Positions 1 to 35,042 of a DNA stretch of 35,042 nucleotides are shown in pieces. Positions within the stretch are counted from its first letter, which is position 1. Every line of letters begins with the position of its first letter. Source of the stretch: an uncultured Nitrososphaerota archaeon (lineage in GTDB: Archaea > Thermoproteota > EX4484-205 > JAAOZO01); assembly GCA_964639105.1 (NCBI GenBank), contig CAZXBW010000002.1:1-35042 (forward strand), written 5' to 3'. Below the pieces are notes generated by a model. That model did not search any database. It saw only the letters and a list, made by a program, of their open reading frames with translations, and had not been told where the DNA came from. Made by a program: the position numbers and the translations under genes.

Positions 1-434
1 GATATGGGCTCTTCGTGATCGGAGGATCCCTGGGCATATATGCAGCATTCAACGCGATGGTCCAACTCGGGATAGCGGATCCCCTGTCAGCTCTGTTGAA
101 ACTCAACATACTCGCTGGCGAGTTCCTCAAGAGCTCTTCGCTGTATTTCCTGACTGGAGGCATTGCACTGCAGCTCGGCAGAGCCACTGCTTTCTTCGTC
201 GGCGATTGGGCCGAGTCCAGAGGTCTGACAATATCCTTGGCCGTGATGGCATCGCTCTACCCGCTTGCCCTCGTGCTAGGAGATTTTCTAATAGACCCCA
301 ACCGCTATCTCCAGTCGGTCGTTACGGCTGCCCTTACGAGCACCGCTCTGTCTCTCGTCTCCTTCGCGGTACTCACTGGGATCTACGTCTTGATAGACAG
401 GAGAATCCGACGCCGGCGTGAAGCGGGCAGTTGA
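1..434 (+). CDS. Integral membrane protein, C-terminal part (ORF is open to the window edge)
   Basis: The frame is open from nt 3. There are several hydrophobic helices (GIYAAFNAMVQLGI, LAVMASLYPLALVLG, ALSLVSFAVLTGIYVLI) followed by a basic tail RRIRRRRE. The stop TGA 432-434 overlaps the TTG start of the next gene (TTGA). Confidence 0.5.
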   Translation, partial: YGLFVIGGSLGIYAAFNAMVQLGIADPLSALLKLNILAGEFLKSSSLYFLTGGIALQLGRATAFFVGDWAESRGLTISLAVMASLYPLALVLGDFLIDPNRYLQSVVTAALTSTALSLVSFAVLTGIYVLIDRRIRRRREAGS

Positions 435-1234
435 AATCTCGGGCGCTCAGGCTGATAAGGTCAGTAGCTGACGTCCTGCCGGTCCGAAGCCTCTACGAGG
501 CGGTCCTTCAGAATCAGATTTCTTCCGGGCCCATGCCCTCTCATGTTGGTCTCATACTTGATGGCAACAGAAGGTGGGCTCGAGAACACAACCTCTCGAG
601 TGTAGAGGGGCACAAGGAGGGGGCTAAGAAACTTGAGCAGGTTTTGTCTTGGTTCAGGCAACTGAAGATCGTGACCGTCACGCTCTATGCCTTGTCAACG
701 GAGAACTTGGCGCGACCCCCGGATGAGGTGAAAGGGATTCTGTCTGTCGTTGAACAATACTTGACGAAGGCAATCGAGGATGGAGTGTTCCAGAGGGAGA
801 GGGTCAGAGTGAGATTCTTGGGCGAGAGGGGATTGCTACCGCTCGAGATAACAAAGCTCATGGAAGATCTTGAGAAGAGCACGATGCAGAACAGTGAGTC
901 GTTCCTGAACATCGCCATGGGGTACGGCGGACGGACGGAGATAGTGAACGCTGCCAAAAAAATGGTGACCTTGGCCGCCAATGGGCTGCTCACCCCAGCT
1001 GAGGTGACAGAGGATCTGGTCGGTAGTTTCCTCTATACCGCCCACTTGCCAAACCCAGACCCCGACCTGATAATAAGGACCTCCGGAGAGGTCAGGGTCA
1101 GCAACTTCCTTCTGTGGCAGAGCGCGTACAGTGAACTCTTCTTCTTGGACATCTATTGGCCGGACTTCAGGAAGATTGACCTGCTTAGGGCGATACGCTC
1201 CTATCAGAGAAGAGACAGACGGATGGGAAAATAG
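431..1234 (+). CDS. uppS: Undecaprenyl/polyprenyl diphosphate synthase (cis-prenyltransferase, UppS family)
   Basis: Family motifs HVGLILDGNRRWAREH and IIRTSGEVRVSNFLLWQSAYSELFF are present. The TTG start at 431 forms a TTGA overlap with the upstream stop. An alternative ATG lies at 533. Confidence 0.85.
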   Translation: MKSRALRLIRSVADVLPVRSLYEAVLQNQISSGPMPSHVGLILDGNRRWAREHNLSSVEGHKEGAKKLEQVLSWFRQLKIVTVTLYALSTENLARPPDEVKGILSVVEQYLTKAIEDGVFQRERVRVRFLGERGLLPLEITKLMEDLEKSTMQNSESFLNIAMGYGGRTEIVNAAKKMVTLAANGLLTPAEVTEDLVGSFLYTAHLPNPDPDLIIRTSGEVRVSNFLLWQSAYSELFFLDIYWPDFRKIDLLRAIRSYQRRDRRMGK

Positions 1235-1235
1235 C

Positions 1236-2294
1236 CTAGGTCATGACATCGTGGCCTGTTCCCGTGACCAAGATTGTGTTCTCCCATCTCGCTCCGGTTA
1301 CTCCTCTTATGTATAGGCCTGGTTCAACGGTAATGACATTACCTGAGACCAACTTCTCCGGATTCTTGCTCGAGACGGAAGGCTCTTCATGTATGTCAAG
1401 GCCCACGCCGTGGCCCAGCCCGTGCAAGATGCCTTCAGAGAATCCCGCCGATGAGAGCATGCGATCAGCCTTCTGCCCCAATTCGTCTATCTTGATTCCA
1501 GGTGCCACAGCTTCCGCGCAGGCATCGTAGGCGCTCTTCACGGAATCAAACACCTTTCGGTTTTGGCCATCTGAAGACCCCACCAGCGCAGTCCTCGTTG
1601 TGTCGGACTTGTAGTGCTCCACGTCAGCACCGAGGTCTATGACGACTAGTTCCCCGTCCACAACTTTCTTCCCTGTCGGCAGAGCATGCGGCAGTGAAGC
1701 CCTCCAACCGGAGCCAATCGATGTTCTGAATGCAAACTCATCCGCCCCTTTCTCCAACATTGCGCACTCGGCTGACATGGCGATGTCCTTCTCCGATACG
1801 CCAGCTTTTGTCCGCTCCAGCGCCGCCCGCATTCCCTCCCTAGCCAGTTCACCGCTCCTTCTCATAAGGCGGATCTCCTCCTCATCCTTGATTGCTCTGA
1901 TCCTTTGGACCATGTTATTTCCTGACTTCACCAAGGCAGGGCACCCCACTCCGGATCTGCCCTCCAGAGGCAAGACATCATCGGCCTCCACGTACGCGTC
2001 TCGGGCCGTCGTGATCCTCCTTTTCAGTTCTTCGAAGATCTCCGCTTCGCTTCGTCCGGTGAACACTTCAACCTCGTCAGATTCCGCGAGGAAGAAGTCC
2101 AACTTGGATCCGAAGACGGACAGATCACCAGACCTGGAGACAGAGAGGACGGTTCGACCCATCGGCCAGACGCCGATGAGATAGAATACGTTGGAGGTCT
2201 CAGATAGCAGGAGTCTGTCAACCGAGGTCTGCTGTAGCAGGTGTGTGAGCTTTCCCAACCTTTCCTTGTTCGGTTGAACTCGAACCAGTTGCAT
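1236..2294 (-). CDS. Xaa-Pro aminopeptidase/dipeptidase, M24 family
   Basis: The M24 pita-bread metal-ligand region is present (VVIDLGADVEHYKSDTTRT, HGLGHGVGLDIHEEP, NVITVEPGLY). The N-terminal creatinase-like region reads DRLLLSETSNVFYLIG. Confidence 0.85.
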   Translation of the reverse strand: MQLVRVQPNKERLGKLTHLLQQTSVDRLLLSETSNVFYLIGVWPMGRTVLSVSRSGDLSVFGSKLDFFLAESDEVEVFTGRSEAEIFEELKRRITTARDAYVEADDVLPLEGRSGVGCPALVKSGNNMVQRIRAIKDEEEIRLMRRSGELAREGMRAALERTKAGVSEKDIAMSAECAMLEKGADEFAFRTSIGSGWRASLPHALPTGKKVVDGELVVIDLGADVEHYKSDTTRTALVGSSDGQNRKVFDSVKSAYDACAEAVAPGIKIDELGQKADRMLSSAGFSEGILHGLGHGVGLDIHEEPSVSSKNPEKLVSGNVITVEPGLYIRGVTGARWENTILVTGTGHDVMT

Positions 2295-2790
2295 CTTCTC
2301 TTCGCTTCAGCAGCTCTTCCATCTCCCTTTTAACTGATTTGGTGTCGCGGCACCCCAGAAGCTTGTTGAATCTGTCCGTCGTCGTCAGCATCGAAGTCCT
2401 GCCGACCTTGGCGGCTTCGACATAGCCTGCCCTCACAAGCTCTTTCACGTGCCCATACGAGTGTCTGCCCCTGATTTGGACCACCATTGACTGCACAATT
2501 GGTTGTTCTACCGCTATGACGGAGAGCGTCTTGGAGGCTCCCTTTGATATCGGGAGGCCAGCGGAGACTTTCTTAGCATGCTCAAAGTACTTGGGCCTCA
2601 CCTGCATGATGTATCGCTCAGCACCGAGTTGCACTATCTCGACTCCCCCCTTCCTGTGCGCATACTCCCCGACAAGGCTCTGAACGCAGGCATCAACGAT
2701 TTCTCCCTTGGATCTCAGAGCCTTCGCCATTTCTTCGGTTGATAGCGGTCTCCCTGCCGCAAACAGCAGAGCCTCGACCGATGCCTTCAT
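2218..2790 (-). CDS. scpB: Segregation and condensation protein B (kite subunit of SMC-ScpAB)
   Basis: The N-terminus VEALLFAAGRPLSTEEMAKAL is typical of ScpB. A second winged helix reads ASKTLSVIAVEQPIVQSMVVQIRG. The gene lies directly downstream of scpA. I prefer ATG 2790, which forms an ATGA overlap with the scpA stop. The ORF also extends to a TTG at 2823. Confidence 0.8.
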   Translation of the reverse strand: MKASVEALLFAAGRPLSTEEMAKALRSKGEIVDACVQSLVGEYAHRKGGVEIVQLGAERYIMQVRPKYFEHAKKVSAGLPISKGASKTLSVIAVEQPIVQSMVVQIRGRHSYGHVKELVRAGYVEAAKVGRTSMLTTTDRFNKLLGCRDTKSVKREMEELLKRREDATGSSSTEQGKVGKAHTPATADLG

Positions 2791-3443
2791 GCCCTCGCTG
2801 GCTGGTTTGTGCTCACTATCCAAAACTGTTCCCCCTTCTTCTCTATTTCGTAGTCCATTGAGCTGAGCACGAACAAGAGTATGATGAATGTCCTAACCAT
2901 CTCGATGTAATCTAGGCCTTCAAACAGTTCCAGTACATCGATCCTCCCGGTGCTCCTCGTAGCGGAGGCAATTCTGTCTCCTAGGGCTTTCACCCTGTTC
3001 TCAACATCCTCCAGAAACAGGTCAGGAACGATCAGGTCCTCCGCGACCTCGGTGCTGCCCACGAACAGTTTCCTTTCCCTCAACGCCCTAGTCAGCAGCT
3101 CCACGAGATCCGAGAACAGTTCAGTCGAGTCGACCACCGGATGTGCTGTCCTCACGGGCAGGTCGATGGGCAGAACAAGTCGATCGTACACTACGGGCTC
3201 CCCTTTGTCCTCGGGTGATCTGGGTGGTTCTTCGAGCTTCAGCAATTCCTCAGTCTTCCTCCTGAATATTATCGCCGATGACAAGAGAGCTACGCCCGAT
3301 CGCTCGAAATCGACATAGCCTCCGGTCCTTATCTGGCTCAGCAGACCCCTTATCGCGGCTGCTATGTCCAGATCCCATACCCTGGCCTTGTAGACGCTGA
3401 GAATGTCGAAAAGCACGTTGAAAGCGGTGGTGACAGAACTCAC
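2787..3443 (-). CDS. scpA: Segregation and condensation protein A (kleisin of SMC-ScpAB)
   Basis: The 218-aa ORF sits between smc and scpB. Its N-terminus is kleisin-like (AFNVLFDILSVYKARVWDLDIAAAI) and its C-terminal winged-helix region reads MVRTFIILLFVLSSMDYEIEKKGEQFWIV. The GTG start forms a GTGA overlap with the smc stop. Confidence 0.75.
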   Translation of the reverse strand: MSSVTTAFNVLFDILSVYKARVWDLDIAAAIRGLLSQIRTGGYVDFERSGVALLSSAIIFRRKTEELLKLEEPPRSPEDKGEPVVYDRLVLPIDLPVRTAHPVVDSTELFSDLVELLTRALRERKLFVGSTEVAEDLIVPDLFLEDVENRVKALGDRIASATRSTGRIDVLELFEGLDYIEMVRTFIILLFVLSSMDYEIEKKGEQFWIVSTNQPARA

Positions 3444-6400
3444 TTTCTCACCCTCTGGCTCGCGACGATCGGCATCTCCATGGCCTTTGATCTACCACCC
3501 TTGATGTAGGTACCTATCAACTTGTCAGCCCCGATGGCCACAACGTCCTTTAGGGAGATGACGAGCAGTTGAGATCCCGATGCACGCATAGAGACCAGCT
3601 TCAGGTAGTTCTGTACATTCCTGGCATCGAGGTGTGCGTCTATTTCGTCGAAGAAGTAGAACGGAGCCGGTCTCAACTGTTGGAGGGCGAATATGAGGCA
3701 GAGGGCAGTCACGGACTTCTCTCCGCCGCTCGACCCGTATACCAACCTCGTCTCCTTTCCCGGGAACTGAACCATGATGCTCAATCCACCTTGGAATGGG
3801 TCTTCGGGCCTTTCGCACTCCAATCTGGCAGATCCGCTGGTGACTTCGTTGAAGTACTCACCAAAACCCTTGTTGACGGTCTGCAATGCCTGAAGGAACG
3901 CCTCTCTCTTGTTACGCTCTATCTCGGCAATCAGATCCAAGATGGCCTTCTTCTCCTCTTCGAGAGTGTTCAGCCTCTGAGAGATCAAGATGTAGTTCTG
4001 AGCCTGTTGGTCGTACTGCTCTCGCGCCAGCTGATTGACCAAGCCCATGCCAACCAGGTCGGACTCCAACTCCTTCACCAGAGTGTCGCAATGCTCTGAG
4101 TCTAGGCTTTCTAGGCTCAACAGCTTTGGCTCCCCTAGAGAGCTGAGTTTCTCCTTGATAGAAGCCATCTCGGTCTCAATCTCGTATTTTCTTCGTTGAG
4201 AGTCGCCTGACTTCGATTGAAGTTCTCTGAACTTCGCGTCGATTTCTTCCATCTGATCCTCAGCTTTCCTGAGCTCACCTGCCAAACGATCTCTGCGTTC
4301 GTCTGCCGATGGTGCGGCTTCTGTCGATTCCTTGAGCTTGTTCTGCAGCTGGGATATTTCTCTGTCGAGATTGCTTCTTGCGTCGGAAAGTTGCCTGATC
4401 TTGACATCTGCCTCTCTCAGAAGATCTGCAGTGCCCGAAATCCTGTCGGTGATCCTCTTTCTATTCTGGATGAGCTCATTCTTCTCCTTCTCCGTCTCGA
4501 TGATCCTCTTCTTCATGTCTCCGAGCTCAGCTTCAATGGCCCGTATCTCCGCATCGAGCTTGGAGGCCCTCCTCTCCGATGAGTTCGTCAGGTTAGTCAT
4601 CTGGGACCTTCTTAACGAGAGATCCTTCCTGACCGCGAGAGTGTCTGTGAGCTTCTTGTTGAGGCTCTTGACCCTCAGATCGATGTCTCTTCGGTTCTTC
4701 CTGAGGGAAAGAATCCGCGCCCTCAGTCCATTGAGCCTCTTCTCTTCTGTCAGCATCTGACCTTCCTCAGCCTTCATTTTGTCCGTGATCTCGTTCAGCA
4801 CCCTGGATGCCGCATTTCTGACCTCCATCACCCTCTCAAGCCAAGAGCTGGCCTCTGTGATGCCCTGTTTCAAGTCGACAATGTTCTTCGAGAGTATCTC
4901 TTCTCTCAGTCTTCTTGCTTCGTAGAGGTCTGCCTCGAGATTTCGGAGTGTCTCAAGGAGTGACGATGGTTTCGCGGCACGTGTTGCTCGCAATCTGGCA
5001 GAGTTCCTCCCGCCAAGGACGAGGCCATCCTTCGTGACTACGCTGAATCCCTTTCCCGAAGCCAGGGCGGCGTCGGTCGAGTCGGACGCCAGTATGAAAT
5101 CTCCTATCCTCGAGTCCAAGAATTCCCCCAGCTCCGGAGGGAATTCCACCATGTCTATCAGCCGGTTATCTCCCTCTTTGTGTATCTCCTTGGGCTCACC
5201 CTCTTTCACCAGCCAAGCCGAGGAGACGCCCACATTTAGAAGCGATATCGAAATAGATGAGGGATCCTCATCCTTTCCGATGACTATCGCATCAGACCAT
5301 TCTCCCAGAGCAGCTGCCAGTGCGGGCTCAACGTCGGGCCTGCATCGCACGAGGTTTTTCAGCAGACCCACGACTGGGATTCCTGCTTCTCTGAGGACAA
5401 GCTCGACCACGTGCGGATCTGATGTTCCGAGTTCAAATGATTCGTCAAGTCTGCCTCTGACCCTCTCCGCTGCGACCTCTAGTTTGGCCATGAGATCCCT
5501 GATCATAATCTCTCCTCTTTCGAGCTTCTCGGCCTTCGCCAAGCTGTTCGCCAGATCTGATCCGAAAGTCTGAGCTTCGCTCGCTATCATCTTCAATCTG
5601 GAAGTCAGCCTGTCCGCTCTTGCCTTCCACCTAAGATACCTCCTCGCATGCAACCTTCTGGCCCCCGATGCCGATCGCTCTTCGCGTTCGAGTTCGCCTA
5701 TTTGTTCGCTGGTTTTCTGCATCTCGAAATCCGCTTGCGATGATTCAGACTGCAGATGAGGGAGCACGCTTTCCACGTCCGCCAGCCTCCTCTGGAGAGA
5801 GTCGGCCTCCCTTCTTCTCGACTCGATGGTCCGCCTGAGTCTATCTCTCTGAGGCAACAGCCTCAGTTGTCTGTTATCCAAGATCCTCGCGCGGGCTTTG
5901 GTGATCTCAGTCCTTCTGCGGAGGCTTCTTATCGTGAGTGATGCCTTTTTCCTATGCATTCTGTCCTCTGCTATCTTGGCTGCCAGATCCTTCTTGTTGC
6001 CTTTGGCCTGCTGAAGAGTCCATTCAGATCGCCCGAGCTCTCCCATCTTGTTCGTTAGCATTCCGGTGAGTTCTGCCGACGTGATCTCAGATGGAGCCTG
6101 TCTGGTCTTATCGATTTCAAGAATGCCATCAAGCAAGATCTTGCGTTGTTCCGTCACTCTCTTCCTTTCTTCGGCTATTCTTTCAAGATCTGACGATAAC
6201 ACATCTGTCTCGGCTGTTATTTCCCCGAATCTCGACTCTCTGCGTCTGAGGTTCTCTAGAAGTATGTGTCTCTTCAATTCATCCGCGACCTCCCTCAAGG
6301 TGTTGAACGCAGTGGCTCGGTTGAACTCGTGCTCGAGTTGCTCGATCCTATTCCTGACTTCGTCGAGCCTGCTCATGGCAACCTTGAGATTCACGTCAGC

Positions 6401-6943
6401 TTCCTTCAGCTCTTCCTCCGCTTGCTTCCTTCTTTCGTCGAAGCTCGAGATGCCCACGGCCTCCTCTATCATTGCTCTGACCTCCTCTGGGCTCTTCTCG
6501 GATATCCGCGAGATCTCTCCTTGGACGACGATGTTGTAGCCTCGCGAACTCAGACCAGCCATGCTCAGCGTGTTCATCACGATTCCTCTCTGCGCTCTCC
6601 TTCTATTCAGGAAGTACTTGCTCTCACCCTTGTCGTCTATGTATCTGGTTATGACTATCTCGTCCTCCTGTGCGGGGATCCTTCTGTCGTGATTGTCTAT
6701 CACCATTCTGACATAATACTTCTGTCCCTTCCCCCTTGCGTTGTCCGATATCAGGCTGGCCAACTTGTCCGCTCTAAGGGCTCTCGTGGAGTTCTCGCCC
6801 ATCACGAACCTGACCGCATCTATCAGGTTGCTTTTCCCAGATCCGTTGGGCCCAGTGATCACACTCAGGCCAGGTGAGAGTCGGATGACAGTCTTGTCCG
6901 AGAATGATTTGAAGCCCTTCAGTTCCAGCCTTGATATGTACAT
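3440..6943 (-). CDS. smc: Chromosome segregation protein SMC (canonical, with hinge)
   Basis: The protein is 1167 aa with Walker A GPNGSGKSN and long coiled-coil arms. A central hinge-like globular region lies around GIPVVGLLKNLVRCRPDVEPALAAALGEW. The signature is SSGGEKSVTAL and Walker B is FYFFDEIDAHLD. Confidence 0.95.
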   Translation of the reverse strand: MYISRLELKGFKSFSDKTVIRLSPGLSVITGPNGSGKSNLIDAVRFVMGENSTRALRADKLASLISDNARGKGQKYYVRMVIDNHDRRIPAQEDEIVITRYIDDKGESKYFLNRRRAQRGIVMNTLSMAGLSSRGYNIVVQGEISRISEKSPEEVRAMIEEAVGISSFDERRKQAEEELKEADVNLKVAMSRLDEVRNRIEQLEHEFNRATAFNTLREVADELKRHILLENLRRRESRFGEITAETDVLSSDLERIAEERKRVTEQRKILLDGILEIDKTRQAPSEITSAELTGMLTNKMGELGRSEWTLQQAKGNKKDLAAKIAEDRMHRKKASLTIRSLRRRTEITKARARILDNRQLRLLPQRDRLRRTIESRRREADSLQRRLADVESVLPHLQSESSQADFEMQKTSEQIGELEREERSASGARRLHARRYLRWKARADRLTSRLKMIASEAQTFGSDLANSLAKAEKLERGEIMIRDLMAKLEVAAERVRGRLDESFELGTSDPHVVELVLREAGIPVVGLLKNLVRCRPDVEPALAAALGEWSDAIVIGKDEDPSSISISLLNVGVSSAWLVKEGEPKEIHKEGDNRLIDMVEFPPELGEFLDSRIGDFILASDSTDAALASGKGFSVVTKDGLVLGGRNSARLRATRAAKPSSLLETLRNLEADLYEARRLREEILSKNIVDLKQGITEASSWLERVMEVRNAASRVLNEITDKMKAEEGQMLTEEKRLNGLRARILSLRKNRRDIDLRVKSLNKKLTDTLAVRKDLSLRRSQMTNLTNSSERRASKLDAEIRAIEAELGDMKKRIIETEKEKNELIQNRKRITDRISGTADLLREADVKIRQLSDARSNLDREISQLQNKLKESTEAAPSADERRDRLAGELRKAEDQMEEIDAKFRELQSKSGDSQRRKYEIETEMASIKEKLSSLGEPKLLSLESLDSEHCDTLVKELESDLVGMGLVNQLAREQYDQQAQNYILISQRLNTLEEEKKAILDLIAEIERNKREAFLQALQTVNKGFGEYFNEVTSGSARLECERPEDPFQGGLSIMVQFPGKETRLVYGSSGGEKSVTALCLIFALQQLRPAPFYFFDEIDAHLDARNVQNYLKLVSMRASGSQLLVISLKDVVAIGADKLIGTYIKGGRSKAMEMPIVASQRVRK

Positions 6944-6964
6944 TTCCGACTACTTTTCCACGAG

Positions 6965-7795
6965 CTATGGCATCATGCCTCTCAACGCCTTAAGATACTT
7001 GCGGGTGTTATCAAGCTCATCCCCTGGGCTTTCGTTCTCCAGTGATACCACCCCTTCGTACCCCAAGTTCGCCAGCTTCCTCATGAACCTAGGCACATCT
7101 GTCTTTCCCTCGCCTGGACCCACTATGGCATACTTTTTGGAATCTCTTCCGACGAAAGTCTCTTCGTCATCCGGCTTGGCAAGTCGGAAATCCTTCATGT
7201 GGACGTGAAGGACGTGCTCGAAAACCTTGTCAATGGCTGAATTGGCGTCATCTCCAGCGGGCACGAAATTGCCGACATCGAAATTCAACCCCAGATGGGG
7301 CGAGGCGACCCTGCCCAGTATGTCCATCAACTGTGACGCAGTGCCGTATAACTCACCGTGATTCTCAAGGGCTAGCTTGATGCCGTGTTCTCCTGCGTAG
7401 TCTGCCCCAACTGAGAGCCCTTCTAACATCCGGTTCATGGTATCGGCATTCGACATTCCTTTCCTTGGTTCTGCGCCGAAGACCCTGACGATACGGGTGT
7501 TCAACCTGCCGGCGACATCAACCCCCCTCCGCACTTCGTCCAATGCCTTCTGAAAATCTGGACGGTTCGTCGCGCCAAAGTCATTTCCGACATCATAGGC
7601 CGAGACGGACAACCCTAGGTCACGGACGAGGCTGGTGATGCCTCTGATGTCCTCGTCACTTTCCTTCCAGAACACATTGAGCAACTCGATGTCGCCGATG
7701 CCGAGGGCATGGGAAGTGTGCGCAAATTCGGCGACATTCATCTTACCTTGCTCTGAGATCCTGTGGAAACTCCACATGCTGACGCCCAATCTCAT
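6965..7795 (-). CDS. Sugar phosphate isomerase/epimerase (xylose isomerase-like TIM barrel)
   Basis: The sequence MRLGVSMWSF...IELL...RIVRVFGA...LALENHGE...LNFDVGNF...VHMKD shows the typical AP-endonuclease-2/xylose-isomerase-like barrel pattern. I use ATG 7795. The longer 366-aa ORF that runs to 8065 would overlap the rps8e gene. Confidence 0.7.
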   Translation of the reverse strand: MRLGVSMWSFHRISEQGKMNVAEFAHTSHALGIGDIELLNVFWKESDEDIRGITSLVRDLGLSVSAYDVGNDFGATNRPDFQKALDEVRRGVDVAGRLNTRIVRVFGAEPRKGMSNADTMNRMLEGLSVGADYAGEHGIKLALENHGELYGTASQLMDILGRVASPHLGLNFDVGNFVPAGDDANSAIDKVFEHVLHVHMKDFRLAKPDDEETFVGRDSKKYAIVGPGEGKTDVPRFMRKLANLGYEGVVSLENESPGDELDNTRKYLKALRGMMP

Positions 7796-7896
7796 GAGGT
7801 GGAGATGGACAGCTCCCTGCTGATTAAGTTTTTTTTGAGCTTTGACCGTGGAGGGAGTCCTTTCTTGCGCATCCCATGCACATTTGGCCTCCAAAG

Positions 7897-7904
7897 TCTT
7901 ATCT
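7897..7904 (+). promoter_or_regulatory. TATA-like box (TCTTATCT) about 27 nt upstream of the rps8e ATG, implying a leaderless or short-leader transcript
   Basis: This is an A/T-rich octamer centred about 27 nt upstream of ATG 7928. The spacing matches archaeal TATA-to-TSS geometry. Confidence 0.35.
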
Positions 7905-7927
7905 AGGGCACGGTCGTTCGCCAAGCC

Positions 7928-8329
7928 ATGACGATATATCACGTCAACCTCAAGAAGAAAAAGAGGACCGGCGGAGCCCGCACTCCGCAGAGGAGAAGGC
8001 GGGAATACGAGATCGGGCGCGGTCCTACGGAGACCAAGATCTCCGAGGGAGAAGAGGTTGTCCAAGAACTGAGGGTTTTCGGGGCCAACACGAAACTGAG
8101 GGTCAAGGCCACCAGCCTGATCAACGTGAGCTCCAAGGATGGAAAGACCGTAAGGGTGAAGATACTGGGACTCACCGAGAACTCCTCTAACCCGCTGTAC
8201 TCCAGAAGAGGTATCATCACCAAGGGTGCCGTCGTGAAGTCGACTGCTGGGCTAGTCAAGGTCACCTCCAAGCCAGGTAGGGACGGAACATTGAGTGGGG
8301 TGCTCCTTGAGGAAGCAGGAGCCGCATGA
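7928..8329 (+). CDS. rps8e: 30S ribosomal protein S8e
   Basis: The S8e pattern is present: KKKRTGGARTPQRRRREYEIGRGPTETKI...VFGANTKLRV...ENSSNPLYSRRGIITKGAVV...VTSKPGRDGTLSGVLL. Confidence 0.9.
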   Translation: MTIYHVNLKKKKRTGGARTPQRRRREYEIGRGPTETKISEGEEVVQELRVFGANTKLRVKATSLINVSSKDGKTVRVKILGLTENSSNPLYSRRGIITKGAVVKSTAGLVKVTSKPGRDGTLSGVLLEEAGAA

Positions 8330-8634
8330 AGAGATTCAGTAAAGATCCTTACAGGATAGTATACCCTCAATACTTTGACTCAAAGAGATCACGACAGAGT
8401 GGGAGAAGGGTGAAGAGATCCGCGGCGGTTCCGCTTCCGAAGGAGGTCGAGCTGAGAGCCGCTGCCGAGAGCCTGAAACTCAAGTTCGAGATGCAGACCG
8501 ACAAATCGTATCCGAAGGACACCACCAGAGCTCCTTGCAGACTCATCGTGTTCACGGCTGAGCCCAAGTCCAAGATCATCATGCAGTTGGCAAAGAAGCT
8601 GAGCGAGATGAGAGGGCAATCGAAGCAAACTTGA
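8326..8634 (+). CDS. srp19: Signal recognition particle protein SRP19
   Basis: The SRP19 signature IVYPQYFDSKRSRQSGRRVKRSAAVPLP...KSYPKD is present. The start forms an ATGA overlap with the rps8e stop. Confidence 0.85.
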   Translation: MKRFSKDPYRIVYPQYFDSKRSRQSGRRVKRSAAVPLPKEVELRAAAESLKLKFEMQTDKSYPKDTTRAPCRLIVFTAEPKSKIIMQLAKKLSEMRGQSKQT

Positions 8635-8669
8635 ATGATTATATACACGTATGAGTTTCGAGACTTGCG

Positions 8670-8927
8670 TTGCCTGGGGGGGCGAAACTCGTGGACATCG
8701 GAGAGGTCGATGGCCCAACAGCCCAAAGGAAGTACTTGGTCAAACTCATCAAAGTACCTAGAATAGGCGATAGGCTGTATGATTCTGCAGCCAATCAGGT
8801 GGCGGTCGTGAGGGACGTGATAGGAAACGTCAAGCGACCCGTGGCAATCGTCGAAGCCGCACGAAGCGACTATGTCCTGAAGGGAACGATGCGGTTGTTT
8901 GTTCAGAAAAGCAGGGGTGCAAGATGA
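8670..8927 (+). CDS. gar1: H/ACA ribonucleoprotein complex subunit Gar1
   Basis: The small beta-barrel pattern YLVKLIKVPRIGDRLYDSAANQVAVVRDVIGNVKRPVAIVE parallels archaeal Gar1 (..VGIVKDVFGPVKMPYVAIK..). The gene sits immediately upstream of tfb, as in many Euryarchaeota. The start is uncertain: TTG 8670 or GTG 8691. Confidence 0.7.
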   Translation: MPGGAKLVDIGEVDGPTAQRKYLVKLIKVPRIGDRLYDSAANQVAVVRDVIGNVKRPVAIVEAARSDYVLKGTMRLFVQKSRGAR

Positions 8928-9826
8928 TGTCGAAGGAAGGCTTCTGTCCCCATTGTGGATCAAAGAGGTTGCTCTATGATTCGGAGAACGGAGAACTCGC
9001 GTGCGCGGACTGTGGACTAGTTGTGCACAAGAACGAGTACGATTTCTCCCCTGAGTGGAGAGCCTTCACGGAGGAGGAGAGGGACCAGATGGAAAGGATC
9101 GGCCCTCCTAGGTCCTCGCTATTTGACAACGGGGGGCTTTCCACGAAAATAGTCCCGACGAAAAAGACGGAGGGAGACTCTCAGGACCCGAATCGATATC
9201 TTAGGCTCGCTAAGTGGCAGGACAGATCAGCCTCCTCGTCTTCGGAGGTCAGATCTCTACCGAAAGCTCAATGGTTGATAAGCAGTTCGAGCCTTAAACT
9301 GAGGTGTCCGAGACCAGTGGCGGAGAGAGCAGCTGAGATATACAGGGAAGCACACGTCAAGGGCTTGGTCAAGGGAAGGGCCATGGAAGCAGAGGCAATG
9401 GCTGCTCTCTATATGTCATGCAAGAGGTTTGACAATCCGAGAACCCTTGAGGAGATATCAAGGGTCTCCGGCGTGAAGAAGTCCTCAATAGCGAAGTCCT
9501 ACAGGGAAATGGTCTGGAGCATGGGGTCGCCGAAGAACAAGGACGAATCCACTCTCGTGCTCACAAGGCTTTCAGACAAGTTGAACTTGAGAGGACCCGG
9601 ACTGAAACTCGCATTGGAGTTGTTGGAGCGGGCCAAAGAAAAGAAATTGAGCTGTGGCAGATCTCCCACGAGTCTGGCAGCGGCCTGCGTCTATCTGTCA
9701 TCAATGATGGTCGAGTCTCCCATAACTCAGAAGACGGTTGCATCAGTGGCCAACGTTACAGAAGTCACCCTCCGAAATAGGTACAAGGAGATGATAGAGG
9801 TCCTTGGCCTCAAAGTGCCTGTCTGA
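8924..9826 (+). CDS. tfb: Transcription initiation factor IIB (TFB)
   Basis: An N-terminal zinc ribbon (CPHCGSKRLLYDSENGELACADCGLVV) and a B-reader/linker (EWRAFTEEERDQMERIGPP...GLSTKI) are followed by two cyclin-fold repeats. The start forms an ATGA overlap with the gar1 stop. Confidence 0.92.
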   Translation: MMSKEGFCPHCGSKRLLYDSENGELACADCGLVVHKNEYDFSPEWRAFTEEERDQMERIGPPRSSLFDNGGLSTKIVPTKKTEGDSQDPNRYLRLAKWQDRSASSSSEVRSLPKAQWLISSSSLKLRCPRPVAERAAEIYREAHVKGLVKGRAMEAEAMAALYMSCKRFDNPRTLEEISRVSGVKKSSIAKSYREMVWSMGSPKNKDESTLVLTRLSDKLNLRGPGLKLALELLERAKEKKLSCGRSPTSLAAACVYLSSMMVESPITQKTVASVANVTEVTLRNRYKEMIEVLGLKVPV

Positions 9827-9869
9827 CACAATCGCTTAATAATTCCGTCAGTTCATGATCACGTAGTCC

Positions 9870-10256
9870 TTGTCGTCAAGGTTCGTCACAAAGAGGAGCA
9901 CCCTCGAAAGAAAAGCCCTAGACATAGTCATGAAGGCTGGGCCAGAGGGTATTCTGCAGACCGAACTCTGGAAAAAGATCGGAGTGAGCAGCTGGGAAGG
10001 GTCAAGGATATGCGTGAGGCTTGAAAGATGGGGACTCATAGGCAGGGAGAAGTTCCTCAGTGACGGAAGATGGACATACAAGATATTCTCGACAAAGCCA
10101 CCGTTGAAACTAGATTCAATAATGGGAGCGCCATGCATAACATGTCCCTACTTCTCACAATGTGCGCCCGGCTCTGAGGTATCGCCGGAGAGGTGCATTT
10201 GGCTGGAAGAGTGGGTGCTGACATCGGAGGTCGTCTACACGCCTCGCAATGCCTGA
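9870..10256 (+). CDS. Winged-helix DNA-binding protein with a C-terminal four-cysteine domain (possible TFE-beta/Rpc34-like)
   Basis: The N-terminal wHTH pattern reads LERKALDIVMKAGPEGILQTELWKKIGVSSWEGSRICVRLERWGLIGRE...RWTYKIF. The C-terminal motif CITCPYFSQC-x14-C has four Cys. The start is TTG. The 3' end overlaps the rlmE start by 8 nt. Confidence 0.5.
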   Translation: MSSRFVTKRSTLERKALDIVMKAGPEGILQTELWKKIGVSSWEGSRICVRLERWGLIGREKFLSDGRWTYKIFSTKPPLKLDSIMGAPCITCPYFSQCAPGSEVSPERCIWLEEWVLTSEVVYTPRNA

Positions 10257-10905
10257 TGTCAAGCGGCGTTGGATAGAAGAGCGCAAGAGGGACGTCTACC
10301 ACAGAAAGGCCAAGGAACTCGGGTACAGAAGCCGAGCTGCGTTCAAACTGATGCAGATCGACAAGGCCTTCAGATTGCTGAAGCAGGGCTCTCGCGTAAT
10401 AGACCTCGGTAGCAGCCCGGGTGGATGGACTCAGTACGCTGCCGAGATCACAGGACCCGAGGGCCTCATAATAGCGGTCGATGCCGCGGATTTGAAGGAT
10501 CTGGGCATGAAACAGGTCAAGTTCATCAGAGCCGACGTGATGAGCCCAGACCTTGAATCCTCCATGAGCAGAACTCTCTCACCCGGAAGCGTAGATTTGG
10601 TGATGTCTGATTTGGCGCCCGACATGACAGGCAGGTACGAGGTGGATCACGAAAGGCAGATCGCGCTGGCTGAACGAGCGCTTGATATCGCAACGGTCTT
10701 TCTGAAGATCGAGGGCAACCTCGTAGTGAAGGTGTTTGAGGGGAGGCGTTCACTCCTTTTCGAGAGGCGTGCTGCGGGCTTGTTCGGAAAGATCAAGAAG
10801 TTCAGGCCAGCAGCGTCCAGAAAGAGGAGTTCTGAGTGCTATCTCATCTGCCTGGGGTTCAAGGGCTCAAGTCCTATTCCTGAAGAATCTCAGATAGCTC
10901 CTTGA
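10249..10905 (+). CDS. rlmE: 23S rRNA (uridine-2'-O)-methyltransferase RlmE/FtsJ
   Basis: FtsJ family motifs are present: YRSRAAFKLMQIDKAFRLLKQGSRVIDLGSSPGGWTQYA, VMSDLAPDMTG and LVVKVFEG. Confidence 0.9.
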   Translation: MPDVKRRWIEERKRDVYHRKAKELGYRSRAAFKLMQIDKAFRLLKQGSRVIDLGSSPGGWTQYAAEITGPEGLIIAVDAADLKDLGMKQVKFIRADVMSPDLESSMSRTLSPGSVDLVMSDLAPDMTGRYEVDHERQIALAERALDIATVFLKIEGNLVVKVFEGRRSLLFERRAAGLFGKIKKFRPAASRKRSSECYLICLGFKGSSPIPEESQIAP

Positions 10906-12067
10906 ATCGCACGCTTGCTTTTATCGCGCTCGGGTCAAACAGAGTTCGGCTTGCGGTCACTCCACTGTCACGAAGCTTGGTCAGCATATCTTCGATTCGC
11001 AGGGCCTCACCTCCACAGGCTCTCGCGAGCAGGTAGTGTGGGTAGTATCCGAGAATCTCGCTTCTCTCCTCAGATATCTTGTATATCAACTCGTCACAAG
11101 GAGGAGATACTCCTAGTCCAAAGTCCCTCAGCTTGCCCGTGAAATCCGTGTCTTCATATGCCCCCGTCCAGATAGGTCCACAGACTGACTCAGCTGGTCT
11201 CCGAGTGTATTCAGCGTTGGCCAGATCTCGATGAGTCAAGACTTGCCAGTCTAGGGGATCCTCGCATAGGCCAAGATAGCCGACCTCCTGCATGGCGCGC
11301 AGTGCTTTTGGCCTGCCCCGCAAGATCTGGAAGTATGCCCTGAAGTAGTTCCTCTCACCATAGCAGACCAAAGGTTTGGCGCCCATCCCGTGCCTAGCCG
11401 CAGCTTGTATGACTGCCGCTATCAATACCCTAATCCCAACCTCCTTCAGAAAGGGAAGCCTAGTGCAGAATGAGTCGTACGTGATCCTCATCTTCTCGGG
11501 ATAGATGCCGCACAAGACTGGCGTGTCCGTAGCTGTCACAGCCAAGAATCCCCTATGGATCACGGATGTGACTGCAGTGTCAAGGAACGGCCCAGGGCTC
11601 CCGAACGGATCAAGGTCCACGTATCCGAACCTGCTGCCAGGTTTCGAGTGTTCGGCCAAAAACACATTTGCGTCTGACGAACTGACCGTGACATTGTCTC
11701 GAACTCCATTCAACGCCGAGTTCTTCACGATCAAATCGACAGCCTGCTCACTGAGGTCGTTCGCAAACGCCTCAGTCACACATTCGGTCTCCTTCAGGAA
11801 CCTAATCGAGCGTATGCCCACACCCGCTAGAGGATCGCCAACAGTCAACTTGACACCATTAACCGCTTCCACTGTTCTGATGAAGGCGACAGCCAGGTCC
11901 CTGTTCGTCTTCATCAATGGATTGAAGAACACAAGTGCCTTGGAGGGCACGTACTCTCTTTCGCTTGTCTTGTACCTGTCCAGTCTCGAAACGTATATCT
12001 GAGCAGCGCCCTCTTTCACTAGTTGAAGCTCCAACGCGATCCCTGCTGATAGCGAATAGTTACACAT
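10874..12067 (-). CDS. trm1: tRNA (guanine(26)-N2)-dimethyltransferase Trm1
   Basis: TRM1 family pattern VFFNPLMKTNRDLAV, DPLAGVGIRSIRF, VDLDPFGSPGPFLD. Confidence 0.88.
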   Translation of the reverse strand: MCNYSLSAGIALELQLVKEGAAQIYVSRLDRYKTSEREYVPSKALVFFNPLMKTNRDLAVAFIRTVEAVNGVKLTVGDPLAGVGIRSIRFLKETECVTEAFANDLSEQAVDLIVKNSALNGVRDNVTVSSSDANVFLAEHSKPGSRFGYVDLDPFGSPGPFLDTAVTSVIHRGFLAVTATDTPVLCGIYPEKMRITYDSFCTRLPFLKEVGIRVLIAAVIQAAARHGMGAKPLVCYGERNYFRAYFQILRGRPKALRAMQEVGYLGLCEDPLDWQVLTHRDLANAEYTRRPAESVCGPIWTGAYEDTDFTGKLRDFGLGVSPPCDELIYKISEERSEILGYYPHYLLARACGGEALRIEDMLTKLRDSGVTASRTLFDPSAIKASVRFKELSEILQE

Positions 12068-12095
12068 TTATCCGTGCAAATCCGCGTCGTTCGAC

Positions 12096-13469
12096 ATGGA
12101 AGATGTCTTGGTAGTCGGTGCTGGACCAGCAGGCGCAACCGCCGCTAGGTTCGCCGCTGAGGCTGGCCTCTCAGTCCTTCTTCTGGATCAGAGCTCGAGT
12201 AAGCAGATCGGTGACAAGGTCTGTGGAAATGCGATAGGAATGGATGTGTTCGAGAAGGTCGGCATCGACCCGCCGAAGTCAGCGTACCACGGGCTGGTGG
12301 AAGGCATAGAGATAGTCTCTCCAGACTGGAAGATGGTCTACCGACTTGAGCAGGAAGGAGAGAAAGGGATGATCCTAGACAGGCTGGGATTCGGCCAGTA
12401 CCTGTTGCAGCTGGCGCTCGACGCCGGCGCAGAACTGCAAGACAGCTTCGCAGTCACAGGACCCGTGCTTGATGGAGGTGTGATCGGCGTGCGTGGGCTC
12501 AATCAGAAGACGAAAGCCAAGGAAGAGCACAGGGCCAGAGTCGTAGTGGATGCCTCTGGAGTAGGAGCAGTGATAAGGAGAAACTTGGGGGATCTCGTCG
12601 ACAACTCGACCGAAGATGACGAGACAATGGTTTGCCACAGACAAATCAGGAAAGTATCCGAACCCATAACGAGGTACTCACGGATATACTTGGATCAGAA
12701 AACGGCTCCCGGCGGATACTTCTGGTACTTTCCCATGGGCGACGGAATGGTGAACACCGGGCTTGGCGTGGCAAAGGGTACGACAAGTCCAGAGCCAGCC
12801 TTCGAAGCGTACGCGAAGAGAGTCCCTGGATTGGCGGAATCAACTTTGGTCCATGCTGGTTCAGCTGTAGTGCCTACCAGAAGGCCCATGTCTCCATCGG
12901 TGTACGATGGAGTCATCTTCACAGGGGACGCAGGCTTCACCGTTGACCCTCTGCATGGTGGAGGAATAGCTTCCTCAATGCAGGCGGGAAAGATAGTCGC
13001 TGAGACTCTCGTGGAAGCCATCAGCAAAGGAGATCATTCGGTCAAAGCGCTCTGGCGATCCTGTCGCGACTTCAACACAACTGTAGGCTGTGTTCATGCA
13101 TCCCATGACGTGCTGAGGATCTTCCTCCAAGGACTGTACAACGAAGAGGCAGACCTTGGCATGGCAAACGGAATAATCACGGAGCAGGATGTCAAAGACA
13201 TGAGTTCGGGCAGACCGCTAAACCTAGGTCTGACCGAGGGGATTCACAGATTGCTGACCGGCGCTGGCAAGGCTCAGCTGTTGGCCAAATTGCTAAGGCT
13301 GCCAGGACTGTTGAACGAAGCAGAAAATCTGTACTCCAGATTTCCCAGCGGACCCGGCCCCGAATTTCAAGCTTGGAAACAAAGGGATCTGGCCCTTCAC
13401 AGAAGGGCCCACGATCAGGTCGGTGGCACCGCCTTGGCTAGGGCCATGGCTTCCGCGAAGGGTAACTGA
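12096..13469 (+). CDS. Geranylgeranyl reductase family flavoprotein (archaeal lipid saturation type)
   Basis: The FAD dinucleotide fold VVGAGPAGATAARFAAEAGLSVLLLD and the motif GDAGFTVDPLHGGGI are present. The 457-aa length is consistent with long GGR paralogs. Confidence 0.85.
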   Translation: MEDVLVVGAGPAGATAARFAAEAGLSVLLLDQSSSKQIGDKVCGNAIGMDVFEKVGIDPPKSAYHGLVEGIEIVSPDWKMVYRLEQEGEKGMILDRLGFGQYLLQLALDAGAELQDSFAVTGPVLDGGVIGVRGLNQKTKAKEEHRARVVVDASGVGAVIRRNLGDLVDNSTEDDETMVCHRQIRKVSEPITRYSRIYLDQKTAPGGYFWYFPMGDGMVNTGLGVAKGTTSPEPAFEAYAKRVPGLAESTLVHAGSAVVPTRRPMSPSVYDGVIFTGDAGFTVDPLHGGGIASSMQAGKIVAETLVEAISKGDHSVKALWRSCRDFNTTVGCVHASHDVLRIFLQGLYNEEADLGMANGIITEQDVKDMSSGRPLNLGLTEGIHRLLTGAGKAQLLAKLLRLPGLLNEAENLYSRFPSGPGPEFQAWKQRDLALHRRAHDQVGGTALARAMASAKGN

Positions 13470-15127
13470 AGTCTGCAGGCTCTGGTTTCACTGGTTCTCC
13501 TCTCCTTTTCCTATAGGAAGCTGAGATGAAACCATAGAAACATGGGTTCGGGGATCCGGGCCAGCTCTTGAACTCAGGGTGGAATTGCGTGGCAAGGAAG
13601 AACGGATGACCTGACAGGGCAAGTATTTCGGCCCTTCCGTCATCTGAGTTGCCCACGATCTCCAGCCCAGATTCGTTGAGCTTGCTGATATAGTCGCTGT
13701 TGATTTCATATCTGTGCCTGTGCCTCTCGAACACCTCCTCCCTTCCGTAAATCTTGTGAGCTAGACTTCCTGATCTCAGGTTGACCCGGCTCACTCCAAG
13801 TCTCTGAGTTCCTCCCATCTGGCCTATCTTCAATTGCTCCTTGGATATGTGCACGACTGGATAAGGAGTGTTCGGGTCGACCTCTGTTGAATTTGCGCCG
13901 TCCATACCTAGCACATTTCTGGCGAATTCCACGGCCGACAACTGAAATCCAAAGCACAAACCCAGAAACGGGACTAGGTTCTCTCTGGCGTACTTCATTG
14001 AAAGCATCTTTCCCTCTGCCCCCCTGCTTCCGAACCCTCCCGGAACCAGAATGCCATCGGCCCCACCGAGCAGATCATCTGTCGCCCCTTTCTTCTCCAG
14101 TTCCTCCGCCTCAATCATCTCGACATTCACCTTGATCGCCAGCTTGCCTCCTGCGTGGTGCAGGGCGTCCATCACGCTGATGTAGCTGTCAGGAACGCTA
14201 ACGTACTTGCCTATCAGCGCTATCTTGACCTCGTCCTTGGGTTTCAGGATCCCCTCAATGGATCTGCTCCAAGCGCTCCAGTTGGGTTTCTGGCCCTTGA
14301 GGTTCAATTCGTCACAGACTGCGTCTCCAAGCCCCTGTTGGTCCAAGTATTCCGGCAGTGCGTATATCGACTCCAAGTTCACGGCCGCAAACGCGTACCT
14401 CCTTTCTACAGAGGAGAACAACGCGACCTTCTGCATTACATCCTCTGGTGGTGCTCCCTTTGACCTTACGAAGATCAAGTCAGGCTGGAGGCCTATCCTT
14501 CTCAACTCTTGGACGCTGTGCTGAAGAGGTTTCGTCTTGTACTCACTGACGGTTTCCAGAAATGGCACGAGCGCAACATGGGCGATGACAGTGTTGCCCT
14601 CGCCCACTTCCAATCTCATCTGCCTCACGGCCTCAAAGAAGGGCATCCCCTCTATGTCCCCAACAGTACCTCCTATCTCAACTATTCCAACATCGGCCTC
14701 TGCAAGCTTCGTGGCCTCGCTTATCCGTTGCTTTATCTCGTCAGTGACATGGGGGATTATCTGCACACATTTCCCGAGATAGTCGCCCTTCCTTTCCCTC
14801 TGTATCACCTCTAGGTAGACTTGGCCTGTAGTGATGTTACACTTCTTTCCGATGGTGTTGTTCAAGAACCGTTCGTACCTACCTAGGTCGAGGTCGGTTT
14901 CGCCGCCATCCTCAGTGACGAAGACCTCTCCGTGCACGTACGGGTTCATGAGCCCGCTGTCGTAGTTGAGATACGGGTCTATCTTGATGGCGGTGACCTT
15001 GAGGCCTCGGACCTGCAAGCACTTGCCGATCGAGGCGGCCACGGACCCCTTTCCAATTGCTCCTCGTCTACGACGAGTCTGAGCTGAGGACGCCGCCCGT
15101 CACGAACACGTACTTGACCTCTCCCAT
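13438..15127 (-). CDS. pyrG: CTP synthase, split gene. Exon 1 is 15079..15127, the 22-nt BHB element is 15057..15078, and exon 2 is 13438..15056. The product is 555 aa if spliced.
   Basis: The downstream ORF contains DPYLNYDSGLMNPYVHGEVFVTEDGGETDLDLGRYERF plus a glutamine amidotransferase domain (GLCFGFQ, HRHRYE). The missing N-terminus MGEVKYVFVTGGVLSS is encoded from ATG 15127 behind a GGAGG, in another frame, and ends at TAG 15068-15070. Removing 15057..15078 joins the two parts in frame. Confidence 0.85.
15057..15078 (-). other. Candidate bulge-helix-bulge (tRNA-type) intron inside pyrG. The full motif spans 15053..15087.
   Basis: The minus-strand RNA reads UCA-GCUC-AGA-CUCGUC-GUA-GACGAG-GAGC-AAU-UGG. 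The outer helix is UCA/UGG. The central 4-bp helix is GCUC/GAGC. The 3-nt bulges AGA and AAU lie on opposite strands, each 3' of its central-helix strand. The inner 6-bp helix carries a GUA loop. Cutting after bulge nucleotide 2 on each side excises 22 nt. Confidence 0.6.
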
Positions 15128-15137
15128 TGTCAACTGC

Positions 15138-15142
15138 CCTCC
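15138..15142 (-). promoter_or_regulatory. Shine-Dalgarno-like GGAGG, 10 nt upstream of the pyrG exon 1 ATG
   Basis: The minus strand reads aaGGAGGgcagttgacaATG. This supports 15127 as a genuine translation start. Confidence 0.45.
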
Positions 15143-15186
15143 TTGTCATGGATTGCCATGAACGTCGCGATGCGACAGCACAAATG

Positions 15187-15194
15187 TAAATAAA
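15187..15194. promoter_or_regulatory. A/T-rich TATA-like element (TAAATAAA) in the divergent pyrG / SIS-gene intergenic region
   Basis: This is the only strongly A/T-rich block in the 15128..15261 spacer. It could serve either or both divergent genes. Confidence 0.3.
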
Positions 15195-15261
15195 TCCTTG
15201 ACCGCGATGGTTGTCGCGAAGCAGCTTGAAGAAGACGAAGAAGCCAGAGCCCGGCGAGAAG

Positions 15262-16320
15262 ATGATTAGAGAGGTCTACGAAGAGCCTGAGGCAGTCAAT
15301 AGGACCATGGCATCGCAGATGGAAACGATCAGGTCCATAGCTAGAGCGGTGGCGGTTCGCCATCCCAGCAGGCTGTTCTTCATGGGAAGCGGAACGTCCT
15401 ATCACGCTGGCGTGGTCGGGGCGTACACGCTGAATAGATTCACCGGCGTACTAGGAATCCCCGTCTTGGCCTCGGAATTCTCGCAGTTCGCCGGCAACTC
15501 GATCAGACCTGATGATGTCTTGGTGGTCTACTCGCAGTCGGGAGAGTCAACGGACACCCTGGAGGCGTTGAGATCAGCCAAGTCCAAAGGAGCTTACATA
15601 GTCGGGATTACTAACACGATGGGTAGCAGCCTCACACACGAGTCGAATCAGAGCATCGTGACACAAGCTGGCGTTGAGGAAAGCGTAGTTGCAACGAAGA
15701 CCTTCTTAGCTCAACTGGCAGTCACGATATCCTTGGCTTGTCTGATAGCGGAGTCGGGCGGATATATAACGAGAGAAAAGGCGGACGCCATCCTGCAGTC
15801 GATCGACCAAGCACCAGGGCAGATAGAGAAGGAATTGGACAAGTGGAAGAAAGCAACCAAGGAAATCGCCAAGAAGATCAGGGGGATGCATGACGCGTTC
15901 GCTTTGGGAACGGGGATGGAATATGGCGTTGCCTTGGAGACTGGATTGAAACTGAAGGAAGCATCACTGACTCACTCCGAGGCGTTCTCCGTGGCTGAAT
16001 TCAGGCACGGTCCTCAGTCCCTAGTGACGAAGGGCGTAGCCGTCATCATGATAGCTCCCGAGCCCGGAAAGAGCCTGGAGTCCTCCGAGAAGCTTGCACG
16101 TGAGTTGAAGGAGAAGAAGGCCACAGTGGTATCGATCGTCGAGCAGGAAAGGGCTTTTGCTGGTAGTTCTTCGGACTTCGTCATACACATACCGGCATCA
16201 GACCCCGTCGTGAGTCCGATCCTGCAAATAGTCCCGATTCAACTTCTGTCATACAACCTAGCTTTGGTCCGAAAGGTTAATCCAGACAGTCCGAGGAACC
16301 TGACGAAAGTTGTGAAGTGA
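15262..16320 (+). CDS. Tandem SIS-domain sugar isomerase, GlmS isomerase-domain-like without the glutaminase domain (possible glucosamine-6-phosphate deaminase/isomerase)
   Basis: The sequence MIREVYEEPEAV...FFMGSGTSYHAG...VVYSQSGESTDTLEAL and the C-terminal PDSPRNLTKVVK mirror the GlmS isomerase half (..PRNLAKSVTVE). No N-terminal Cys glutaminase domain is present. I prefer ATG 15262 over the upstream TTG 15211. Confidence 0.75.
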   Translation: MIREVYEEPEAVNRTMASQMETIRSIARAVAVRHPSRLFFMGSGTSYHAGVVGAYTLNRFTGVLGIPVLASEFSQFAGNSIRPDDVLVVYSQSGESTDTLEALRSAKSKGAYIVGITNTMGSSLTHESNQSIVTQAGVEESVVATKTFLAQLAVTISLACLIAESGGYITREKADAILQSIDQAPGQIEKELDKWKKATKEIAKKIRGMHDAFALGTGMEYGVALETGLKLKEASLTHSEAFSVAEFRHGPQSLVTKGVAVIMIAPEPGKSLESSEKLARELKEKKATVVSIVEQERAFAGSSSDFVIHIPASDPVVSPILQIVPIQLLSYNLALVRKVNPDSPRNLTKVVK

Positions 16321-16356
16321 GTCCAGCGGATGGCCGGTTCTGGCAGTTGAGGTTGA

Positions 16357-17670
16357 TTGGGCTTGCAAGTTGTCATCTTCGAGGATGAAGCTGCTCATAA
16401 CCTCGAGCCTTTGACTCTCACCCGCGGTGCTTTCGACATCAGGCTCGGTCCACTCTCTTTCACCGAACGCATCAAGTGCTACTTGAAAGCGGAGCGCGTG
16501 GACTTTCTGTCGAGGGATTACATCGCTGAGCATATTAGGGCGAAGAAGAGGGTCAAGGCAAACGAACCCGATGCAATAGATGACGAGGCTCTCTTCGTAA
16601 ATGGGATGCTGGTCTTTGACCATGACCTCAGGATTATTGCCAAGAATATCAAACCGGGGACGGTCGTCTTCAAGTCAGATAGGCTAGTGATGGCGAAGTT
16701 CGGCCAGTCTCCAGCAAGAGAAGCTGCCAAGTTGCTCATCGGGGCCCCGGGGCATCAACCCATGGCATCTCTTGAGTCCATGGCCCTTGAGCGGAGGGAA
16801 TATGAGGGTGACGCCCTGATCACGAACCTATGGGAGCTCATTGAGAAGAACACACATCAGATCTCTAAGGACATCGCCATCGTGCCAAAGGGATCCCGAG
16901 GGAGGATTTCGACGAAGGCCGTGGTCGTGGGGAACAGAAAGAATCTCGTCATGGCCAAGGATTCCGAGGTCGACCCTTACGTCGTGCTGGATGTGACGGA
17001 AGGGCCCATATACATAGGTGAGAAGTCGAAGATCTACGCTAGCAGCTGGATAAAGGGCCCGGTCTACATAGGGTCAGGCTCAATCATCCATCCAGGTTCA
17101 GTGATAAGGGAAGGCTCAAACATAGGAGATGTCTGCAAAGTTGGGGGAGAGGTCGAGGAATCCATAGTGCACGCCTACTCGAACAAGCAACACGCGGGAT
17201 TTCTCGGCCACGCGTATGTGGGCGAATGGGTCAACCTCGGCGCGTTGACGACCAACAGCGACCTGAAGAATGACTACAGCACCGTGGAGATTCACGTAGG
17301 AGGTCGGCTTGTAGACTCTGGGACTCAGAAGCTCGGATCCTTCATAGGCGATCACACAAAGACCAGCGTTGCTTGCTTCCTGAACACAGGGACGGTAGTA
17401 GGTGCCATGTGTAACATCATCTCAGGGGGTGACCCTTCCCCCAAGTTCATTCCATCCTTCTGTTGGTACTTCCGGGGAAGGTTCAGCAAAGGATGGGGGT
17501 TCAGGAGGACCATCGAAACGGCAAGGGAGGTCATGAAGCGGAGAGATGTGACGCTGACGGATGAAGATGTGACCATGTACCAGCGGATCTATGATATGAC
17601 TGAGGAAGAGAGAGAGAAACTGATAAAAAGGTCAAGGGTCAGGCGAAGAGAAAGGACAGACCAAGCCTAA
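16357..17670 (+). CDS. GlmU-like sugar nucleotidyltransferase-fold / left-handed beta-helix acyltransferase-fold protein
   Basis: The N-terminus [27 protein letters not shown] resembles the putative sugar nucleotidyltransferase family. The C-terminal half consists of hexapeptide repeats ([47 protein letters not shown]...). The start is TTG. Confidence 0.65.
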
Positions 17671-17680
17671 ACAGGAGGGA

Positions 17681-17935
17681 TTGAGGTTGTCAGTGGAAAG
17701 CAAGGTGAAGAAAGTTCTGGCTGAGACACTCGGGATTGATGAATCAGAAGTAAAACGTGACTCGAAGTTTGTGGAAGATCTCGGCGTCGAGTCCCTTGAC
17801 ACGGTCGAGATCGTGGCCGCTCTGGAGGAGGAATTCGACATAGATATTCCGGACGAAGATGCCGAGAAGAACGTGACCGTCGGTCAGGCAATCGATTACA
17901 TCGAAGACAAGCTGAAGCAGAAGAAAACTCCATGA
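17681..17935 (+). CDS. acpP: Acyl carrier protein, bacterial AcpP-like
   Basis: The sequence [67 protein letters not shown] is nearly collinear with bacterial AcpP (..[45 protein letters not shown]). The phosphopantetheine serine is conserved in ESLD. An AGGAGG lies at 17672-17677. The likely start is TTG 17687, or TTG 17681. Confidence 0.85.
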
Positions 17936-17957
17936 TGAAGGAGCCGAACTAGCTCGT

Positions 17958-18377
17958 CTACCCAGTGAGCACGACGATCGCGATGGCGTAGTCGCCCGTG
18001 TGGGACAGGCTTGTCATAGATTCCTTCACCCCCCTCTCTCTCATCCTCTCCTCCAACGCCCCGGATATGTTCAACACGGGAGCTCCTCTTTCATCCCGAG
18101 AGATTTCTATGTCAGTCCATTTCGCGCCTCGTCCCCAACCGATGCCGAGTGCCTTCAGCGTAGCTTCTTTGGCAGCGAATCGCGCGGAGAGATGCGAGTA
18201 GGGCTCCTTCTGTTCATAGCAGTATCCTATTTCCTGCGGCGTGAAGATCCTCCCCAGAAAGCGTTGGGTTCTCCTGCTACATGCAATCCGCATCCTTTCA
18301 ATTCTCACTATGTCCACTCCCACTCCTTTCACTGAACCAGTCTTGCTTGGATAGTCGTCGAGTCCTGTCTTCCTCAA
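17958..18377 (-). CDS. acpS: Holo-[acyl-carrier-protein] synthase (4'-phosphopantetheinyl transferase, AcpS type)
   Basis: The AcpS pattern is present: GVGVDIVRIERM...FTPQEIGYC...LSARFAAKEATLKALGIG...WTDIEISRDERGAPVL...LSHTGDYAIAIVVL. The TTG start forms a TTGA overlap with the ackA stop. An internal GTG start nearer to GVGVD is possible. Confidence 0.85.
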   Translation of the reverse strand: MRKTGLDDYPSKTGSVKGVGVDIVRIERMRIACSRRTQRFLGRIFTPQEIGYCYEQKEPYSHLSARFAAKEATLKALGIGWGRGAKWTDIEISRDERGAPVLNISGALEERMRERGVKESMTSLSHTGDYAIAIVVLTG

Positions 18378-19582
18378 CCACTTCTTCTTCTCCGGAGTAT
18401 CTCGACTGTGTCCCTGGCGATCATGAGTTCCTCTCTCGTAGGAACTACCAGAACTTTAACCTTGGAGTCATCCGAACTGATCATTCCCTGCCATTTGGCG
18501 GGATCTCTGTTCTTGCTCACATCGAGACGTACCCCGAGGAACTCCAATCCTCGGCAGGCCTCCGAGCGGATGTATTCTGCGTTCTCTCCTATTCCAGCTG
18601 TGAAGACAATCGCATCCACTCCGCCCAGAACAGCAGCGTAGGCTCCGATGTACTTTCTGACCTTGTATGCGAGAATTCTCAGCGCCAGCTGCGCCCTGTT
18701 ATTCCCTCTCTCGGCCTCGCTCTTGACCTCCCTGACGTCATTGCTTACTCCGGATATGCCAAGCAGCCCACTCTTCCTGTTCAGTATCTCGTTTATCTCA
18801 GTGAGATCCAGTCGCGCCTTCTCCGCTACGAAGAAGATGATGGATGGATCAATGTCGCCACACCGAGTCCCCATCGGCAGACCCTCAAGGGGTGTGAATC
18901 CCATGCTGGTATCCACGGATTTACCCCGATCGACGGCGGTGATACTGCAGCCATTCCCAAGGTGGCACGTGATTATCTTCAAGCTCTCAAGATTTCTTCC
19001 CATTATCTGCGCTGCTCTTAGCGCAACGTACCTGTGCGAGGTTCCGTGGAATCCGTACCTCCTGACCCCGTATTTCTCATAGAATTCATATGGTAGGGCG
19101 TATATGTACGCCTCCCTGGGCATCGTCTGGTGGAAGGATGTGTCAAACACGGCCACTTGGGGGGCATCAGGCAGAAGGTCCATTGCGGCTTCTATGCCTG
19201 CGAGGTTTGGAGGATTGTGCAGGGGCGCCAGTGCTGCAAACTTCCTGATCGTCTGCATGACTTTTTCGTCAATCAGAGTTGATTCGATGAAGGCATCCCC
19301 TCCGTGAACCACCCTGTGACCTACTGCAGATATCTCTGAAGGATCCTTGATCACACCTCCCGATTTCTCCAACAGGTGATCGATGACTAGGCGAAGGCCC
19401 TCACGGTGACTGTGTGCGATCACTTCTTCTTTTATCACCTCTTTTCCAACCCGGTGTGACAGAAGTGAGCCCGGCTCCCCTATTTTCTCCAAGAGACCCT
19501 CGGCCAGCACCTGCTCCCTTTCCATGTCGAGAAGTTGATACTTGATGGAAGAGCTACCGCAGTTTATGACGAGGATCTTCAT
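18374..19582 (-). CDS. ackA: Acetate kinase
   Basis: The N-terminus MKILVINCGSSSIKYQL, the motifs VGHRVVHGG and RYGFHGTSH, and the 402-aa length fit AckA. Confidence 0.92.
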   Translation of the reverse strand: MKILVINCGSSSIKYQLLDMEREQVLAEGLLEKIGEPGSLLSHRVGKEVIKEEVIAHSHREGLRLVIDHLLEKSGGVIKDPSEISAVGHRVVHGGDAFIESTLIDEKVMQTIRKFAALAPLHNPPNLAGIEAAMDLLPDAPQVAVFDTSFHQTMPREAYIYALPYEFYEKYGVRRYGFHGTSHRYVALRAAQIMGRNLESLKIITCHLGNGCSITAVDRGKSVDTSMGFTPLEGLPMGTRCGDIDPSIIFFVAEKARLDLTEINEILNRKSGLLGISGVSNDVREVKSEAERGNNRAQLALRILAYKVRKYIGAYAAVLGGVDAIVFTAGIGENAEYIRSEACRGLEFLGVRLDVSKNRDPAKWQGMISSDDSKVKVLVVPTREELMIARDTVEILRRRRSG

Positions 19583-19583
19583 G

Positions 19584-20603
19584 TCAGGCTAAGGCACCCT
19601 GAGCTTCCACGCAGATGATAGCTATGGTACCGGCGATGTCCTCCGGATTCGCTCCCCTGGAAAGGTCGCTGATAGGCTTGGAGAAACCTTGGAGAATGGG
19701 CCCATAGGCCTCGGCCTTTCCCATGTACTGGACGAGCTTGTAGGCGATGTTAGCTGCGTTCAAATCGGGGAAGATAAGGACGTTAGCCTTTCCGGCGACC
19801 GGATTCTCACCCTTGATCTTCTTCTTCGCTACGGCTGGGACGATTGCAGCATCGGCTTGGAACTCTCCGTCGATCAACAGGTCAGGGGCCTTCTTCTTTG
19901 CAATCTCGGTTGCCTCGATGACCTTCCTCGTCAGAGCATCGTAAGCACTGCCCTTTGTTGAGAACGAAAGCATCGCCACTCTTGGGACCCAATCAAACAG
20001 GAGCTTCGCGCTGCGAGCCGATGATATAGCAATGTCCGCCAGTTGAGCGGGCGTGGGATCGGGATTTACTGCAACATCAGCGAAAAGAATCGCACCCTTC
20101 TCCCCTCCTTCGAAGTCCGGCTTGTTCATCAGGAAGAAGCTTGAGGGGGTCGATATGTCGCCCTGAAGGCCTATGATCAGGTTGGCGGCTCTGACCACAC
20201 TGGCGGTGAGGTTCACAGCCCCGGCGACCATGCCGTCAGCCTCTCCGACCCTAACCATCATGGCCCCGAAATAGAGACTCTTCCTGAGGATCCTCCTTGC
20301 CATTCCTTCATTGACATTTTTCTCTTTCCTCAGTTCACAGTACAGGTTCACGTACCTGTCGAGATCAGCGGACTTCTCCGGGTCCAGAATCCTCATCTTC
20401 GCAAGATCAACGTTCAGGCCTGAAGCTTTCTCTCTGATTGAATCCTCATTTCCCAACAGTGTTATGTCAGCGATTCTCTTCTGTGACGAGATTTCCGCTG
20501 CCCTCAGAGTCCTTTCATCCTCTCCCTCAGGAAGGACAATCTTTCTGGGGCTCTCTCTGGCTCTATCCATGATTTCGCCCACTATGTCCATCTCACGTAC
20601 CAC
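19584..20603 (-). CDS. pta: Phosphate acetyltransferase (short-form Pta)
   Basis: The sequence IVLPEGEDERTLRAAE...FFLM...ILFADVAVNPDPTPAQLADIA...DGEFQADAA...ANVLIFPDLNAANIAYKL is the PTA_PTB pattern. The start is GTG 20603 or ATG 20591. The stop lies 1 nt from the ackA ATG. Confidence 0.9.
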   Translation of the reverse strand: MVREMDIVGEIMDRARESPRKIVLPEGEDERTLRAAEISSQKRIADITLLGNEDSIREKASGLNVDLAKMRILDPEKSADLDRYVNLYCELRKEKNVNEGMARRILRKSLYFGAMMVRVGEADGMVAGAVNLTASVVRAANLIIGLQGDISTPSSFFLMNKPDFEGGEKGAILFADVAVNPDPTPAQLADIAISSARSAKLLFDWVPRVAMLSFSTKGSAYDALTRKVIEATEIAKKKAPDLLIDGEFQADAAIVPAVAKKKIKGENPVAGKANVLIFPDLNAANIAYKLVQYMGKAEAYGPILQGFSKPISDLSRGANPEDIAGTIAIICVEAQGALA

Positions 20604-20751
20604 CTTGCTCCTCGGTCACTCCTGCTCACTTCCCGTTGCCTCTTTTAACATTACTACGTTCGCGCCTGAAGCTGCTTGGGTACGCCCCAGTTCGCCTGGA
20701 CTGAACCAAATACATCATGTTTTTTGAAAGACTATCATTTTTATCCCCCGG

Positions 20752-21222
20752 GTGCTTCCCAATGGTCAGTTGCTCGCCTGGGAAGATGAGCTCAACGAAG
20801 TACTAGAGGAGCTGAAGAGGTCAGGAGAGAAACTCACACGACTAAAATCGCTTATGCTAGCGGGCAAGATATCAAAAGAAACGTACGAGAGCCTAATCAT
20901 CAAGTTCGAGGCGGACGCCTCCAGTGCTGAGAAAAAGAGAAGGGCACTCATCGAAAGCCTCTCGAAATCTCACAAGGAACTATCCGAACAGGCGAAGCTG
21001 TTTGAGAACCTGATCTTGTCCCTTGAAGCCAAGCTTGCGTCCTCAGCTGTCTCTGAGGATCACTACGTCAAGATATCGACCGCCTTGAAGTACGGGCTTG
21101 AGGAGACGATAAGGGAGATGGAAAGCGTGTCAAGTGCTCTTACTGAGCTCTACAAGGAGGCTCCTGAGCCGAACCAATATCTCATCGACAGGGCCATGAA
21201 AAGGGTAGAGAAGGGCGAGTGA
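20752..21222 (+). CDS. Hypothetical coiled-coil protein
   Basis: The 156-aa sequence is charged and heptad-rich (EDELNEVLEELKRSGEKLTRLKSL..., ISKETYESLIIKFEAD...). I recognise no catalytic motif. The start is GTG. Confidence 0.4.
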   Translation: MLPNGQLLAWEDELNEVLEELKRSGEKLTRLKSLMLAGKISKETYESLIIKFEADASSAEKKRRALIESLSKSHKELSEQAKLFENLILSLEAKLASSAVSEDHYVKISTALKYGLEETIREMESVSSALTELYKEAPEPNQYLIDRAMKRVEKGE

Positions 21223-21225
21223 AGA

Positions 21226-22554
21226 TCATCCCAAGTAGGCTTCTGCCAACGACAGGCAGAATTCGGCCCCTCCTACGAGGCTTTCGAAGTCTATGAATTC
21301 GTTCGGCGCGTGAACTCTGGAATCGATCAGGTCAAAATCGGCCTTTCTTGAGTACACTTCTACTCCTAGAGCTTTGGTTCCTATTCCCCTCATGTATCTG
21401 CTGTCGGTTCCAGCCGGCAGCATGTATCGGAAGGTTCCGTCAGCATTGCTAGCCGCAGCGAGTGATCTCGAGACCACACTTTCGAAATCTGGGTCCAACT
21501 CGGAACCAGTTCCTTCCGACTGCGCCACGATCTCGATTCTTGTCCTTTCGTCGCCCACTAGCCCCCTGAGCCAATCGATTGCCTCTTGTGGATTGGTGCC
21601 TGGCGGAAGTCTACAGTCAACGGTCACCTGTGCGCTTGGGGGGACCACGTTGGGCCTGACACCCGCCGATAACATGGTCGGAGTTGCCGTTATTGCAGCC
21701 TCTGCCCTGATTTTGGACCAGTTCACTCTGTCGATCGTCCTCACTCCCTCCAGGACCCTGAGGAAGTTGGACTCTGTGACTTCCTGACTCAGTCCGTGCG
21801 CTTTGAGCAGGGCACGGAGGTGCCCAAGAGCCTCGGCAGAAAGCTTGGGTTTGTCCTGCGCTTTCCCTATGGCGCGGGTAGCCTCCATCACTTTCAGAAC
21901 AGCATTGTCAAGAAGATACGGCACTGATGCGTGTCCACCATCACCTTCGCAGGTTATGCGCACCCAAAGGATTCCCTTCTCGGCTGTTTCGTATCCTATG
22001 ATCCTACCTCCCTTCCCATTTATCACAAGTCCACCTCCTTCAGTGACGCAGTACTCGGTCCTCACCAATTCTGGCATGGCGTTCACAATGTGACCGATGC
22101 CCTTGCTCCCTCCGTTCTCCTCATCGGCTGTCTCAACCAGCACCAATCTTCCACGGGGCTTGAACCCCTCTCTCTTCAGCTTGAGGATAGCGAAGACTTG
22201 GGCCGCGACCAAGTTCTTCATGTCGGCCGCCCCCCTGCCAAATATGTTGCCTTCACGCTCAGTCGCTGCGAAAGGAGGCGTCTCCCAAGCTTCAAGCGGC
22301 CCTGGTGGCACGACATCCAAGTGCCCGAGAAAGGAAAGAGACCTGCTACCTGTGCCGCGGATTTCCGCTATGATATTCCCTCTTCCCGGTTCACTCTCAA
22401 CCAACTTCGAGGAGATCCCGTGCTCGCTCAGGACATTCGATATATAGTGGGCGGCAACGACTTCGTTGCCAGGGGGATTGGACGTGTCAATCTGGAGCAG
22501 GTCCCTGAAGATCTTCTTGAGTTCTGTCTTCTCCTCTGAATTCAGTTCGGTCAC
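21226..22554 (-). CDS. M20 family metallopeptidase/deacylase (ArgE/DapE/ACY1-like)
   Basis: The M20 layout is present: LLQIDTSNPPGNE, FLGHLDVVPPG, GRGAADMKN, ETADEENGG. The start is GTG. Confidence 0.8.
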   Translation of the reverse strand: MTELNSEEKTELKKIFRDLLQIDTSNPPGNEVVAAHYISNVLSEHGISSKLVESEPGRGNIIAEIRGTGSRSLSFLGHLDVVPPGPLEAWETPPFAATEREGNIFGRGAADMKNLVAAQVFAILKLKREGFKPRGRLVLVETADEENGGSKGIGHIVNAMPELVRTEYCVTEGGGLVINGKGGRIIGYETAEKGILWVRITCEGDGGHASVPYLLDNAVLKVMEATRAIGKAQDKPKLSAEALGHLRALLKAHGLSQEVTESNFLRVLEGVRTIDRVNWSKIRAEAAITATPTMLSAGVRPNVVPPSAQVTVDCRLPPGTNPQEAIDWLRGLVGDERTRIEIVAQSEGTGSELDPDFESVVSRSLAAASNADGTFRYMLPAGTDSRYMRGIGTKALGVEVYSRKADFDLIDSRVHAPNEFIDFESLVGGAEFCLSLAEAYLG

Positions 22555-22874
22555 TGCTGCCCCACCGGTACGAGTTCGATCTTGTTCTTGGATACCGTCA
22601 TCTCCATGACATCGTTGATTATCGGCTTTCCCAACGAAGAGTACTCCTCCATTGTGAGATACAGTGACAGTCGAGGATTGTGGGACTTGGGGAATATCCC
22701 CGTCTGTTGGAGGCCGCTCATGACCTTGAAGGCCATATCGGAGACATATTCCTCATCTGAGGAAGGAGATTGTCCTCTGATCACAGGAGGCTCAATCGTT
22801 GTCATGTCAAGCCTCACTCCGGGCTTTCCCTCAATCTCAAACGAGGTTATCGAGACAACTTTGACAAGCGACAA
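22551..22874 (-). CDS. Hypothetical small protein (107 aa)
   Basis: This ORF has no competing ORF with better support. Its stop forms a GTGA overlap with the start of the downstream M20 gene, which suggests co-translation. I recognise no family. Confidence 0.4.
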   Translation of the reverse strand: MSLVKVVSITSFEIEGKPGVRLDMTTIEPPVIRGQSPSSDEEYVSDMAFKVMSGLQQTGIFPKSHNPRLSLYLTMEEYSSLGKPIINDVMEMTVSKNKIELVPVGQQ

Positions 22875-22932
22875 GATGAGACCTTCGACCGGACTGACGC
22901 TTATTAATGCTTATCCAAGATCGAACTTGACA

Positions 22933-23244
22933 ATGGATCTGAGTTGGCTCGTGAACTATTTCCTGACGCCAGGCCCAAGCTTGACGATGACTCTCATCCA
23001 AATCGGGCTGGGATTGATACTTGGCCTTTTCATAAAGCGCCTGATCCTCCCTGCGGCTGGGATCTTTCTGGTGTTGCTCTCAGCCTATCTGATCGGAGCG
23101 CTCACCTTGCCGGAAAATGTGCTGTCAGAGGTTCAGTCACTCTTGGGAGACGCGTTGGGGAAGCTGATTTCCGCGCTGATTCTATTGTCTCCTTTCGTCG
23201 TTGCGTTCTTGGTCGGCGCCGCCATAGGAGTGGTGCTTCTCTGA
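22933..23244 (+). CDS. Small integral membrane protein (about 103 aa, 3 predicted helices)
   Basis: From ATG 22933 the sequence reads MDLSWLVNYFLTPGPSLTMTLIQIGLGLILGLFIKRLILPAAGIFLVLLSAYLIGAL...LISALILLSPFVVAFLVGAAIGVVLL. The upstream part of the 220-aa ORF is antisense to the 107-aa gene, so I excluded it. Confidence 0.45.
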   Translation: MDLSWLVNYFLTPGPSLTMTLIQIGLGLILGLFIKRLILPAAGIFLVLLSAYLIGALTLPENVLSEVQSLLGDALGKLISALILLSPFVVAFLVGAAIGVVLL

Positions 23245-23272
23245 TGATGGATATCGCGAACCACGGAGTTGG

Positions 23273-24124
23273 ATGTCCGAAGGATCTCCCTTGAATCCTG
23301 ACAAACTGGGTCAACTCCTCTTCGCCTGGAAGCAAGATCCCGCCGCGATGAACATTGCAGAAAAGGTACTGCAGCTCGGCGAGAGGTCTGGACCAAACAG
23401 GGCGGTTTCAGGGCTGGAGGCAATCCCGTTGAGGTGGAACGAAAGCGAGTTCATGCTCGTGTACCTAGAGGAGAGCCCTCTCTATGCTCAGAGACAGCTG
23501 ACCACCATGAGACCCAGTTCCGCTACGTTCTTGTCAACGCACAAGAGCGAGACCGGGATCCCTTGTCTCACCGTCCATTGCACTGGCAATATCGGCGAAG
23601 CCAAGTACGGAGGTGATCCCCATGAAGTGTCCATAGCGCCAGCAGCGATGATGCGAGAGGCACTTATGGAACTGAAACGTCAAGTTGATTCCTTGGGCAT
23701 CGCATACCCCGTTTCATATGAGGTGACGCACCATGGGCCTACAGTTGACTTTCCTGTCATGTTCATTGAGATCGGGAGTTCGGAGGTTCACTGGAAGGAT
23801 CAATCCGCAGGCATGGCCGTAGCCAAGGCAGCGTTGTCATCTCTGAAGTATAATGACCCTAGCGCAGGCGTTCACATAGGCCTTGGAGGTCCGCATTATG
23901 CACCTCTTTTCACCGCGCGGGCGTTGGAAAAGGGCACCTGCTTCGGCCACATGGTCTCGTGGCACAACCTTCCGAACTTGGACCGGGAGATGCTTGCCGC
24001 GATGGCCAGAAGGAACGTCGGAGTCTCGGAAGGAGCAATCCTCGATTGGAAGGGTCTGAAGGAGGAAAAGAAGAGGGTGACAGCGTTGCTGGATCAGATG
24101 AACATTCGGTACGTGAGAGCCTAA
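23273..24124 (+). CDS. dtdA: D-aminoacyl-tRNA deacylase, archaeal type (DTD2/DtdA)
   Basis: The motifs LTVHCTGN, EVTHHGP and GLGGPHYAP and the length of about 280 aa are characteristic of the archaeal tRNA_deacylase family. Confidence 0.8.
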   Translation: MSEGSPLNPDKLGQLLFAWKQDPAAMNIAEKVLQLGERSGPNRAVSGLEAIPLRWNESEFMLVYLEESPLYAQRQLTTMRPSSATFLSTHKSETGIPCLTVHCTGNIGEAKYGGDPHEVSIAPAAMMREALMELKRQVDSLGIAYPVSYEVTHHGPTVDFPVMFIEIGSSEVHWKDQSAGMAVAKAALSSLKYNDPSAGVHIGLGGPHYAPLFTARALEKGTCFGHMVSWHNLPNLDREMLAAMARRNVGVSEGAILDWKGLKEEKKRVTALLDQMNIRYVRA

Positions 24125-24141
24125 CCTGAGCCGGGCTGGAA

Positions 24142-24179
24142 ACCGGATTTTCTCAACATTAATATCCGGTGAATCCGGT
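24142..24179. repeat. Three copies of a 7-mer (ACCGGAT and its complement ATCCGGT twice) bracketing the TATA-like box upstream of lhr
   Basis: ACCGGAT lies at 24142-24148. ATCCGGT lies at 24164-24170 and 24173-24179. The first two form a 7-bp inverted repeat around a 15-nt A/T-rich spacer. Confidence 0.5.
24158..24165 (+). promoter_or_regulatory. TATA-like box (ATTAATAT) about 30 nt upstream of the lhr start
   Basis: The position relative to TTG 24192 fits a leaderless or short-leader archaeal promoter. Confidence 0.35.
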
Positions 24180-24191
24180 CTGTCTCAGTTC

Positions 24192-27071
24192 TTGACTCAG
24201 CCCGCTGGGAAGTCCGAGTCTGGTCCATCGGCCGAGGACGAGGCAGTCCTGTCGCTCTTGACAGACCAAGTGAGAGACTCGGTTCTCAAGAGAGACATGC
24301 TTCCAATGACGGAAGTGCAGAGACTTGGGATCCCAGCCGTTCTGAGCGGTCGCAACGTCTTGCTGATCTCACCGACTGGCACAGGCAAGACCGAGGCCGC
24401 CCTCATACCGGTCTTCCATCTGATGAAGGTCTCTGAGGTCAAAAAGAGCGGCTTCAGGGTTCTGTACATAACTCCCTTGAAGGCACTGAACAGGGATCTG
24501 CTTGAGAGGATATCTTGGTGGTCGACCGATCTCGACATCAGCGTCGGTATAAGGCACGGAGACAGCCCCAAGGCAGAGAGGGCTCAGCAATCGATGCAAC
24601 CACCGAACATCATAGTGACGACCCCTGAGACATTCCAGATACTGCTCGTAGGCAAGAGACTCTCGTCTCATCTCAAGGCAGTAGATTGGGTCATCATAGA
24701 TGAGGTACATGAGTTGGCCGAGGAGAAAAGGGGAGCTCAGCTCGTTCTCGGTCTTGAGAGGCTCAGGGAGATCAAGGGATCTGACTTCCAGATCATAGGC
24801 CTGTCCGCAACGGTCGGAGATCCCAAACTGCTCGGGAGTTTCTTGGTCGGCAAAGACAGAGAAGTCAGCATAGTCGAGGCTGCACCAGAGAAGTGGATCG
24901 AAATAGACGTCTCGTTCCCGAAGCCAACGCAAGAAGATTACGAACTATCGCGTGAGACGCTTGAGCATCCAACTGTCCTCGCGAGGTTGAAGTACATCAA
25001 GGAGCAAATCGAAAAGCACGACTCCACGCTGCTCTTCACGAACACCAGGGCCACAGCTGAATCTCTGTCGAACAAATTCATGTTATACGATACGGAGTTG
25101 CCTTTGGCGATCCATCACGGTTCACTGGGCACGACTACTAGACTGATGGCGGAACGCGGTCTCAAAGGGGGGACACTCAAGGGAGTGATCGCTACGTCGA
25201 GCTTGGAGCTGGGCATAGACATCGGGCAGGTGGACTTTGTCGTGCAATACGGGTCTCCGAGACAATCAACTCACCTCATTCAGAGGGTGGGCAGGAGCGG
25301 TCATGGCGTGGGGGAGGTATCTAGAGGAGTAATAGTTGCCATGGACGAGGAGGACCTGATGGAGTCTGTCGTCCTTCGCAACAGGGCTCTCAGGAAGGAC
25401 TTGGAACCGGTCGATCTGTCGTCCAAACCCTTTGATGTTCTGGCGCATCAAGTAGTCGGATATCTGCTCACTAGAGGTAGATCTCACGTGGAGGATCTGA
25501 TCGACCTCGTCAGCAGGGCGACGATATACAAGGACCTCACGCTCGAGGAGCTGGGTTCCGTCCTCGATTTCCTACGAAGCAAGTATCCGTCCATCCTACG
25601 CTACGATCCGCCAAGTGGGATAGTAGTGAGGGGTCGCGGGACGGCAACATACGAGTTCTACTACGATCACCTATCGACGATCCCGGAGGTCAGACAGTAC
25701 CGCGTGATAGACTCCAACACGAAAGACATCGTCGGGATACTAGACGAGGAGTTCGTAGCCGAGAAGGGGATCCAAGGGACAAAGTTCATCATGGCTGGGC
25801 GAGTCTGGGTGATAGAAGCAATAGAAGAAGGGGATGTCAAGGTCACGCCCTCGGACGACCCAACGGGAGCTGTCCCGTTCTGGGCCGGCGAAGAGATACC
25901 GGTGAAGTTCGCGGCAGCAAGGGAACTCGGCGCACTCCGAAGGGAAATCATGGAGATGATATCTGGTGGGATGTCCCAGAAGGAGGCCGCTGAAAATCTG
26001 GGCAACCGAATGCATCTGAAACCCGAATTGATGGAGGAAATGCTCCCGAACATTCGAGACTCGGTCGCTGAGAGGTACCCAGTAGCCACAGACAGAGGCA
26101 TTGTCATAGAGTGCTGGGGTGAGAAACTGATACTCCACGCCTGCAACGGAGATCAGGTCAACTCCGCGCTTGCGAAGATAGTCGGTTCGCTTCTGTCCGA
26201 AAGGGATCACATGGTGAGCACAAGCAGGGATCCGTACAGGATTGTCGTTGATCAGCACGTGGATCCAGCCGAGCTGTTGAATAGGCTCAAATCTCTGAGC
26301 GACAGCCAAACCGAGGAACTCCTCCTCTCTGGAATAGAGTCAGTGGGCATGTTCAAGAGGAGGGTGATCCACGTCGGGAGGAGGTTCGGTGTGATCGAAC
26401 GAGATGCCGATCTGACCTCCATACAGGTGGACAAGTTAGCCTCCATGCTCAAAGGCACGCCTGTTTTCGAGGAGGCGAAGAAGGAACTCTTGCAGAAGGA
26501 CTATGACGCCGAGAAGTTGAAGATCTTCCTATCGGAACTGAGGAACGGAGGCTTGGCAGTCGAGGTGATCGAAGGGCGGGAACTGCCCTCTCCGCTGTCG
26601 CGAGCAGCACTCAGAAGGACTGAGGCGCACGTTGATCTCTTCCCTCCAGACAGGGTCGACAAGATACTCCTGAGGTACGCGCTTGCACGGCTCCGAAGCG
26701 GCATACTGACCTTGATCTGCGCCGAGAACTTGGACTACTTCGAGACGCTTCGCGTCGTGGACATGACTTTTCCGCTGAAGTGCCCGTCTTGCGGTTCCGG
26801 TTATGTCGGGGTAGTACCGGACGAAGACTCAGCGAGGTCAGTGAAATACAGGCCGAAGTCCCGGAAGAGCCAGAGGATCCTTGAAAGAGCCAGGAGGACG
26901 GCCCTGCTGCTTTACAAGCACAGAGAACGAGCGGCTATGGCTCTGGTCGCCAGGAGGGTTCCACTCAAAGATGTTGAGTCAATCCTTGAATCCTCATCTT
27001 CAAAGTCAGATGAGGAGTTTACAAAGGCCATAGGCGACGCAGAGCGAAGGGTGTCTTTCAGAAGCTACTGA
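24192..27071 (+). CDS. lhr: Lhr-type large ATP-dependent DNA helicase (DEAD/DEAH superfamily 2)
   Basis: Helicase motif I is SPTGTGKTEAA, motif II is DEVHE, motif III is SAT and motif VI is QRVGRSGH. The 959-aa protein has a long Lhr-like C-terminal extension that includes the zinc-ribbon-like CPSCGSG. The start is TTG. Confidence 0.85.
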   Translation: MTQPAGKSESGPSAEDEAVLSLLTDQVRDSVLKRDMLPMTEVQRLGIPAVLSGRNVLLISPTGTGKTEAALIPVFHLMKVSEVKKSGFRVLYITPLKALNRDLLERISWWSTDLDISVGIRHGDSPKAERAQQSMQPPNIIVTTPETFQILLVGKRLSSHLKAVDWVIIDEVHELAEEKRGAQLVLGLERLREIKGSDFQIIGLSATVGDPKLLGSFLVGKDREVSIVEAAPEKWIEIDVSFPKPTQEDYELSRETLEHPTVLARLKYIKEQIEKHDSTLLFTNTRATAESLSNKFMLYDTELPLAIHHGSLGTTTRLMAERGLKGGTLKGVIATSSLELGIDIGQVDFVVQYGSPRQSTHLIQRVGRSGHGVGEVSRGVIVAMDEEDLMESVVLRNRALRKDLEPVDLSSKPFDVLAHQVVGYLLTRGRSHVEDLIDLVSRATIYKDLTLEELGSVLDFLRSKYPSILRYDPPSGIVVRGRGTATYEFYYDHLSTIPEVRQYRVIDSNTKDIVGILDEEFVAEKGIQGTKFIMAGRVWVIEAIEEGDVKVTPSDDPTGAVPFWAGEEIPVKFAAARELGALRREIMEMISGGMSQKEAAENLGNRMHLKPELMEEMLPNIRDSVAERYPVATDRGIVIECWGEKLILHACNGDQVNSALAKIVGSLLSERDHMVSTSRDPYRIVVDQHVDPAELLNRLKSLSDSQTEELLLSGIESVGMFKRRVIHVGRRFGVIERDADLTSIQVDKLASMLKGTPVFEEAKKELLQKDYDAEKLKIFLSELRNGGLAVEVIEGRELPSPLSRAALRRTEAHVDLFPPDRVDKILLRYALARLRSGILTLICAENLDYFETLRVVDMTFPLKCPSCGSGYVGVVPDEDSARSVKYRPKSRKSQRILERARRTALLLYKHRERAAMALVARRVPLKDVESILESSSSKSDEEFTKAIGDAERRVSFRSY

Positions 27072-27077
27072 GACTGA

Positions 27078-27626
27078 CTAGGCTCCAAAGACGTACCTCA
27101 GGAGAGATCGGGTGTCTACCTCAACCTTCGCCCTCCAGCCCAGAATGAGCGAATCTCCCTCCTCTTCCAGGTATCCCCACTTGATGTACTTCGATAGAAA
27201 GTTGCGCACTTTCCACTTCGGGAATTTCTGTCTTAGAGTTTCCTCGACTTCTGACCTAGCTGCCTTGTCACCCCTTGAACCTATCGTGGCGAGGCATATC
27301 GTCAGACCTGCCAGCTCGTCCACACTCCATCCTGATGTCTTCGCATCTGATACTTTCAGTGGATCGGTCAACACTAGGACGAATCTGGCTGTGCTGAGAG
27401 TATCCTCTGGGCTGTCCAAGGATAGTTCAGTCCCGTCGTCTCCAACCGCCTTGATGGTGATACCAAGGGGCTCGATTTGAGACCTGAGCACCTTTATCAC
27501 CCTTGAGTAGCCTGAGCCGAGGGAGCGCTTCAGCTCCCACCCCTTGACTCCGGGTATTCTGTGCGACTTGAAGAATAATAGTTGTGCCGCCCGTCGAATC
27601 TTGGCAGGGAAACCGGAGGACTCCAT
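27078..27626 (-). CDS. Tandem winged-helix kite-like protein (ScpB/MukE/Nse3-MAGE class), third gene of the mini-SMC operon
   Basis: The 182-aa protein splits into two halves. The first half reads AAQLLFFKSHRIPGVKGWELKRSLGSGYSRVIKVLRSQIEPLGITIKAV...ARFVLVLT. The second half reads AGLTICLATIGSRGDKAARSEVEETLRQ...KYIKWGYLEEEGDSLILGWRAKVEVDTRSLLRYVFG. These parallel the WH-A and WH-B patterns of the MAGE homology domain (..FLLxKxxxKxPIxxxxxLxxV..xY.. and ..YLEY....YEFxWGPRAxxETSKxKVLxFV). Confidence 0.55.
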   Translation of the reverse strand: MESSGFPAKIRRAAQLLFFKSHRIPGVKGWELKRSLGSGYSRVIKVLRSQIEPLGITIKAVGDDGTELSLDSPEDTLSTARFVLVLTDPLKVSDAKTSGWSVDELAGLTICLATIGSRGDKAARSEVEETLRQKFPKWKVRNFLSKYIKWGYLEEEGDSLILGWRAKVEVDTRSLLRYVFGA

Positions 27627-27627
27627 A

Positions 27628-28368
27628 TCAACTCACTATCGTTACGATACTCTCTGCTTCCGTCGGTCTCTCCTTCGTAGCCCCTTCCTTCGCCACGATC
27701 CAGAACCTCCTCTTGAGGGGTTCCTTCTCGACCACAGCATATCCATACGATAGCATGAAGCTGATGAGCACAGCACGTCGAAGCCTTTCGTTCAGACTGC
27801 CCTCGCCCAACAGTTCCTCATACAGCAACCTTCCACCTCTATTCTGAAGCTCTTCATGCAAACCCAGCATTTCGTCCGAGATGAGTTCATCGTAGGTGAC
27901 CCCAAGGGATTCCAAGCTCTCGCCCAACAGGGGTTCCATCTTCTCGGCACCGATGGTGTAGTCCTTTAGGTTGCTCCAGTATTCGTAGGATCTTCTCATC
28001 ATCTCAAGACTCAACACGTCTCGTCCTGTGCTCGGTCTCCAAGATTGCAGGAAGGCCTCGGCTAGTCTGTCTGTTGAGGATCCCATGACCGCCAGCCTGA
28101 TCAAGAACGGATCGACATAGAGCACCGACGACTTGTCCCTTAGGAATTTGCTCTGGCTGTACACCAGTATCGCAAAGTCGTACAGGGCTTCCATGTCCAG
28201 TTCTATGTGCTTGAACTGCAGGCTTTTCTTGATGAGTTGTCTGAGCCTGGACAAGCGTGGCTCTAGCTGGACCGCGAGCGGATCCGACCCGCTCCTCATG
28301 GCCGAGGACAACTCTACTATGAGGTCCTTGAGTTCCTTCTCAACTTGTCTTTCAGACGTTCTCGACAA
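27628..28368 (-). CDS. Kleisin-like protein (ScpA/Nse4 class), second gene of the mini-SMC operon
   Basis: The 246-aa protein has the C-terminal segment LLYEELLGEGSLNERLRRAVLISFMLSYGYAVVEKEPLKRRFWIV. This aligns by eye with the ScpA C-terminal winged helix encoded in this same window (VLELFEGLDYIEMVRTFIILLFVLSSMDYEIEKKGEQFWIV). The TTG start overlaps the SMC-like gene by 17 nt. The stop lies 1 nt from the kite ATG. Confidence 0.55.
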   Translation of the reverse strand: MSRTSERQVEKELKDLIVELSSAMRSGSDPLAVQLEPRLSRLRQLIKKSLQFKHIELDMEALYDFAILVYSQSKFLRDKSSVLYVDPFLIRLAVMGSSTDRLAEAFLQSWRPSTGRDVLSLEMMRRSYEYWSNLKDYTIGAEKMEPLLGESLESLGVTYDELISDEMLGLHEELQNRGGRLLYEELLGEGSLNERLRRAVLISFMLSYGYAVVEKEPLKRRFWIVAKEGATKERPTEAESIVTIVS

Positions 28369-30139
28369 TGTTGATCACCGAAGTTCCACTCACCTTCTGC
28401 ACAACTATGCCTACTGCTCTGGTGATTGACTTGGGCACTTGGCCAGGAGTCACCACCAAGTATGATGCTTCGGGGTTGTTGTTCGCTTCTTGTTCGACGA
28501 GCTTGAAGAACGTCTCCCTGTTCCGCGGATCCATGTGTATGTCGAATTCATCCAGCGCCCTCAGAGGGGACTGTATGAGTGACTGAAGAGAAAGCATGAA
28601 TGCTATTATGGAGGAACTCCTCTCACCGCCGCTCTGTGTGAAAGAGTTGAGTTCAACGAGTCTGCTTCCACCAAAGCTGACGAGGATCTGGACACCTGCT
28701 TGGTCCATGTCCTCCTGACCGGTAAAGCGGATTTCTCCATCCGCCCCGATGTTTCTCATCTTTTCCTTAAAGGAATCGCTGAGTTGGTCCACGAGCTTGG
28801 CAACCTCTCTTCTCCAAAGCGTCAGAGTCTCGTCAATCTCGCTGAGCACAGACTCCTTGTTCTTCTTGACGGCCAAGGACTTCTGCTCTATGTCGTCGTA
28901 TGTCTTCCTGTAACTCTCATAGATTTGTTCTGCGTTCTCAACAACTGAACCGAGTGTGGCTAGACCAATCTGCGCATCCTCGAGTTCCTTGGTGATCTCC
29001 TCGCGGTTCCTCGTTCGGCTCGGCTTGGGACCCAACTCAGACGCTTTCTTGAGAGCATCCTCTGATGCGTTCTGCGCCGACTTCATGCTTGCCTCCACTT
29101 TGCTCTTGAGTCTTGTCAACAAGGAGAGGTTTCTCTTCAAAATGGCCTCCCTGACTCTTGCTTCCGCATAGCTCTCAACAGTGCGAGTCAGCTCCTGCTT
29201 CGAACGAGACTCCTCGTTTTCTCCAGCATGCCTCGCGGAAGTGGTCAGCTCTTCGACCTCGTTCTGGAACTGCGTCAGCAACCCTGACACGCGCCTTGAC
29301 GCATCTTCGATCCTTGAGCCATACTTGGCCAGCCTTTCACTGATCTGGACGTTCTTCTCGGCCAGCCGATCAACTTCCTGGGACAAACTTGCGTGTTCAG
29401 ACCAAGCTTGCTCGATTTGCAGCTCAGTCATCCTGAGTTTCAGCGAATCCCTCTTCTTGAGCTTCTCAACCTCTCCGTGCCAAGTGTCAAGAGTAGCCTG
29501 TGCTTCAGACAGAAGCGAGGAGAGCTGCTTCTCCTCACTGGCAACCTCTGCTAGCCTGTCTCTCGCCTCTCTTATTCTGTCCCTGAAGTGAGTGAGGCCG
29601 ACGGCTTTCTCTATGGTCTGCAACATGGTCTGAGCAGTCAGAGCCGCTATTTCTTCGACCATGTACTGATGCATTATAATGAACATGTTGTCTGGATCTA
29701 TGCCGAATCTGTTCAGTACATCGTAGATCTCCAACTTCGTGGCTTGTCTAAAGTTCATCTGATGCCAGTATTCGCCGTCTTCCCTGAGATAGCGGGTGAT
29801 GACAAGTTCATCGGTTCTGACCTCAGGTATCGGCCTGGATCCGTTCTGGGCCTTATTGTCGAACACCAGCGTTATCCTCGCGATGTCTTCTCCCCACCTT
29901 ATGAGGTCACTCAGCTTCCTACCTCGCTCCGTGTGAGCTTGGCCCAGCCCAACCGAGAGGCCTAGAAGTATGGAGGACTTTCCAGCTCCGTTCGGGCCCA
30001 AAACGAGATTGAGGCCAGCTGAGATGGGAATTCTAGCATACTTGTATGTCATCAGATTCTCAAGTATGAGTTCCCTTAGCAGTAGTTTGCTCTGCCGTGT
30101 CTGCCCAACTGGCCTCTCGGCTATCACAGTCGGTCTCAA
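28352..30139 (-). CDS. Hinge-less short SMC-like ABC ATPase with Smc5/Smc6-like head motifs
   Basis: The N-terminal head reads LILENLMTYKYARIPISAGLNLVLGPNGAGKSSILLGLSVGLGQAHTERGRKLSDLIRWGEDIARITLVF. About 300 aa of coiled coil follow, with no globular hinge and no cysteine anywhere in the protein. The C-terminal head reads QSGGERSSSIIAFMLSLQSLIQSPLRALDEFDIHMDPRNRETFFKLV...SYLVVTPGQVP. The start is TTG 30139 or, given the TATA position, GTG 30127. Confidence 0.7.
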   Translation of the reverse strand: MRPTVIAERPVGQTRQSKLLLRELILENLMTYKYARIPISAGLNLVLGPNGAGKSSILLGLSVGLGQAHTERGRKLSDLIRWGEDIARITLVFDNKAQNGSRPIPEVRTDELVITRYLREDGEYWHQMNFRQATKLEIYDVLNRFGIDPDNMFIIMHQYMVEEIAALTAQTMLQTIEKAVGLTHFRDRIREARDRLAEVASEEKQLSSLLSEAQATLDTWHGEVEKLKKRDSLKLRMTELQIEQAWSEHASLSQEVDRLAEKNVQISERLAKYGSRIEDASRRVSGLLTQFQNEVEELTTSARHAGENEESRSKQELTRTVESYAEARVREAILKRNLSLLTRLKSKVEASMKSAQNASEDALKKASELGPKPSRTRNREEITKELEDAQIGLATLGSVVENAEQIYESYRKTYDDIEQKSLAVKKNKESVLSEIDETLTLWRREVAKLVDQLSDSFKEKMRNIGADGEIRFTGQEDMDQAGVQILVSFGGSRLVELNSFTQSGGERSSSIIAFMLSLQSLIQSPLRALDEFDIHMDPRNRETFFKLVEQEANNNPEASYLVVTPGQVPKSITRAVGIVVQKVSGTSVINIVENV

Positions 30140-30152
30140 GTTTTGAACTTCG

Positions 30153-30159
30153 TTAAAAA
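30153..30159 (-). promoter_or_regulatory. TATA-like box (TTTTTAA on the minus strand) upstream of the SMC-like gene
   Basis: The box is centred about 29 nt upstream of GTG 30127, which favours that start and a leaderless transcript. Confidence 0.3.
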
Positions 30160-30187
30160 CCTATCTCGACCGTTGTCAGCATTACGG

Positions 30188-30195
30188 TTAATATA
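30188..30195 (+). promoter_or_regulatory. TATA-like box (TTAATATA) about 30 nt upstream of the ATG of the 233-aa gene
   Basis: The box lies in the 82-nt divergent spacer shared with the SMC-like operon. Confidence 0.35.
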
Positions 30196-30221
30196 ACTGG
30201 CTGTCCGAAGATGAGGTACCG

Positions 30222-30923
30222 ATGGTATTAGCTGGCAAGATCTTCAGAGTCGTCGAACAAGTCTCGATAGAGACTATTGCAGAGAAACTGAATGGCTACA
30301 GGAACGAACAGACCATTGAGGGGTCCGACCTGTCCCTGCTGACCGAAATAAAGGACCTGAACTCCACCAAGGATGAACTGTCTGGGATCATATCGAGAGA
30401 TGTCCCCGTAAGGCTGCGTCAGAGGGAGGAACTGGAGGTCACCTTCAGGACAGTCGATACGCCCTTTCTGTTCAGACAGAGAAAACCGGACATGCTGCTG
30501 TTGGTGGCAGAGAGGAAACCTGTCGCAAACGCGATCGCGAACCTGTTCTCGTCTACACTTTTCCTCTCCTTGGGAGGAGTTCTGAACGCCGAGATCACAC
30601 CGAAGACACTGGAATCGTATCACAGAAGGAATCCTGAGGGGACGAAAGTGATGTTCTTCGACGGGCTTGAGATCCCCAACTTGGACAAGATATCACTATA
30701 TGGCCCTTCGATATCAGACACGTCGTTGTATCCGACCTATGTGTCGCAGGGAAGCATTTGGTATGTCGTCGTGACCTCAAGGAAGTACGGCTATGTGGTA
30801 GGAGTGACGAGGGACGCAGTGGTAACCATTTTCAACAGAATGAGCATCGAAGACTTCGTCAGCTTCGTGAAAGACGAGATATTCGAACTGATCGGGACAA
30901 CGAAAGGGCAACCAAGCCACTAG
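30222..30923 (+). CDS. Hypothetical protein (233 aa), divergent from the mini-SMC operon
   Basis: This is a clean ATG ORF with a TATA-like box upstream. I recognise no family or motif. Confidence 0.5.
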   Translation: MVLAGKIFRVVEQVSIETIAEKLNGYRNEQTIEGSDLSLLTEIKDLNSTKDELSGIISRDVPVRLRQREELEVTFRTVDTPFLFRQRKPDMLLLVAERKPVANAIANLFSSTLFLSLGGVLNAEITPKTLESYHRRNPEGTKVMFFDGLEIPNLDKISLYGPSISDTSLYPTYVSQGSIWYVVVTSRKYGYVVGVTRDAVVTIFNRMSIEDFVSFVKDEIFELIGTTKGQPSH

Positions 30924-31528
30924 CGATCGTGCGACTCGACGTAGTCTGAGATTGAACTGAAAGTGCTATCTTCTATCCAACCGAATCTGTGAAGCTCATC
31001 GGCGACTTCCATGAGAGTCGCAACACAGGCGAAATGGATGTTCCTCTCTTTCAGGAGTGTGGAACCCCCCTCTTGCTTGTCCAGAAACACGCAATACCCG
31101 TGTAGTACACCTCCTTCATTCTTGATCACCTTAGCCATTTCAAGTGCTTTCTTTCCGGTAGCGATGACATCATCGATCACGAGTATTCTGTCTCCCGGAA
31201 ACATGGTGCCGAGAACTGGCCCGTACTTATCCTCCGCGGGTGTCTTGCGCAGTACGACCAGAGGCTTGTTCAGGAACTGGGAGGCAAGCGTAGCGATAGG
31301 CAGACCGCTGTGATCTGAGCCACCGATTCTGTTGTAGCCCTCTCCGAACTCCTGTTTGATGATTGTGCAGAGTTCCTTGGTGGTAGCAGCAAGCATCGTG
31401 GGATCTTGCCAGAGTCTGTTCAGGTCGAAGTTGAGCGGGGCCGGCTCCCCCATATCATTGGTGAAGTAGCCCAATTGTAGCGCTTCTGTCTGAGCGATTG
31501 CCTTGGCGAGCACTTTCGCTCTATCCAT
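30920..31528 (-). CDS. pyrE: Orotate phosphoribosyltransferase-like type I PRTase
   Basis: The PRPP-binding loop is RILVIDDVIATGKKALE. The upstream pattern ALQLGYFTNDMGEPAPLNFDLNRL...IGGSDHSGLPIA...LRK resembles OPRT. The gene symbol is tentative. Confidence 0.6.
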   Translation of the reverse strand: MDRAKVLAKAIAQTEALQLGYFTNDMGEPAPLNFDLNRLWQDPTMLAATTKELCTIIKQEFGEGYNRIGGSDHSGLPIATLASQFLNKPLVVLRKTPAEDKYGPVLGTMFPGDRILVIDDVIATGKKALEMAKVIKNEGGVLHGYCVFLDKQEGGSTLLKERNIHFACVATLMEVADELHRFGWIEDSTFSSISDYVESHDR

Positions 31529-32264
31529 ATATTTGCATCTCCCCTGGATGGATCATCTTCACCTGCGTTTTGTCGCAGACCTTCCTTACACTCGCCTTGA
31601 ACTTCTGAACGTCAGTGCCGTGAAATGGAACTACGATTTTTGATCGAACCAACTCAGCAACCTGTGCGCCGCTCATCGGTGACACTCCGGGATCCAAACC
31701 TATGGGGACGAACGTGATGTCAGGTTCCTGCTCTGACACGACTTTCATGTCTTCGTTCGGCAAACTGTCGCTAGCGTGGTATATCCTCAGTCCATTGTCC
31801 AAGACTATCATGTAGGTCAGCGGGGTCTTGGCAGTTGGATGGTTGCTCCTGAAAGCCGATATCGTCATCATGTCCATTGACAGTTCGTCACCTGGATTCA
31901 TCACCCTGATCGTGTCCTTGTTGATGAGCCTTCTGAGAAGGACGGCGGAGGTTTGATCCGCGATGACGGGAGGGAGGTCTTCAGGAGGTGCCACGCCGTA
32001 TGGTTTTTGCTGAACAGTCCCTGCAAGGCCGTTGCTCACTGCTTTGTGCAGAGAGAAGATGAAGTTCTCGTCGAGATGATGCGAATGCTCGTGGGTCACG
32101 AGTATGACGTCGGGCCTGAAATTATCTGGAAGAGTGTAACGGGTCGTGTCAACGAGTACGTTGTACATAGGAGATCTTATGATGAGGCCAGAGCGATCAT
32201 TGGTTCTCATGACTGCTGTCTGTGACTTGCCCAGACCGATTTCGGCCATGTCAGAAACATTCAA
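31521..32264 (-). CDS. MBL-fold metallo-hydrolase
   Basis: The beta-lactamase-fold metal motif ILVTHEHSHHLD (HxHxHH variant of HxHxDH) is present, with later His/Asp residues (YHASDS, VPFHG). Confidence 0.65.
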   Translation of the reverse strand: MNVSDMAEIGLGKSQTAVMRTNDRSGLIIRSPMYNVLVDTTRYTLPDNFRPDVILVTHEHSHHLDENFIFSLHKAVSNGLAGTVQQKPYGVAPPEDLPPVIADQTSAVLLRRLINKDTIRVMNPGDELSMDMMTISAFRSNHPTAKTPLTYMIVLDNGLRIYHASDSLPNEDMKVVSEQEPDITFVPIGLDPGVSPMSGAQVAELVRSKIVVPFHGTDVQKFKASVRKVCDKTQVKMIHPGEMQIYG

Positions 32265-32330
32265 TTTCAGGACTTTGATTATCGCTCGGCTTCATGCTTA
32301 AAAGACTTCCTCTCATTCCCCGAACGTCAG

Positions 32331-33467
32331 TTGACCGAGGTCCACGTGCCGTATGGCCCTACTCGCATTTTCCTCACTGTGGAACCCGAAGAACTTTTGT
32401 GTGTAAAGGATCCAGAGACCAAGACATGGATCACAGACTATCCAGTGGATAAGCACGCCCGTCTCCCCGAATCTCTCAAGCGCGTGATAGTTCGCGTTGA
32501 CCTCAGGCTAGCGCTGGACCAACGCGCGTCAAACGATGCTATGAAGACGCTGAGGGGCGAGTTGCCGGAGGGCTGTGCTATGAACGTACAGGTGATGTCG
32601 CCCAAATCCGCTCAGAATCACTTCCGGCAATTGGCTCTGGGAGAGACCCTTCCGACCGAAGGTGGACCTGTGGCCGATGCCACTGTGATCGTCTTGATGA
32701 AAAGCACCTGCCATCCCTTCATAGACCTGTTGAGCGGGTTGGGCGAGACAGCTTATCCAGTTGGAGGCAGCGGACTTCTAGAGTCAATCGACCACTATCT
32801 CGCGGGCGAAGAGGAGAGGGCAGTCGACTTGCTGCTGGATCCATTGAAGGAAACTGAGTCGAATATCATGATTGCTCTTGTCGATGGAGGCAATAGGGAG
32901 ACCACCACTTTGACTCGGTACCATGTGGAGCAAATCAGACAGATGTACTCGTCATATCACGAGTCGAACCAAACTCGCATACCGGATGGAGCCACTGCCT
33001 TGATAGGGGGCCTCGGAGGGGAGACGGCTGATTCTGTTCCCTCTGTTGGCATACCATACATGCTGTCTGCTCTGTCCACATCGCGATTCGAAGTAGCGGG
33101 CTTTGTTGGAATGTGGGGTCAACCTACGATAGATCTTCCTCTGTTCGCCTCGGCCAACCTACCCGAACGTGAACTCAAGAGCAAGATCGAGAGCAGGTTT
33201 GACTGGCACGACCTCGTGCTCTACATGATGCGACAGGTCAGATCAGATGAGAGGACCAGGCTAGTGACCTCATTGCCGCCTACCTTGGTCTCTAAGATTT
33301 TAAGATGGAGAGTTCTCGGCACCGGTTCCGATCTGCTGAGATCCCTGAGAAGGTCAGTGCAAGGCGAATTCAAGTTGGCCATAGTCAGAGATCTGTCCCT
33401 GGTGTTCGTACCCAGAAGATCAGAACACGGAGAAGCAAAGCAGGAAAACCAGGATCGCAACGCATAA
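32331..33467 (+). CDS. Hypothetical protein (378 aa)
   Basis: This long ORF has a TTG start. I recognise no confident family. The N-terminal VHVPYGPTRIFLTVEPEEL is only vaguely LarA/DUF2088-like. Confidence 0.4.
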   Translation: MTEVHVPYGPTRIFLTVEPEELLCVKDPETKTWITDYPVDKHARLPESLKRVIVRVDLRLALDQRASNDAMKTLRGELPEGCAMNVQVMSPKSAQNHFRQLALGETLPTEGGPVADATVIVLMKSTCHPFIDLLSGLGETAYPVGGSGLLESIDHYLAGEEERAVDLLLDPLKETESNIMIALVDGGNRETTTLTRYHVEQIRQMYSSYHESNQTRIPDGATALIGGLGGETADSVPSVGIPYMLSALSTSRFEVAGFVGMWGQPTIDLPLFASANLPERELKSKIESRFDWHDLVLYMMRQVRSDERTRLVTSLPPTLVSKILRWRVLGTGSDLLRSLRRSVQGEFKLAIVRDLSLVFVPRRSEHGEAKQENQDRNA

Positions 33468-34481
33468 TTCGATCTTGGTCGACAGGCTCAGACCGCTCAC
33501 ATCATCAAGTGGCCCGGGGTGGTCTCTGAATCCCCACGTGAGCGCGGCGAAAAGAGCCATGAGCCAGAATCCAGCCAGCAGCAGCCCTATGATCGAGGCA
33601 ATGGTGAGGTACTTGTGACCCTGCTGACCTAGAGCTCCCCTAGCGGCATGTCCTCCATCGAGTTGCCCTGCTGGGAAGAGGTTGAGAAATGTCAATGCGA
33701 AGCCCAGCCAGACGGGAGTGGCCAGAGCTCCCATGAATAGTGCTCCATCTCCCTTGCTCAATAACATGGCGAGCAGTTGGAGCGCTGGCTGCATCCCAGT
33801 GAGCGGAACGCCCGTTTGCTCGCTTATCTGCACCGCCTTTCCGAGCGGTATCTGAACTCCTGTTACGATGGCCACGGCCCCGAGAGCAACTGCCGTGACA
33901 AACCCAAACAGCGGACCCGAGATGCCTATGTTGACCAACTCGTCCCTGTTCTTTGGTATATCCTTCTGGAGTATGACTGCCCCGAACGTCGGGTAGACCC
34001 CTGGAATGCCGGGTATGAAGTACGGACCACTGGTCTGGATTCCGGAATTCACAGAGGTCAGCTTGTGTCCTAGCTCGTGGACGCCCAACACAAGAAGGAA
34101 CCCGACCACGTAAGTAGCTAGGCTTGCAATGAACGTTGTTTCCACTCCGGCCGCCGCCTCGATCGCCTGAATCAGGGGAAACCTAAGCGCAAAATCCAAC
34201 CCTATGGTCACAGCCGTGATTAGCAGGGAGCCGAAGATCCAAAACAGGTTTTCTTTTGACTGGCGTTGAGGTGCGGATCTGACCACCGACAGCACAACGT
34301 CGTTGCCTTTTCTCCTGAGCACAGGTAAAAAGCCGATGTCTTTTGTCTTGTCGAAAAGAGAGAGGAATTTTCGCTTCGTGTCGACTGGTGCCACATAGAA
34401 GTTTATCGAGTACGGAGTCTCCTCCATGCCCAATACCTGAAAGCCCGCTTCTCTAACGGCATCGAGGATTCCTGATTGCAT
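33420..34481 (-). CDS. Site-2 protease family M50 membrane metalloprotease
   Basis: The HExxH motif appears as VHELGHKL inside a hydrophobic segment. The second motif is NLFPAGQLDGGH. Several transmembrane helices are present. Confidence 0.85.
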   Translation of the reverse strand: MQSGILDAVREAGFQVLGMEETPYSINFYVAPVDTKRKFLSLFDKTKDIGFLPVLRRKGNDVVLSVVRSAPQRQSKENLFWIFGSLLITAVTIGLDFALRFPLIQAIEAAAGVETTFIASLATYVVGFLLVLGVHELGHKLTSVNSGIQTSGPYFIPGIPGVYPTFGAVILQKDIPKNRDELVNIGISGPLFGFVTAVALGAVAIVTGVQIPLGKAVQISEQTGVPLTGMQPALQLLAMLLSKGDGALFMGALATPVWLGFALTFLNLFPAGQLDGGHAARGALGQQGHKYLTIASIIGLLLAGFWLMALFAALTWGFRDHPGPLDDVSGLSLSTKIELCVAILVFLLCFSVF

Positions 34482-34504
34482 TCGGTGGCGGCCGCAAGTT
34501 GTCA

Positions 34505-34512
34505 GATATAAG
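34505..34512 (-). promoter_or_regulatory. TATA-like box (CTTATATC on the minus strand) about 27 nt upstream of the M50 protease ATG
   Basis: The spacing to ATG 34481 fits a leaderless archaeal promoter. Confidence 0.35.
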
Positions 34513-34628
34513 TTAATCAGAAAATGTTCAGCCCGAGTGAGAGGCGCTAGCCCTCATCAACATGTTCGATATGCCTGCACGGCAAATCCCTAATAGTCAC
34601 CTGCCGCTAACGATGTCTCAATCTGGAC

Positions 34629-35042
34629 ATGGAGACCTCAAAGAATTCCCTCGTTACGAGGAAGGCATATATGAGTGATCTTCCAGAGGTGATTGAGATA
34701 AACCGACAGGAGCTGCCCGAGAATTACAGCCCCGACTTCTTCAAGGAAATGCTTGAAGAGCAAGGCGACTTCTTCTTCGTCGAGGAAGATCGCGGGAAGA
34801 TAGTCGCATATGTCATGTGCAGAAAAGAGGTGGGGTTCTCCCCGTTCGGAGAGTACTTCTCGCTGTCGCCTCGAGGTCATGTAGTGAGTCTGGCCGTAAG
34901 GTCAACGCACCGGAGAATGGAGATCGGCAGGTCGCTTATGCGAACAGTCCACGAGGCGATGAGGAGCGCGGGGATCAAGGAATCGTACCTAGAGGTCAGG
35001 ATAGACAATGCCCCTGCAATAGCACTGTACAAGAGTATGGGC
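34629..35042 (+). CDS. GNAT family N-acetyltransferase (RimI/Ard1-like), 5' part that runs off the window end
   Basis: This ORF is missing from the supplied track because it has no stop within the window. I translated it by hand as METSKNSLVTRKAYMSDLPEVIEINRQELPENYSPDFFKEMLEEQGDFFFVEEDRGKIVAYVMCRKE...GHVVSLAVRSTHRRMEIGRSLMRTVHEAMRSAGIKESYLEVRIDNAPAIALYKSMG. That is the GNAT motif A/B pattern. An in-frame stop lies at 34608-34610, and the first ATG is at 34629. Confidence 0.75.
   Translation, partial: METSKNSLVTRKAYMSDLPEVIEINRQELPENYSPDFFKEMLEEQGDFFFVEEDRGKIVAYVMCRKEVGFSPFGEYFSLSPRGHVVSLAVRSTHRRMEIGRSLMRTVHEAMRSAGIKESYLEVRIDNAPAIALYKSMG

Follow-up and report, generated by a model that had tools for sequence, protein, structure and literature searches.

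A candidate tRNA-type intron interrupts the CTP synthase gene pyrG in an uncultivated clade of TACK archaea

How could a complete CTP synthase be made from a gene whose N-terminal reading frame runs into a stop codon before the rest of the protein is reached? The pyrG ORF as called in this archaeal DNA (13438..15042, GTG start, 534 aa) begins MAASIGK and is without the GGxxSSxGKG motif, as a preliminary description of the locus had stated. That description also placed the missing N-terminus at ATG 15127, 10 nt behind a GGAGG, in a frame ending at TAG 15068-15070, and inspection of the sequence bears out both points. The upstream frame codes for MGEVKYVFVTGGVLSS followed by the first base (G) of a Val codon; read on without splicing it continues DSS and then meets UAG, so that the peptide from unspliced RNA would be only 19 aa. 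The sequence and its comparison with orthologous genes make it very probable that pyrG of this TACK archaeon carries a genuine 22-nt bulge-helix-bulge (BHB), or tRNA-type, intron. The features concerned are collected in Table 1; the window refers throughout to the whole stretch of DNA that was analysed (35 kb).

Table 1. Positions of the pyrG exons, upstream signals and elements of the predicted intron in the window.
Feature	Position	Strand	Basis or remark
pyrG exon 1, 49 nt	15127..15079	-	read from sequence
Predicted BHB intron, 22 nt, ACUCGUCGUAGACGAGGAGCAA	15078..15057	-	sequence and orthologue comparison
pyrG exon 2, starting UU GGA AAG GGG, stop codon 13438..13440	15056..13438	-	
In-intron stop codon UAG, in frame with exon 1	15070..15068	-	
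Shine-Dalgarno-like GGAGG, 10 nt upstream of ATG 15127	15142..15138	-	
TATA-like box TTTATTTA, with the pyrG start about 60 nt downstream	15187..15194	-	candidate archaeal promoter
Whole bulge-helix-bulge motif	15053..15087	-	sequence, folding, covariation
Outer helix	15087-15085 with 15055-15053	-	weak, 3 bp: U-G, C-G, A-U
Central helix, 4 bp, GCUC/GAGC	15084-15081 with 15062-15059	-	
5' bulge AGA, 3 nt	15080-15078	-	
Inner helix, 6 bp	15077-15072 with 15068-15063	-	
Hairpin loop, 3 nt	15071-15069	-	
3' bulge AAU, 3 nt	15058-15056	-	

The genome had at first been taken for a euryarchaeal-looking one, and this assignment was not upheld. Matching records bore the names Thermoproteota and Nitrososphaerota, Bathyarchaeia and Brockarchaeota supplied the best intact homologues, and both CdvA and Arcadin-1 are encoded in the window. 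The host is a member of the TACK/Thermoproteota group and not a euryarchaeon; on this evidence it shares a superphylum with the archaea whose cbf5 gene contains a BHB intron, and it lies outside the orders that carry that intron.

From 15087 to 15053 the minus-strand RNA reads UCA GCUC AGA CUCGUC GUA GACGAG GAGC AAU UGG. Each of the two 3-nt bulges lies 3' of its own central-helix strand, which is the correct handedness. The minimum-free-energy fold (-14.7 kcal/mol) recovered the central helix, the 5' bulge and the hairpin, and shifted the outer helix to another register (UCC/GGA). Across the variants described below the outer helix was 97% paired and never covaried, with one pair broken in locus L004. 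The thermodynamic fold of L004 has a 3' bulge of 2 nt, the minimum-free-energy fold of L003 differs, L010 can form a 6-bp outer helix, and the inner helix ranges from 5 to 6 bp. Of the canonical hBHBh' fold originally proposed, the central helix, bulges and inner hairpin thus stand, whereas the outer helix is weak and ambiguous in register, and the motif falls between the strict hBHBh' and the relaxed form. A scan of the whole window against Rfam (gathering threshold) gave no match anywhere, nor did ARAGORN find a tRNA in it; the element is therefore not a tRNA or tRNA fragment. A group I or group II self-splicing intron was likewise rejected as its identity, the insertion measuring 22 nt against the hundreds of nucleotides of a ribozyme core.

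By itself, a BHB-like motif is not rarer than chance in the window: a permissive scan found 110 motifs where 20 dinucleotide-shuffled versions gave 100 on average, and an argument from motif enrichment was abandoned for this reason. The chance that a motif with its rule-based cuts would fall on one of the only four combinations of position and length that restore the alignment was estimated at about 5e-5, or about 7e-6 when the inner helix also had to reach 6 bp or more. Among BHB-like motifs joining two reading frames in the window, that of pyrG ranked first; the other 21 frame-joining matches comprised weak helices and unrelated or antisense frames, and none was a second intron candidate. 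The comparative evidence is independent of this chance estimate.

Excision of 15078..15057 leaves 1668 nt (555 codons plus a stop). As predicted, removal of 22 nt restores both the frame and the GGxxSSxGKG motif, and the alignment of the 555-aa product with CTP synthases of solved structure is gapless across the junction (1vcm, E = 1e-186). Within the nucleotide-binding motif GGVLSS-V-GKG, the insertion separates the first base of the Val codon from the second. Four alternative 22-nt excisions restore the frame, with I, V, D or D as the junction residue; the BHB rule gives V, the residue found in relatives without the intron. The nearest uninterrupted relatives, P0007 and P0008, whose DNA is contiguous at this point, read GGVLSSVGKGSVAASIGKCLQ, and the GGVLSS-V-GKG junction of the spliced product is identical to that of the nearest of them.

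By analogy with archaeal tRNA and cbf5 splicing, we infer that the pyrG RNA is spliced. The pre-mRNA would fold into the BHB, the splicing endonuclease EndA would cut behind the second nucleotide of each 3-nt bulge (AG-A and AA-U, hyphens marking the cuts), and the ligase RtcB would link ...AGCUCAG to UUGGAAAGG.... The expected junction is ...CUCAGCUCAG joined to UUGG... in the spliced RNA, or GTCCTCAGCTCAG joined to TTGGAAAGGGGTCC in read form, and the released intron would probably be a small circle. In this mechanism only the spliced mRNA would encode the 555-aa enzyme, and ribosomes on unspliced RNA would translate 19 codons and then halt at the conserved in-frame stop. Both EndA and RtcB are universal in archaea, and their presence in the host is assumed on that ground; within the 35-kb window none of endA, rtcB and cbf5 was found. 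ARAGORN, run on 15 related loci in search of an intron-containing tRNA of the lineage, found no tRNA genes. The protein collection searched yielded no spliced, cDNA-like protein fragment from the clade. Used alone as a query, the spliced N-terminus gave best matches in other lineages, with identities no higher than 75%; one further match, P0121, was dropped as an internally duplicated artefact.

The preliminary description had pointed to related pyrG loci as a check on the intron, and their alignment speaks for it: the insertion occurs at the same codon in 24 of the 24 recovered loci, which represent more than 20 independent assemblies (JGI, ENA, Logan and NCBI), and its helices are kept by compensatory changes. 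These loci comprise L001-L013 and 11 of 12 metagenome pattern matches, with protein identity down to 67%; the remaining pattern match (L044, 37-nt spacer) was a chance hit outside pyrG. Eight distinct orthologous versions of the intron were found, either 22 or 23 nt long, and in the L010 lineage, where the insertion is 23 nt, the spliced frame and junction are unchanged. Every orthologue has the in-intron stop at the same codon, mostly as UAG, with UAA in L003 and UGA in L007. In 11 distinct sequences, 97.2% of base-pair cells were paired, compared with 38-52% when the partners were slid; the central helix was 100% paired in these 11 variants, one U-A in it being replaced by U-G, and the bulge lengths were conserved. 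Three of the six inner-helix pairs (21-36, 22-35 and 25-32) show compensatory double changes (C-G to U-A, U-A to C-G, U-A to G-C), although the covariation statistics rest on few events since there are only about eight independent intron variants. Upstream, the pyrG start in orthologous loci is preceded by GGAGG or GGGG-rich equivalents, and an (A/C)ATTTATT(T)A element also precedes the gene in L002, L004, L010 and L012. The database gene calls listed for six clade clusters were without exception truncated, at no more than 534 aa.

Selection was evident on both the exons and the intron. Against orthologues, the spliced gene has a dN/dS of about 0.06, and in 12 orthologous sequences all nucleotide differences in exon 1 codons Y to S are synonymous. 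Eight distinct sequences retrieved by protein similarity (the window, L001-L004, L007, L010 and L012) were compared at synonymous sites: those of AGC, UCA and GUU, the codons that form the central helix and bulges, are invariant, whereas neighbouring codons vary freely. The introns of L012 and L046 match that of the window at 22 of 22 positions, although pS between those genes and the window's gene is 0.41-0.50; the probability of zero intron differences at the synonymous rate is about 1e-5 or less. Counted from the KYVF Tyr codon, the full-length orthologues have 550 or 548 codons, and none contains a further stop.

Three other explanations of the interruption were weighed against an intron. 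One is that pyrG has become a pseudogene, or that an error in sequencing or assembly created the 22 nt; the protein would then be truncated or absent, and gene callers do give only truncated ORFs (493-534 aa). However, the recurrence of the same interruption in more than 20 independent assemblies, strong purifying selection on both exons (dN/dS about 0.06, with synonymous changes only in exon 1) and full-length orthologues free of further stops make this exceedingly unlikely; moreover, the alignment shows the truncated ORF to be without the GKG loop of the synthetase domain, so that it could not be an active CTP synthase. Programmed ribosomal frameshifting through the insertion would yield an enzyme with about seven extra residues. 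A hairpin is present here, and archaeal split genes, cbf5 included, were formerly mistaken for frameshift cases (PMC2738675). We nevertheless give this reading next to no probability: the conserved in-frame stop would require the shift to occur within three codons, the 22-nt insertions need +1 and the 23-nt ones -1 or +2, so that orthologues would need opposite mechanisms, and the seven residues would fall inside the GGxxSSxGKG nucleotide-binding loop, which is gap-free in every homologue.

Programmed translational bypass (hopping) would resemble phage T4 gene 60, where an essential ORF is likewise broken by a short non-coding stretch containing a hairpin and a stop. Unlike splicing of pyrG RNA, it would act at the ribosome: take-off at the Ser codon UCA (15082-15080), skipping of the hairpin with its stop, landing at GCA (15060-15058) 22 nt downstream and resumption at AUU GGA AAG. 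Such a route fits a stable hairpin with an in-frame stop just past the motif, a skipped length free to vary harmlessly between 22 and 23 nt, and a codon past the landing site that is AUU, GUU, CUU or UUU by lineage, all hydrophobic. Yet gene 60 bypassing requires a match between take-off and landing codons, which is missing in pyrG (UCA against GCA in every variant), the stop lies three codons beyond the take-off codon rather than adjacent to it, and bypass would yield I, L or F at a residue that is V in every close relative. It also leaves unexplained both the invariant 4-bp helix with exactly two 3-nt bulges and the frozen synonymous sites of AGC UCA G-UU. Translational bypassing is not known to occur in archaea, whereas BHB splicing is universal there, and we consider bypass very unlikely.

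Within the preferred reading, a BHB intron, splicing might in addition be regulated and serve as an on/off gate on CTP synthase production; this refines the intron model and is not an alternative to it. The intron begins 49 nt from the start codon and contains a conserved in-frame stop, strong selection has maintained it throughout a deep clade instead of allowing its loss, and bacterial pyrG is regulated through its leader. However, selection to keep the transcript of an essential gene readily cleaved by EndA would explain the conservation equally well, and the cbf5 intron is without a known regulatory role (PMC7714728). That the intron is a conserved control device and not a tolerated passenger, with EndA/RtcB splicing gating CTP synthase and the conserved stop silencing the unspliced RNA, is unlikely.

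The intron of the cbf5 pre-mRNA is reportedly also treated by Watanabe et al. in 2002 and Yoshinari et al. in 2006. It occurs in Desulfurococcales and Sulfolobales and measures 16-44 nt (Yokobori et al. 2009, PMC2738675). Like it, the pyrG element is a short BHB intron (22-23 nt) that lies within a TACK coding sequence, has been passed on vertically in its clade and is overlooked by gene callers; its motif is not fully canonical, as is often so in cbf5 (PMC2738675). The pyrG intron, too, splits the most conserved active-site motif (GGVLSS-VGKG), and in both genes its removal is needed for function because that motif is interrupted. The two differ in that pyrG encodes a core metabolic enzyme and cbf5 an RNA-modification enzyme, that the pyrG host is an uncultivated clade near Bathyarchaeia and Brockarchaeota instead of Desulfurococcales or Sulfolobales, and that the pyrG intron, at codon 17, occupies the very 5' end. 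For cbf5, splicing was demonstrated by RT-PCR and EndA cleavage, whereas for pyrG it is predicted.

A BHB intron is also present in the 5' UTR of the Haloferax volcanii HVO_1309 mRNA (Schwarz et al. 2020, PMC7714728). In that case, as predicted for pyrG, EndA acts on an mRNA, not a tRNA or rRNA, and intron removal matters for expression; in contrast to pyrG, the intron lies in the untranslated leader of a euryarchaeal gene and splits no reading frame. With archaeal tRNA 37/38 introns the pyrG element shares the 4-bp helix, two 3-nt bulges 3' of the helix strands, the short intron and, as predicted, the cut behind the second bulge nucleotide. Unlike those introns it has no tRNA body, and its local sequence does not look tRNA-derived, with C in the place that corresponds to U33; the part of the motif contributed by the exons also codes for protein and is therefore under a double constraint. 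Unconventional mRNA splicing is known in eukaryotes from HAC1/XBP1, where the IRE1 endonuclease cuts and RtcB ligates in animals. The likeness to pyrG lies in a very short intron (26 nt in XBP1) excised from mRNA at stem structures by a protein endonuclease and, as proposed for pyrG, in joining by a tRNA-type ligase that changes the frame of the product. Unlike the pyrG model, HAC1/XBP1 splicing uses IRE1, which is not of the EndA/TSEN family, and is a regulated stress switch.

Within the literature searched, coding-region BHB introns are known only from crenarchaeal cbf5 (PMC7714728, PMC2738675), in agreement with what the preliminary description had stated. No paper combining a bulge-helix-bulge with CTP synthase was found in that literature, from which subscription journals are mostly absent, so that an earlier publication is possible, and the papers searched on archaeal introns and the splicing endonuclease make no mention of pyrG. 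For more than 20 years cbf5 has been the sole archaeal coding region known with a tRNA-type intron, the other mRNA case lying in a 5' UTR; pyrG would bring the number of protein-coding gene families known to have one to just two. A second, unrelated gene with strong support from covariation, here an essential metabolic gene in a different, uncultivated TACK lineage, would mean that the splicing of mRNA by the tRNA machinery is peculiar neither to one gene nor to hyperthermophilic Crenarchaeota. Annotation pipelines systematically miss such genes, since all clade pyrG calls inspected were truncated at the N-terminus and without the nucleotide-binding loop, and completeness estimates and metabolic reconstructions could wrongly flag pyrG as defective. 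The exact junction and the eight natural variants provide a concrete test for further mRNA introns in archaeal metagenomes, and they also help in asking whether such introns regulate. If the intron were a control device, archaea would have a counterpart to the unconventional splicing of XBP1/HAC1, and pyrimidine nucleotide supply would be tied to RNA-processing capacity; such a device would also suggest that regulatory mRNA splicing by protein enzymes is older than the eukaryotes.

The insertion that divides pyrG, the CTP synthase gene of the window, is very probably a genuine spliced bulge-helix-bulge (BHB) intron. The frame opened by the upstream start codon encodes MGEVKYVFVTGGVLSS, followed by DSS and a UAG, and the gene-called ORF begins in a different frame. 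Removal of the 22-nt segment put forward in the preliminary description yields a 1668-nt ORF of 555 codons, whose predicted product aligns to solved CTP synthases without a gap across the junction (Thermus 1vcm, E = 1e-186, residues 5-531). Only four 22-nt excisions preserve this alignment, with I, V, D or D as the junction residue. Every homologue has the synthetase-domain GKG loop without a gap; the truncated ORF is missing this loop and cannot substitute for the full enzyme.

Features of the pyrG locus and its neighbourhood (positions on the forward strand of the window)
Feature	Coordinates	Strand	Remarks
Geranylgeranyl reductase gene	12096..13469		convergent with pyrG
3′ overlap of the two genes	13438..13469		32 nt
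C-terminal tail of CTP synthase	about 13441..13510	minus	about 20 residues
pyrG ORF as gene-called	13438..15042	minus	GTG start, 534 aa, starts MAASIGK
Predicted BHB RNA	15087..15053	minus	
Predicted intron	15078..15057	minus	22 nt
In-frame UAG	15070..15068	minus	exon-1 frame
pyrG start codon ATG	15127	minus	opens exon-1 frame
Shine-Dalgarno-like GGAGG	15142..15138	minus	10 nt upstream of ATG 15127
TATA-like element	15187..15194	minus	~60 nt upstream of pyrG start; intergenic region shared with divergent SIS-domain gene
Small cluster adjoining pyrG	16357..17670, 17681..17935, 17958..18377	plus, plus, minus	
Bacterial-type acetate kinase and phosphotransacetylase	18374..19582, 19584..20603	both minus	Pfam E = 2e-158, 4e-114
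CdvA homologue	20752..21222	plus	weak, E = 6e-4
Arcadin-1 homologue	22551..22874	minus	E = 9e-9

The TATA-like element, (A/C)ATTTATT(T)A, is conserved at equivalent sites in four related loci (L002, L004, L010, L012); it probably serves as the promoter of pyrG, which would give the transcript a leader of about 30-35 nt. At the other end of the gene, the 3′ overlap with the geranylgeranyl reductase gene recurs in L001, L002, L004 and L007. The CTP synthases of this clade carry an extra C-terminal tail past the glutaminase domain, ending with a conserved FSYPS...W motif. Tails of intron-less relatives are similar (DYDYPAS in P0007 and P0008, FSYAAS in P0009), and solved structures have none.

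A search of a 5.8-billion-protein collection returned six closest protein clusters (65-90% identity), all gene-called with truncated N-termini (503-534 aa; listed members at most 534 aa), followed by full-length relatives at 59% identity or less from Bathyarchaeia, Brockarchaeota and unnamed lineages. All public pyrG calls listed for the clade (P0001-P0006, P0241-P0263) are likewise N-terminally truncated, with complete calls of 473-534 aa, false starts at GTG, ATG or TTG, and several records annotated plainly as "CTP synthase". The intron is the cause of this systematic misannotation. DNA was compared from the six clusters (L001-L011), from two GTDB species genomes (L012-L013) and from a metagenome pattern scan (L043-L054), and the insertion occupies exactly the same pyrG codon in 24/24 pyrG loci. 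Seven of the eight distinct intron sequences are 22 nt long; that of the L010/L013 lineage is 23 nt, with one additional C bulged out of the inner helix. The spliced junction in every variant would read UCA G/UU GGN, giving SS-V-GKG. In the nearest intron-less lineage (P0008, 58% identity; locus L055, which partly shares the gene order CdvA-pyrG-GGR-Trm1 with the window) the DNA is contiguous at the junction, GGT GTA TTG AGT TCT GTA GGT AAA GGT. The encoded GGVLSSVGKG equals the predicted spliced product, residue for residue.

The minus-strand RNA reads, in succession, UCA, GCUC, AGA, CUCGUC, GUA, GACGAG, GAGC, AAU and UGG. Its central helix has 4 bp, and a 3-nt bulge lies on the 3′ side of each strand of that helix; the inner hairpin has 6 bp and the outer helix, which is weak, 3 bp. 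In tRNA 37/38 introns, intron positions -3 to -6 are paired with nucleotides 32-35, one bulge is made up of 36, 37 and intron +1, the opposite one of intron -2, intron -1 and 38, and both cuts fall after the second bulge nucleotide; the handedness originally assigned to the pyrG motif agrees with this geometry. The ViennaRNA minimum free energy structure (-14.7 kcal/mol) recovers the central helix, 5′ bulge and hairpin, and pairs the outer strands in another register. The weakness of the outer helix leaves the 3′ splice site more loosely defined than the 5′ one. The thermodynamically best folds of L003 and L004 also differ from the canonical BHB, through alternative pairing of the central strands in L003 and through a 6-bp outer helix with the 3′ bulge reduced to 2 nt in L004. 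If these folds are real, the enzyme rather than the RNA alone may define the 3′ site. Such a weak outer helix recalls the relaxed motifs described for cbf5 and fits hosts whose endonuclease has broad specificity (PMC2738675).

A permissive scan (4-bp helix, 3-nt bulges, inner helix of at least 4 bp, outer helix of at least 3 bp, intron of 14-120 nt) found 110 BHB-like motifs in the window, and 20 dinucleotide-shuffled versions averaged 100; the motif by itself is not beyond chance. From the same scan, the probability that the cut sites of a random motif match one of the four alignment-preserving excisions is about 5e-5. When all BHB-like motifs in the window were scanned for ORF merging, pyrG ranked top and was the sole convincing case.

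Across an alignment of 11 distinct sequences, standard pairs fill 97.2% of base-pair cells; shifting the partners by 1-3 columns lowers this to 38-52%. The compensatory changes anticipated for related loci are found at 3/6 inner-helix pairs (C-G to U-A, U-A to C-G, U-A to G-C). The central helix is paired in all variants aligned, with one U-A to U-G change, and all four bases occur at the middle of the 3′ bulge, as expected of a putative unpaired last intron nucleotide. Once spliced, the coding sequence has no internal stop in any lineage; counted from the KYVF Tyr codon it is 550 or 548 codons long, and its dN/dS is about 0.06. Within the conserved part of exon 1 only synonymous differences occur, hence this exon is read in its own frame. 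The intron of the window is identical (22/22) to those of L012 and L046, although their genes are separated from the window's by 41-50% synonymous differences; at the synonymous rate, zero differences has a calculated probability of about 1e-5 or less. Synonymous third positions of the AGC, UCA and GUU codons, which supply the central helix and bulges, are invariant in eight distinct sequences, and neighbouring codons vary freely. These eight were retrieved by protein similarity and are unbiased as to DNA; pattern-scan loci were left out because the pattern itself demanded those bases. A double constraint of coding and RNA structure would predict this invariance. A stop occupies the same exon-1-frame codon in every variant (mostly UAG, UAA in L003, UGA in L007), and unspliced RNA would therefore yield only a 19-residue peptide. 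We read this as apparent selection against out-of-frame translation of unspliced RNA; the stop could also belong to a candidate control device.

Hopping of the gene 60 type needs matched take-off and landing codons, but here every variant has the mismatched pair UCA and GCA, and the stop does not directly follow the take-off codon. Hopping also leaves the strict 4-bp and 3-nt geometry unaccounted for. Under ribosomal frameshifting, the 22-nt and 23-nt lineages would have to shift in opposite directions, ahead of the conserved stop, and the nucleotide-binding loop would gain seven residues. An assembly artefact is excluded because the insertion recurs in more than 20 independent assemblies (JGI, ENA, Logan, NCBI), and conservation and selection likewise rule out a pseudogene or artefact. 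A self-splicing intron is excluded by the 22-nt size, and an Rfam search of the window gave no match.

The window is collinear with L004, a metagenomic contig of 1.47 Mb; among the genes in common are those for SMC, ribosomal protein S8e, SRP19, TFIIB, FtsJ, Trm1, geranylgeranyl reductase and pyrG, and after these a SIS-domain protein, acetate kinase, phosphotransacetylase, CdvA, an M20 peptidase, D-aminoacyl-tRNA deacylase and Lhr helicase. CdvA and Arcadin-1, proteins of cell division and the cytoskeleton, are markers of TACK archaea. Because both occur here, the best intact homologues are from Bathyarchaeia and Brockarchaeota, and record titles read "Thermoproteota archaeon" or "Nitrososphaerota archaeon", we place the host in the TACK group and not in Euryarchaeota. 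The preliminary description is corrected in its euryarchaeal taxonomy, confirmed in its observation and supported in its intron interpretation. Bacterial-type acetate kinase/phosphotransacetylase pairs are uncommon in archaea; this one is kept at the same place in L004. The cluster adjoining pyrG, beside the SIS-domain gene, encodes a nucleotidyl-transferase/hexapeptide protein, an 84-aa ORF and a 4′-phosphopantetheinyl transferase. The 84-aa ORF is a putative acyl carrier protein by sequence, and its L003 and L004 counterparts match PP-binding; archaea rarely have carrier-protein systems.

The compared sequences directly show the insertion, its conserved BHB fold and a protein that is exactly restored by the removal. 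By inference from archaeal tRNA splicing, the endonuclease EndA would recognise the BHB and cut AG/A and AA/U, the ligase RtcB would join the exons, and the 22-nt intron would be freed, probably as a circle. For the cbf5 mRNA intron, EndA cleavage is cited as demonstrated (PMC2738675, PMC7714728). Besides their own 5′-UTR case, Schwarz et al. 2020 (PMC7714728) list only crenarchaeal cbf5 as an archaeal mRNA reported with a BHB intron; Yokobori et al. 2009 (PMC2738675) noted splicing as confirmed for no gene except cbf5, consistent with the earlier claim that coding BHB introns are known only there, and in a 2025 structural study of EndA the cbf5 work is still the sole citation for mRNA introns. 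In the literature searched, bulge-helix-bulge and CTP synthase never appear together, and the papers listed on archaeal introns and the splicing endonuclease leave pyrG unmentioned. The pyrG intron would work like that of cbf5 and has the sequence-level attributes of a BHB intron. With both its gene and its lineage new for such introns, it would join a known and very rare kind, the mRNA BHB introns.

Follow-up and report, generated by a model that had tools for sequence, protein, structure and literature searches.

Two SMC operons in one window

The window, a stretch of 35,042 nucleotides from an uncultured Nitrososphaerota archaeon, carries a compact three-gene operon that appears to encode a short SMC-family ATPase, a kleisin and a kite protein. 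A canonical smc-scpA-scpB operon is located approximately 21 kb away. The genes and intergenic elements of the two regions are as follows:

28352-30139 (-): gene of the 595-aa SMC-family ATPase (ORF)
27628-28368 (-): gene of the 246-aa predicted Nse4-type kleisin (ORF)
27078-27626 (-): gene of the 182-aa predicted Nse1/Nse3-type kite (ORF)
30140-30221 (no strand): divergent intergenic region of 82 nt, read directly from the sequence
30153-30159 (intergenic): TATA-like box TTTTTAA, read directly
30186-30194 (intergenic): TATA-like box TTATATTAA, read directly
30222-30923 (+): gene of a conserved 233-aa protein, head-to-head with the ATPase gene
24192-27071 (+): gene of a 959-aa Lhr-type SF2 helicase (Pfam DEAD, Helicase_C, WH_Lhr, DEAD_assoc)
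2218-6943 (-): canonical smc-scpA-scpB operon, for the probably paralogous complex of the same genome
3440-6943 (-): canonical SMC, 1167 aa, with Pfam SMC_hinge at residues 524-625
2787-3443 (-): ScpA-like protein, 218 aa, with a weak SMC_ScpA match (E 0.007)
2218-2823 (-): ScpB (PF04079, E 4.5e-33)

The ATPase and kleisin genes overlap by 17 nt, while a gap of 1 nt separates the kleisin gene from the kite gene (ORF coordinates); the three genes are translationally coupled, and the arrangement agrees with the three coupled minus-strand genes described in the initial annotation. The ATPase could start at GTG 30127 (591 aa) instead of TTG 30139, as is called for its closest relatives. In the divergent intergenic region, both TATA-like boxes are kept in the closest relative (L001), with AT-rich boxes in other relatives, and the two may be archaeal promoters that drive leaderless transcription to either side. 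The GC content is uniform over the whole window and a search of 2.9 million viral contigs returned a single weak match, on which basis the locus appears to be chromosomal and not mobile.

The canonical operon had also been recognized initially, and its presence with an identical gene order (SMC-kleisin-kite) is borne out by the SMC_hinge and PF04079 matches. Searched against PDB sequences, the canonical SMC retrieves prokaryotic Smc at the top (325 bits), followed by Smc2/3/1/4, with no Smc5/6 among the matches at E<1e-20 in this control search. Its signature motif reads SSGGEK, as opposed to QSGGER in the 595-aa ATPase.

The short ATPase and its partners

The motifs of the ATPase and the domains of the kleisin are located at the following positions:

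29975-29998 (-): Walker A (P-loop) GPNGAGKS, ATPase residues 48-55 (from the translation)
29201-29242 (-): apex loop, about ATPase residues 300-313 (SARHAGENEESRS), standing where a hinge would be
28619-28636 (-): ABC signature QSGGER, ATPase residues 502-507
28547-28564 (-): Walker B LRALDE, ATPase residues 526-531
28042-28362 (-): kleisin N-terminal helical domain, residues 3-109 (AF2)
27691-27894 (-): kleisin C-terminal winged-helix domain, residues 159-226 (region aligned with Nse4)

The 595-aa protein matches Pfam SMC_N with 93 bits and, partially, NCBIfam SMC_prok_A with 183 bits. When the head alone is compared with PDB sequences, yeast Smc5 (107 bits) ranks above Smc6 (77-79), prokaryotic Smc (74) and Smc4 (49), and the top ten matches of this search, in which the coiled coil is omitted, are all Smc5 or Smc6; the family profile gives the same order, with 204 bits for Smc5, 191 for Smc6 and 166 for prokaryotic Smc. 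Yeast Smc5 excepted, the margin of Smc5/6 over prokaryotic Smc is modest in the ranking of head scores, by which the head of this intact SMC-family ABC ATPase appears to be closest to Smc5/Smc6. The Walker A, signature and Walker B motifs, which the initial annotation had described as kept, are indeed invariant over 28 diverse relatives (alignment A4). This applies to G48, P49, N50, G51, G53, K54 and S55 of Walker A, to the Q-loop (Q158), to the signature, which aligns with the identical string in yeast Smc5, and to D530 and E531 of Walker B, as well as to the Walker B/D-loop (L526-D533) and H535 of the H-loop just downstream. The ATPase head is only ~27-28% identical to that of canonical SMC (BLASTP).

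The half-length build without hinge or zinc hook was likewise confirmed, since SMC_hinge is matched neither by the 595-aa protein nor by any of the 28 relatives, and the protein contains no cysteine at all, so that a CxxC zinc hook is impossible. BLASTP aligns it to the ends of the canonical SMC only (residues 20-265 and 835-1147), and thus the middle ~570 residues are absent. The head is followed by two antiparallel coiled-coil arms of ~140 residues, with no proline at residues 150-370, and by an apex loop in which the hydrophobic 3.5-residue periodicity falls off and a glycine is located at position 306. This loop is not conserved, and the length variation of the relatives (571-694 aa) consists entirely of indels within it (alignment A4). 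Complete ATPases measure 572-684 aa throughout and carry no hinge domain. The arms of the window ATPase end in a variable loop with neither hinge nor zinc hook.

The kleisin and the kite of the window have no direct family match in Pfam, NCBIfam or PADLOC and were assigned through family profiles and predicted structures. The kleisin family profile (113 sequences) matches human NSE4/EID3 (E 4e-7) and yeast Nse4 (E 4.5e-6) among PDB sequences, and the N- and C-terminal pieces of ScpA at E ~0.1 in the correct order; Pfam Nse4_C is found in 64 of the 113 members (best E 7e-9). The AF2 model (pLDDT 85) has a kleisin-like architecture, for which Foldseek places Nse4, Rad21 and the ScpA C-terminal domain on top, albeit weakly (E 0.016 or worse). 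The N-terminal domain is composed of helices 3-25, 35-48, 52-83, 87-96 and 99-109, most of it modelled at a pLDDT higher than 90, and the family profile matches the N-terminal domain of ScpA (6ivh_A) there, though weakly. In local Foldseek comparisons the winged helix has a target-normalised TM-score of 0.76 with the C-domain of B. subtilis ScpA and of 0.68 with Scc1-C. An alignment of the C-terminus with the ScpA winged helix had been proposed initially; it holds weakly for residues 145-215 of the window's ScpA (hhalign, E 5.8e-4, probability 29%), but Nse4 is the better match. The 246-aa protein is thus predicted to be an Nse4-type kleisin in which a flexible middle connects N-terminal helices with a C-terminal winged helix.

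The AF2 model of the 182-aa protein (pLDDT 87, pTM 0.71) displays tandem winged helices, and its best Foldseek matches in the PDB are 5hvq_C of the Nse1/MAGE-G1 complex (E 7e-6) and Nse3 (7dg2_C, E 9e-6), followed by Nse1 (7dg2_A, E 1e-4), ScpB (6e-3) and MukE (8e-3). Nse3 also ranks first in the sequence-profile search, where it does not reach significance (E 0.2), and no sequence similarity to the window's ScpB was detected. The protein, which has one cysteine and no RING finger, is therefore modelled as an Nse1/Nse3-type tandem winged-helix kite.

Conservation and neighbouring genes

Relatives of the kite are present in 392 species-level genomes, mostly of Thermoproteota. Among the best 80 loci of these relatives, 55 carry the complete colinear triad and six more carry it with the ATPase cut or split, and in 77 the kleisin gene directly adjoins the kite gene, mostly with an overlap. 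The co-conservation raised in the initial annotation is thus seen in 61 of the best 80 loci, but the closest relatives belong to Thermoproteota and not to Thermoplasmatota. Loci sampled in all six remaining kleisin sequence clusters have the same layout wherever the contig extends far enough, with complete ATPases of 572-666 aa. The operon is kept as a chromosomal single-locus unit over Thermoproteota lineages and some others.

Two neighbouring genes recur. The Lhr helicase, which bears a CPSC motif near its C-terminus, is encoded tail-to-tail with the kite gene, the two ends being 6 nt apart. Among 63 genome loci long enough to show it, 23 have its gene downstream (directly convergent in 16), as do the remote kleisin-clade loci L081, L083, L085/86, L090/91 and L092, but it is missing beside the operon at L096/L097 and at most Bathyarchaeia loci. 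The connection is one of association only, and the gene is convergent and not co-transcribed. Of 54 loci with enough flanking sequence, 31 carry a homologue of the 233-aa protein in the flank, and in about 20 its gene is directly divergent. Neither singly nor as a 28-sequence profile does this protein have a significant match in Pfam, NCBIfam or PDB sequences, the best being Pfam RESC1_2 (E 0.016; 14.6 bits, with the cut-off at 27).

Relation to known SMC complexes

"SMC5/6-related" SMCs of archaea were defined by Yoshinaga and Inagaki, mostly in the TACK superphylum, and occur together with canonical SMC in 44 of 80 genomes (Yoshinaga and Inagaki, 2021; PMC8665677). In TACK and Asgard archaea, separate operons that adjoin canonical ones are described in a preprint of 2024-25 (van Hooff et al., bioRxiv 10.1101/2024.01.07.573240); they combine the gene of an SMC5/6-related SMC with genes for a kleisin related to Nse4 and a kite resembling Nse1/3. 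The published complexes share with the window operon an SMC nearer to Smc5/6 than to canonical SMC, the types of kleisin and kite, the order SMC-kleisin-kite, a mainly TACK distribution and the frequent position beside smc-scpA-scpB; they do not appear to differ in kind. In view of both papers the claim of an undescribed archaeal system is not supported, and the window operon appears instead to be a further example of the type published from comparative genomics. The searchable text of the two sources makes no mention of the ~600-aa hinge-less build, nor of the recurrent Lhr and 233-aa neighbours.

The Smc5/6-like character suggested initially is supported in concert by the head search, the Nse4 profile and the kite Foldseek result, and the product of the three genes is probably an archaeal SMC-kleisin-kite complex of the Smc5/6 type and a paralogue of the canonical Smc-ScpAB. 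In eukaryotic Smc5/6 the head is the most similar to that of the window ATPase, including QSGGER, Nse4 aligns with the C-terminal domain of the kleisin, and the fold of Nse1/Nse3 matches the kite. By contrast, the eukaryotic complex has an Smc5+Smc6 pair of ~1100 aa each and two kites, whereas the window encodes one hinge-less ATPase of ~595 aa (presumably a homodimer) and one RING-less kite; no Nse2 or Nse5/6 was recognized near the operon. Smc-ScpAB has the same three-part logic, gene order, ATPase fold and motifs, its ScpA winged helix aligns weakly with the kleisin, and ScpB is also a tandem winged-helix protein. However, only Smc has a hinge, the arms of the short ATPase are much shorter, and ScpB ranks far below Nse1/3 in the fold search with the kite. 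A cluster of "hinge-less SMC" from ocean metagenomes, assigned to Actinomycetes, likewise lacks hinge and CxxC hook, but is bacterial and of a lineage unrelated to the archaeal family; the word "kleisin" does not occur in the text of that paper (PMC12153180).

MukBEF, Wadjet (JetABCD) and Lamassu also combine an SMC-like ATPase with kleisin-like and kite-like subunits (MukF/MukE, JetA/JetB), and defence systems typically have short-armed SMC-like ATPases. A Wadjet/MksBEFG- or Lamassu-like system directed against plasmids or viruses, which it would sense and restrict, is nevertheless unlikely here. The ATPase has generic SMC-like PADLOC matches to mad3 (75 bits), LmuB (42) and JetC (26), and human Smc5/6 itself restricts extrachromosomal DNA according to a review (PMC10586767), but kleisin and kite have no PADLOC matches and are most similar to Nse4 and Nse1/3, not to MukF or MukE, the latter reaching only E 8e-3 in the fold search with the kite. 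Furthermore, no JetD/MksG/LmuA-type nuclease is encoded within or beside the operon, the neighbours are of housekeeping type, and the locus occurs as a fixed, syntenic single copy in hundreds of species genomes, with even GC and near-absence from viral contigs instead of a patchy, island-like spread. It is quite improbable that the short ATPase forms no homodimeric complex of its own but acts as a partner or regulator of the canonical SMC, or has subunits in common with it. The two operons do lie within 21 kb of each other and a hinge-less ATPase has no obvious route to self-dimerisation, but the short ATPase possesses a dedicated, translationally coupled kleisin and kite, its head is merely ~27-28% identical to that of the canonical SMC, and the operons are separate, from which the published analysis favours two separate homodimeric complexes (PMC8665677; bioRxiv 10.1101/2024.01.07.573240).

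A stand-alone protein of the ASRP (coalescin ClsN, Sph1/2), arcadin-4 or Rad50 kind, with the small genes as unrelated neighbours, is very improbable. Like the window ATPase, ASRPs are archaeal SMC-superfamily ATPases of ~600 aa in which the coiled coils are short and an SMC hinge is missing. The window ATPase has weak NCBIfam matches to ASRP (41 bits), Rad50 (65) and arcadin-4 (20). All three fall far short of the respective family cut-offs, which range from 300 to 1000 bits and stand at 300 for ASRP, however, and most ASRPs carry an apex zinc-hook CxxC, as does Rad50, which is impossible without cysteine, and lack consensus flanking genes, whereas the partners of the window ATPase are independently assigned as Nse4-like kleisin and Nse1/3-like kite and accompany it in nearly all loci; scores, cysteine content and dedicated partners together contradict this reading. 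A functionless, decaying and internally deleted duplicate of the canonical operon, as the missing middle ~570 residues might suggest, is scarcely credible and is contradicted by conservation: the short length (572-684 aa) is kept throughout the lineages sampled, the ATPase motifs are invariant without exception, the translational coupling is retained, and the partners are of Nse4 and Nse1/3 type, not of ScpA/ScpB type.

For the Smc5/6-type complex, a mode of action can be proposed by analogy with Smc-ScpAB and Smc5/6-Nse1/3/4. Two ATPase heads would engage over two ATP molecules, and a single kleisin would bridge them by binding one ATPase at the neck through its N-terminal domain and the other at the head cap through its winged helix. 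The kite dimer would be positioned on the kleisin middle, and the whole complex would clamp DNA atop the engaged heads. With no hinge through which the arms could form a long closed ring, long-range loop extrusion may be less likely than the action of a short-armed clamp or tether that is gated by ATP and acts on DNA. Speculatively, the recurrence of the Lhr helicase gene next to the operon and the functions of the eukaryotic Smc5/6 complex would point most to a part in DNA repair or in the processing of replication forks.

The short SMC operon and its neighbours

The operon at 27078-30139 codes for an SMC-type ATPase, which is intact, together with a kleisin of the Nse4 type and a kite of the Nse1/3 type; the three are both co-encoded and co-conserved. 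Its genes, their two neighbours and the canonical SMC operon, from which it is separate, are arranged in the window as follows:

2218-2823, minus strand: canonical ScpB (PF04079, E 4.5e-33)
2787-3443, minus strand: ScpA-like protein, 218 aa (weak SMC_ScpA match, E 0.007)
3440-6943, minus strand: canonical SMC, 1167 aa (Pfam SMC_hinge at residues 524-625)
24192-27071, plus strand: Lhr-type SF2 helicase, 959 aa, tail to tail with the kite gene and ending 6 nt from it
27078-27626, minus strand: ORF of the Nse1/3-type kite, 182 aa
27628-28368, minus strand: ORF of the Nse4-type kleisin, 246 aa
28352-30139, minus strand: ORF of the short SMC-family ATPase, 595 aa
30153-30159 and 30186-30194: two TATA-like boxes in the 82-nt divergent intergenic region between the ATPase gene and the gene of a 233-aa protein
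30222-30923, plus strand: conserved 233-aa protein, head to head with the ATPase gene

The ORFs are packed as described in the initial annotation, with an overlap of 17 nt between ATPase and kleisin and a gap of 1 nt between kleisin and kite, and the canonical operon named there exists and has the same gene order. The canonical ScpA is very divergent and was assigned by its position between smc and scpB; its sole match, the Pfam one, is sub-threshold and covers the N-terminus, and NCBIfam gave none. The GC content (0.49-0.55) is even along the window, and neither tRNA genes, in a tRNA scan, nor Rfam families at the gathering threshold were detected in 1-35042. The start of the ATPase gene is ambiguous, since TTG 30139 yields 595 aa and GTG 30127 yields 591 aa; the ATPases of the closest relatives are called from the start equivalent to GTG 30127. 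Both TATA-like boxes are conserved in the closest related locus (L001), and their spacing would fit leaderless divergent transcripts together with the GTG start.

In the helicase the domains DEAD, Helicase_C, WH_Lhr and DEAD_assoc are combined with a C-terminal CPSC motif, as in the aLhr1 group (PMC8301817). Of the 63 genome loci with room for it, 23 have an Lhr gene downstream (directly convergent in 16), and so do five remote kleisin-clade locus groups; the gene is missing in most Bathyarchaeia loci and in L096 and L097. According to the phylogenetic study of Lhr, the genes around alhr1 are not conserved across the full set of archaeal genomes that it covered, and the words "Lhr" and "helicase" are absent from the main text of a preprint on archaeal SMC operons (van Hooff et al., bioRxiv 10.1101/2024.01.07.573240). 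A homologue of the 233-aa protein is present in the flank of 31/54 loci from several archaeal classes, about 20 times directly divergent. Neither alone nor as a profile did this protein give a significant match in Pfam, NCBIfam or PDB sequences; several of its residues are invariant (K6, T77, K99, N103, H134, K142, W180 and R197).

Relationship of the three subunits to Smc5/6

The ATPase matches Pfam SMC_N (93 bits) and, with partial model coverage, NCBIfam SMC_prok_A (183 bits), and the residues of its Walker A, Q-loop, signature, Walker B, D-loop and H-loop do not vary within the family, so that the initial description of an SMC-like protein with intact catalytic motifs holds. When the full protein was compared with solved structures, yeast Smc5 was the best match (E 1e-28), and prokaryotic Smc and Smc6 came next. 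Because coiled coils can inflate full-length scores, the search was repeated with the head only (residues 20-172 joined to 445-595), whereupon Smc5 or Smc6 filled all of the top ten places among PDB sequences: yeast Smc5 scored 107 bits, Smc6 77-79, human Smc5 76, archaeal and bacterial Smc 74, Smc4 49 and Smc3 40. With a profile of 28 family sequences the order was Smc5 (204 bits), Smc6 (191), prokaryotic Smc (166) and Smc2 (141), and the aligned family profile and Smc5 have the QSGGER signature in common. As a control, the canonical SMC of the window retrieved prokaryotic Smc with 325 bits and no Smc5/6 at E<1e-20 in the search of PDB sequences. This ranking of scores suggests that the ATPase is nearer to Smc5 and Smc6 than to canonical SMC or SMC1-4.

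Only through family profiles and predicted structures could the two small proteins be assigned. On its own the kleisin has no significant family match in Pfam, NCBIfam or PADLOC, and the kite likewise gave nothing significant in these scans; Pfam SMC_ScpA and SMC_ScpB are found in neither. The kleisin has 13 close homologues, and when 1.84 billion representative proteins were searched with a profile, 167 related clusters of ~230-280 aa emerged. A 12-sequence profile retrieved nothing from PDB sequences, and a 113-sequence profile was required, which over the C-terminal winged helix matched both NSE4/EID3 from human (E 4e-7) and Nse4 from yeast (E 4.5e-6), and more weakly the N- and C-terminal fragments of ScpA (E ~0.1) at the corresponding ends; Pfam Nse4_C was detected in 64 of the 113 members. 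In the AlphaFold2 model (pLDDT 85), residues 3-109 form an N-terminal helical domain and residues 159-226 a C-terminal winged helix, with a linker of low confidence at 137-150. For this protein Foldseek ranked Nse4, Rad21, ScpA-C and Scc1-C at the top, with weak E-values since kleisins are extended proteins. Via its family profile the protein is identified as an Nse4-related kleisin. The likeness of its C-terminus to the ScpA winged helix, as first noticed, survives in a marginal hhalign match to the window's own ScpA (E 5.8e-4, probability 29%), but Nse4 matches better.

Among the 39 clusters of kite homologues the sole functional label is a single "ArsR family regulator". The kite is modelled as a tandem winged helix (AlphaFold2, pLDDT 87, pTM 0.71), with a single cysteine and no extra domain, and only one kite gene is present. 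Foldseek against the PDB placed Nse1/MAGE-G1 and Nse1-Nse3-Nse4 complexes on top (E 7e-6 to 1e-4, TM ~0.63), ahead of ScpB (6e-3) and MukE (8e-3), confirming the kite-like fold proposed from the sequence with Nse1/Nse3 as its nearest matches by fold. In the sequence profile search Nse3 was the top match, at a non-significant level, and hhalign showed no significant sequence similarity to the window's own ScpB. The predicted fold thus identifies the protein as a kite of the Nse1/3 type rather than of the ScpB or MukE type.

Hinge-less architecture and conservation of the operon

Canonical SMC proteins are ~1100-1200 aa long, with arms of ~50 nm. In a BLASTP alignment with the canonical SMC of the window, the short ATPase covers residues 20-265 and 835-1147 at 27-28% identity, so that residues 266-834 (~570, including the hinge) have no counterpart. 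Pfam SMC_hinge, which the canonical SMC matches, was found neither in the ATPase nor in any of 28 diverse relatives, and the space between the arms is too small to hold a globular domain. The ATPase has no cysteine at all, and therefore a zinc hook is impossible, as well as no proline in residues 150-370; the claim that both hinge and hook are missing is borne out on each count. Both arms have helix-type periodicity, which breaks at ~300-313 and at a conserved GPKP kink (370-373). The apex is not conserved, and all length differences among the relatives (571-694 aa) are indels located there, whereas the coiled coil next to the head shows strong conservation, as would be expected of a neck that binds partners. 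Complete related ATPases in the sampled loci measure 572-684 aa, compared with 595 aa in the window.

A scan with the kite motif, using one genome per species, found relatives in at least 392 species-level genomes. The best 80 of the 392 belong to Thermoproteota, broadly defined (Bathyarchaeia, Nitrososphaerota, Brockarchaeota, Methanomethylicia and Thermofilaceae); a Thermoproteota MAG with 93% identity is the nearest. In the loci of these 80 genomes the three genes are co-conserved, with 55 complete colinear triads of ATPase, kleisin and kite and 6 more in which the ATPase is cut or split (61 in total), and the kleisin gene adjoins that of the kite in 77, mostly with an overlap. The complete ATPases of the 80 loci measure 573-684 aa. 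The kleisin family was also clustered into seven groups, and contigs representing the remaining six were looked up; every such contig that was long enough had the triad layout, and short ATPases only were encountered, the complete ones being 572-666 aa long. One ATPase gene per operon is present in the window and in all related loci.

In a subgroup of Brockarchaeota and Nitrososphaerota loci (L004, L006, L011, L012 and L014) the ATPase gene is uncoupled, lying ~1.4-2 kb off and often on the opposite strand, with the kleisin-kite pair intact; the genes in between are not related from one locus to the next. An extra conserved subunit between ATPase and kleisin was considered and discarded, because the genes inserted in L004 and L014 differ. 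On two other contigs (L087:687-2461 and L088) an FrhB/FdhB-like gene, not an SMC ATPase, precedes a remote Nse4_C-bearing relative of the kleisin (P0299); these contigs are short, and the triad layout may not hold there.

Known systems, proposed mode of action and meaning

The initial annotation was right in recognising an SMC-kleisin-kite operon of Smc5/6-like character, but it overstated the novelty in regarding this as an undescribed archaeal system. Yoshinaga and Inagaki (2021; PMC8665677), whose survey kept proteins of 500-1500 aa, defined "SMC5/6-related" archaeal SMCs, 66/80 of them in TACK, with canonical SMC also in 44/80 genomes. Operons combining an SMC5/6-related SMC, an Nse4-related kleisin and an Nse1/3-like kite were described from Bathyarchaeota, Caldarchaeales, Thermoplasmata and Asgard archaea, with example proteins including SOJC01000029.1_1-3 and NZ_CP042905.1_495-497 and with kleisin and kite adjacent in 31/31 cases (van Hooff et al., bioRxiv 10.1101/2024.01.07.573240). 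The type of system is therefore already described at the level of comparative genomics, and the window, with the SMC, both partner types and the co-localised operon, holds another example of it. None of the assembly accessions of the loci compared here is in the preprint's table, and identity with the published family is suggested by matching features, taxa and operon layout. In the preprint's main text "shorter" and "truncated" do not occur and "hinge" is used only for general SMC architecture; neither "hinge" nor "shorter" was found in its supplements. The family-wide hinge-less build and the two recurrent neighbours are useful additions that apparently have not been reported.

The operon differs from canonical SMC systems in hinge, length, long arms and ScpA/ScpB partners. 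Eukaryotic Smc5/6 has two SMCs (Smc5 and Smc6) as opposed to the one ATPase gene here, and neither the Nse1 RING, the Nse2 SUMO ligase, Nse5/6 nor any other recognisable subunit of that kind was seen in the operon or its flanks. [quoted passage not shown] The cluster of a paper on a "hinge-less SMC" is bacterial and unrelated. A defence system of the Wadjet, MksBEFG or Lamassu kind was also considered. The PADLOC matches of the ATPase are weak, kleisin and kite have none, no nuclease gene of the JetD, MksG or LmuA type is adjacent in the window or the relatives examined, and the even GC, the conserved triads and the near absence from viral contigs make such a role unlikely. The collection of 2.9 million viral contigs held one weak partial kite match (L094:6001-6222, IMGVR_UViG_3300005434_000002; 32% identity over ~59 residues). 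Cooperation with the canonical SMC, which is encoded in the same window, and a decaying duplicate, set beside the invariant motifs, are likewise less likely than a distinct complex with its own kleisin and kite.

By analogy with solved Smc-ScpAB and Smc5/6-Nse1/3/4 complexes, ATP would drive engagement of the heads, the kleisin would asymmetrically bridge two heads at neck and cap, a kite dimer would sit on the kleisin middle, and DNA would be clamped on the heads. As the hinge is missing and the apex varies, closure of a long ring by the arms cannot be taken for granted. More plausible than long-range loop extrusion, though speculative, is that the complex serves repair or fork processing as a short-range clamp or tether, and the link to Lhr would point in this direction as well. 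That all sampled members of the family are hinge-less machines with arms of ~20 nm, yet retain a dedicated kleisin and kite, is a tentative and rather doubtful reading. If it is true, kleisin- and kite-assisted clamping of DNA by the heads would work without a hinge-closed ring, and would have done so over very long evolutionary times. The archaeal Smc5/6 stem would then have been short-armed, with hinge and long arms regained or kept only in eukaryotes or Asgard archaea; alternatively, TACK archaea would have lost both once, early. The complex would form a repair module with the adjacent aLhr1-type helicase and the 233-aa protein, an echo of the Smc5/6-helicase partnerships known from eukaryotes.

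Smc5/6 is the least understood of the eukaryotic SMC complexes, and its origin is debated. Among natural models for the core of a complex of the Smc5/6 type, the small archaeal three-gene operon, with one ATPase of ~600 aa, one Nse4-like kleisin and one Nse1/3-like kite, is the simplest. Because it lacks a hinge, one could test directly for which SMC activities heads, kleisin and kite suffice and for which a closed ring with long arms is required; candidate activities are DNA clamping, regulation of the ATPase through its two partners and, perhaps, tethering. The Lhr helicase and the 233-aa protein are concrete candidates for functional partners, and the significance extends beyond this window to a family spread over hundreds of species-level genomes.

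Follow-up and report, generated by a model that had tools for sequence, protein, structure and literature searches.

A putative Nse1/3-like kite encoded with a short SMC5/6-related ATPase and an Nse4-like kleisin in a Nitrososphaerota archaeon

The 182-aa protein encoded at positions 27078-27626 of the window, by which the whole stretch of 35,042 nucleotides analysed here is meant, is very probably the kite subunit of an archaeal SMC5/6-related complex (we put the probability at about 0.85), whose operon would also encode a short SMC and an Nse4-like kleisin, and whose mode of action is proposed below. This assignment follows from the fold of the protein, its likeness to Nse3/MAGE and Nse1 specifically, the Nse4-like features of the adjacent kleisin, the Smc5/6-like heads of the ATPase, the conserved gene order and an independent published classification. 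The coordinates of the operon and of its immediate neighbours are collected in Table 1.

Table 1. Genes of the putative SMC5/6-related operon and its flanks, with the evidence for each annotation
Feature	Length (aa)	Position in window	Strand	Evidence
Kite subunit, Nse1/Nse3(MAGE)-like tandem winged-helix protein	182	27078..27626	-	ORF and translation, homologues, AF2, Foldseek, profile
Putative Nse4-like kleisin	246	27628..28368	-	Family profile, Pfam Nse4_C, synteny
Short SMC5/6-related ATPase	595 (ORF)	28352..30139	-	Pfam SMC_N, PDB sequence matches, motifs
Candidate accessory protein, RdgC-like fold	233	30222..30923	+	AF2, Foldseek
Lhr-type DNA helicase	959	24192..27071	+	Pfam DEAD, Helicase_C, WH_Lhr, DEAD_assoc

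Fold of the kite and its likeness to Nse3/MAGE and Nse1

The kite ORF starts with ATG, and its translation includes all the peptide strings quoted in the earlier note on this DNA. The AlphaFold2 (AF2) model, built on 33 homologues (mean pLDDT 86.6, pTM 0.66), has the two winged-helix-like halves described there and is a tandem winged helix, in which the order helix-helix-helix-strand-strand occurs twice. In WH-A the helices span residues 5-19, 29-36 and 40-54 and the strands residues 56-61 and 81-86; in WH-B, the helices span residues 102-117, 124-132 and 137-149 and the strands residues 153-156 and 159-162, and two short helices follow at the C-terminus. The residues that are invariant in WH-B in the family alignment are L108, K134, G151, Y152, G163, R165 and E169.

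A Foldseek comparison of this model with the PDB gave Xenopus Nse3 (7dg2_C) as the best match (E = 4.4e-6, TM 0.70), followed by human NSE1 (5hvq_C, 1e-5) and Xenopus Nse1 (7dg2_A, 7e-5), both with TM 0.66-0.67, and then by MAGE-G1, MAGE-A4, A3 and A11. Kites or MAGE domains account for all five matches at E <= 0.001 and for nine of the top ten. ScpB (3.8e-3) and MukE (9e-3) are matched about 1000 times less well than Nse3/Nse1, with TM scores of 0.31-0.36. Thus, Smc5/6 kites and MAGE domains, and not ScpB or MarR-like proteins, head the structural comparison that the earlier note had proposed.

Used as a single query, the protein has no Pfam, NCBIfam or PDB sequence match, and its Nse1/Nse3 signal emerges solely via the family profile or structure. 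A first profile was made from 33 sequences, and a widened one (A2) from 50, by adding representatives from an exhaustive search. Homologues of the protein numbered 39, and that exhaustive profile search, of 1.84 billion proteins, rendered 142 cluster representatives, all of which appear to be archaeal proteins or fragments of the same family, no long eukaryotic protein being seen among them, so that by itself this HMMER search provides no bridge to MAGE. The match of the profile to Nse3 improved from an E of 0.2 with the first version to 3.9e-5 with A2, which among PDB sequences found Nse3 (7dg2_C), MAGE-G1 (5hvq_D, 3.6e-4), NSMCE3 (9lwi_E, 8e-4) and NSE1 (1.7e-3), five Nse3/NSE1 chains altogether, and neither ScpB nor MukE up to E 10. 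A designed repeat protein, 7udk, stood at the top of the same search; it was set aside as an artefact in which many weak repeated matches are summed over a short low-complexity stretch. The resemblance of the kite to Nse3/MAGE exceeds what is expected by chance, both in structure (4.4e-6) and in sequence profile (3.9e-5 to 8e-4).

The alignment between the kite family and Nse3 spans, at the HMM level, WH-A and the first helix of WH-B. The family pattern KxRRAAQLLLFKSHRxPGVKGWEL is paired by HMMER with 24-residue segments of Xenopus Nse3 and human MAGE-G1, and LAxLTxxLxxIxSRGGKAxRxE with a 22-residue Nse3/MAGE segment. The residue pairings with NSMCE3 on which the earlier note had relied, in relating the first half to WH-A of MAGE proteins and the second to WH-B, are thereby reproduced, and the human sequence given there is nearly identical to chain 5hvq_D.

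A clear preference for Nse3 over Nse1 is not seen. Nse3 is slightly ahead of Nse1 in the profile search (3.9e-5 versus 1.7e-3) and in Foldseek (4.4e-6 versus 1e-5), but Pfam SMC_Nse1 (PF07574) is matched by 8 of the 50 family members (best 4.7e-6) and Pfam MAGE (PF01454) by only 2 of them (4 of 33 in the first alignment; best E 6e-4). All these matches are below the Pfam gathering scores, and the kite of the window has none to PF01454 up to E 10. The likeness to Nse3/MAGE is specific, but the protein appears no closer to it than to Nse1, and the most fitting name is that of an Nse1/3-like kite, one that has not diverged into the two forms known from eukaryotes.

Identity to Nse3 and Nse1 in the Foldseek alignments is 16-20%. 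With Nse3/NSMCE3 (PF01454; 7dg2_C, 5hvq_D, 9lwi_E) the archaeal protein has in common the WH-A/WH-B tandem and the partnership with an Nse4-type kleisin and an Smc5/6-type ATPase, although it is 18-20% identical and about 25-120 residues shorter. With Nse1 (PF07574; 5hvq_C, 7dg2_A) it has in common the tandem winged-helix core, but not the C-terminal RING, whose absence from archaeal kites was also noted by van Hooff et al. (bioRxiv 10.1101/2024.01.07.573240). Whereas eukaryotes have an Nse1-Nse3 heterodimer, the archaeal kite is the product of a single gene and presumably forms a homodimer.

Partners and neighbours of the kite

The three genes form a tightly packed operon on the minus strand, in which the short SMC gene overlaps the start of the kleisin gene by 17 nt, and the kleisin stop codon lies 1 nt before the start codon of the kite. 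Across Thermoproteota the same arrangement, SMC-kleisin-kite, is found repeatedly (synteny was analysed in 85 loci, in 80 of which the kleisin gene is directly upstream of the kite), and relatives of the kite are encoded in 392 species genomes.

That the kite is encoded beside a kleisin, as the earlier note had stated, is confirmed. The kleisin has no Pfam, NCBIfam or PDB match when used as a single query, and its classification as Nse4-like comes from sequence profiles: a profile of 18 family members matched a human EID3/NSE4 paralogue (5.5e-4) and yeast Nse4 (1.7e-3), with the ScpA C-terminal domain at 0.24, and Pfam Nse4_C is matched by 12 of these 18 members (best 3.4e-5). In this search also a designed repeat protein (6een) came out on top, which was discarded as an artefact of the same kind as 7udk.

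The Smc5/6-like ATPase that the same claim placed next to the kite is likewise found, its closest solved relatives being Smc5 and then Smc6. It matches Pfam SMC_N (1.9e-26) and carries a Walker A motif (GPNGAGKS), a signature motif (SGGE) and a Walker B motif (ALDE); its true start may be located up to about 20 codons downstream of the ORF start. Over its full length the best match among PDB sequences is Smc5 (1.1e-28, 103 bits), with prokaryotic Smc at 7.8e-24, and for the C-terminal head alone the values are 2e-15 for Smc5, 3e-11 for Smc6 and 2e-7 for Smc. The segment VVTPG aligns with FITPK of Smc5, both having TP in place of the H-loop histidine. By best-match ranking, the heads of this ATPase would group with Smc5/6 rather than with canonical Smc. 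A set of archaeal proteins, the 'SMC5/6-related aSMC', was reportedly defined by Yoshinaga and Inagaki in 2021.

The length of the protein, the lack of a Pfam SMC_hinge match up to E 10, the absence of cysteines (it contains none) and the conservation pattern all suggest a short SMC with no detectable hinge. It lacks anything equivalent to some 570 residues in the centre of the canonical SMC, and the family has a length of 573-684 aa in 68 loci. In size (about 550-680 aa), and in a predicted hairpin coiled coil that lacks the canonical SMC hinge, it would resemble RecN, Rad50/ClsN and Lamassu LmuB. Unlike these proteins, it is accompanied by a kleisin and a kite, a combination that is not known from any of them, and unlike Rad50, RecN and ASRP its head is closest to Smc5/6, and it has no zinc hook. 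Identification of the ATPase as ASRP/ClsN or Rad50 was rejected, since it scored 41 bits where the cut-off is 300, and a zinc hook is missing.

A gene for a 233-aa protein is divergent from the SMC gene, across a spacer of 82 bp. No sequence or profile match to this protein was found in Pfam (up to E 1), NCBIfam, PADLOC, PHROGs or PDB. Its AF2 model (pLDDT 89.9, pTM 0.87) gave as the top Foldseek match E. coli RdgC (2owl_A, 7.5e-7, TM 0.59-0.62), with a further RdgC structure, 2owy, at 1.4e-4; its predicted fold is RdgC-like, but a match to the RdgC sequence family was not found in the Pfam and PDB profile searches. The family is present in 28 of the 35 loci with enough upstream DNA, in 18 of these 28 as a divergent gene within 78-310 bp, and it is paired with the short SMC also where kleisin and kite are not adjacent. 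On the other side, the gene for the Lhr-type helicase is convergent with the operon, its stop codon and that of the kite being 6 nt apart, and Lhr is found downstream of the kite in 25 of the 65 loci with enough DNA. Lhr is a recurrent neighbour and possibly a functional partner of the complex. In Thermofilaceae, FEN1 is a recurrent neighbour of the operon. As gene context, the RdgC-fold, Lhr and FEN1 neighbours suggest a complex that would act, as eukaryotic Smc5/6 does, where DNA is damaged or recombining.

The window also contains, at 2218-6943, a canonical Smc-ScpA-ScpB operon, with an SMC that has an SMC_hinge domain and a ScpB recognised by PF04079 at 4.5e-33, and therefore the organism has two SMC complexes. 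The archaeal kite has in common with the ScpB of Smc-ScpAB the superfamily fold, the presumed role as a kleisin-bound kite and, probably, homodimerization, but it differs from it in lacking a sequence-profile relation, in the weaker structural match (TM 0.36) and in being encoded in a separate operon. Compared with eukaryotic Smc5/6, whose parts include a hinge-bearing SMC heterodimer, two different kites of which one carries a RING, the SUMO ligase Nse2 and Nse5/6, the archaeal operon encodes a single SMC and a single kite, with no RING and no SMC_hinge match. Genes resembling Nse2 or Nse5/6 were not recognised when the ORFs near the operon and near the canonical SMC locus were scanned.

Alternative readings and previous work

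The protein could instead belong with the generic prokaryotic kites (ScpB, MukE or JetB type), and its likeness to MAGE/Nse3 would then reflect a common fold and carry no specific evolutionary signal. Such a fold is indeed common to all kites, ScpB and MukE do occur in the Foldseek list, and 2 of the 50 family members match Pfam ScpB weakly (best 1.4e-3). Nse3/Nse1 are, however, far better matches in structure (TM 0.66-0.70 versus 0.31-0.36), the profile finds five Nse3/NSE1 chains and, up to E 10, neither ScpB nor MukE, and the true ScpB of the genome, readily recognised as such, is unrelated to the kite profile (hhalign probability 0.6%), while the kite itself has no match to PF04079. Moreover, the partner kleisin and the SMC indicate independently Nse4 and Smc5/6, so that this reading is largely refuted already and we regard it as very unlikely. 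Still more improbable is that the gene encodes a free-standing winged-helix transcription regulator of the MarR/ArsR type that merely lies beside SMC genes: the protein has two tandem winged-helix domains, not one, its gene is 1 nt from that of the kleisin and adjacent to it in nearly all loci, and no MarR-family structure is among the significant Foldseek matches, against which can be set only the label 'ArsR family regulator' given by JGI to one truncated homologue and weak matches to MarR_2 and HTH_27 (E 0.004-0.09) in a few members.

Slightly less improbable, but still unlikely, is that the genes for SMC, kleisin and kite serve anti-plasmid or anti-phage defence of the Wadjet/MksBEF or Lamassu type, and not chromosome maintenance. 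Short SMC-like ATPases are typical of Lamassu, and the ATPase has PADLOC matches to mad3 (2.4e-21) and LmuB (1.7e-11); the matches to LmuB and to JetC (4.4e-7) are, however, at the level of generic ABC ATPases and below its SMC matches, and the scores to Smc5 (103 bits) and SMC_prok_A (183 bits) are higher than that to any defence model. Helicases of the Lhr family are found in BREX (BrxHI, 5.7e-89 in PADLOC), and eukaryotic Smc5/6 restricts extrachromosomal DNA, according to PMC10586767. On the other hand, neither PADLOC nor PHROGs gave a match to the kite, the kleisin or the 233-aa protein, the operon includes no nuclease effector (JetD, LmuA), and the locus is kept with housekeeping neighbours across the 392 species genomes rather than being scattered in variable islands. 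An Nse1/3-like kite of an SMC5/6-related complex thus remains the preferred reading.

Such kites have been described before. In TACK and Asgard archaea, van Hooff, Raas, Tromer and Eme (bioRxiv 10.1101/2024.01.07.573240) reported 'Nse1/3-like' kites, encoded in operons together with Nse4-related kleisins and SMC5/6-related SMCs, and they placed those of TACK as generic Nse1/3-related. Their Supplementary Table 3 includes Bathyarchaeia and the Thermofilales genome B69-G16, with kites classed as Nse1_Nse3_related beside kleisins classed as Nse4_related; one kite of our set, 46% identical to that of the window, is from a locus (L040) whose source appears, judging by the isolate name alone, to be that genome. 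The same preprint reports that these kites occur together with one that is ScpB-like and with a second SMC operon, as observed here in the window. The archaeal family of SMC-kleisin-kite operons is therefore already described, and the locus of the window confirms it and does not discover it. The suggestion of the earlier note that an archaeal kite of this kind bears on the origin of the Smc5/6-Nse1/3/4 module is supported as an interpretation, but it is not news, the family being in that preprint of 2024-25. The half-length SMC without a hinge, the RdgC-fold neighbour and the linkage to Lhr are not mentioned in its main text or in the supplements searched, and a description of an archaeal SMC together with RdgC, or of an archaeal SMC5/6 that is short or hinge-less, did not turn up in the literature searched.

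Proposed mechanism and significance

By analogy with the solved Smc5/6 and Smc-ScpAB complexes, two copies of the single SMC would form an ATP-dependent head dimer, with the kleisin as a bridge from one head's neck to the other head's cap; its match to Nse4_C lies in its C-terminal winged helix. On the middle of the kleisin would sit two kite copies, paired as a homodimer in place of the Nse1-Nse3 heterodimer, and upon engagement of the heads by ATP the kites and heads together would clamp double-stranded DNA. An SMC heterodimer, the Nse1 RING, Nse2 and Nse5/6 are absent from the locus, and the analogy may therefore be incomplete. With SMC arms of only some 130 residues each, and neither a hinge nor a zinc hook detectable, the complex is more likely to be a compact DNA clamp or sensor than a long-range loop extruder.

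Since the short SMC and the RdgC-fold gene are paired even where kleisin and kite are not adjacent, the RdgC-like protein might act as a loader or be a true fourth subunit. A wider proposal, which we hold only tentatively and consider rather doubtful, is that Thermoproteota have a miniature machine made of the hinge-less ATPase with its short arms, the Nse4-like kleisin and a homodimeric Nse1/3-like kite, and that this machine forms a single unit for DNA repair together with an archaeal DNA-ring protein of RdgC fold that had not been recognised before and, in many lineages, with Lhr. If that were true, the Smc5/6 lineage would originally have served to clamp or sense damaged or recombining DNA locally, and not to extrude loops.

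Of all SMC complexes, eukaryotic Smc5/6 is understood least, and Nse3 is the source of the MAGE proteins, a large family in humans with links to cancer and neurodevelopment. A prokaryotic complex in which an Smc5/6-like ATPase is joined by an Nse4-like kleisin and a single undifferentiated Nse1/3-like kite would show the module as it was before the eukaryotic duplications and additions (RING, Nse2, Nse5/6), and it is small enough for biochemistry and structural work. To this the locus adds a compact example, with both SMC operons inside 35 kb, and evidence for an archaeal version that, as judged from sequence, would have very short arms and no hinge, while the recurrent RdgC-fold protein and the Lhr neighbours provide a testable lead to a role in DNA repair.

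Fold and family of the kite protein

The 182-aa kite protein, whose translation contains every peptide string cited in the earlier note, comes from the final gene of a compact operon on the minus strand, in which the 595-aa and 246-aa ORFs overlap by 17 nt and the end of the latter lies 1 nt from the kite ORF. Queried alone, the kite rendered no match in Pfam, NCBIfam or PDB sequences, and its proposed likeness to MAGE/Nse3 could therefore be tested only through homologues and structure. A word-indexed search detected 39 homologues, the named ones being all archaeal (Bathyarchaeota, Thermoproteota, Thaumarchaeota and Thermofilaceae), and 142 relatives emerged when 1.84 billion representatives were searched exhaustively with HMMER. 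The family alignment is strongly conserved at a turn, PGVKGWEL, within the first half and at two motifs, GYL and GWR, within the second. The AlphaFold2 model built from the 33-sequence alignment is confident (pLDDT 86.6) and contains helix-helix-helix-hairpin twice, that is, the two winged-helix halves that had been read from the sequence, followed by two short C-terminal helices.

Features of the SMC-related regions of the window
Feature	Position	Strand	Length (aa)	Remarks
Canonical SMC set (SMC, probable ScpA, ScpB)	2218-6943	-		
Canonical SMC	within 2218-6943	-	1167	Pfam SMC_hinge match
Probable ScpA	within 2218-6943	-	218	weak C-terminal hhalign match to kleisin profile
ScpB	within 2218-6943	-	201	PF04079, 4.5e-33
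D-aminoacyl-tRNA deacylase gene	23273-24124	+		
Lhr-type helicase	24192-27071	+	959	converges on kite gene
Kite	27078-27626	-	182	ATG start; ORF calling and translation
Kleisin	27628-28368	-	246	adjoins kite ORF
Short SMC	28352-30139	-	595	TTG start listed
Predicted RdgC-fold protein	30222-30923	+	233	divergent from short SMC gene
Phosphoribosyltransferase-like gene	30920-31528	-		
Metallo-beta-lactamase-fold gene	31521-32264	-		

The structural ranking obtained with Foldseek against PDB is headed by Xenopus Nse3 (7dg2_C; E 4.4e-6, TM 0.70) and human NSE1 (5hvq_C; E 1e-5, TM 0.67), followed by human MAGE-G1 (5hvq_D; E 4.4e-5, TM 0.39), Xenopus Nse1 (7dg2_A; E 7.3e-5, TM 0.66), and MAGE-A4, yeast Nse3 chains, MAGE-A3 and MAGE-A11 (E 1e-3 to 2.4e-3). 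ScpB or a generic MarR-like protein, the other identities considered in the earlier note, did not come out on top: ScpB (3w6j) appears only at E 3.8e-3 (TM 0.36), MukE at about 9e-3, and MarR-type regulators are absent from the significant matches. Nse3 was also the top PDB match of the first family profile, at only E 0.2. With the profile widened to 50 sequences by adding divergent representatives, the matches were Nse3 (7dg2_C, 3.9e-5), MAGE-G1 (3.6e-4), human NSMCE3 (8e-4) and human NSE1 (1.7e-3 and 2.2e-3), and ScpB and MukE were absent up to E 10. These alignments match up the same segments that had been paired by eye with MAGE/NSMCE3. A designed repeat protein that outscored Nse3 in the widened search was discarded as an artefact of four weak repeated matches. 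In per-member Pfam scans, in which all matches were under gathering scores, SMC_Nse1 was matched by 8 of 50 members (best 4.7e-6), MAGE by 2 of 50 and 4 of 33 (best 6e-4), and ScpB by 2 of 50. The resemblance is real and specific to the kites of Smc5/6, but by Foldseek, profiles and Pfam it is not restricted to Nse3, being equal for Nse1, so that Nse1/3-like is the best name.

The canonical operon served as an internal control. The kite-family profile shows no relation to the window's own ScpB (hhalign probability 0.6%). The 218-aa protein, with no Pfam match and a C-terminus that aligns weakly with the kleisin profile (hhalign E 1.5e-3, probability 17%), is judging from its sequence probably ScpA. 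Since this set is present and its ScpB is unrelated to the kite, the organism has two complete, distinct SMC systems.

The kleisin and a short SMC ATPase

The kleisin queried alone likewise rendered no matches in Pfam, NCBIfam or PDB sequences. A profile of 18 members from related loci matched, over the C-terminal winged helix, EID3 (the human NSE4 paralogue, 5.5e-4) and yeast Nse4 (1.7e-3), with ScpA C-terminal domains at 0.24, and Nse4_C of Pfam was matched by 12 of the 18 members (best 3.4e-5). The short SMC is an SMC-type ATPase (Pfam SMC_N, 1.9e-26). Among solved structures Smc5 comes nearest to it (1.1e-28), before prokaryotic Smc (7.8e-24) and Smc6 (1.3e-20); its C-terminal head alone gave 2e-15 for Smc5, 3e-11 for Smc6 and 2e-7 for Smc. 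Its YLVVTPG is aligned to YFFITPK of Smc5, at what we take to be the H-loop histidine position of canonical SMCs. The Smc5/6-like ATPase and kleisin that had been claimed beside the kite were thus borne out, and three subunits independently indicate Smc5/6-Nse4-Nse1/3.

The short SMC has about half the usual SMC length (573-684 aa in the family, 68 loci). As homologues are conserved only from about residue 20 onward, translation may begin downstream of the listed start, by up to about 20 codons. Pfam SMC_hinge gave no match up to E 10, whereas the canonical SMC of the window matches it and has about 570 central residues without counterpart in the short protein. The latter contains zero cysteines and no CxxC motif was found anywhere in its family, which therefore lacks a zinc hook of the Rad50/ClsN type. 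Conservation covers the heads and the coil next to them and is poor in the middle, and nearly all length variation comes from insertions at a single position around residue 305, presumably the hairpin tip of the coiled coil. The arms are thereby estimated at about 130 residues each, and a hinge is probably absent. A half-length, apparently hinge-less SMC seems to have gone unremarked before.

Synteny and neighbouring genes

When one genome was scanned for each GTDB species, 392 genomes encoded a kite relative, the best 80 being from Bathyarchaeia, Nitrososphaerota, Brockarchaeota, Methanomethylicia, Thermofilaceae and unclassified Thermoproteota; the nearest, with 93% identity, is from an uncultured Thermoproteota MAG. 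The kleisin is immediately upstream of the kite in 80 of 85 loci, and an SMC homologue is present in 76, mostly immediately upstream. In five loci of a Brockarchaeota/Nitrososphaerota subgroup (L009, L011 and L016-L018) the short SMC is split from the kleisin-kite pair and lies on the other strand, 1.5-4 kb further upstream; kleisin, kite and Lhr remain grouped there. The Lhr and kite stop codons are 6 nt apart, and of 65 related loci with sufficient DNA, 25 likewise have Lhr convergent and downstream of the kite. A Thermofilaceae locus (L001) has a gene for a FEN1/XPG nuclease immediately before its SMC gene.

The 233-aa protein received no annotation from sequence (Pfam, NCBIfam, PDB profile). 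Its AF2 model is confident (pLDDT 89.9, pTM 0.87) and was matched by Foldseek to E. coli RdgC (2owl, 7.5e-7, TM 0.59-0.62) and the RdgC of 2owy (1.4e-4), nothing else passing E 0.001; as modelled, the protein carries an RdgC-like fold. Of 35 loci with sufficient sequence upstream, 28 have its gene, usually divergent and 78-310 bp off the short SMC start, and the two are still paired in the contigs L086 and L088, without adjacent kleisin or kite. In the 82-bp spacer of the window (30140-30221), an AT-rich stretch, TTAATATAA, precedes the ATG of the 233-aa ORF by about 25 nt and a TTAAAAA lies toward the short SMC side; both may be TATA boxes of the archaeal type. In halobacteria, RdgC-like proteins are described from histone operons (PMC11390915); our literature search found no published report tying one to an SMC system.

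An SMC operon of this kind could also be a defence system of the Wadjet or Lamassu type. This is made less likely by the lack of any match of kite, kleisin or 233-aa protein in the PADLOC (anti-phage) and PHROGs (phage) libraries and of any nuclease effector in the operon, and the ordinary housekeeping flanks fit a core-genome setting, not a mobile island.

Published relatives and possible function

Yoshinaga and Inagaki (2021; PMC8665677) described SMC5/6-related archaeal SMCs, chiefly in TACK lineages, and were unable to link Nse1, Nse3 and ScpB from their sequences. In a preprint (bioRxiv 10.1101/2024.01.07.573240, most recent version May 2025), van Hooff, Raas, Tromer and Eme then reported operons, mainly of TACK and Asgard archaea and separate from a condensin/cohesin-related one, that encode archaeal Nse1/3-like kites together with SMC5/6-related SMCs and Nse4-related kleisins; their Supplementary Table 3 contains neighbouring Nse4-related and Nse1/3-related genes in Bathyarchaeia and Thermofilales B69-G16 (GCA_003649235.1). 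The L040 kite, 46% identical to ours, is from isolate B69_G16, and its genome is taken to be that same assembly, matched on the isolate name alone. The class of archaeal Nse1/3-like kite has therefore already been described, and the view that MAGE-type proteins are purely eukaryotic is superseded. The observation in the earlier note is confirmed and its interpretation, narrowed to Nse1/3-like, is supported; little of it is new, the family and what it means for evolution having been published already. Hinge loss, SMC length, RdgC and Lhr are unmentioned in the text and searched supplements of that preprint.

Besides the kite fold, family relations, operon structure and synteny established here, a mode of action can be proposed by analogy with solved Smc5/6 and Smc-ScpAB assemblies. 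Two copies of the short SMC would form a homodimer and engage their heads upon ATP, the kleisin would join SMC neck to cap, a kite homodimer in place of Nse1-Nse3 would sit on the central kleisin, and kites and heads would jointly clamp DNA. Our hypothesis is that the short and apparently hinge-less arms make a local DNA clamp or sensor more plausible than a loop extruder, and that the neighbouring genes point to a role in repair or recombination. The remaining interest of the system lies in its apparently hinge-less SMC and in the association with a protein of predicted RdgC fold and with Lhr.
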